Assembly: GCA_963754945.1 (NCBI GenBank)
Contig: CAVWIG010000036.1
Location: 1-36,284, forward strand
Reading direction: 5' to 3'
DNA from: Methanotrichaceae archaeon
GTDB taxonomy: Archaea > Halobacteriota > Methanosarcinia > Methanotrichales > Methanotrichaceae
Length of the DNA: 36,284 nt
Part shown: positions 1 through 36,284 of the stretch, piece by piece
Position numbering within the stretch: the first letter of the stretch is position 1
How the letters are laid out: the number at the start of each line of letters is the position of its first letter
Notes under the pieces: model-generated
Database searches by the model: none
What the model was told of the DNA's origin: nothing
The model's input: only the letters and a program-made list of their open reading frames with translations
Program-made: the position numbers and the translations under genes

Positions 1-8
1 CAACGGCT

Positions 9-188
9 TCATCTGAAATCACCTGACCCCGACGGTGTCTGACGGACTGGCAGTATGTGTATGCCGTTGTCGTTAACTACGATGTCTACAAGATTTGTGT
101 CCAGTTCGCGCGCCAGTTGCGGCGGCAAACTTACAGTGTAGTAGTTTCTGCTGGTGTGGATGTGTCTTCTGAATTTCATTTCCAACAT
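9..188 (-). CDS. Small AbrB/MazE/SpoVT-like DNA-binding protein (59 aa, not in ORF track)
   Basis: Hand translation: MLEMKFRRHIHTSRNYYTVSLPPQLARELDTNLVDIVVNDNGIHILPVRQTPSGSGDFR*. GGAGG lies upstream of the ATG. The V-S-L-P...L...V-x-I...G-I-x-I-x-P pattern is typical of swapped-hairpin proteins. The stop overlaps an ATG (ATGA) of a gene leaving the window. Confidence 0.65.
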   Translation of the reverse strand: MLEMKFRRHIHTSRNYYTVSLPPQLARELDTNLVDIVVNDNGIHILPVRQTPSGSGDFR

Positions 189-712
189 AGGTCTTTAGCC
201 TCCGAAAAATTCATTGTGATCCAAATTCACGTTTTACTATTTAATCATTTCGTTTTACCATCAACTTTGACATACTTTTCCAATGCTAAACACATAGCAT
301 CGATATACTATATTACGACCTACAGTCCAACAACAGAAACAATTAAATACTCGTACGTCTTGGCACGGGGCTGATCACGCAGATCTGGCTCAGCAAAATA
401 AGCGTGCAACGATCGTATTCACGCCGTAGACAGAGATGAGTCTGCGAAATCTCTTTCACACGACTCAAAACACGATGATTGCTTGTTTCCCCGACCAGCT
501 GCACTGTACAAATATCTCCGATGAAAACTTGACGAAATCTGCCGCCAAATCACGGGCCTGTCGATTAAAGCATCCACGAAAAGAAGTGATCAACCGCTCA
601 CATCCGTATAAGTCTCAAGAACAACTTCGAAGCAAAGGCCGTGCGGACATCGTGCAGGACCTTCAGCTAGCTAGTGTGAAGGAGACTTCTCGGGATCGCT
701 CCCGACACTGAA

Positions 713-982
713 CTACTCATGAAGTGTCATCTGTGCAAAAACAAACGCCGCCTCTCCCCAAGCCTTCTCTAACAGTCCTCTATAGTACGCAGCATCGAAC
801 TTCGATGCCGTCCTCTCTCGATCCACCTCCCACTTGCAGGCATCTCTAATCACATAGCCTATCTCCATCCCTGGAGCCAAGGGAATGCCCTGCTTAATAT
901 GAGCCTGCACAGCCGAGGCCTCAGCACATCTGCGAGAGTAGTTCAGCCTGCTAACCCAGCGATGGATAGCCAGCTCCTTGAC
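713..982 (-). pseudogene. C-terminal fragment of a family B (PolB2-like) DNA polymerase
   Basis: Frame reads VKELAIHRWVSRLNYSRRCAEASAVQAHIKQGIPLAPGMEIGYVIRD...FDAAYYRGLLEKAW, which resembles the PolB C-terminus (G-x-x-I-x-YV, D-x-x-YY). An in-frame TAA at 995-997 lies just upstream, so there is no N-terminal part. Confidence 0.7.
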
Positions 983-1322
983 AAGAATCCTCGATTACAA
1001 GATCAAGACCGTCTAAGATCAAGGAGCCGTTATAGCCAAAAGAGGAGCCATTGATAGTGATGTTTACCAAATCTACTTTCTCCTGCACATGAAGAGATAT
1101 ACGAAGAATGGGACGCCTAAAAATGATGTCATGATGCCCTCGGGCAAATATAACCGGTGCAAGGATAGTCCTGGCCAGGGTATCTGAACCTAAGAGAAGC
1201 AGCCCGCCACCAAGGCCGAGCCTGGCAGAAGAAATCGGTGGTCTTCGCTATGGCCATTCTGGTTATGTAAGGGGGTACCAAGTCTATGAAGCCGATAGTT
1301 CCTGTGACGCAGATTATGGCGG

Positions 1323-1580
1323 CAGTTCTTCAATGATAATAATCACTGGGCTATGGAGGAGATCGGACGGAGGCTCCTGGAGGCCAACCAGCGGGGGCTG
1401 TGGAAGGCTGACCAAAAGGTACTGGATGCCCTTAGGTCATCTTATCTGGAGATTGAGGGCTGGATGGAAGAGAAGATTGGCGAATCCGGAGGCGACTTTC
1501 GGGGAGGGGCCATCGATGTGGTGGCTCTGGATGATATCAAAGGGTGGCGGGAGAAGGTGGCCAAGGATATTAAGGCCTGA
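1323..1580 (+). pseudogene. cobN: C-terminal fragment of CobN/Mg-chelatase H-family cobaltochelatase
   Basis: QFFNDNNHWAMEEIGRRLLEANQRGLWKAD...YLEIEGWMEE matches the CobN C-terminal signature (N-x-W-A...RLLEA..RGLW...Y...EG). Only ~85 codons of a >1200-aa family remain. A possible degraded remnant (LAEEI) lies near 1222. Confidence 0.8.
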
Positions 1581-1750
1581 GTATTGCTTTTTATGAAGAT
1601 GGGGCATACTCGCCTCCTTTATTATTTGGCCATAAAAGCGTTAAATATGCCCTAACCTGCCTTCCGGCTTTTTGTCTATCTCCAAAGCGGCTTTTGACTA
1701 GCGTCCCTAATTGCATAGCCCAGCTCGCCTCTAGAGGCAATTTGAGATCG

Positions 1751-1910
1751 AAAAAAAGAGCAGCGCCCCGGTGAACATTGGTGTATGATGATTCGAGCAG
1801 GCACACCGGGGCGCATCTTTCATCTCATTTTGGTGTATTTACATGGCAAGTGGGCGCAGGAATCCAGACGGATCGGTAAAGGAGGATTTCCAATACGACG
1901 CTCACATCGG
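1751..1910 (-). ncRNA. Candidate sRNA A (anti-SD loop plus GC terminal hairpin)
   Basis: Minus-strand BRE/TATA-like CCAAAAGGTTTATTAC (1928-1943). CCTCCTTTACCG at 1874-1885 is closed by an ATTGG/CCGAT stem. An 11-bp inverted repeat GCGCCCCGGTG/CACCGGGGCGC (1763-1773/1804-1814) is followed by T7. The 5' end is estimated. Confidence 0.5.
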
Positions 1911-2092
1911 AGTGATGATCTTACTTAGTAATAAACCTTTTGGATATAGTAGCAACAAGCTAGGCAACACGATCCACAAGCGACGATTGGGATTGATGAC
2001 GATTTGGTCAGTACAAGGTCGGTACAAGGTCCGACAGGTCAGGAATAAGGCAAAGATATGCGGCTCGATGGTTATTTGGCCGTAAACCGCAG

Positions 2093-2400
2093 CTATTTTG
2101 GATACTGGGCCCTACTGGGTGCTTTTGGTGCAGGAACAATCGAATATACTATCAGTGCTGTGGCCCCTCTGGTCATACGGGTCATATCATTCCATCCAGC
2201 CTGACAGCCGCAAGGCAACCATTCGTAGTTGTCCGATTCATCGCCAATGTTCAGTTAAGTAGTTAAATTCATCATTTCTTCGATGTGTAAGGTTCCAATG
2301 TAGTCTTCGTCCTCGTATACCAGAGGTTTCCCAGACTGTTTTTGTGATGCCTATGCCTTCAGTCTCCTCTATGGTTGCACCGGTTATGCTTTCTTCCAAG
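2093..2400 (-). pseudogene. Decayed paralog of the adjacent secreted protein (Cys-rich C-terminus)
   Basis: Hand translation: ..EDEDYIGTLHIEEMMNLTT*...YEWLPCGCQAGWNDMT/YDQRGHSTDSIFDCSC, matching DEDYRG..PWLPCLCNTGWDDM..DQRYHSAKGFFDCTSC of 2660-3641. It contains a stop and a frameshift. The left boundary of homology is approximate. Confidence 0.7.
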
Positions 2401-2659
2401 CATCAGTATTACCCTGGAGAACGCCAATGTGAGCTCTGCCATTGGTTACGTTCTCAGAAACGTCCGTCAAAGTCGTGCTTGGATCATCCGCCTATTCCAG
2501 GGCGTTTACAAGAACGTCCAGCTTTTGTCAAGAGCATGAGCATATTCATTTCGTCTTCCAAGGTACTTATCACAATCGGACTTGCCCGAAAAAGTCTCCT
2601 GGACAGAACTAAAAACTGAGAAGATAGGGGAGATATCTTCCCCAGGCAATTTCCGGAAC

Positions 2660-3641
2660 CTAATTCTTGCACGGAGCTGGTGGCATACAGCTCGTGCAGT
2701 CGAAGAATCCCTTAGCGCTGTGGTATCTCTGGTCATGAATGGCCATGTCATCCCAGCCGGTATTGCAAAGGCACGGCAGCCATGGATAGTCTTCGTACGC
2801 ATAGCCTTCATAATTCTGATCGTAATCGGCATAATCTGTCGTCTTTACGATATTTACAGCCATCTTCTTGCTCAGATTGAAAGACCCCTCTATAATCTTC
2901 ATCCATCAACGCGGTGCTGTCGGCTTTGGAGTTAGGGATTCCAGCAATACCTCCTCTCACATCGTTGAGGGTTACACCCAGATGAGCCGAGCCATCGAAC
3001 CTGGAATTGATGTCCATGGTACTCCCTATGGTTGAATTCGTGGCACCTATAAATCCTCCATAGTCGTACACATCAGAGTTTAATGTCGTAGTAGTCTCTG
3101 TATCCAACTTCTTCGCGTAATCAAAGAGCGAGTTCATGGAGATTACGCCTGCGTGGTTTTTGGAATAGGTCTGATCCTTCCAAAGCGATTTTACGGCCTT
3201 GGTTTTGAAACTGCCCGGAAATTGGTATTTTATCTCTGAATAAACCGCGTTTGTATCATCTTTTGCCGTTATACTCTGACTGTTAGCTGCAAATTCGCCT
3301 GAATAGGTCCAAAAAGTATTGTTTTGAACTGAGATTGTGGAGTTGTGGCTATAAGCTCCGGTTCCACTGCGGAGAACTCTAAGATCAAGATTTTGTGACA
3401 TATCAGCAGGGTCAATAGTTGCAAAATTGTTGTTGATGTTGGCGAATCCGGTGCCTGAAACAGATTGATCATCTGCATAAATATAGTTTTCGATAATGGT
3501 TTCTGTATCCATTGTTTCGTTATTAACCCTCTCCTCATCTGCGACGTCTTCTGCTAGCGTGAACCCAATCATCTCAAAAGCCGGGATGAGAAGGATGAAG
3601 ACTAACACTAGAACTAGAATGCTGGCTCTCAATCTCAACAA
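2660..3641 (-). CDS. Secreted hypothetical protein with Cys-rich WLPC..GW..FDC C-terminus; frameshift near 2885
   Basis: Hydrophobic signal peptide, GAGGAGG RBS and many N-x-S/T sites. ORFs 2808-3641 and 2660-2902 join if one G is removed from a G run (DEDYRG|SFNLSKK). The downstream paralog confirms the C-terminal frame. Confidence 0.7.
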
Positions 3642-3794
3642 AATCCCTCCTCGGATTTCATGCGCACGAGTGTTTTGTATTTTCTCTATTTTAAGATATC
3701 CCTATTACGTAGGAATTTATCACATATTTATTTAGATTAGTAACACAAATAGGACTCACAATTCTCATGTCCCTTATATGATCTTCCAGGACTG

Positions 3795-3955
3795 AAAAAG
3801 GAGTTTAGCGCCCTGGAGAACCCCTGGGCGCTAGAGAGTTTATGGCGCATTGTCTTCGCCACGTTTATAGCTTCAGAGTAGTGAGCGTAGAGCTAATCTT
3901 GGACCCGATGTAGGCATAGGAGGTCATTGGTCATCTCTTTTGCTCGCGAGCAGTA
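3795..3955 (-). ncRNA. Candidate sRNA B or structured leader (four hairpins)
   Basis: Promoter CCAAAAAGCTTATTAC (3971-3986, minus). ACCTCCT (3918-3924) sits in the loop of a GACC..ATG/CAT..GGTC stem. TAGCT/AGCTA and TGGCG/CGCCA stems follow. The terminal TAGCGCCC/GGGCGCTA hairpin (3806-3833) is followed by CTCCTTTTT. Confidence 0.5.
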
Positions 3956-3970
3956 ATTTTACCTTACTTA

Positions 3971-3998
3971 GTAATAAGCTTTTTGGTATTTGTAGCAC
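3971..3998. promoter_or_regulatory. Candidate NikR operator GTAATA-N16-TAGCAC overlapping a minus-strand promoter
   Basis: 28-bp imperfect inverted repeat with the 6-16-6 geometry of NikR operators. It lies in the region divergent from the nickel ECF operon. Confidence 0.45.
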
Positions 3999-4169
3999 CA
4001 ATCGGGGGGATTTATGCAATTCAACAAAAGACCCAGCCTATTCTACCAGATTCCAAAATTCTATTTGATTCATTGGAGCTGTACTAATCGTATTGGAAGG
4101 ATTTCCTGAACCCCGATGGGTAACTTTTGTTAGCATCATTATATCAATTGTTCTTACTTAGTATTCCTT

Positions 4170-4197
4170 GCGATAACCTTTTATAACTAGATGTTAC
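4170..4197. promoter_or_regulatory. nikM promoter (TTTATA at 4180-4185) flanked by candidate NikR operator GCGATA-N16-TGTTAC
   Basis: The TATA box is ~35 nt before the nikM ATG, and the 6-16-6 half-sites straddle it. Confidence 0.45.
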
Positions 4198-4216
4198 TTA
4201 GCTGTTTGGTGAATTT

Positions 4217-4933
4217 ATGCACATTCCAGATGGCTATTTAGGGCCAAGTACGTATATTGCATTCTGGATCATTATGATCCCGATTTGGATTTATGCAGGA
4301 AAGAAATTGAGTACGCTCGGGTCGAGAAAGGTTCCTTTTCTAGCTCTGGCTTCTGCTTTCTCTTTTGTCATCATGATGTTCAATTTGCCTGTTCCGGGAG
4401 GTAGCAGTGGTCATGCCGTAGGTGGTGCCATAATTGGTATAGTTCTAGGGCCTTGGGCTGGAGTGATAACCATATCGGTTGCCCTGGCGCTGCAGGCGCT
4501 GATGTTCGGAGACGGAGGGATTACCACATACGCGACCAACTGCTTCAACATGGCAGTTTTGTGCCCTTTTATTGGATATTATGCCTACAAGCTCATTAGC
4601 GGAAACACAGAGATCGCATCATCTCGAAGAGTAATAGCCGCGGCCATTGCTGGCTGGGTTTCTCTCACAGCCGCAGCTACATGGGCAGGCTTTATTCTCG
4701 GATTGCAGCCCCTCTTATACAAGGATGCCAATGGACTTCCGCTTTATATGCCATATCCACTGAGCGTGTCTGTTCCGGCGATGTTCCTTGAGCATGGGAT
4801 GGCATTCTCTATCCTTGAGGCTTTAGTTACTGGTCTTATCTTTGCATATATCCAGAGAACGGATCCATCCCTAATCTATGGAGAGAAATCTGAAGAGCAG
4901 AAGAGCAGAGCCAAAGGAGCAGCACCATCCTGA
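4217..4933 (+). CDS. nikM: ECF transporter S component, NikM/CbiM family (nickel-type N-terminus)
   Basis: N-terminal metal-binding MHIPDGYL, PGGSSGH and FGDGG motifs, multiple TM helices. Confidence 0.92.
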   Translation: MHIPDGYLGPSTYIAFWIIMIPIWIYAGKKLSTLGSRKVPFLALASAFSFVIMMFNLPVPGGSSGHAVGGAIIGIVLGPWAGVITISVALALQALMFGDGGITTYATNCFNMAVLCPFIGYYAYKLISGNTEIASSRRVIAAAIAGWVSLTAAATWAGFILGLQPLLYKDANGLPLYMPYPLSVSVPAMFLEHGMAFSILEALVTGLIFAYIQRTDPSLIYGEKSEEQKSRAKGAAPS

Positions 4934-4942
4934 GGTGGGACC

Positions 4943-5242
4943 ATGGATAAGCTGGTAAGAAACTTGATGATTGGCCTGATCGCGCTGGTAATTCTGACGC
5001 CTCTCGGCTTGATAGCTTCAGGCACGGCATTCGGCGAATGGGGATCCGATGAGCTCAAAGATAAGTTCGGTTTTGTGCCCCAGGGCATAGAAAAGCTCTC
5101 GGGTCTCTGGAACGCCCCCCTCCAAGACTATGGCGTTCCCGGTCTGAATCCGACTATCGGATATTACATAGCGGCTGTGTTAGGCGTAGTGATATGCAGT
5201 GGTGTCCTGTACGTCGTGGGAAAGACGTTCATCAAAGGCTAG
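4943..5242 (+). CDS. PDGLE-domain accessory membrane protein (NikN-like)
   Basis: Two TM helices with LTPLGL..GTAFGEW...APLQDYGVPG between them. GAGGTGG RBS. Located between the M and Q genes. Confidence 0.85.
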   Translation: MDKLVRNLMIGLIALVILTPLGLIASGTAFGEWGSDELKDKFGFVPQGIEKLSGLWNAPLQDYGVPGLNPTIGYYIAAVLGVVICSGVLYVVGKTFIKG

Positions 5243-5316
5243 CGCCTAATTTTTTTTATTTGGTAATCTGAATTATAAATATTTGAGAGAAACCAGGCGA
5301 TAGGATTCAACATAGG

Positions 5317-6264
5317 ATGGAGAAAGATATGATCCCAGGTTGGATGAAAGAAGTAGATATTGGTCCTTGCAAGTGCTCTGCTGTGTATCACGGTAAGAAG
5401 GGCTTCATAGGGAGGACAATTGATGAAGTCTTCGAGTTCATCGAGAATGCATTTATCTCGGAAGGCTTCTCTAGGCGCAAAGGCCTGCTGCAGAGCCTTG
5501 ACCCTAGGACTAAGTTGATTTCTATCCTGGCCTTAATAGTCTCAATAAGTCTGGTGGGGAACCTAAAAATCCTAATAACGGTCTATTTATTTTTCCTATT
5601 ACTTGCATACCTAAGCAAGATCGAAGTAGGGTTTTTCATCAAGCGGGTATGGCTATTCATTCCCATCTTCTCAGGAATTATTGTCTTACCCTTGATCTTC
5701 AATGTCTTTTTCCCGGGTGACCCCCTCATTCAGCTTATATCTCTGTGGCCTGGTGCCCACCTGGGGCCGATTCCACTGCCCGAGAGCATCTACATTACCA
5801 GACAAGGTGTCAGTGCAGCGACGATATTTATGATGCGTGTTGCGACATGCGTTTCTGCTATAGTTCTACTATTTCTCACTACACCACAGCAGATGCTCTT
5901 TAAGTCCCTGCGCTCTGTTGGAGTTCCCAAGCTCTATGTTCTCACGGTAAGTATGGCCTACAGATACATCTTCGTGCTATCTGATCTGGTTCGCGAGATG
6001 TACGTCGCAAAGAGAGCCAGGACCATAAAATCCAGAAGCATGTTCGAGGAGCAGAAGTGGGTCGGAGGACGCATGGGATACACGCTTATAAGGTCTATTG
6101 ACACAGGCGCAAGAGTTCATATGGCCATGCTGTCCAGGGGCTACAACGGGGATGTGAAGATTTTGCAGGAGTTCAAAATGCGTAATCGCGATTATATCGT
6201 CGGGGCTGTTGCGCTATCCATGAGCATAGTGATAGCGTTGATCTCGACTAACATCATCCGGTGA
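5317..6264 (+). CDS. nikQ: ECF transporter T component NikQ/CbiQ
   Basis: LQSLDPRTK, MAYRYIF, AKRAR and AMLSRGY motifs. Confidence 0.92.
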   Translation: MEKDMIPGWMKEVDIGPCKCSAVYHGKKGFIGRTIDEVFEFIENAFISEGFSRRKGLLQSLDPRTKLISILALIVSISLVGNLKILITVYLFFLLLAYLSKIEVGFFIKRVWLFIPIFSGIIVLPLIFNVFFPGDPLIQLISLWPGAHLGPIPLPESIYITRQGVSAATIFMMRVATCVSAIVLLFLTTPQQMLFKSLRSVGVPKLYVLTVSMAYRYIFVLSDLVREMYVAKRARTIKSRSMFEEQKWVGGRMGYTLIRSIDTGARVHMAMLSRGYNGDVKILQEFKMRNRDYIVGAVALSMSIVIALISTNIIR

Positions 6265-6271
6265 TATTAGC

Positions 6272-7102
6272 ATGGAGACAATTTTTGATCTGAGGAATGT
6301 ATCATACGCATACGTAGGAAAGATCTATGCCTTAAAGGATGTCACACTTAAGATAGAACCAGGTGAGCAGTTATCCATAATCGGATCTAACGGTAGCGGT
6401 AAATCTACTTTGCTGGCCATCCTGGATGGGCTTGTATATCCTAGTGTTGGAGAATTCTATGCCTTTGACAATAAGATAATTGAAGAAGTTTTCGATGCCA
6501 TAAAAGATAATGATTTCAGGTCCTATTTCCGGACAAGAGTAGGCTTTGTCTTTCAGTCCTCGGATGTGCAGCTCTTTTCGCCGACTGTCTTTGAGGAGGT
6601 CGCGTTTGGACCTTTGCAGCTCAACATGACTCCGGATGAAGTCAAAACCAGAGTACTGGAGGTCTTGGAGATGATAGGAATCACTAAACTCAAAGATCGA
6701 TCGCCTCACACTCTGAGCGGAGGAGAAAAGAAAAAGGTCTGCATTGCCTCTGTCCTAGCTACAAATCCTGATATCCTTTTGTTGGATGAGCCTACTGCCG
6801 GATTGGATCCCAGAACCCAGCTCTGGCTGATAGAGCTACTTCAGGAGCTAGGAAAGACAGGAAAGACGATAATTACAGCTACTCATGACCTGGAAACAGT
6901 GGAGCAGATTAGCAAAAGAGCTATAGTTATGGGCGAAGACCATGGGATTGTAATAGACGGAGGTGCAGAAAAGGTGCTCGATAACCTGGAACTTCTACTT
7001 TCCGCGAATCTCATTCATGAACACATGCACATCCATGGCAAGCTAGTGCATGAGCATCTGCACGCCCACGATGAGGGGCATTTGCACATGCATGATACAT
7101 GA
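6272..7102 (+). CDS. nikO: ECF transporter ATPase NikO/CbiO with His-rich tail
   Basis: Walker A GSNGSGKST, LSGGEKK, LLLDEPT, THD. C-terminal HEHMHIHGKLVHEHLHAHDEGHLHMHDT. Confidence 0.92.
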   Translation: METIFDLRNVSYAYVGKIYALKDVTLKIEPGEQLSIIGSNGSGKSTLLAILDGLVYPSVGEFYAFDNKIIEEVFDAIKDNDFRSYFRTRVGFVFQSSDVQLFSPTVFEEVAFGPLQLNMTPDEVKTRVLEVLEMIGITKLKDRSPHTLSGGEKKKVCIASVLATNPDILLLDEPTAGLDPRTQLWLIELLQELGKTGKTIITATHDLETVEQISKRAIVMGEDHGIVIDGGAEKVLDNLELLLSANLIHEHMHIHGKLVHEHLHAHDEGHLHMHDT

Positions 7103-7439
7103 AGTTGTAACTGGCCTGCAAACATTCCAAATTTGCTGTAATTTCAAACAGGCCATACCAAAATTGGTCCCTAGTCCAGCGATATTCCCATAAGTCCCAA
7201 TCTAACTTAAGGAAAATCGAGACGATGCGAGTTGTTCCGTGATCCGCTCGCCTTCTCGATGTGGTTTGAGAATATCGCGTTTTTGCGAACTATCGCCCAA
7301 CTAGATAACAAGCTTTTTTTAATGCGTGTTACTTTATAAGATATCATGACGAAAAGTATTTGAAACATAACAATACTAGTGATAGTAGATAGTCAATACG
7401 ATATATTATAATAATTTTGGCTATCAGAAATTAAGGAAG

Positions 7440-7799
7440 ATGGTAGAAATGGATGAAACGCATGACCATAAGCATGAGCCCGAGAAGATGCACGAGCACG
7501 AGCATGAGCACGAAATAAAGCATGAGCACGAGCACGAGCATGAAGGCAAGACTCATGAGCACGAGCACGAACATGAAATAAAGCACGAACATGTGCATGG
7601 GGAAGAGGAAGAACATACTGATGAAAAGCACGACCATGAGCATGAGCCCGAGAAGATGCACGAGCACGAGCATGAGCACGAAATAAAACATGAGCACGAG
7701 CACGAGCATGAAGGCAAGACTCATGAGCACGAGCACGAACATGAAATAAAGCACGAACATGTGCATGGGGAAGAGGAAGAACATAAGAAAACTCAGTAA
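7440..7799 (+). CDS. His/Glu-rich low-complexity protein, putative metal storage or chaperone
   Basis: 119 aa with 38 His and 42 Glu by hand count. AAGGA upstream and AT-rich promoter-like region. Lies between metal transport genes. Confidence 0.8.
   Translation: MVEMDETHDHKHEPEKMHEHEHEHEIKHEHEHEHEGKTHEHEHEHEIKHEHVHGEEEEHTDEKHDHEHEPEKMHEHEHEHEIKHEHEHEHEGKTHEHEHEHEIKHEHVHGEEEEHKKTQ
7452..7787 (+). repeat. Near-perfect tandem duplication, 2 x 168 bp (56 aa), containing nested CAYGAR (His-Glu) repeats
   Basis: Units start at 7452 and 7620 and differ at only a few bases. Confidence 0.95.
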
Positions 7800-8082
7800 G
7801 AAGAATATTCGGAATAGTCCCTCCCGCAGAATAAAATCATTTCTCCTCAAAGATACCAGCCTGCTCAAGATGTGAGGTCTGATTTAGTGTGCCTTTCCGG
7901 CAGGCTGGTAAATTATTGCGTAATTAGGTATATCCAACTCCAACTTAAGAGAATCAATGAATATCATGAATTTGATGGAACTAGTGTGGATCACAGCGGA
8001 CGATTGAGTATCCTCGCGATATCTTTTGTAATGAATTCAAAGATATCTCATATCTCATGCATTAAGAGTTGGTGGAGAACGG

Positions 8083-10180
8083 ATGACAAAGGAGAACGGG
8101 AACCCAATGTTGCCTGAGATGGGGAAAGAACATAAAATGCATAGCAATGCCGAAGGCCACGAGGTGCAAAAGGCAAGCGAAGAACACACGATGCACCAGA
8201 TTGGGCAGCGCACGGGCAAACCCCATGAGATGCACCAAGGAAGACACGAAGGCCATATCACTGAGGACTTCAAAAGAAGATTCATAATCTCTCTTGTTTT
8301 GACTCTTCCCATCCTTGCCCTCTCTCCATTTATTCAGGACCTATTGAGATTTAGATTGGAGTTTCCAAGCTCGATCTATGCCTTGTTCTTGCTTTCCACG
8401 CTTCGTCTATTTCTATGGCGGATATCCATTCCTGAAGGGCTTATTCAATGAGATCAAGGAAAGCAACATCGGTATGATGACCTTGATCGCTACGGCGATC
8501 AGTTCCGCCTACTTTTACAGTTCGGCAGTGGTCTTTGGCCTCAAGGGAGAGGTCTTCTTCTGGGAGTTGGCCACCCTGATAGACATCATGCTTCTCGGTC
8601 ACTGGATTGAGATGCGTTCTGTGTTGGGCGCCTCCCGAGCCTTGGAGGAACTTGTCAAGATAATGCCCTCCGAAGCTCATCTGATAAGAGATAGCCAGAC
8701 GGTGGACGTCAAGGTTGAGGTGCTGAAGCCAGGAGACAGAGTCCTGGTCAAACCTGGAGAGAAAATGCCAGTCGATGGGGCTGTAATGGATGGAGAGACG
8801 AACGTTAACGAGTCGATGATGACAGGCGAATCAAAGCCGGTCACGAAAAAAGCAGGAGACAATGTGATAGGTGGCTCCATTAACGGCGAAGGCTCGATAT
8901 CCGTGGAGGTGAGAAAGATTGGATCCGAGACTTACCTTAATCAGGTCATTGAGCTCGTCAGGCAGGCCCAAGAGAGCAAGTCAAGGACCCAGGACCTGGC
9001 AGATAAAGCTGCTCGTTTGCTTACGATAATTTCTCTCAGTGTCGGCGCCATCACACTAGCAGCCTGGCTATTCTATGGCAGAGATTCCGCCTTCGCCGTT
9101 GAGAGGGCGGTCACAGTCATGGTCATTTCCTGCCCGCATGCTTTAGGTCTGGCTGTCCCACTGGTGGTTGCCGTCTCGACCTCTCTAGCAGCAAAATCAG
9201 GACTTCTAATCCGGAATAGACAGGCCTTTGAGAGGGCCAAAGACCTTCAGGCTGTGATCTTTGACAAGACAGGAACACTAACCGAAGGCCGATTTGGCGT
9301 CACCGACATCGTGCCTCTTGCGGAGCTGAATGAGAATGAGATTCTAGGACTAACCGCGTCCCTGGAAGCAAACTCGGAACACCCCATTGCGACTGGAATT
9401 ATCAACAGCTCGGAAGAGAAAGGAGTCGAGCTCGTCCAGATTCATGAGTTCAAAGCGATTCCTGGAAAGGGCATTGAAGGGCAGGTCCAAGGAAAAAGAT
9501 GGATGGTCGTGAGCCCCGGATACTTGCGAGAAAGAAAGATCGATCTCAAGGATGAACGGATAGATAAGCTGGCACAGCAGGGAAAAACAGTCGTTTTCCT
9601 GCTTGAAGAAAATAAGCCCATCGGAGCCGTTGCCCTGGCAGACATTATAAGAAAGGAATCCAGAGAGGCTATTGAGAAATTGAAGACGATGGGCATAAAG
9701 TGCATGATGCTCACCGGGGACAACAGGTTCGTGGCCGAGTGGGTGGCAGAAGATCTGGGCCTGGATGATTTTTTTTCCGAAGTTCTGCCTCATGAAAAAG
9801 CAGAGGCCATAAAGAAAGTTCAGAAAGATTACATCGTGGCCATGGTAGGGGATGGAGTCAACGATGCTCCGGCCCTAGTTCAGGCGGACGTAGGAATAGC
9901 TATTGGTGCAGGTACGGATGTAGCGGTCGAGTCGGCAGACATCGTGCTGGTGAGGAACGATCCTAGGGACGTAGCCTACATCATCGGCCTGTCGAGGAAG
10001 ACGTACTCCAAGATGTTTCAGAACCTGGTGTGGGCGACAGGCTACAACGCCTTAGCCATCCCATTGGCAGCAGGAATCCTTTACAGTTACGGGATACTCC
10101 TCAGCCCTGCGGTTGGTGCAATTTTAATGAGTGCCAGCACTGTAATCGTGGCCATAAACGCGAGATTACTCAAGATGTAA
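8083..10180 (+). CDS. copB: P1B-3 copper-exporting P-type ATPase (CopB); +1 frameshift near 8400
   Basis: His-rich N-terminus, TGES, CPHALGLA, DKTGT, GDGVND, GYN, MSAST. Removing one base at ~8401 gives ..LLST|FVYFYGGYPF and joins the two ORFs. Confidence 0.9.
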
Positions 10181-10233
10181 TAGCGGAATAGCGAACTAGC
10201 TCGTTCAAAATCAGTTCATCGGAATTGAGAATC

Positions 10234-12007
10234 ATGATTGCAATAGACCCTATTTGCGGGATGCCTGTAGATACAGAAAAAGCGAAATTCAAAGCCGAGG
10301 TCAGAGGCGGAGTTTATTATTTCTGTAGCGAAGAGCATAGGCGCAATTTTTTGGAAGGTTCCAAGATCGCCTACTTCTCCATGGAAATAGGAATAGAAAG
10401 CGATATACCAACTTACAGCGGCGGGCTTGGCGTGTTGGCAGGCGACTCGTTGACGTTCCTGTGCAGATCTGAGAATTCCCCTCGTAGCTGTGACCCTCGT
10501 GAGTAAGAAAGGCTTTGTCAGACAGCAGATAACCGAAATAGGGGACCAGAAAGAGCATCCTGACGATTGGGACCCGTCCAAGTTCATGAGGCTACTACTA
10601 GATACAGTGACGGTTCGGATCGATGGCAGAGATGTAAAGATAAAATCCTGGCTCCATGACCATAAGAGTCCGGCTGGCGGACTGGTTCCCGTTCTCTTAT
10701 TAGATACCGACCTCGGAGAGAATTCACTTGAAGACAGGGAAATAACCAGTTACCTATATGGAGGGGACGAAAGGTACAGGTTGAAACAGGAGATGGTCCT
10801 TGGAATCGGCGGCATGAGAATGCTGGAAGCATTGAACTTCAAGATCAGTAAATACCATATGAACGAGGGGCATTCAAGCTTCTTAACCCTGGAGCTGATG
10901 AAAAAGAACGGCATGGATGCTGACAGGACAAGGGACCTCTGCATTTTCACGACTCATACGCAAGTCGAAGCGGCCTTTGACAAGTTCTCTTACGATGATG
11001 CTCATGCCATCTTGGGAGCAGAATTCCCCCAAGAAGAGCTGAAAAGGTATGCTGGGCCGGACAGGTTGAACATGACCCTTCTTGCCTTAAACCTGAGCAA
11101 ATACGTAAACGGAGTCACCAATGCTCATATGGAGTACTCCAAGATGCTCTTTCCGGGTTATCATTTAAGGGCTATAACAAATGGAGTTCATCCTTATACC
11201 TGGACGTGCCAACCTTTCAGGGAGCTTTTCGACAAGTATATTCCTGGATGGGCAAACGAGCCCGAGCTGCTGGTTAGGGTTGATGAGATTCCCCACCAAG
11301 AAATATGGAATGCCCATATTAATGCCAAGAAATCTCTGATCGATTACATCAACGAGAGTACCGAAGCGGGCATGGACGTTAACGTTCTGACGTTGGGCTT
11401 CGCGCGGAGGGCTACTGCATACAAACGAGCGACATTGATATTCTCGGATTTGAACAGGCTGAGGGACATAAACAAGATTGGAAAGTTACAGCTCATCTTT
11501 GCGGGAAAGGCACATCCCAGAGACGAAGCAGGAAAGCGTATTATCAAAGAGATCTACAACTACCGTTCCCAGTTAAGAGGAGACATCAAGATAGTCTACC
11601 TCGAAAATTACAATATGAAGCTAGCGGGCAAGTTAACCTCGGGCGTGGATGTATGGCTGAACACCCCACTGCCGCCCAACGAGGCATCCGGCACAAGCGG
11701 TATGAAAGCGGCTTACAACGGTGTCATGAACTTCAGCGTTCTAGATGGCTGGTGGATCGAGGGCTGCATAGAGGGCGTCACTGGATGGGCTATAGGCCCA
11801 AAGCCTAGAGAACCAATGAGTGAGGGAGAAAGAAGAGCCCGCGAGCTGAAAGATCTATACAATAAGCTGGAATATCTTGTTATCCCTGCATTCTACAATA
11901 ACAGAGATGCATGGACGTATCTGATGAGGAACTCGATAGGGAAGATTGCTTATTACTTCCACAGCCATAGGATGATGCGAAGATACGCCACAGAAGCTTA
12001 TCTTTAG
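10234..12007 (+). CDS. glgP: Alpha-glucan (glycogen) phosphorylase with N-terminal YHS/TRASH domain; +1 frameshift near 10453
   Basis: DPICGM...YYFCS (YHS) reads in frame into [19 protein letters not shown]. Downstream are [19 protein letters not shown] and EASGTSGMK (PLP lysine). Removing one base gives GDSL|[15 protein letters not shown]. Confidence 0.9.
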
Positions 12008-12155
12008 ATCATGCTTCAACTATCCGGGAAAGACAAAAACCTCCTAAACACTCCTCTGGCTGACTGGTTTTTCTGGTACTTCACTTAAAGATTCATCGAC
12101 AACTGCCAGTTTGGGCAAATCCGCATCAAGACAGCAATCAGGCTAATGCAAGCCA

Positions 12156-12305
12156 CTAGATAGCTTTGAGCCCTGCTCCGATGATCAGCAAAATTAAGCC
12201 GATAGCACCGACAACGACGGCTAAAACGTGCAGCTGCGGGATGGCACCACCTGCAATTATCGCAAAAACGAGTAGTGCGAACCCTACTCCTATTGAAGAT
12301 TTCAT
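12156..12305 (-). CDS. Small two-TM membrane protein (49 aa)
   Basis: GGAG precedes the ATG at 12305. MKSSIGVGFALLVFAIIAGG..LAVVVGAIGLILLIIGAGL. Confidence 0.55.
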   Translation of the reverse strand: MKSSIGVGFALLVFAIIAGGAIPQLHVLAVVVGAIGLILLIIGAGLKAI

Positions 12306-12683
12306 AATTCTCCAATCTAATTTGCCTTTACTTCCCGTATGATGCAGAAATGATTTCATATTATTTCATTATAACTTTTAGTATATCATTGCTACGATAG
12401 GCCTTCCAGGCCAATCCGTGACATCGTGTTTTTTTCGCACCATCTCGATTTGGCCTAACTATCGGTTTTCGATAAGACTCTGCTTCTACATAAGTTGTAG
12501 CGAAAAGTACATAAATTATAAGCTTTATCACTAAATTAGTAACAACATTTGGTTTGTCGGCTTCCAGATCCTATCTGTTAAGAATTCTGCATTTGCCTTG
12601 CTCGCTATGCAGGAGGGGTAAGATGGCTGAAAAGAAGATAAGAAATTTAACGCCAACAACCCAGGCGATAAGATGAGGTGGAT

Positions 12684-13058
12684 ATGATGAATCATCCTGA
12701 CCGCGCATTCTCCTTCGCGAAGATTAACGGCAAAGTTGACCTGATAAAGGCAATGTTCAACCATAAATGGCCTCTTTGCTACAGCTTTTATCATGATAAA
12801 CTGCTCTACTTGAGCGATGGTGAAAGTGAGGATACTCCGGAATACGCTGTTATGACTATTGATAAGACGGAGGGGCGCTTCAGCATTCACGGCCGCGAGG
12901 TAGGAAGAGTCAAGCCCGCTGCCATGCAGGCTGCAGAGGTGGCAAGGTTAATCCAAGAAATAAATACGAACGCTCACAATGGCGGGATTTCAGTTAGGGT
13001 TACGGCTGAGCCCAAATGGCATCATAGTTGCCCGCTTTGTCGGTTGGAGGAGGAGTAG
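12684..13058 (+). CDS. Hypothetical protein with C-terminal HHSCPLC motif
   Basis: GAGGTGG RBS before the ATG at 12684. T-rich terminator after the stop. CxxC near the C-terminus. Confidence 0.7.
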   Translation: MMNHPDRAFSFAKINGKVDLIKAMFNHKWPLCYSFYHDKLLYLSDGESEDTPEYAVMTIDKTEGRFSIHGREVGRVKPAAMQAAEVARLIQEINTNAHNGGISVRVTAEPKWHHSCPLCRLEEE

Positions 13059-13320
13059 CGCCTTACTTGCCATTATTTTTTTGTTTTTTGTTTACTCATG
13101 ATCGAACTCAGGATATACAAACCTTAGAGGTTCCCAATGCGATTCAAATTAATAATATCATAGATAAATTATCAATTAGCATTACATATGTATAGAAGGA
13201 TTATATGACGTTAAAATTTAGCTCCGTTGTACCGTCCTGGCAAATGTCTAACAAAGCGTTTCCTTCCTAATCATTAGTCGAAGCGATGCAGAATTCTAAG
13301 AACAGGAGGTTTAATTAGAA

Positions 13321-13719
13321 ATGGAAACTAATTGTTTAAACATACTAATAGCTGAGGACGACTCTTTTAACCAAAAAGTGATTGTGATTGTGCTCAAGAA
13401 GTTGGGTATTCCGGCAGATATAGCCCGTAATGGTGTAGAGGTCATTCAAGCCCTGGAGAGAAAAACCTATGCGATAATACTCATGGACATTCAGATGCCA
13501 TACATGGATGGAATAGAAGCTACGAGGACTATTCGAGAGCGCTGGTCTCACGGCCCCAAAATCATAATGATTACAGGGTGCGCTCCGGATATATATAGAA
13601 AACTTTGTTTTGATGCCGGAGCAAACGAATTTTTGTCAAAGCCAGTACGGATAAAAGAGCTTATCGATGCAATTGAACGCTACATGCCAAATACATTGGA
13701 GGAGAGCCAAAGCGCCTAG
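13321..13719 (+). CDS. Stand-alone CheY-like response regulator (receiver domain)
   Basis: ILIAEDD, LMDIQMPYMDG, IT, FLSKP motifs. AGGAGGT RBS. Confidence 0.92.
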   Translation: METNCLNILIAEDDSFNQKVIVIVLKKLGIPADIARNGVEVIQALERKTYAIILMDIQMPYMDGIEATRTIRERWSHGPKIIMITGCAPDIYRKLCFDAGANEFLSKPVRIKELIDAIERYMPNTLEESQSA

Positions 13720-14242
13720 ACCTTTAATTTTGCACTTTTGTATCGTACCGCAGTCTTGTGGCCAAAGAATAGACAGCAAAATTTATCGGCAATAGCGCCA
13801 CATGACTAGGATTATGAGTTGCTACCAATATGCCTATTAATTGTAACTACAATGCCTTAGATTCCTTAATAACTCCTGGTCCTAAAAATACCGTGCTTTT
13901 TATGTTGCAGACGCACTAAGACTCAAGAAAGTTGGGCTGCCATAAGAGATCATGCGCGATGCATTACTGAGATAATTATGATCGCGCGGAAGGAATACAC
14001 GAAAGATCTATCTTCTCATCGAGTGTGGTTCTTAGTTTCGGTTTGCTTACACATCTTCTCGATAACGGATCGATTCTTCAGATAATAACAGTTCTTGGTA
14101 ATACTAATTGTTCATTGAAAAAAATGTAAGGCTAATATTTATGCGCGAAATTCTGTTCTTTGCTACAAATAGTCATCACTTTCATCTAAGAAATTGAGCT
14201 ATTTTCTTGATAATGCCCATCGAAAGCATTTTATAGTCAAAA

Positions 14243-14452
14243 TTACAAGACTAGATTATCAAATACTGAAACCGGAGGTGAATCCAAATGTGTTGCCATA
14301 CAGATGATAAGCATGAACATGCCCATGAGCACAACGGCAAGCCCCACGTCCACGAGCATATTCACGATGCAGAGCACAAGCACGAGCATAAGTGCTGCCA
14401 TTAAGGGATAATTTCGCCAAGAATTTTTAAAAATAGTAGCCGCTGACATCAT
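14243..14452 (-). CDS. Possible small membrane protein
   Basis: Two hydrophobic stretches; no clear RBS or family motif. Confidence 0.3.
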   Translation of the reverse strand: MMSAATIFKNSWRNYPLMAALMLVLVLCIVNMLVDVGLAVVLMGMFMLIICMATHLDSPPVSVFDNLVL

Positions 14453-14562
14453 CTGGGCAGCTTGTCCAGAAGATGCCAGAGCTTATCTTCTATCGTTATG
14501 GTTACAGTTGATCAAAGCTCTAGGAGCTTTTGGTCCTAATTTTCGCGTGTTTGAAACGTTTC

Positions 14563-14742
14563 CTACGGCGTAAAGAAGACTTCCATCATGCTGAGAGGGT
14601 TATTCTTTCTATCTACCACAAGGACTTCATCTCCATCCTCTATTCCCGGATCAGATGCAACCACTTGCCCGGAGAAGAGGCGTCCTCCTCTGGCCACGAA
14701 GGGAATTGCTTCGTCCGAAACCACTACCTTCCGGATAGGCAT
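14563..14742 (-). CDS. Stand-alone PUA-domain protein (59 aa)
   Basis: KVVVSDEAIPFVARGGRLFSGQVVASDPGIEDGDEVLVVD matches the PUA domain of archaeal TGT-like proteins. AAGGTG precedes the ATG at 14742. Confidence 0.8.
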   Translation of the reverse strand: MPIRKVVVSDEAIPFVARGGRLFSGQVVASDPGIEDGDEVLVVDRKNNPLSMMEVFFTP

Positions 14743-14811
14743 TTCATTACACCTTTCTGTTTCTGACATGTACACTCTCCATTTTGGGTTTATTCTATCT
14801 AATCTTATTAA

Positions 14812-14839
14812 GTAATAAGCTTTTCGAATTTATTTTTAC
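14812..14839. promoter_or_regulatory. Candidate NikR operator GTAATA-N16-TTTTAC overlapping the PUA gene promoter
   Basis: Inverted repeat with one mismatch and exact 16-bp spacing, overlapping minus-strand GAAAAGCTTATTAC. Confidence 0.55.
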
Positions 14840-15021
14840 GAGAATAGCCGAGGTTCATCTGGTCCTTACCAGTGATAATTGATGTGTAGATAGTGAAATC
14901 ATTTTCCGAACGGAATTTCTTTTAGGCCCATGTTGATAGTGATCACATTCTGATCGTAACTTCATTAGCAGTCATTTCTGTTACTTTAGGCGAAATACTT
15001 ATTAACTAGTATTATCATCTG

Positions 15022-15123
15022 AGGTTGAAGAGCGACACAGCAGGACGACACGGCCTCCTTTACCGTTGAAAGAAACCTGTTGCAATGCCCTGGAAGTCTG
15101 CCTATCCAGGGCGCTCCTCTTCT
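15022..15123 (+). ncRNA. Candidate sRNA C (anti-SD loop plus GC terminal hairpin)
   Basis: Promoter-like CGAAATACTTATTAA at ~14991-15005. Outer stem CAGCAGG/CCTGTTG. Inner hairpin ACGG[CCTCCTTTA]CCGT (15050-15066). GCCCTGGA/TCCAGGGC hairpin (15087-15112) followed by a pyrimidine tract. Confidence 0.5.
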
Positions 15124-15172
15124 GAAATAGCATGCTAAGGGCCTACATCAATCAATGAGGTTATGCATCGCT

Positions 15173-15454
15173 ATGACCGATTTGATAATCACCGACATCA
15201 GAAAAAGCGGTTTCAATAACGACTTTGATTTGATCACAGCTATAATTCTTGGTAAAAAGAATTGCAGGTACCATCGGTCCTGTTCCATGTCGAGAAAGAG
15301 CCGCGAAGGTTTATTGGTTTTAGAGAGCACAACAGCCGATAAGGAGCTTCCAGCGATCGGTGTGAGAAAAGGAGATCAGTTTATTCATATGTGGGCAAAG
15401 CCCGGCCATGGGCTGGAAGTCGGCGAAGAGATAAGATTGGATGACACAATATGA
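15173..15454 (+). CDS. Hypothetical protein
   Basis: GAGGT upstream and protein-like composition. Convergent with nikR. Start could be 15155. Confidence 0.55.
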   Translation: MTDLIITDIRKSGFNNDFDLITAIILGKKNCRYHRSCSMSRKSREGLLVLESTTADKELPAIGVRKGDQFIHMWAKPGHGLEVGEEIRLDDTI

Positions 15455-15477
15455 CCATGTTTATGAAAGAAATAGAG

Positions 15478-15909
15478 CTAGAGATCTTTGCCTAGCGAAG
15501 TAGTAGTAAGCTTAACGTGTTTTACGCCCTTCAGGGCCATCATCTTTTCAGTTGCTAATTTCACATCCTGGCCTTCGCCCCTGAGGACTATTACTTCCAA
15601 ACAGTTGTCATGGTCTAAATGAACATGCATACTGGACTTGATTATGCTTCCGAACTCGTGCTGTATCTCAGTGAGGTTGCCCTCAAGGCCTCTTTGTGCA
15701 TGAGAGTAAACAATAGTTATCACGCCCACGCGTTCACCTTGGACGTCGCTCATCCACTCATAGCTGACTATGTAGTTTCTGATGGCGTCCCTGATGCCTT
15801 CCGAGCGGGAAGAATAGCCGCGCTGAAGAATTATCCCATCGAAATTCTTCAGCAAATTCTCCGGCAATGAAACACCGATTCTGTTGATGTCTTGTTCCAT
15901 ATTACTCAT
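15478..15909 (-). CDS. nikR: Nickel-responsive transcriptional regulator NikR
   Basis: Ribbon-helix-helix RIGVSL..GYSSRSEGIRDAIR. Ni ligands in IQH..HVHLDHDNCLEV. Start could be 15900. Confidence 0.97.
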   Translation of the reverse strand: MSNMEQDINRIGVSLPENLLKNFDGIILQRGYSSRSEGIRDAIRNYIVSYEWMSDVQGERVGVITIVYSHAQRGLEGNLTEIQHEFGSIIKSSMHVHLDHDNCLEVIVLRGEGQDVKLATEKMMALKGVKHVKLTTTSLGKDL

Positions 15910-16126
15910 GTAAGTGATAATGTTATATAGTAATAAACTTTTTGGAAGAGCTGAAATGTTCTGCTAATAGCAGAATTTCCATTAATGCAATTCCCTAAAG
16001 CCACTAGAAGCATTTCGTAGTGCCATACTGACTTTGAGCTGGAAATGAAAACCTGCCTTTCTTTGAAGCCAAGCGAAAAATTTAAATTATCCTTACTCGA
16101 AACAGACATTTTAAAAGGTAATAAAA

Positions 16127-18415
16127 ATGAAAACAATAAGCTTAATTAGTGTTACAGGAGTTATTTTCCTCCTTGCAATGATGCTGCCTGTGTATGCGTC
16201 GGATAAGGCGGTAGAGGTTCGCAGCCAGGTTTATAATCTGGGTCAGAACGACACCTCTTTTGACAACACAACCTTTCCAGGCTTCTACTACGATACTGAC
16301 AACAACATAGGAGCCGAGAAGCTCACATTAAGGCTTTCCAACGTCGACCCGGCCAAATCCAGCGCCACGCTAAGCGATCAACCTGATGCTGATGGCAATA
16401 GAGGCGTCGTCTACACTACCCATGCCCAGCCGTTGGGCTTCAGCTTCGCGCCTTGGGGCCAGTACGAGGTGATTGGTTTCCTCGGCGACGGCTACTTCGC
16501 CGCCTATGACAGCGATGTAACTGAAGACGTGTCGAACGCCAATGAATCAGTAGCTTTCCTCTTCGACCAGTCTAAGAATCGGAATCTGATGACCAACGAG
16601 CAGATCAGTAAGGTCCTGGTGGATGACGACACCGAGCAGACCATCACATCTGCCAGCCCGCTTAAGCTAGAAGAAGGCTACCAATTGGCCATAAAGTCCA
16701 TCGACATCGATGGCAATAAGGCGTACCTAGATCTCTCCAAGAATGGGCAGGAAGTTGACAGCAAGGTCATTCAGCCCTCCATATCCGACGCCAAGATGGG
16801 CGACAAAACCTACTACTACAAGGCCGACCTCGGAGAAACAAATGAAATTATCCAGATAGCTGTTCACTTCAAGAACGCCTTCAGAGGTGGTGATACCAAC
16901 ATCGCTACTATTGATGGAATCTTCCAGATTTCGGACAAACCAATCTCCCTGAAGTCTGAGCAGAAGTACGACAAAATGTCCATTCGAAATGTCAATCCTA
17001 CCTCAATGGCGATCACAATGGACAACAAGGACAACCAGATCACGGTTGGCAAGAACAAGAATGTAATATTGATGCAAAACATCTCAATCAAGACCTCGAA
17101 CCAGGATGACGTAAGCGCTGCCGATCCGCTCAGGTATTACGTCTCTAAGACGTATACCGATCCAGGCACATATGAGATACGCGGACCTATAACCAACCTT
17201 GCCACCAAAGAGACCAACTGGACCAATGCCAGTTTCTCGGGATTCTACTATGATATTGATAATAATGTAGGTGCTGAGAAGCTCACATTCAGGCTATCCG
17301 ACATCAAATCAGATAGCTCCACTCTAAGCGACCAACCGGATGGTAACGGCAACAGGGGCGTAGTTTACACAACCCAGGCCCAGCCATTGGGCTTCTCGTT
17401 CGCACCCTGGGGTCAGTATGATGTGGTAGGATTCCTTGGCGATGAGTACTTCGCCGCTTATGACGGCAATGTAACCGATGACATTAAGAATGCCAACGAG
17501 ACTGTCGCGTTCCTCTTCGACCAGTCCAAGAACCGAAACCTTATGACCAACGAGCAGATCGACAAGGTCCTGGTGGATGACGACACCGAGCAGACCATCA
17601 CATCTGCCAGCCCGCTGAAACTAGAAGAGGGATATCAGCTGGCCATCAAGTCCGTGGATGTCAAGGGCAACAAGGCCTACCTCGAGTTGACGAAGAATGG
17701 CCAGGTAGTGGATGATAAGGTAATTCAACCGTCCATATCCAATGCCAAGATGAACGATAAGACCTACTATTACAAGGTTGATCTAGGAGACACAAAGGAG
17801 ATCGTCCAGATAGCAGTTCACTTCAAGAATGCTTTTGCCGGAGCTGATACAAGCATAGCTACCATCGACGGAATCTTCCAGATATCCGATACGCTCACAC
17901 CGATTAAGACCGAACAGAAGTACGACAAGATGTCCGTAAGAAACGTCGACCCAACCGCCATGACCATCACCATGGATAACAAAGACAACCCTATCACGCT
18001 AAGCAAGAACAAGGATGTAGTCCTTATGCAAAATATCTCTATCAAGACATCAGATCAGGACGACACAAGCGCCTCAAACCCACTCAGATACTACATTTAC
18101 AAGGCTGCAACCATTGAGGCCGCCAACACGACGGCTTCAGCCACATCTGCTGCTTCTGCCACAGTTCCCGCGGCCAACATCACCAAGAGCACAACAGCTT
18201 CTGCAGGTAAAACTGCCGAGAACATAACCAAAAACGTGACCCAGGCATCTACTGTCTCCACGACAACGATTGCAACAAATGTAACAACGAATTCTAACGC
18301 CTCTGTAAACGCCACAAAGGCGACAACGCCAGCCAAGCAGCCAGGATTCGAGGGCGTCTATGCCATAACCGGACTTCTTGCAATGGGGTATCTGCTTATG
18401 AACAGGAAGCAGTAA
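16127..18415 (+). CDS. S-layer protein with two DUF1608-type domains, Thr/Ala-rich linker and PGF-CTERM anchor
   Basis: Signal peptide. Two FxGFYYDxDNNxGAE repeats offset by ~318 aa. QPGFEG-TM-basic tail. Confidence 0.92.
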   Translation: MKTISLISVTGVIFLLAMMLPVYASDKAVEVRSQVYNLGQNDTSFDNTTFPGFYYDTDNNIGAEKLTLRLSNVDPAKSSATLSDQPDADGNRGVVYTTHAQPLGFSFAPWGQYEVIGFLGDGYFAAYDSDVTEDVSNANESVAFLFDQSKNRNLMTNEQISKVLVDDDTEQTITSASPLKLEEGYQLAIKSIDIDGNKAYLDLSKNGQEVDSKVIQPSISDAKMGDKTYYYKADLGETNEIIQIAVHFKNAFRGGDTNIATIDGIFQISDKPISLKSEQKYDKMSIRNVNPTSMAITMDNKDNQITVGKNKNVILMQNISIKTSNQDDVSAADPLRYYVSKTYTDPGTYEIRGPITNLATKETNWTNASFSGFYYDIDNNVGAEKLTFRLSDIKSDSSTLSDQPDGNGNRGVVYTTQAQPLGFSFAPWGQYDVVGFLGDEYFAAYDGNVTDDIKNANETVAFLFDQSKNRNLMTNEQIDKVLVDDDTEQTITSASPLKLEEGYQLAIKSVDVKGNKAYLELTKNGQVVDDKVIQPSISNAKMNDKTYYYKVDLGDTKEIVQIAVHFKNAFAGADTSIATIDGIFQISDTLTPIKTEQKYDKMSVRNVDPTAMTITMDNKDNPITLSKNKDVVLMQNISIKTSDQDDTSASNPLRYYIYKAATIEAANTTASATSAASATVPAANITKSTTASAGKTAENITKNVTQASTVSTTTIATNVTTNSNASVNATKATTPAKQPGFEGVYAITGLLAMGYLLMNRKQ

Positions 18416-18420
18416 GCTTA

Positions 18421-18442
18421 CTCTGGAGAAGTCTCTCCAGAG
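18421..18442 (+). terminator. Perfect 9-bp hairpin right after the S-layer gene
   Basis: CTCTGGAGA-agtc-TCTCCAGAG, with T-rich tracts downstream. Confidence 0.5.
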
Positions 18443-18887
18443 AAGCAACAATTACGATAACCTCCTATCCTTTACTTTTTCGCAAAGCTCTCAGTTACCC
18501 ATCGTTTTTCCCAGATTCATTTTGGAGTGGGTAGAGAAAATTAATGATCTGGATGGATTTCACCGAAACTACTAATAAGAAGGTCAAGCAGAACTGCACT
18601 ATTCGTTGAAAACCGCAAATAAAATATCAAAATAAAAGAAATCATTACAGAGAATACTTTTACAGCGCCAAACGACTGTTCCTTCGGTCCTTGAGGCTTT
18701 CAGCATTTGTCTACATGATGATCTGTTCCAGTCACTTTCCGTACATTAAGAAAGATAGTTTTTTGCATATGCAGTCGAATCTATTTTTCTTCCTGAGAGG
18801 TCATCATAGATGGGAAAGTAAATCTATTTTGTCTTTAGTCAAGTAAACTTTATATGCTAAGACGGGAATTGCTTCGGCGGTGATACT

Positions 18888-19583
18888 ATGCATATAATGG
18901 AGGGATTCTTGCCGCTCAACTGGTGCGTGTTCTGGTATGCACTCGCGCTGCCAGTGGTGGCTTATGGTGCTTACAAGATGAGCAAATTAATTAAAGCGAA
19001 CCGCGATGTTCTGCCCTTACTTGCGGTATCCGGCGCCTTCATCTTCGTTCTCTCTTCCCTTAAGATGCCGTCCGTTACGGGAAGCTGCTCTCATCCTACT
19101 GGAACAGGCATGGGAGCGATACTCTTCGGGCCGTGGATTACTTCTGTCCTATCAATCATAGTCCTGATCTACCAGGCCATATTTCTGGCTCACGGCGGCC
19201 TGACCACATTGGGAGCCAACACCTTCTCCATGGGTATAGTTGGTCCAATCATGGGCTATCTGGTCTATAAAGGCGCCATGAAGTGGAATGTGAATATGTA
19301 CATCGCCGTATTTCTGGCGGCGTTAATCGCGGATTGGGCCACATATATTGTTACATCCATCGAGCTTGCTGTGGCCTTCCCCGCCGCTTCAGGAGGAGTG
19401 CTGGCATCTTTCGAGGCCTTCCTGGCTGTCTTTGCCATAACCCAGGTTCCTCTGGCCATAGTGGAGGGAGCCGTAACTGCACTCATGTTCAAATACATCG
19501 TCCAGCTCAGAAGCGATGTTTTGCTAAAGCTAAATGTGGCGTCTCCCAGCATTATTAATAAGCTGAAGGAGATGTCGGTATGA
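18888..19583 (+). CDS. cbiM: Cobalt ECF transporter S component
   Basis: MHIMEGFLP, PSVTGSCSHPTG, AHGGLTTLGAN. Confidence 0.96.
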   Translation: MHIMEGFLPLNWCVFWYALALPVVAYGAYKMSKLIKANRDVLPLLAVSGAFIFVLSSLKMPSVTGSCSHPTGTGMGAILFGPWITSVLSIIVLIYQAIFLAHGGLTTLGANTFSMGIVGPIMGYLVYKGAMKWNVNMYIAVFLAALIADWATYIVTSIELAVAFPAASGGVLASFEAFLAVFAITQVPLAIVEGAVTALMFKYIVQLRSDVLLKLNVASPSIINKLKEMSV

Positions 19584-19903
19584 AGATGGAACTCATTGTT
19601 GTTGCAATCCTTCTGATATTCATCGGTGCCTTCGCTTATGTTAGCTCAACAGGAAATCACGAATGGAGCGGGTCTGACGATCAGGCCGGGAACGTAATAG
19701 ATAAATTGACCGGAGGAACCTACGTGCCCTGGGCTCATAGTGTATGGACGCCGCCTAGCGCTGAAATAGAGAGCCTGCTCTTCGCCTTGCAGGCGGCCTT
19801 CGGCGCTATTATCATCGGCTATTTCCTGGGTTACTACCGCGGCTTGGCGAAGGGTAAAGCTGCCGCAACTTCAGAGAAGCAAAAAGGAAATTTGAATGCA
19901 TGA
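19580..19903 (+). CDS. cbiN: Cobalt ECF transporter component CbiN
   Basis: WSGSDD..YVPW...PPSAEIESLLFALQAAFGA..IGYFLG; ATGA overlap with cbiM. Confidence 0.95.
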   Translation: MKMELIVVAILLIFIGAFAYVSSTGNHEWSGSDDQAGNVIDKLTGGTYVPWAHSVWTPPSAEIESLLFALQAAFGAIIIGYFLGYYRGLAKGKAAATSEKQKGNLNA

Positions 19904-20678
19904 CCTGCTAGATGACTACGCCCATTCCAATGCTCTGAGAGACACAAGTCCGAGGCTAAAGCTGCTGCTTGGCCTCGGTGCCATCCTCATTTGCGTTGCC
20001 TCAGCCACACCGATAGCGCCTTTATTCATAGCCGTAACCATGAGCCTCATTACAGTTAGGTTGGCCAAAATTCCAGGGCGTTTTTACTCCACTCTGCTGC
20101 TATTACCCTTCTCATTCTCCATTCTGAGCGCCGCAGTAGTGGCCTTCATGCATGGCGGAGGCAGTTCATTATTTGCCTTTAACGTCTTCGGCATCAGCTT
20201 GGGCATCCGAGAAGAAGGAGCCAACCTGGCTTTGCTTCTGATTTCCAGGACCTTTGGGGGCATGTGCTCCCTATTCTTCATAGCCCTGACAACGCCCATG
20301 CTAGAGATCTTCTCGATCCTGAAGTCCCTGGGTCTGCCGGACTTCTTGGTCGAGCTTTCCATGCTGATGTACAGGTACATCTTTGTTTTTGTGGATCAGG
20401 CTGCCGTAATCCATAGTGCCCAAGTGATGCGGTTGGGAGACGCAGGAGTCAAAAACTCTCTGAACTCCTTCTCCATGCTTTCGAGCGTCCTATTCTTGAG
20501 GGCGTGGGAGCAGGGCGAGAGACTCATCGTAACTATGGACGCTCGCTGTTACGATGGCAAGCTCGATCTCATGGAGCAGTCCGGTAAGGCAGGGCCGAAG
20601 GCAACCTTTGCCGTGATGGGCTATATGGCCGTGATTGCCGCCATTGCTGTTTTGACTCGAGGCATCCAACTGTTGTGA
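19896..20678 (+). CDS. cbiQ: Cobalt ECF transporter T component
   Basis: LMYRYIF, AQVMRLG, MDARCYDG. Confidence 0.95.
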   Translation: MHDLLDDYAHSNALRDTSPRLKLLLGLGAILICVASATPIAPLFIAVTMSLITVRLAKIPGRFYSTLLLLPFSFSILSAAVVAFMHGGGSSLFAFNVFGISLGIREEGANLALLLISRTFGGMCSLFFIALTTPMLEIFSILKSLGLPDFLVELSMLMYRYIFVFVDQAAVIHSAQVMRLGDAGVKNSLNSFSMLSSVLFLRAWEQGERLIVTMDARCYDGKLDLMEQSGKAGPKATFAVMGYMAVIAAIAVLTRGIQLL

Positions 20679-20684
20679 GGTTAC

Positions 20685-21926
20685 ATGACATCCATACTTG
20701 AAACCAGAGATGTAGTCTATTCTTACGGAGACGGAACAAAGGCCCTGAAAGGGGTAAGCATATCCCTCGAGGAGGGCAAAAAAATAGCTCTGGTTGGCCC
20801 AAACGGAGCAGGCAAATCCACTCTAATGCTCATGTTTAACGGCATCCTGCGCCCAAGCGCAGGTGAGGTTCTTTTCCATGGCCAGACCTTGCGATACGAT
20901 TCTGCTTCACTCCGGGAGGTAAGGCGCAAGGTGGGGATGGTCTTTCAGAACTCGGACGACCAGATCTTTGCCCCTTCGGTTTATCAGGACGTGGCCTTCG
21001 GGCCAGTGAACCTAGGCTTTCCCGAAGATAAAGTGAAGAAGTACGCAGATTATGCCCTGCAGTACGTTGGCCTCTCCGGTTACGACCGCCGCCCGCCTCA
21101 CCACCTAAGTGGCGGCGAGAAGAAGAGAGTAGCCATAGCGGGCATCCTGGCCATGGAACCTGAGGTGTTGATTCTGGATGAACCCACCTCTAACCTGGAC
21201 CCAGCCAGCTCTGAGGAGATTATGGATATGCTGGACGAGCTGAACTGCGGAGGAAAGACGGTGATCATCTCCACGCACGATGTGGACTTGGCCTACCGCT
21301 GGGCCGACGAGATCATTCTGATGGAGAACGGCGGGGTGCTTCGCAGGGGTATTGGGCCAGAGGTATTCGGTGACGAGGAGCTGATTAAGAGATCCAGGCT
21401 AAAGCTACCGATAGTGGTGGACCTCTATAAGGAGCTAGTCAGTCGGGATTTGCTAAACGACTCTAGGCCGCCCAGGAACATCCTGGAGCTGACCGATCTC
21501 GTGGAGTCCAGAAACCGAGGGAAGACATCCAGAGGGGCCTTGGGCACTATCCATATCTGCAACGTGGATAAAGCAGGCTCAGAAGAGATCAAGGGCATCC
21601 TGAATAAGTCACACGTAAGTTATACGGGAGCCATGGGAACGAACGCCAAGGTGCTGGCTGATCAAGCCAGGATACCTCTGGACTTCACCTACGGCGTCAT
21701 AGACAAGTGCATCCTCAAGGCTCTGACAGGAAAGAACTCCCTGATAATGACCTCAGGCGGGATGGTGGACCACTCCGTCAAAAGGATTCGGGCCTATTGC
21801 GATGAGTCAGGAGCTAAGATAGAAGTGGTCAAGCTCTCTTCTCTTGCAGAATCTAGCGTAAACTCAGACAGACGGGAGATATTAAGCCAAAAAGAATCCA
21901 TGAAACCGATAGAGGCGGTTCAGTGA
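20685..21926 (+). CDS. cbiO: Cobalt ECF ATPase with extra C-terminal domain
   Basis: GPNGAGKST, LSGGEKKR, LDEPT, plus a ~130-aa extension. Confidence 0.93.
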   Translation: MTSILETRDVVYSYGDGTKALKGVSISLEEGKKIALVGPNGAGKSTLMLMFNGILRPSAGEVLFHGQTLRYDSASLREVRRKVGMVFQNSDDQIFAPSVYQDVAFGPVNLGFPEDKVKKYADYALQYVGLSGYDRRPPHHLSGGEKKRVAIAGILAMEPEVLILDEPTSNLDPASSEEIMDMLDELNCGGKTVIISTHDVDLAYRWADEIILMENGGVLRRGIGPEVFGDEELIKRSRLKLPIVVDLYKELVSRDLLNDSRPPRNILELTDLVESRNRGKTSRGALGTIHICNVDKAGSEEIKGILNKSHVSYTGAMGTNAKVLADQARIPLDFTYGVIDKCILKALTGKNSLIMTSGGMVDHSVKRIRAYCDESGAKIEVVKLSSLAESSVNSDRREILSQKESMKPIEAVQ

Positions 21927-22933
21927 TGTCGCATGAAGGACACATGCACGATGAAGAAAGCCATTGCGGCCATCATCATGTTCATGGAGTCGTAGATCCC
22001 TCCATGCTGGCTACTCAAAAAGGGATCTCGACCGTCAAATGGTCCTTTATTGTGCTGATAGCAACGGCCTTAGTCCAGATGACGGCAGTCTCGTATACAG
22101 GAAGTGTCGCTCTTCTCGCGGATATGATTCACCATTTCGGCGATGCCGCTACTTCTATTCCTCTCTGGATAGCCTTCGCCCTGGCACATCGCAGGCCCAG
22201 CAAACAGTTTACCTACGGTTACGGCCGAGTAGAGGATCTAGCTGGTATGGTCATTGTGCTCCTCATCCTCTTCAGTGTCATTGTTGCCAGTTACGAATCC
22301 ATCAACAGACTTTTTCATCCACAGGTGGTCGATCACCTCTGGGCAGTGGCGCTGGCATCTCTGGTCGGCTTCATCGGCAACGAGGTCGTTGCTTTTTATC
22401 GATGCCGTACAGGGAAAAATATCAACAGTGCTGCTCTGGTCGCTGACGGCTGCCATGCCCGAGTTGACGGCCTGACCAGTCTGGCGGTCTTCCTTGGTGC
22501 CCTTGGTGTCTGGCTTGGCTATCCCTGGGCAGATCCCTTTATCGGAGTCATCATCACCTTTGCCATCCTTGGTATCGTCTGGAGTTCTGTGAAGGTGGTA
22601 TTCTGTCGCCTTATAGACGGAGTGGACCCAGCGGTGGTGGATGAGGTCAAGGAGGCCGCAAGTCATGTTTCAGGCGTGAAGGAGGTCACCAATGTTCGAG
22701 TGAGGTGGCTGGGACACCAGCTTCATGCTGAAATTGACTTGGCTGTGTCCGATGATCTCCCTGTGAAGGAGGGGCACGAGATCGCCAAAGAGGTACAACA
22801 CCAGCTTATGCATCATCTGAGCTACCTTTCCAGAGCCACCATCCACGTCGATCCATTAAGAGCTTCGGGAGAGGAGAATCACCATGTGGGTGAGCACAGC
22901 CATGGATACTTGCCCCCTCACTTGCATCTCTGA
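21926..22933 (+). CDS. Cation diffusion facilitator (CDF) transporter with His-rich termini
   Basis: SVALLADMIHHFGD, YGYGRVEDL, ADGCHARVD, IHVDP. TGATG overlap with cbiO; GTG at 21923 is an alternative start. Confidence 0.93.
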   Translation: MSHEGHMHDEESHCGHHHVHGVVDPSMLATQKGISTVKWSFIVLIATALVQMTAVSYTGSVALLADMIHHFGDAATSIPLWIAFALAHRRPSKQFTYGYGRVEDLAGMVIVLLILFSVIVASYESINRLFHPQVVDHLWAVALASLVGFIGNEVVAFYRCRTGKNINSAALVADGCHARVDGLTSLAVFLGALGVWLGYPWADPFIGVIITFAILGIVWSSVKVVFCRLIDGVDPAVVDEVKEAASHVSGVKEVTNVRVRWLGHQLHAEIDLAVSDDLPVKEGHEIAKEVQHQLMHHLSYLSRATIHVDPLRASGEENHHVGEHSHGYLPPHLHL

Positions 22934-23309
22934 GGTGAAAGGCGTTAAGCATTGCAAAGGCATTAGAGGCTACAAAAGAGGACGAATCCACATTGTCGAA
23001 CGTTGCCATTTTAAGAACGTTATCGTTCGAGTTATGTCAGTGCTAAATAGCTGATTTTTGCATTTGAATTGCTCACATAGACAAACATTTAGAGGACTAT
23101 AAGAAGCACTTTGCAACAGTTATAACCCAACAAAACACCGAAATCTTTAAGTAAAACCTACTTGATTAAAGTAAAGCTAAGTGGAATAATATCTTTATTC
23201 CATGCGTCCAATCAAAACCTGAGGCGGGGTTGGATCTCCGCCTCGGATCTCCTCTTTGTTGGCTACGACAATTCATTTTACGAATCAGAATCCTCGCAGA
23301 TGCTGCCAC

Positions 23310-24101
23310 TCAATCCAAGGCCAAGTCAAACAGCTCATACTTCAACCCTTCTGACTCCAAACGTTCCAGAAGGTTGGGGACTTGCTCATCCACGCCGACA
23401 ATCACCGAGCTTATGCCGTGGTGGGCAGCCTCCACAACAGATCCCTTGGCTCCGAACATCACATCTGGTTCCCTGTCCACCTTTCTCAGTGCCACTAGAG
23501 CTTCGATCCCCAGGGCGCCGACCATCTTATCGCTTGAGATCTTGCGTTTCAGCAGGTCGCTATTGATCTTTCGAGACCCGCCTGCCTGGACTCGTGGCAC
23601 TTTACACACCACGATCTTTCCCGCCTCCAGGCTGACCAGGCCCTTAAGATCCGAAACTCCCACGTCTTCGCCCGCAGTTGCATTGGAGATGGTTATGCCA
23701 CTGGCATCTATGCCTTCTTTCTTATTGGCATAGAGTAGCCCTCCACGCATCTCCAGAGAAACCCTCTCGCCTTCGGCCAAGTCAACTTCCGCCAAAGCCG
23801 TCCATACCGAGACGTGCTCGATTACCTCCTCCATGACCGTCCTAGCATATCGTTTCAGCTCAGTAGCACCTTCTAGAAGCCATTCAACTCCTTCTTTGGT
23901 GACACTGTAGCGTGTGCGGCCATCCGTTGTAACCAGACCGTCTGCAACCAGTTCCCTGACGTAATCAGATATGGCCTGCGTGGTCACTCCCATGCGCTCA
24001 GCCACCTCTTTCTGGCGCAGATTGGGCTGGTGGGCGGCTATCTCGACCAGGATCTGGAAGCGAGAGCTTTCTCGCTTGCTATGGAGGACGTTAACTATCA
24101 T
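23310..24101 (-). CDS. Archaeal winged-HTH (MarR-like, COG1497-type) transcriptional regulator
   Basis: FQILVEIA..QKEVAERMGVTTQAISDYVRELVADGLV..RYSVTKEG. Homology begins at the ATG at 24101, although the frame is open to 24401. Confidence 0.85.
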   Translation of the reverse strand: MIVNVLHSKRESSRFQILVEIAAHQPNLRQKEVAERMGVTTQAISDYVRELVADGLVTTDGRTRYSVTKEGVEWLLEGATELKRYARTVMEEVIEHVSVWTALAEVDLAEGERVSLEMRGGLLYANKKEGIDASGITISNATAGEDVGVSDLKGLVSLEAGKIVVCKVPRVQAGGSRKINSDLLKRKISSDKMVGALGIEALVALRKVDREPDVMFGAKGSVVEAAHHGISSVIVGVDEQVPNLLERLESEGLKYELFDLALD

Positions 24102-24401
24102 TATCGATTTCCATATATGGCTACTAGATCTTAAATGTAAATGGTGCAGAAGAACGTATCGAACTCCTGGGGAATCAGAGAACGCCTCCAAGGTTATCTG
24201 GGTCTTCTGCGCCCTCTGATAAGCCTTCGAAGTAAGCTTTCCTCGTAGCTCTTGGTTCTTGGTCGAAGTAGAACGCTTTGTCGAATTACTGGCCAGATCT
24301 CCCAGCATGGTCTGTTGCTTCAGGTCTTGGCCTTTGCCATTGTCTTGTCTGCCTGCTCCCGGAGCTCTGGCCATTTCCGTCCTCATTTTGACATAGGGCA
24401 C
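24102..24401 (-). CDS. Hydrophilic hypothetical segment in frame with the wHTH gene (separate small gene or N-terminal extension)
   Basis: Open frame from GTG at 24401 with no stop before the wHTH domain. Confidence 0.35.
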
Positions 24402-24516
24402 ATTATAAGGCCGGATATACGGCCTTGGCCCTTCTTTCTTTTGGATTTTACTGTTCAGTTTTTGGGAAAAGTGGTTTCTCCATTCTTATGTAACCAAGCA
24501 ATAGATTTAACCGAAG

Positions 24517-24840
24517 ATGTTACATAAGATCTGGTGTTTGATACCGAAGAACATCTCTGAAGAGCTATGCAGCCAGAAGCTGCCAGTCCTGTTAGAAATA
24601 AGGGATTTCGTCGACCATTTGATCTCGATAAGGGAAAGACCGCCTGAGCCCGACGATCTGCCCGAGAAAGGAGCCGTCATCGAGGTTAGAAGAGCCGGAT
24701 CGATTACCTACCGTCTGGAGAAGGTCTCCTGCGGAAAAGGTTGCAAGGGTTGCCCTCACGGGCCTTACTGGTACGGCTACTGGCGAGAGGGTGGCAAGAC
24801 CCGGTCCAAGTACATCGGCAAGAACCTGAGGCTGAAATGA
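24517..24840 (+). CDS. DUF6788-like Cys/His protein
   Basis: CGKGCKGCPHGPYWY..GKTRSKYIGK motif; ATGA overlap with znuA. Confidence 0.75.
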   Translation: MLHKIWCLIPKNISEELCSQKLPVLLEIRDFVDHLISIRERPPEPDDLPEKGAVIEVRRAGSITYRLEKVSCGKGCKGCPHGPYWYGYWREGGKTRSKYIGKNLRLK

Positions 24841-25703
24841 GGATGATGGCTTTGCTGGCCCTGTTGTTGCTGGTGCCTCTCCTTAGCGGCTGTGTGTCGC
24901 AGAGAGAGACCACCGGCCAGATCAAAGTCGCCACCACGATAATTCCCCTTGGCGAGTTCGTGCACGCAGTCGGTGGAGACAGGGTCTCAGTGACAGTACT
25001 TGTGCCACCTGGTGCAGATCCGCATAACTTCGAGCCGTCTCCATCGCAGATCCGCGAAGTGGCTGACGCGGACATCTACGCGGAGAACGGCGCTGGCCTT
25101 GAGAGCTGGATGGACAATATACTGAATGTCAATCAACGCATGCTCGTAATCGACACCTCAAGGGGCGTAAGCCTCAGAGCTGGAACGGGTGAGACAGCAG
25201 GCGGTGGCGGGATGGCCATGGACCCTCACATATGGCTTTCGCCTCGGGATGCAATGATCCAGGTACGAAACATATGCGACGGCCTGACGAGAGTTGACCC
25301 GGCCGGAAAAGATTATTACGCCAATAACAGAGACAACTACATTATTAAATTAAAAGAGCTTGATGCCAACCTCAACTCGACCTTTGCAGGAACGAAGAAG
25401 AAAAAGTTCATTGTGCTTCATCCTGCCTGGACCTACTTCGCCAGGGACTACGGACTTACGCAGATCGCCATCGAGGTTGAGGAGAAAGAGCCCGGGCCAA
25501 GGTACTTGACTACGGTGGTGAATGCTGCTTTGGCTAATAACATCACAACCGTCTTCGTCGAGCCCCAGTACAATCCGAAGATGGCCGAGGTGATCTCCAA
25601 GGAGATAAACGGTAAGGTGGTCTCTATCGATGACTTGGCCCCTAACTACATCGAAAATCTGAAGAGCGTGGGAGAAAAGATCGCCGAGAGCCTGATGTCA
25701 TGA
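24837..25703 (+). CDS. znuA: Zn/Mn ABC transporter substrate-binding lipoprotein (ZnuA/TroA family)
   Basis: Lipobox LSGC, GADPHNFEP, DPHIWLSP, HPAW.YFA. Confidence 0.92.
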   Translation: MRMMALLALLLLVPLLSGCVSQRETTGQIKVATTIIPLGEFVHAVGGDRVSVTVLVPPGADPHNFEPSPSQIREVADADIYAENGAGLESWMDNILNVNQRMLVIDTSRGVSLRAGTGETAGGGGMAMDPHIWLSPRDAMIQVRNICDGLTRVDPAGKDYYANNRDNYIIKLKELDANLNSTFAGTKKKKFIVLHPAWTYFARDYGLTQIAIEVEEKEPGPRYLTTVVNAALANNITTVFVEPQYNPKMAEVISKEINGKVVSIDDLAPNYIENLKSVGEKIAESLMS

Positions 25704-26453
25704 CTGCGATCGTGTCCATCAAGGGCCTGTGGGTGACAAGAGACGGTCATACCGTTCTTGAGAACGTGAACCTAGAGCTGAATGAGGGGGACTTCCTCGG
25801 GCTCATAGGCCCCAACGGCGGAGGAAAATCCACTCTGCTCAAGATAATGCTGGGCCTCATCAAACCCGACCAGGGTGAGGATCTTCGGTCTGGAGCCTGT
25901 TCAAGCTCGAAAGTTTGTAGGGTACATGCCCCAGAAGACCCTCTTCGATCCGAGCTTTCCCGTCACAGCCCTGGAGGTTGTATTAATGGGCAGATACACC
26001 CGGGCTGGCCTCTTCCAGCGCTACCGTCCTGAGGATAGAAAAGCAGCTTCAAAGGCTCTGGAGGCTGTGGGCATGGACAGATATGCAAGTCGCGAAATCG
26101 GTGCACTCTCCGGAGGTGAGCAGCAAAGGGTCTTCGTTGCTCGCTCCCTGGTTTCGGACCCGAAGCTGCTTTTATTGGATGAGCCCACGGCCGGCATCGA
26201 CTCCGCCCAGCAGACGGAGTTCTACGATCTGCTCTGTCGTCTGAACAGGAAGATGGGCATAGCAGTGGTGTTGGTATCCCATGACATCACTGCCATCTCC
26301 AAGTACGTCAACAGAATCGCCTGCTTGAACCAGCGTCTTTATTATCACGGCTCAAAGGAACTGACCAACGAGGATATCGAGAGAGCCTACGGCTGCCCCG
26401 TGGAGATGATAGCACACGGCACTCCCCACCGAGTGCTGAGGGAACATGATTGA
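25700..26453 (+). CDS. znuC: Zn/Mn ABC transporter ATPase; frameshift near 25878
   Basis: GPNGGGKST in the first frame; LSGGEQQR, LDEPT, SHD and ACLN in the second. Confidence 0.88.
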
Positions 26454-27240
26454 ATTCTTGCAGTATGACTTCATGCGCAGCGCCCTCTCGGCGGGCCTGG
26501 CCGCATCGGTGCTCTGCGGCATAATAGGAATATATGTAATATTAAATAGAATAGTATTTATCAGCGACGGTATCGCTCACGCCGCCTTTGGCGGAATTGG
26601 ATTGGGGTACTTTCTGGGGTTTGACCCTCTGGCCTTCGGCATCCTGTCGTCAGTCGTGACCGCTATCGGAATAGGCACTGTCAGCTCAAGGTCCAAAGTA
26701 TCGGAGGACACGGCCATTGGGGTGTTTCTGGCTACCGGCATGGCCATTGGAGTGATGCTAATGAGCATGAGCCGGGGGTACTCCAAAGACCTCTTCGGTT
26801 TTCTGTTCGGGAACATCCTGGCTGTTACCTGGTCTGACGTAGCAGTCATATTAGCCCTTACCCTCGTGGTTCTGGTTTTGTTTGCTCTGCTTTACAAGGA
26901 GTTCCTTATCCTCTCCTTCGACCCGATTTATGGGGAGGCTGTGGGACTTCCCGTCAGAAGGCTTCGCTTGCTGCTGCTGTGCATGGTGGCCTTCAGCGTG
27001 GTCGTGCTTATAAAAATAGTCGGAATAATAATGGTGATAGCACTGCTGACGATACCTGGGACCATAAGCAGACAGCACTTCAAAGGCCTTCCAGCCATTA
27101 TGGCAGGATCAATCCTCTGCGGGGCAGTGTTCGTAACAGCCGGTCTCTTCACCTCCTACCAACTGGACGTTCCCTCGGGGGCTACCATTATCCTCATTGC
27201 CGCTGTCGCTTTCTTCATCAGCGCCTTGACCTCCAGATAG
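26446..27240 (+). CDS. znuB: Zn/Mn ABC transporter permease
   Basis: DGIAHAAFGG, EDTAIG, FLFGNIL, SFD motifs. Confidence 0.92.
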   Translation: MIEFLQYDFMRSALSAGLAASVLCGIIGIYVILNRIVFISDGIAHAAFGGIGLGYFLGFDPLAFGILSSVVTAIGIGTVSSRSKVSEDTAIGVFLATGMAIGVMLMSMSRGYSKDLFGFLFGNILAVTWSDVAVILALTLVVLVLFALLYKEFLILSFDPIYGEAVGLPVRRLRLLLLCMVAFSVVVLIKIVGIIMVIALLTIPGTISRQHFKGLPAIMAGSILCGAVFVTAGLFTSYQLDVPSGATIILIAAVAFFISALTSR

Positions 27241-27273
27241 CCTTAAAATGGTACAAGTCGATTTTAGTCATGA

Positions 27274-28269
27274 ATGAATTGGCCACTTATCCTGCTCTGC
27301 GTACTTTCGACGCTTGTGGCTACCGGGTGCGCAGAAGAACTGATGTTCTTCGCCGACGACCACTACAAGGCTGCGGGCGAACCCGAGTTCAAAGCATCCG
27401 CTGTCAACCCGGTGCTGGTGCCTGGAACCAACTCAACCCTCCGGATAACCCTGGAGAACGTCGGCCTGGTCCAGGAGCTGATTCCCAATAAAGCTGGAGA
27501 CGCGGCCGAGATCTCCTCGGAGGCAAAGGAGGAGCTTCACAGTGTAGATGCCGACAACATCACCGCCCGGCTGTACGGGAGTGGACCGGTAGTAGTCACT
27601 TCTGCGCCGCGCGTCCTGGCATCTCTGCCAACAGGTGGCGTGGCCCAACTGGATTTCAACGTCACGACGGGAGTTGGAGCTGATGGATGGTACAGCCTGC
27701 TTCTAGAGACAGAGTACGAACATCAGATGGATGTCAAAGTCAGCAACAGCAGCAGCTCATCCTTATATCGGCCTTCTAACTCCAGCCAGAAGATCTCCAT
27801 CCTGGTCCAGGGTCCCGATAGGTCTCTCAAGGTCGAAGGGGTCGTTTCAGACCTGTACCCGGGAGGCAACGGCACCATCCTCGCAGTGATAAAAAACAAC
27901 GGCCAAGATGTAGCCAGAAACTGCACGGCAAGGCTTATGGCAGTGCCGCCGTTCAAGTCCTCTTCTGAGAGATACAGTCTGGGCGACCTTCCGCCGGGCC
28001 AGGCTGTCGTAGCCAGACTAACTGCAACCGTGGATGGCAATGCAGCGACCCGGGAATACCGGCTTGCCTGCGAGATGGTTCACGACAACCAAACTGTCAT
28101 GGTCTCATTGCCGGTCTTGCTCAAGAAGAGTCCGGAACCATTCCCTGGCAGCTTGGTCATAGCCATCCCTTTCTTGGCTCTGATCGGAGGTATGGCTCTG
28201 CTTTGGCGGGAGAAACAGAAGCATTCTGGCAGGACCTTTAGAAGAAGAAAAAGATGGCTGGGGCGGTGA
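27274..28269 (+). CDS. Cell-surface protein, COG1361-like Ig-fold domains with C-terminal TM anchor
   Basis: Signal peptide, IKNNG..A.N..ARL...PF..LGDL.PG pattern, TM helix plus basic tail. Confidence 0.75.
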   Translation: MNWPLILLCVLSTLVATGCAEELMFFADDHYKAAGEPEFKASAVNPVLVPGTNSTLRITLENVGLVQELIPNKAGDAAEISSEAKEELHSVDADNITARLYGSGPVVVTSAPRVLASLPTGGVAQLDFNVTTGVGADGWYSLLLETEYEHQMDVKVSNSSSSSLYRPSNSSQKISILVQGPDRSLKVEGVVSDLYPGGNGTILAVIKNNGQDVARNCTARLMAVPPFKSSSERYSLGDLPPGQAVVARLTATVDGNAATREYRLACEMVHDNQTVMVSLPVLLKKSPEPFPGSLVIAIPFLALIGGMALLWREKQKHSGRTFRRRKRWLGR

Positions 28270-28283
28270 CAACGGAGAGTACA

Positions 28284-29216
28284 ATGTCAGAGATCTCAGT
28301 GAAGGCAATTGGCATATTCAAAGGGTACAAGAGTTTCTTTGGAAAAAATACCGAGGTGCTCAAGGACATCACCCTTGAGATCAGGTCGGACGAGATCTTC
28401 GGAATTCTGGGACCCAACGGCTCGGGAAAGACAACCCTGATCTCCATTTTCTCCACTCTGATATACCCGGAAAAAGGGAGTCTGAAGATCTTGGGCCTGG
28501 ACTCTCGAACCGAGAAGGACGCAATAAGAAAGCAAATAAACATCAGCACCGCAAAGCCGAACTTTCCCTGGAGCCTTACCGTCAGAGAGAACCTCAAGCA
28601 CTACGCAATGCTGTATGGCATGTATGGCTCGGAATTGAAGAAGTCTGTCGATGAGCAGATAGAGGCCTTCGAGCTTGAGGAGTACAGAGACATCAAGTTC
28701 GAGGACCTGTCCACCGGTCTGAAGCAAAGGCTTTCCCTGGCCAAGGCAATGCTCAACAGACCAAGGCTTATCTTCCTGGACGAGCCCACAACGGGCCTTG
28801 ACCCAGAGATAGCCATAAAGACAAGGCAATTGATACGCCGGATACACCGGGAAAACGAGGTATCTGTGATTCTATCCACCCATTACATGCCTGAGGCTGA
28901 GATGCTTTGTGACAGGATCGCGTTCCTGCGACACGGTCAGATGGTGGCCCAGGATACCCCTCAGAACTTGAAAAACCAGCTCCATCTGGGCGAAAGAATG
29001 ATTTTACACTACGTAGGTCAGGTCAATATCGACGAGCTGGAGCATATACCGGGAGTGATGAGGATTAAAGCCGAGCCAGGTAGAGCTGAGATAGTCATAG
29101 ACAGGACAGCGGAGAATGTAGATAGGATCATCAAGCTCTTCGCAGGAGCCAGCATCCTGAACATCGATATAAAAGAACCCGACCTGGAGGATGTGTTCCT
29201 TGAACTGGCGCGGTGA
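28284..29216 (+). CDS. ABC-2 type transporter ATP-binding protein
   Basis: GPNGSGKTT, LSTGLKQR, FLDEPTTGLD, STHYM, PDLEDVFL. Start could be 28254. Confidence 0.92.
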   Translation: MSEISVKAIGIFKGYKSFFGKNTEVLKDITLEIRSDEIFGILGPNGSGKTTLISIFSTLIYPEKGSLKILGLDSRTEKDAIRKQINISTAKPNFPWSLTVRENLKHYAMLYGMYGSELKKSVDEQIEAFELEEYRDIKFEDLSTGLKQRLSLAKAMLNRPRLIFLDEPTTGLDPEIAIKTRQLIRRIHRENEVSVILSTHYMPEAEMLCDRIAFLRHGQMVAQDTPQNLKNQLHLGERMILHYVGQVNIDELEHIPGVMRIKAEPGRAEIVIDRTAENVDRIIKLFAGASILNIDIKEPDLEDVFLELAR

Positions 29217-29985
29217 GCTTAACAAGTATCTGGCCTCGACCTACAAGAACTGGATAATCTCCAAGAGGAATGTGTTCACGCTGTTTGAACTGTTCTTCTG
29301 GCCCATCATGGGCCTTCTGACCATCGGCCTCTTAACCAGGTTCTTGAACGTCAGCAGCAACACGGTCTCCTTTCTTCTTGTGGGCTCGATTGCTCTGACC
29401 ATCCTTCAGACTAGCCAGATGGACGTGGCCTACGTTCTCTTGTTCGATATGTGGTCCAAGAGCATCAAGAACACCTTCATAGCCCCGATCAAGAGCTATC
29501 ACCTGGTCTTCGGCGCGCTGCTCTTCGGCATAGTAAGAGGAACCTTTGTCTTCGGAATACTGGTAGTAGTCAGCAACCGCCTCTTCGGGTTCGATTTCCT
29601 GGCAGGCGGGATCGCTCCTGTTCTGATCTTTCTTGTCGGTGTTTATGCCATGGCAGCCGTTATCGGAATCACAGTCTGCATTTCAATTCTGACCTTCGGC
29701 CAGAAGGCGGACGTGGCCGCCTGGAGCCTGAGCGGCGTTGTCCTCTTAGTCAGCGGCATCTACTATCCGGTGGAGGTGCTCCCACCTGCACTGCAGGCGC
29801 TGTCCAGGGCGATACCGCTCACCTACTTCCTAGAATATTACAGGTCTGTTTATATCCCTGGGCCTCACAACATAGTTTTGGGCGCACTGTTGGCCGCGCT
29901 TTACCTGGTCGTAGGGCTGATGATGTTTGCTTGGTCGATAGAGAGAGCAAGGAGGACGGGCATCATGCTGCGTCTCTCTGAATAG
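29200..29985 (+). CDS. ABC-2 type transporter permease
   Basis: Six TM helices, SGIYYPVEVLP..PLTY. GGAGG favours the TTG at 29200. Confidence 0.9.
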   Translation: MNWRGELNKYLASTYKNWIISKRNVFTLFELFFWPIMGLLTIGLLTRFLNVSSNTVSFLLVGSIALTILQTSQMDVAYVLLFDMWSKSIKNTFIAPIKSYHLVFGALLFGIVRGTFVFGILVVVSNRLFGFDFLAGGIAPVLIFLVGVYAMAAVIGITVCISILTFGQKADVAAWSLSGVVLLVSGIYYPVEVLPPALQALSRAIPLTYFLEYYRSVYIPGPHNIVLGALLAALYLVVGLMMFAWSIERARRTGIMLRLSE

Positions 29986-30040
29986 CTATGCTTTTGGAGA
30001 GCCAAAAAAGCAGTTTTGTACCAGACAAGAGGAGCTTGAT

Positions 30041-31258
30041 TTGATAGAGGGAACGATTGGCAGGATCAAAGTTGGGGATCTGCAGCCCGTCAGGGTTATG
30101 GCAGTGATAAACCTGAGCAAGGAGTCCTTCTACAAGGGCTCTGTGGCCAACGCAAATCAGGCTCTAACAAAGGCCAGGTATTTGGCTGAAGAGGGGGCCG
30201 ACCTTATAGACCTTGGAGCGGTCTCAACGGCTCCAGGTTCCCCGAAGATAGACGAATCATTGGAGAGCGAGAGGCTTTTCCCTGAGTTGCAGAAGATCCT
30301 GGACCTGGGATTAGAGGTCTCCGTTGACACCCAGAGGGCAAGCATTGCAGACAAGGCACTGTCCATGGGCGCTATGTGCATAAACGATGTCTCTGGCCTC
30401 TTGGATCCGTCCATGGCCAAGACGGTAGCCGACCACGACACCTCTGTGGTAATAATGGCCTCACGCCGCGTCCCCGGTGATCTTCTGACGATGGACGACA
30501 TCCTGGATGTCCTTGCTGAACGGGTAAGTTCTGCTGTGGAAGTAGGGGTGGATCGGGATAAGATCGTCGTCGATCCTGGCATTGGAAAGTGGATTCCAGA
30601 AAAAGAACCGGCGCACGACCTGGCCATCCTGGACGGCTTTAGACGGCTGAGGGCTCTGGGAAGGCCTGTCATGGCCGCCCTCTCAAGGAAGTCGTTCATC
30701 GGAGCCAGGCTGAACCAGCCCGAACCCAGCAAGAGACTGTGCGGCTCCCTAGCTGCCACAGCCATCGCCGTCTACAACGGAGCCCACATCGTTCGCACTC
30801 ATGATGTGTCCATGAGCCTTGAAACTATTCGCATGGCTGAAGCGATCAGGGGACGGCCGCCCCGGTCCGAGGAGGAGAACATCTCTGTAGAGGTACTCGG
30901 ATACCTGGGCCACGAAAGCGACCTTGCCGATGCCCTGAGTCGAGCAAAAGTTGATCCAGGTGGATACCGTGCCCTGTGCAGAAAGGGTTCATTCAGGGTG
31001 TTGGCCATAGGCGGCATCAGTTCTATGGAGGCCATCATAATCAAGCAGGAGATGCTTGCTCGCGGCGGAGACGCTGCCATTCCCAAAATGGCACTTCGGT
31101 GCGATCCTGATCCCCAAAGGATCCTTATCCTAGGCACTCTATCCCAGATTTCAGGCCTTACGCGAAAATTAAAAGACCAGCCCTTCCGCCTGCCTTTGGT
31201 CGGAAAAGCTATTGAAGGGGCACTGAAACAAATAGATGATCCTGAACGCTACAGGTGA
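30041..31258 (+). CDS. folP: Dihydropteroate synthase with C-terminal extra domain
   Basis: MAVINLS.ESF, SVDT, INDVSG, DPGIG, SRKSFIG, IVRTHDV; extension contains KQEMLARGGDAA. Confidence 0.92.
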   Translation: MIEGTIGRIKVGDLQPVRVMAVINLSKESFYKGSVANANQALTKARYLAEEGADLIDLGAVSTAPGSPKIDESLESERLFPELQKILDLGLEVSVDTQRASIADKALSMGAMCINDVSGLLDPSMAKTVADHDTSVVIMASRRVPGDLLTMDDILDVLAERVSSAVEVGVDRDKIVVDPGIGKWIPEKEPAHDLAILDGFRRLRALGRPVMAALSRKSFIGARLNQPEPSKRLCGSLAATAIAVYNGAHIVRTHDVSMSLETIRMAEAIRGRPPRSEEENISVEVLGYLGHESDLADALSRAKVDPGGYRALCRKGSFRVLAIGGISSMEAIIIKQEMLARGGDAAIPKMALRCDPDPQRILILGTLSQISGLTRKLKDQPFRLPLVGKAIEGALKQIDDPERYR

Positions 31259-32430
31259 GGTTTTTGGAAGTATTCGGCATTAAGACAGATCTTATCGGAA
31301 TTGGCGACGATATGGTGGAGGCCCTGGAGAGGGGTATGAAGGAGTTAGGCCTTGCCTTAGAGGATGGAGACATTCTTGTTGTTTCGGAGAGCGCCGTAGC
31401 TACCTGGGAAGGAAGGGTTGTGAACCTCGAAGATGTAAAGCCGGGAAGGCTGGCCTGCGACTTGGCCGCCAGGTACTCTAAGGACCCGCGGGACATGGAG
31501 CTGATCTTGAGAGAGGCCGACGAGATTGTTGGGGGCATTCCCGGAGTGGTCTTGACCATGAACAAAGGATTCCTCTATCCAAACGCAGGCATTGACCACT
31601 CCAATGCTCCATCGGGTTACGTTGTGCTCTTCCCTGCTGATCCTCAGAGATCCGCTTCCGTAATACACGATAGGCTGGCCCAAGGAAAGAGGATTGGAGT
31701 GATCGTTGGCGACAGCCGCACCCATCCGCTGCGCCTCGGATGCGTTGGAGTGGCCCTGGGTTGCGTTGGCATTGAGCCAGTGGAGGACGCCCGGGGCCAA
31801 AAGGATCTGTACGGCCGTCCCCTTATGATAACCAGGAAGGCGGTGGCCGACAACCTCGTCTCAGCAGCCCAGATCGTGATGGGCGAGGGTGACGAGGGAA
31901 TACCCGCGGCCATAATCAGGAACGCACCTGTCAGGGTCGAGGAAGGACTGAAGTGTGAGATACCCGGCATTCCGCCGAACGAGTGCATGTACATAGGGGC
32001 GCTGCGGAGCGGGCCACATCCTTACACCGGAAGCTATGACAAGCTGATCGAAGAGGCGACCAATGCCAGGGAAAATGCCTATGCACCTTATTCGAACTTC
32101 AAAGTTGGAGCTGCGCTTCTGGGAAAGAACGGCAGGATATACTCAGCAGGAAACATAGAAAACGCTTCTAGTGGTGCAGATATTTGTGCAGAGAGAGCAG
32201 CAATAGCCAAGGCAGTAGCTTCTGGCGAGAAGGAGTTTGAAGCCGTGGCACTTATCGGCGACACTCCCACGCCGGTATCTCCCTGTGGAATATGCCGGCA
32301 GATGCTAAGCGAGTTCGGGGATGATATCAAGGTCATAATGGTCAACCTGAAGGGCGATGCAGCAATGGCTAACATCACTGAGCTGCTCCCTGGGGCCTTC
32401 AAAGGATCCTTCCTCAAAAAACAAGGTTGA
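31255..32430 (+). CDS. CofE-family (F420-0:gamma-glutamyl ligase-like) protein fused to cytidine deaminase
   Basis: GDILVVSES, NAGIDHSN, GDSR, DLYGRPL and MGEGDEG, followed by AYAPYSNFKVGAA, NIEN, CAERAA and PCGICRQ. GTGA overlap with folP. Confidence 0.9.
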   Translation: MRFLEVFGIKTDLIGIGDDMVEALERGMKELGLALEDGDILVVSESAVATWEGRVVNLEDVKPGRLACDLAARYSKDPRDMELILREADEIVGGIPGVVLTMNKGFLYPNAGIDHSNAPSGYVVLFPADPQRSASVIHDRLAQGKRIGVIVGDSRTHPLRLGCVGVALGCVGIEPVEDARGQKDLYGRPLMITRKAVADNLVSAAQIVMGEGDEGIPAAIIRNAPVRVEEGLKCEIPGIPPNECMYIGALRSGPHPYTGSYDKLIEEATNARENAYAPYSNFKVGAALLGKNGRIYSAGNIENASSGADICAERAAIAKAVASGEKEFEAVALIGDTPTPVSPCGICRQMLSEFGDDIKVIMVNLKGDAAMANITELLPGAFKGSFLKKQG

Positions 32431-32513
32431 GTTGATTTTGCCTTCAATCTGAATATCAGAGGGTCATCTGACAGACTCAACGATGCATGGAAAAGGCTTC
32501 CTGTATTCTTTTA

Positions 32514-32866
32514 ATCGGTTTTTATGAAAGATTCATATCTAGTATGAATTTCGATATAAACGGCAAACTCTCACCGATTATGAACTAATCATATATAACT
32601 TATGAAGCATCGATTGATATTGGTTTCTTGAGAAATTATTTCAAAAATTTTTACTAATCACATCTATTATTGCGGTGACTTTCCTTAAAATTTAGCTTCT
32701 GGGGATAATTAGGAATTGTTTCTAAAATCCCAGTGAGTGCTATGTGCGGCTACTCATACTTTTATCGCTTTTTATGAACAATTCATATAAAGTATGAATC
32801 TAATATAGATTGCAAACAATCTATTTATTATGAACTCTTCATATAGTTTATGAAACACTATTAGAT
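32514..32866. repeat. Two imperfect ~100-bp direct repeats 250 bp apart, containing four TATGAA-N3-TTCATA-N5/7-TATGAA units
   Basis: Units start at 32523, 32579, 32773 and 32829. Confidence 0.85.
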
Positions 32867-33287
32867 AGCGATTTTTCAACAAACAACATAAAAAATTTAT
32901 TGCAGATTAGTAATGCTTATATATAGAGACCTACGAGTACCGCGGCTCAAGGAGGATTTGTAGGAGGATCTCTCCGAGTCACTCCTGGAAGGCTTAAGTT
33001 TGAGCAAAATCTCCGATATGTGCAAGGCCGACCCAACTGCGATCTTGGATCTATTGATGGAGGAGTGCACATTGATCTGTAGAGGATATTTTGATGTGAT
33101 CGCATGCTTTGTGCTAGCTCTTGGATATCAGAGAGATTTGGGCGATTTTTCATCGGGCCAACGTACCCGGTGAACTCTAGTATCCTATCACAATTCTGAT
33201 TTTCAGGATGGGAATAATAAATTTTATGACATATAATTTCTGAGGTATCAAAATGAGAATATGTCTGGCTGAAACGGGGTGATTGAA

Positions 33288-33452
33288 GTGCCCACAACGA
33301 GCGATGAAGATGCTAAGATGATCGCTGATTTAAGGGAGATCTCAGAGGCCGAAGGAAAGCAAATAATCGAAGGCATAGCGATAATTGTAGCATTTTTCAT
33401 TCTGTGGTGGATTGTAGTGATGGTTTTTTTTGGCGGGGGCTGGGCATCTTGA
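33288..33452 (+). CDS. Small single-TM protein upstream of kdpA (54 aa, not in ORF track)
   Basis: GGGGTGA RBS then GTG: MPTTSDEDAKMIADLREISEAEGKQIIEGIAIIVAFFILWWIVVMVFFGGGWAS*. Confidence 0.55.
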   Translation: MPTTSDEDAKMIADLREISEAEGKQIIEGIAIIVAFFILWWIVVMVFFGGGWAS

Positions 33453-33580
33453 GGACAAGAAAAATGGACTCAGCTCTAAACAGCTGCAAGTCAGAAATCA
33501 ATACCCGAAGATCTGTTGGTTATATTTCATTCAGGCACGAGATAATGGAAATTTGCCATCATCTATGAGGACGATATAAA

Positions 33581-35281
33581 ATGTTTCAGGAATTGGCATA
33601 CTTTGCCTTAATAGCCGTAACTTTGATACTGGCATTTCCCTTTGGATGGTACCTGGCAAAGGTCTTCAAAGGAGAGCCAAATCTGCTCACTCCGCTCTTA
33701 CGACCCATAGAGCGTAGAATCTACAGGGTATGCGGTATCAATGAGAATAGCGAGATGACCTGGAAGAAATATGTTGCAACCCTGGTGGGCTTCGAGATCC
33801 TTGGAGTTGTATTTGCGTTCGTGATCCTGTCGCTGCAGGGTGTGCTTCCCTTAAATCCTCATGGGGTTAGCTCCTTCAGATGGGATTGGGCTGTTAACTC
33901 TGCCATCTCTTGGGTAACAAATACCAATTGGATAGCTTACAGCGGCGAGCGTGATCTCAGCTATTTGTCACAAATGCTGGGGGTTCTTGTCGAGGACTAT
34001 ATCAGCCCCTCAGTCGGATTCGTGGCCATAGTTGTCCTGGCCCGATCCTTCAGCCGCAAGCATTGTCCTACGGTAGGCAACTTCTGGGTCGATTTCACAC
34101 GGGCTATACTCTATGTGTGGATACCCCTTGGCTTGATCCTGGTATTTCCTCTCATCTCTCAGGGCGTAGTGCAGAACTTCGATCCTTATGCCGTTGCTCA
34201 CACTCTGGAAGGAGGAGTCCAGCTTATACCGGGCGGTCCGGCTGCCACAGTCATAATATACCAGTTGATATGCGAGGACGGAGCCAACTACTTTGCCAAC
34301 GCCATGGCTCATCCCTTCGAAAATCCGACGCCATTTACCAATTGGTTTACAATGGCATACATACTGTTCGTTCCGGCATCAATTGTGGTCATGATAGGAA
34401 AGCTGGCTATTAGCCGTGACACGACCAAAGCGCTGTTTGCTGTCATGCTGGTGCTGTTCATACTGGTCATGCCCCTGCCTTTCTACGCGGAGAATCAGGG
34501 AAACCCGCTGCTGGAAAAATTAGGCGTCCAGGGTGGCGTGAACATGGAGGGCAAGGAGATGCGGTTTTCCATGTTCGAGCATATCATGTACATAATAGTT
34601 GGAATGGCTCCTGCAAACGGCTCAACCGTATCTCAGCACGATAGCGTGATGCCTCTCACTATATTGACGATCATCTTCATGATTGTCATCGGAGCCCCCA
34701 TCTTCGGCTGCATCGGGGAGGGCCCTATGGCATTGATTCACTACTTCATAGTGACCATGTTCATAGCCGGGCTCATGACCGGCAGAACACCCGAGCTCAT
34801 AGGCAAGAAGGTTGAACTACGTGAGATCATACTTGCCGGGGCCTCCTTCCTGTTCTCATCATTCTCATCGCTGATGACGACTGCTATTGTCATCGTTTCA
34901 GCGGCAGGTATGGCGGCACTCGGCAATGCCGGTCCTCATGGATTGACGGAAATGCTGTATGCTTTTACTTCGGCGTCCATCAACAACGGCTCGTATATGG
35001 GTGGGTTGAACGTGAACAGCTATATCATCAATTTGATGACCCCGCCCTGCATGATCCTAGGAAGATACTCCACCTTGCTGGTGGGCATTGCCATTGCCGG
35101 TTCTATGGCCCGGAAGGGACACATCCCCATAAGCGCTGCGACTCTGCCTGTTGCAAGCCCGCTCTTCATCATGGCGGTGGTCTTCGTGGTCTTCGTAATT
35201 AGCGCCCTGTGTTTCTTCCCAGTGGCGACGATTGGTCCGATTCTGGAGCATCTGCTAATGACGTCGGGAAGGACGTTCTAG
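33581..35281 (+). CDS. kdpA: KdpA-family channel-like subunit (divergent filter motifs)
   Basis: TNTNW, GNFWVD, SQGV.QN, AHPFENP, NMEGKE.RF, GLMTGRTPE, NNGS. Confidence 0.93.
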   Translation: MFQELAYFALIAVTLILAFPFGWYLAKVFKGEPNLLTPLLRPIERRIYRVCGINENSEMTWKKYVATLVGFEILGVVFAFVILSLQGVLPLNPHGVSSFRWDWAVNSAISWVTNTNWIAYSGERDLSYLSQMLGVLVEDYISPSVGFVAIVVLARSFSRKHCPTVGNFWVDFTRAILYVWIPLGLILVFPLISQGVVQNFDPYAVAHTLEGGVQLIPGGPAATVIIYQLICEDGANYFANAMAHPFENPTPFTNWFTMAYILFVPASIVVMIGKLAISRDTTKALFAVMLVLFILVMPLPFYAENQGNPLLEKLGVQGGVNMEGKEMRFSMFEHIMYIIVGMAPANGSTVSQHDSVMPLTILTIIFMIVIGAPIFGCIGEGPMALIHYFIVTMFIAGLMTGRTPELIGKKVELREIILAGASFLFSSFSSLMTTAIVIVSAAGMAALGNAGPHGLTEMLYAFTSASINNGSYMGGLNVNSYIINLMTPPCMILGRYSTLLVGIAIAGSMARKGHIPISAATLPVASPLFIMAVVFVVFVISALCFFPVATIGPILEHLLMTSGRTF

Positions 35282-35293
35282 GAGGATAATAGC

Positions 35294-36284
35294 ATGCGCG
35301 GTAAGACTACAAAACTCTTGCAATCAGAGATTGTCCTTCAGGCGATAAAGGATGCATTCCTCAAGCTCGATCCCCGCGTCCAGTGGCGCAATTTGGTGAT
35401 GTTCGTAGTGGAGATCGGAGCGTTCCTGACTACACTGATAGCCTTGGGCGACGTACTCACTGGAGGAAACTTCAAGTTCGATATACAGATCGGCATCTGG
35501 CTCTGGTTCACTGTGCTGTTCGCAAACTTCTCCGAGGCTCTGGCAGAAGGTCGAGGCAAGGCCCAGGCCGAGAGCTTGCGAATGGCCCGAAGCGAGGCTC
35601 TGGCCAACAGGCTGCGGCACGACGGGAGCATTGAGCAGATCCCAGCATTGGACCTTCGCAAAGGCGATCTGTTTGTTGTGAACAATGGCGAAATCATACC
35701 CGGCGACGGTGAAATAACAGAAGGGACCGCCCTGGTGGATGAATCAGCCGTAACCGGCGAGTCTGCTCCGGTCGTCCGGGAGCCGGGCAGTACACTTCGT
35801 GGCGTTACAGGCGGGACCAAGGTCATATCCGGAAAGATCACCGCCCGAGTAACAGCGGAACCTGGTGAGACATTCCTTGACCAGATGATCTCAATGGTCG
35901 AGAACGCCAAGCGTCAGAAGACTCCTAACGAGCGGGCTCTGGAGATTCTGCTCATAGGGATGACTGCCATATTCCTCATCGTTGTAGGCACCCTGGTGCC
36001 CTTTGCGAACTATGTAGGGGTGGGCATAAGTATTGTCGTGCTGGTGTCTCTGCTTGTCTGCCTAATACCAACAACAATCGGCGGCCTCCTGCCAGCCATT
36101 GGAATCGCCGGTATGGAGCGGCTGCTGCAGAACAACGTCATAGCTCTGAGCGGCAGAGGTGTGGAAGCCTCAGGGAACGTGGACCTGGTGCTGATGGATA
36201 AGACCGGCACAATTACTCTAGGCAACAGAATGGCCACCGAGTTCATACCCGCAAAGGGAGTGACAGGAGAAGAGATCGCCAAGG
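35294..36284 (+). CDS. kdpB: KdpB P-type ATPase subunit (5' part; runs off the window)
   Basis: GGAGG RBS. KLDPRVQWRNLVMF, FANFSEALAEGRGKAQA, TGESAP, KTPNE, CLIPTTIGGLL, DKTGTITLGNR. Confidence 0.95.
   Translation, partial: MRGKTTKLLQSEIVLQAIKDAFLKLDPRVQWRNLVMFVVEIGAFLTTLIALGDVLTGGNFKFDIQIGIWLWFTVLFANFSEALAEGRGKAQAESLRMARSEALANRLRHDGSIEQIPALDLRKGDLFVVNNGEIIPGDGEITEGTALVDESAVTGESAPVVREPGSTLRGVTGGTKVISGKITARVTAEPGETFLDQMISMVENAKRQKTPNERALEILLIGMTAIFLIVVGTLVPFANYVGVGISIVVLVSLLVCLIPTTIGGLLPAIGIAGMERLLQNNVIALSGRGVEASGNVDLVLMDKTGTITLGNRMATEFIPAKGVTGEEIAK

Follow-up and report, generated by a model that had tools for sequence, protein, structure and literature searches.

A conserved two-form RNA family with NikR-like promoters in Methanothrix-type methanogens, and a candidate target at the mcrB ribosome-binding site

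What are the three intergenic elements, each behind an archaeal-type promoter and each carrying a pyrimidine-rich loop, on one contig of a Methanotrichaceae archaeon: free small RNAs, leaders of the genes that follow them, or no RNAs at all? The window, that is, the whole stretch of 36,284 nucleotides that was analysed, holds elements A, B and C, which a first-pass annotation of the DNA had read as a single family of candidate NikR-controlled small RNAs masking Shine-Dalgarno sequences. Every string quoted there for the three elements was recovered in place. Motifs were counted over both strands of the whole 2.97-Mb assembly: CCTCCTTTACCG has two copies, in A and C only, TTACTTAGTAATAA also has two, in A and B only, and TCCAGGGCGCT has nine. 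The hairpin arm CC[AG]GGGCGCT is found 22 times, with a matching upstream arm only at the three window copies; the other 19, read by eye, lie within coding sequence and are apparently due to chance.

Covariance models reveal a family well beyond this contig. The short-type RNA (about 98 nt; model R1) is present in 43 of 105 family genomes and 7 of 16 genera, and the long-type RNA (about 150 nt; model R2, describing the long-type 5' domain) also in 43 genomes and 7 genera. The union of the two types covers 62 of the 105 genomes, 24 of which contain both. Element C is a short type, matched by R1 at 109.8 bits, and A and B are long types, with R2 scores of 57.5 bits (E 1.3e-10) and 41.7 bits (E 1.2e-6), respectively. 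Since the C-type model misses A and B even when its filters are disabled and hits up to E<=5 are admitted, whereas a separate long-type model finds both, the three elements represent two architectures with common motifs: the layout first proposed for all of them stands as regards the motifs but not as a single architecture. Three motifs are retained although the scaffold differs between the types. Conservation in the RNAs peaks at the loop that contains CCUCC, its 11 nt (CCUCCUUUACC) being invariant except in the diverged loop of B; CUGCCAU and the tail CUCCUCUUCUG are further conserved unpaired motifs. With one to three strand-specific copies per genome in the R1 and R2 searches, the elements are not generic repeats or terminators, a possibility that the first-pass annotation had itself raised.

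Element A (1751..1905, minus strand; delimited by R2 match, alignments and fold) opens with a 5' hairpin at 1850-1905 (GUGAGCG...CGCCCAC) that presents CCUCCUUUACC at 1875-1885, followed by an A-rich spacer, a GC hairpin at about 1763-1813 and a T7 run at 1751-1757. A terminator-like hairpin with T-run, at 1769-1757, was called by the prediction tool for A only among the three. The promoter block of A (1917..1957, minus) consists of TTGCTAC, N14, the TATA-like TTATTAC and then TAAGTAAG. Element B (3795..3947, minus; R2 match) is a diverged long type with a 5' hairpin at 3881-3947, a loop GACCUCCUAUGCC at 3913-3925, a 3' hairpin with terminal CCAGGGCGCU at 3807-3816 and a T5 run at 3795-3799; its promoter block occupies 3960..4000 (minus). 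Divergent from B runs an operon of cbiM, a PDGLE-domain protein gene, cbiQ and cbiO (4217..7102, plus; Pfam), likely a nickel or cobalt ECF importer. The B copy of the sister genome G002, 82% identical over 203 nt, again adjoins a gene for a 277-aa secreted protein and cbiM. Element C (about 15026..15127, plus; R1 match, pair counts and fold) has its loop CCUCCUUUACC at 15054-15064 enclosed by helix P2 (15038-15044 / 15076-15082), then helix P3 (15087-15094 / 15105-15112) with the loop CUGCCUA at 15098-15104, and a tail CUCCUCUUCUGAAA at 15114-15127. Its promoter block (14976..15016, plus), made up of GTTAC, the BRE/TATA sequence CGAAATACTTATTAAC and then TAGTATTATC, is kept in all aligned relatives.

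Single-sequence folding supports these structures weakly (z-scores of -2.55 for A, -1.34 for B and -1.41 for C), and the support comes from relatives. Among 31 short-type sequences, paired cells reach 87.5% against 78.9% in shuffled alignments, and 13 of 21 pairs show double-sided changes against 6.4; none of 500 shuffles attained the observed pairing and covariation values, and slid controls of the same alignment gave 38-54% pairing. The double changes affect 7 of 7 pairs in P2 and 6 of 7 in P3, with no covariation in P1 in this alignment. For the long type, double changes were counted at 7 of 23 pairs, alongside many G-U/G-C switches. CCUCCUUUACC lies within the loop that caps a hairpin with covariation, an accessible pyrimidine loop.

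One may ask whether any RNA is made at all, as duplicated promoter or operator DNA with ordinary terminators, or short peptide genes, could underlie the similarity. In line with this, the promoter block also occurs at a protein-coding gene (14801-14841), and many long-type copies contain a short ORF beginning MNDVPWP. However, the compensatory double changes and G-U pairs are functional on one strand only, and conservation sets in at the predicted start site rather than within the operator. Across 19 copies, the putative ORF runs into the conserved tail in each of the three frames, 1-nt indels shifting it, and the AUG of C is missing from the short type of genus g2. Covariation in both types and the frame-shifting ORF largely refute this reading, which we consider very improbable. 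The elements are genuine, conserved, strand-specific structured RNAs; the occurrence in 62 genomes and the covariation, G-U pairs included, bear out the proposal of a structured intergenic RNA family.

This family is lineage-specific to Methanothrix-type methanogens and was previously uncatalogued. Rfam 15 reports no family at gathering score over the 36,284-base window; in E-value mode, chance-level C/D snoRNA matches appear over C (E 3.3-5.8) and none over A or B, weak matches in the window scoring 12-22 bits against gathering scores of 41-100. The NiCo (czcD) riboswitch resembles A, B and C as a structured RNA adjoining metal-homeostasis genes, but neither it nor other Rfam families match at gathering score.

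Does the short form act as a free RNA, as had been suggested for C, or in cis? Downstream of C lies a conserved gene of 93 aa (15173..15454, plus), with no Pfam or NCBIfam match and 31 homologues, all unnamed or hypothetical and one labelled Methanothrix. Directly upstream of this gene, at 45-55 nt, stand 35 of the 48 short copies, and the intervening DNA shows neither a T-run nor an obvious promoter, an arrangement that suits a free small RNA and a cis leader equally well. The terminator tool made no call after C, whose 3' end, like that of the g2 copies, is CUCUUCUG and lacks a T-run. It is not evident that C is a free small RNA: the short type stands mostly as a 5' leader to the 93-aa gene, and in this respect the initial proposal is not clearly borne out. 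We may then hypothesize a cis-acting leader or riboswitch, in which the short type would sense a metal or metabolite, or sequester the Shine-Dalgarno sequence, and would control the 93-aa gene only, with A and B as decayed or orphaned duplicates. The covarying stems and conserved unpaired nucleotides would suit such a device; in genus g2, moreover, the spacer and start region are conserved and a predicted hairpin (GAUCAU...AUGAUC) encloses both the Shine-Dalgarno sequence and the AUG. However, alifold on the leader plus start region yields no conserved pairing between anti-Shine-Dalgarno and Shine-Dalgarno sequences, the Rfam riboswitch models find no match, and the invariant positions belong to apical loops and a tail, not to a junction pocket. 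The 93-aa gene is absent at 13 of the 48 short copies, one of which precedes the cbiM promoter in G001, and the three motifs persist across two differing scaffolds. Long-type copies, including A, have no common downstream gene; being present with intact promoters in 43 of 105 genomes, they are maintained rather than decaying. We regard a purely cis-acting leader as possible but somewhat unlikely.

Regulation in common is suggested by the promoters. A BRE/TATA promoter block, with consensus TATTGcTACtAaAAgCAAAAagtTTATTAactAGTAAtATC, precedes all RNA copies, and in both types a distance of about 29-31 nt separates the first T of the TATA box from the start of the conserved RNA block. The usual archaeal start distance from TATA is about 30 nt. 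Each copy is probably transcribed from its own archaeal BRE/TATA promoter within the conserved box. A 41-nt weight matrix derived from 47 promoter fragments of relatives finds four strong sites in the whole genome, those of A (51.2 bits), C (41.4), B (39.2) and a fourth copy (27.6), the next-best site scoring 12.9 bits. The fourth copy (14801..14841, minus) precedes a small PUA-domain ORF (14563-14742, minus; PUA PF01472, 36.3 bits for a cut-off of 24.8), not an RNA element.

The conserved box reads as a 7-mer ending in AC, N14, TTATTAC, N2-3 and GTAAYA. In copies from g4 and g5 the upstream 7-mer is GTAACAC (GTAACAC-N14-TTATTAC); elsewhere it is TTGCTAC or TTAATAC. Published NikR operators are given as GTGTTAC-N13/14-GTAACAC and the reversed form (PMC545781), and NikR sites before nikMNQO in methanogens were predicted by Rodionov 2006 (as related in PMC10617489). 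The 7-mer-N14-TTATTAC pattern, found in all RNA promoters, resembles these operators inexactly, the repeat often being direct rather than inverted. Likenesses are the 7-mers ending in TAC or CAC, the 14-nt spacing and the exact GTAACAC half-sites of g4 and g5 copies and several nikR promoters; differences are that the second half-site coincides here with the TATA box, TTATTAC, and that 2-3 nt further on there is a third element, the inverted GTAAYA.

The nikR gene itself lies nearby (15478..15909, minus; RHH and NikR_C domains, Pfam NikR_C E 9.2e-33), convergent with the 93-aa gene, and its promoter, at about 15913-15946, carries TTTATTACTATATAACA, matching the A promoter. Among the loci fetched, nikR is within 1.5 kb of an RNA in this genome only. 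Across 15 genera, 39 of 42 sampled nikR promoters contain the core TATTACTA, against 0.18% of random 106-nt windows, and 24 of the 42 contain TATTAC-N2-3-GTAATA within two mismatches, against 0.6%. The nikM/cbiM promoter of G002:C209 has the full box and identical first transcribed bases (TGAAGAGCGAC); the cbiM promoter of the present genome fits the box loosely. As nikR promoters have TTCAGA in place of the upstream 7-mer at N14, and neither the nikR nor the cbiM promoter of this genome exceeds 12 bits with the full 41-nt matrix, the part shared with nikR promoters is the TATA-proximal box only. From such sequence likeness, NikR control of the RNAs is plausible. Since the box resembles NikR operators and occurs at nikR promoters, the RNAs are probably repressed by Ni-NikR and would be made when nickel is scarce.

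What could the RNAs act on? A Shine-Dalgarno target at a nickel enzyme, as anticipated in the first-pass annotation, does exist on paper: GGTAAAGGAGG is located 8 nt upstream of the mcrB GTG start codon (MCR_beta match, 452 bits), and the loop is complementary to this ribosome-binding site over 11 of 11 nt. The full 11-mer is present at 2 of 804 GGAGG-type RBS-like sites, where 0.5 would be expected. When the loop alone is scored, mcrB ties for rank 1 among 4506 sites, at -19.0 kcal/mol (mean -8.1, sd 2.2); in full-length duplex scoring, which ignores accessibility, it ranks 2240 with C, 1306 with A and 3807 with B. The mcrB site is kept in 42 of 45 genomes with the RNA and in 27 of 33 without a copy detected by either model; as it is equally conserved without the RNA, its conservation lends no independent support to targeting. 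Nor is a compensatory change between loop and ribosome-binding site available, because the loop never varies. In g5 the mcrB site has one extra A, which the RNA does not follow. For the loop of B, CCUCCUAUGCC, the genome offers no matching RBS. The mcrB ribosome-binding site is the best candidate target predicted from complementarity.

A loop of this kind might instead bind a protein or the ribosome, its CCUCCU-type motifs mimicking the 3' end of 16S rRNA or serving as a platform, with no specific mRNA targets. Two pyrimidine motifs are indeed anti-Shine-Dalgarno-like, and the three motifs show no variation across 16 genera, a stricter conservation than that of most small RNA seeds. A PUA-domain gene, encoding an RNA-binding fold, shares the promoter block and lies near the RNA at several other loci; this link, however, is one of neighbourhood only. 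Structure comparison with the modelled 93-aa protein (pLDDT 74) returned nothing beyond generic beta barrels, at Z <=5.5. We judge a binding RNA of this sort improbable. The co-regulated PUA-domain protein and the 93-aa beta-barrel protein would be among the candidates for binding to such a platform.

Metal repressors acting through small RNAs have precedents in bacteria. RyhB is a Fur-controlled small RNA that works with Hfq; it follows the same metal-repressor logic, but is bacterial and unrelated in sequence or structure to the present family. The same applies to NikS of Helicobacter pylori, described as a NikR-repressed small RNA targeting virulence factors: there too a metal-sensing repressor controls an RNA that adjusts translation of other mRNAs, whereas NikR control here is deduced only from the common promoter box. 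Closer in lineage are sRNA154 and sRNA41 of Methanosarcina mazei, a methanogen of the same order, whose anti-RBS hairpin loops are reported to mask the ribosome-binding sites of central-metabolism mRNAs (ACDS, glnA2) (PMC5867862). As described there, they are intergenic and use anti-RBS loops, as proposed here; their control is by nitrogen and not by a metal regulator. Our family is further set apart by its two architectures, by a short form fused to a protein-coding gene and by mcrB as the proposed target.

Taken jointly, these data lead us to favor, tentatively, a two-form RNA of the Methanothrix family with NikR-like promoters and an anti-Shine-Dalgarno loop that would act in trans on mcrB. 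Ni-NikR would probably repress the RNAs, releasing their synthesis when nickel is scarce. The exposed 11-nt loop would most likely pair in trans with Shine-Dalgarno regions, its best predicted site being the ribosome-binding site of mcrB (GGUAAAGGAGG), with which the operon of the Ni-F430 enzyme methyl-coenzyme M reductase begins, and this pairing may match MCR translation to nickel supply. The short form would also serve as the 5' leader of the 93-aa gene, or be read through into it. A fully specified nickel-sparing layer, in which Ni-NikR-repressed small RNAs clamp the mcrB ribosome-binding site under nickel scarcity, and possibly also sites within the CODH/ACS operon such as that of cdhB, is in our estimation unlikely. 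If it does operate, the Methanothrix-family archaea, which are major producers of biogenic methane, would adjust production of their methanogenic nickel enzymes to the available nickel and F430, and this would be the first archaeal metalloregulator-sRNA circuit described as acting on methyl-coenzyme M reductase.

Elements A (1751-1905, minus strand), B (3795-3947, minus) and C (15026-15127, plus) belong to a new, conserved family of structured RNAs. The strings that the first-pass annotation listed for them are all found exactly at these three places. Across the genome (2.97 Mb in 54 contigs, 48% G+C), the 12-mer common to A and C and the promoter 14-mer common to A and B occur twice only; the motif CC[AG]GGGCGCT has 22 copies, and a matching upstream arm accompanies it only in A, B and C. 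Single-sequence folds barely beat shuffled sequences (z = -2.55 for A, -1.34 for B and -1.41 for C). A scan of Rfam 15, proposed in that annotation, matched neither the three elements nor the family as a whole to any known family, and among the papers listed in a literature search none was, by title, relevant to Methanothrix sRNA, nor was any to Methanothrix small RNA and nickel.

Building covariance models and scanning relatives, as had also been suggested, revealed both conservation and covariation. BLAST against 41 related genomes located C in six, A in four and B in three. Seven C-like sequences from six genomes, all with the invariant block GCCUCCUUUACC, a GC hairpin and a tail reading CCUCUUC, formed the seed of a short-type model, R1. 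It has matches in 43 of the family's 105 genomes (27 of the 64 high-quality ones) and in 7 of 16 genera. When 31 short-type copies are aligned by fitting to R1 itself, a procedure hence biased towards structure, 87.5% of cells pair versus 78.9% in shuffles, both sides have changed in 13 of 21 pairs, and the observed measures are reached by none of 500 shuffles; slid registers give 38-54% pairing. Covariation sits in helices P2 (7/7 pairs) and P3 (6/7 pairs), and none is seen in the outer helix P1 among the 31 copies.

The proposal that A, B and C share one layout did not survive: there are two architectures, long (A and B, about 150 nt) and short (C, about 98 nt), and R1 misses both A and B even when run unfiltered at E<=5. 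Weak 150-nt R1 matches in genus g2 resemble A. The long type there shows GUGRGCG followed in order by a loop with CCUCCUUUACC, CGCUCAC, a spacer rich in A, a long hairpin that carries CUGCCAUU internally, and a tail reading GCGCUCCUCUUCUG. A second model, R2, covering the long-type 5' domain, detects this type in 43/105 genomes, scoring A at 57.5 bits and B at 41.7 bits; it finds none in genera g8 (0/16) or g6 (0/7). Either type is present in 62 of the 105 genomes, and both in 24. Nineteen aligned long-type copies show 23 consensus pairs, of which 7 have double changes, and numerous switches between G-U and G-C that are functional on this strand alone. Copies number 1-3 per genome; the family is neither a generic repeat nor a terminator, the alternative raised at the outset.

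The elements are, to judge from their reading frames, non-coding. A small-ORF interpretation of the long type (the MNDVPWP frame) was rejected: the conserved tail is met in all three phases among the 19 copies, and 1-nt indels break the frame. Similarly, the AUG-initiated frame of C is missing from the short type of g2. A C/D-box interpretation was also discarded: Rfam snoRNA matches are all sub-threshold and the tail CUGA varies.

The window, contig C36 of the assembly, is a metal-homeostasis neighborhood. It contains two ECF-type cbiM operons, one (4217-7102) encoding CbiM, a PDGLE-domain protein in place of CbiN, CbiQ and CbiO, the other (cbiMNQO, 18888-21926) with a true CbiN and followed by a cation-efflux gene (21923-22933); probably, one is a nickel and the other a cobalt system. 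A P-type ATPase (8378-10180) and nikR (15478-15909, minus) complete the set. In both this genome and its sister G002, a gene (2808-3641, minus) that lies downstream of B and points away from cbiM encodes a protein of 277 aa. This protein has an N-terminal membrane segment, matches no family and might serve the transporter as an extracytoplasmic accessory. A 38-aa His-rich ORF with Cys-Cys-His at each end (14288-14404, plus) runs antisense to, and overlaps with, a hydrophobic ORF of 69 aa (14243-14452, minus). Pfam returns nothing for either, and only one of them can be real; a nickel-binding His-rich peptide would fit the surroundings. This genome has two nikR paralogs, 82% identical (C8:22847-23266 and the window copy); a pair is likewise present in many genomes of g2 and g4, and a single gene in those of g6 and most of g8. 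In a relative, G041, three long-type copies within about 4 kb flank one nikR paralog.

A promoter block with the consensus TATTGcTACtAaAAgCAAAAagtTTATTAactAGTAAtATC precedes every RNA copy. Counted from the initial T of TTATTA, the conserved RNA starts about 29-31 nt downstream, as is usual for an archaeal start site relative to its TATA box. The box comprises a 7-mer (GTAACAC in g4 and g5 copies), N14, TTATTAC, N2-3 and GTAAYA. Over the whole genome, a 41-nt weight matrix derived from promoter fragments of relatives picks out just four sites: A, C, B and 14801-14841 (minus). The fourth precedes a stand-alone PUA-domain ORF of 59-70 aa (PF01472, 36.3 bits; window 14563-14841), homologs of which lie near short-type RNAs in loci of several other genomes; its product may be part of the same regulon or a binding partner of the RNA. 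The shorter core TTATTA[AC]?C[TA]A has 94 sites and is thus too common to define a regulon. A promoter-like CAAAAAGTTTATTAACTAAGTAAT, lacking the upstream 7-mer, also occurs before a secreted-protein gene (C31:28921, plus).

Published NikR signals, as given in PMC545781, are GTGTTAC-N13/14-GTAACAC and its reversed form, and PMC10617489 cites earlier predictions of NikR sites before nikMNQO in methanogens. We collected 42 regions upstream of nikR from 15 genera: TATTACTA occurs in 39 of them versus 0.18% of random 106-nt windows, and TATTAC-N2-3-GTAATA, within two mismatches, in 24 versus 0.6%. The nikR promoters of G005 and G041 read TTATTACTAAGTAACA, and a cbiM gene of the sister genome (G002:C209) has the full box, its first transcribed bases being identical to those of C. 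Against NikR, however, TTCAGA replaces the upstream 7-mer in nikR promoters, promoters of nikR and cbiM in this genome fail the full 41-nt matrix, and nikR adjoins the RNA only here among the loci fetched. On balance, we lean slightly towards NikR control of the RNA promoters. No RNA-type promoter block is seen upstream of the second cbiM operon (18888-21926).

The elements had been described as candidate NikR-controlled anti-Shine-Dalgarno sRNAs, a reading that finds partial support. The RNA, its loop and its promoter kinship are real, but C is, by its placement, at least partly a gene leader: in 35 of 48 short-type copies a 93-aa gene (15173-15454, plus, in the window) starts 45-55 nt downstream, with neither a T-run nor an obvious promoter visible between, and three further copies precede degenerate remnants of this gene. 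C may act purely in cis. Yet 13/48 short copies lack the gene, sequences downstream of long-type copies are unrelated, and A ends in a called terminator (hairpin plus T7). In g2, a predicted hairpin encloses the Shine-Dalgarno sequence and AUG of the 93-aa gene, and no conserved pairing emerged between the upstream element and this region. Furthermore, three unpaired motifs (the invariant 11-nt CCUCC-containing loop, CUGCCAU and the tail) are retained across both types despite the differing scaffold. Taken with the copies lacking the gene and the terminator at A, this fits a model in which the conserved loops would contact something in trans, the short form also being read through into a co-regulated gene.

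The 93-aa protein has 31 homologs, none named and one bearing a Methanothrix label, and was found only in Methanothrix-like genomes as far as the search reached; its invariant positions are one His, two Gly and a few others. Pfam and NCBIfam give nothing. Its model is a five-strand beta fold (pLDDT 74) with generic matches only: Foldseek against the PDB finds nothing at E<=0.001, VIA-align gives generic beta-barrel matches (best Z 5.5), and the best protein-atlas score, 0.76, is a lead only. In G002, the gene matches residues 1-47 only and nikR is split into two adjacent fragments (G002:C33, G002:C136); either gene disruption or misassembly may lie behind this.

The loop complement, GGTAAAGGAGG, has nine genome copies, two being the antisense of A and C and two lying at ribosome-binding positions, before an 88-aa ORF and before mcrB (MCR_beta, 452 bits), 8 nt ahead of the GTG start. 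Among 804 GGAGG-type RBS-like sites, two carry the full 11-mer (0.5 expected). With the loop alone, in a match spotted post hoc, mcrB shares the top rank among 4506 sites (-19.0 kcal/mol; mean -8.1, sd 2.2). Of 78 evaluable relatives, from which G094 and G049 are excluded (sequence incomplete or masked), 69 have the exact site, but it is kept equally with a detected RNA (42/45) or without (27/33), so that its conservation lends the target no independent weight; in g5 it has an extra A for which the RNA shows no compensating change. The leader of mcrB (C18:97988-98030, minus) is near-invariant in 15 genera over about 30 nt upstream (CUGCUAAAAAGGUAAAGGAGGAUAAAGAAC), exceeding what a Shine-Dalgarno core would require. 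Full-length RNAduplex over 4506 RBS windows, ignoring accessibility, ranks mcrB 2240 (C), 1306 (A) and 3807 (B); ruled by GC-rich chance duplexes, it was judged uninformative rather than negative. CUGCCAU and the tail have no standout RBS partner (mcrB ranks 3185 and 2177, respectively), and the complement of the variant B loop has no RBS partner in the genome; a 10-nt B-loop match beside mcrB falls in the mcrD coding region. The cdhB sequence AAGGAGG-N8-AUGGCAG matches the loop core and CUGCCAU, but is one of 15 GGAGG...ATGGCAG sites. We hold mcrB to be a rather doubtful target.

For this family, regulation, trans action and the mcrB target are inferred. Its closest counterparts in logic are Fur/RyhB, a metal-repressor-controlled sRNA system, and NikS of H. 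pylori, which is reported to be NikR-repressed; in mode they are sRNA154 and sRNA41 of M. mazei, with their anti-RBS loops.

At a cautious minimum, our analysis provides two covariance models together with some 100 examples of a new structured RNA, as well as a refined candidate NikR box for Methanotrichaceae, and a presumed regulon that the 93-aa and PUA-domain genes share with the RNA. If real, the proposed circuit would couple the synthesis of MCR, the methane-releasing enzyme, at the level of translation to the sensing of nickel in the acetoclastic methanogens that prevail in digesters, rice fields and wetlands, and would carry the RyhB/NikS logic over to archaea.
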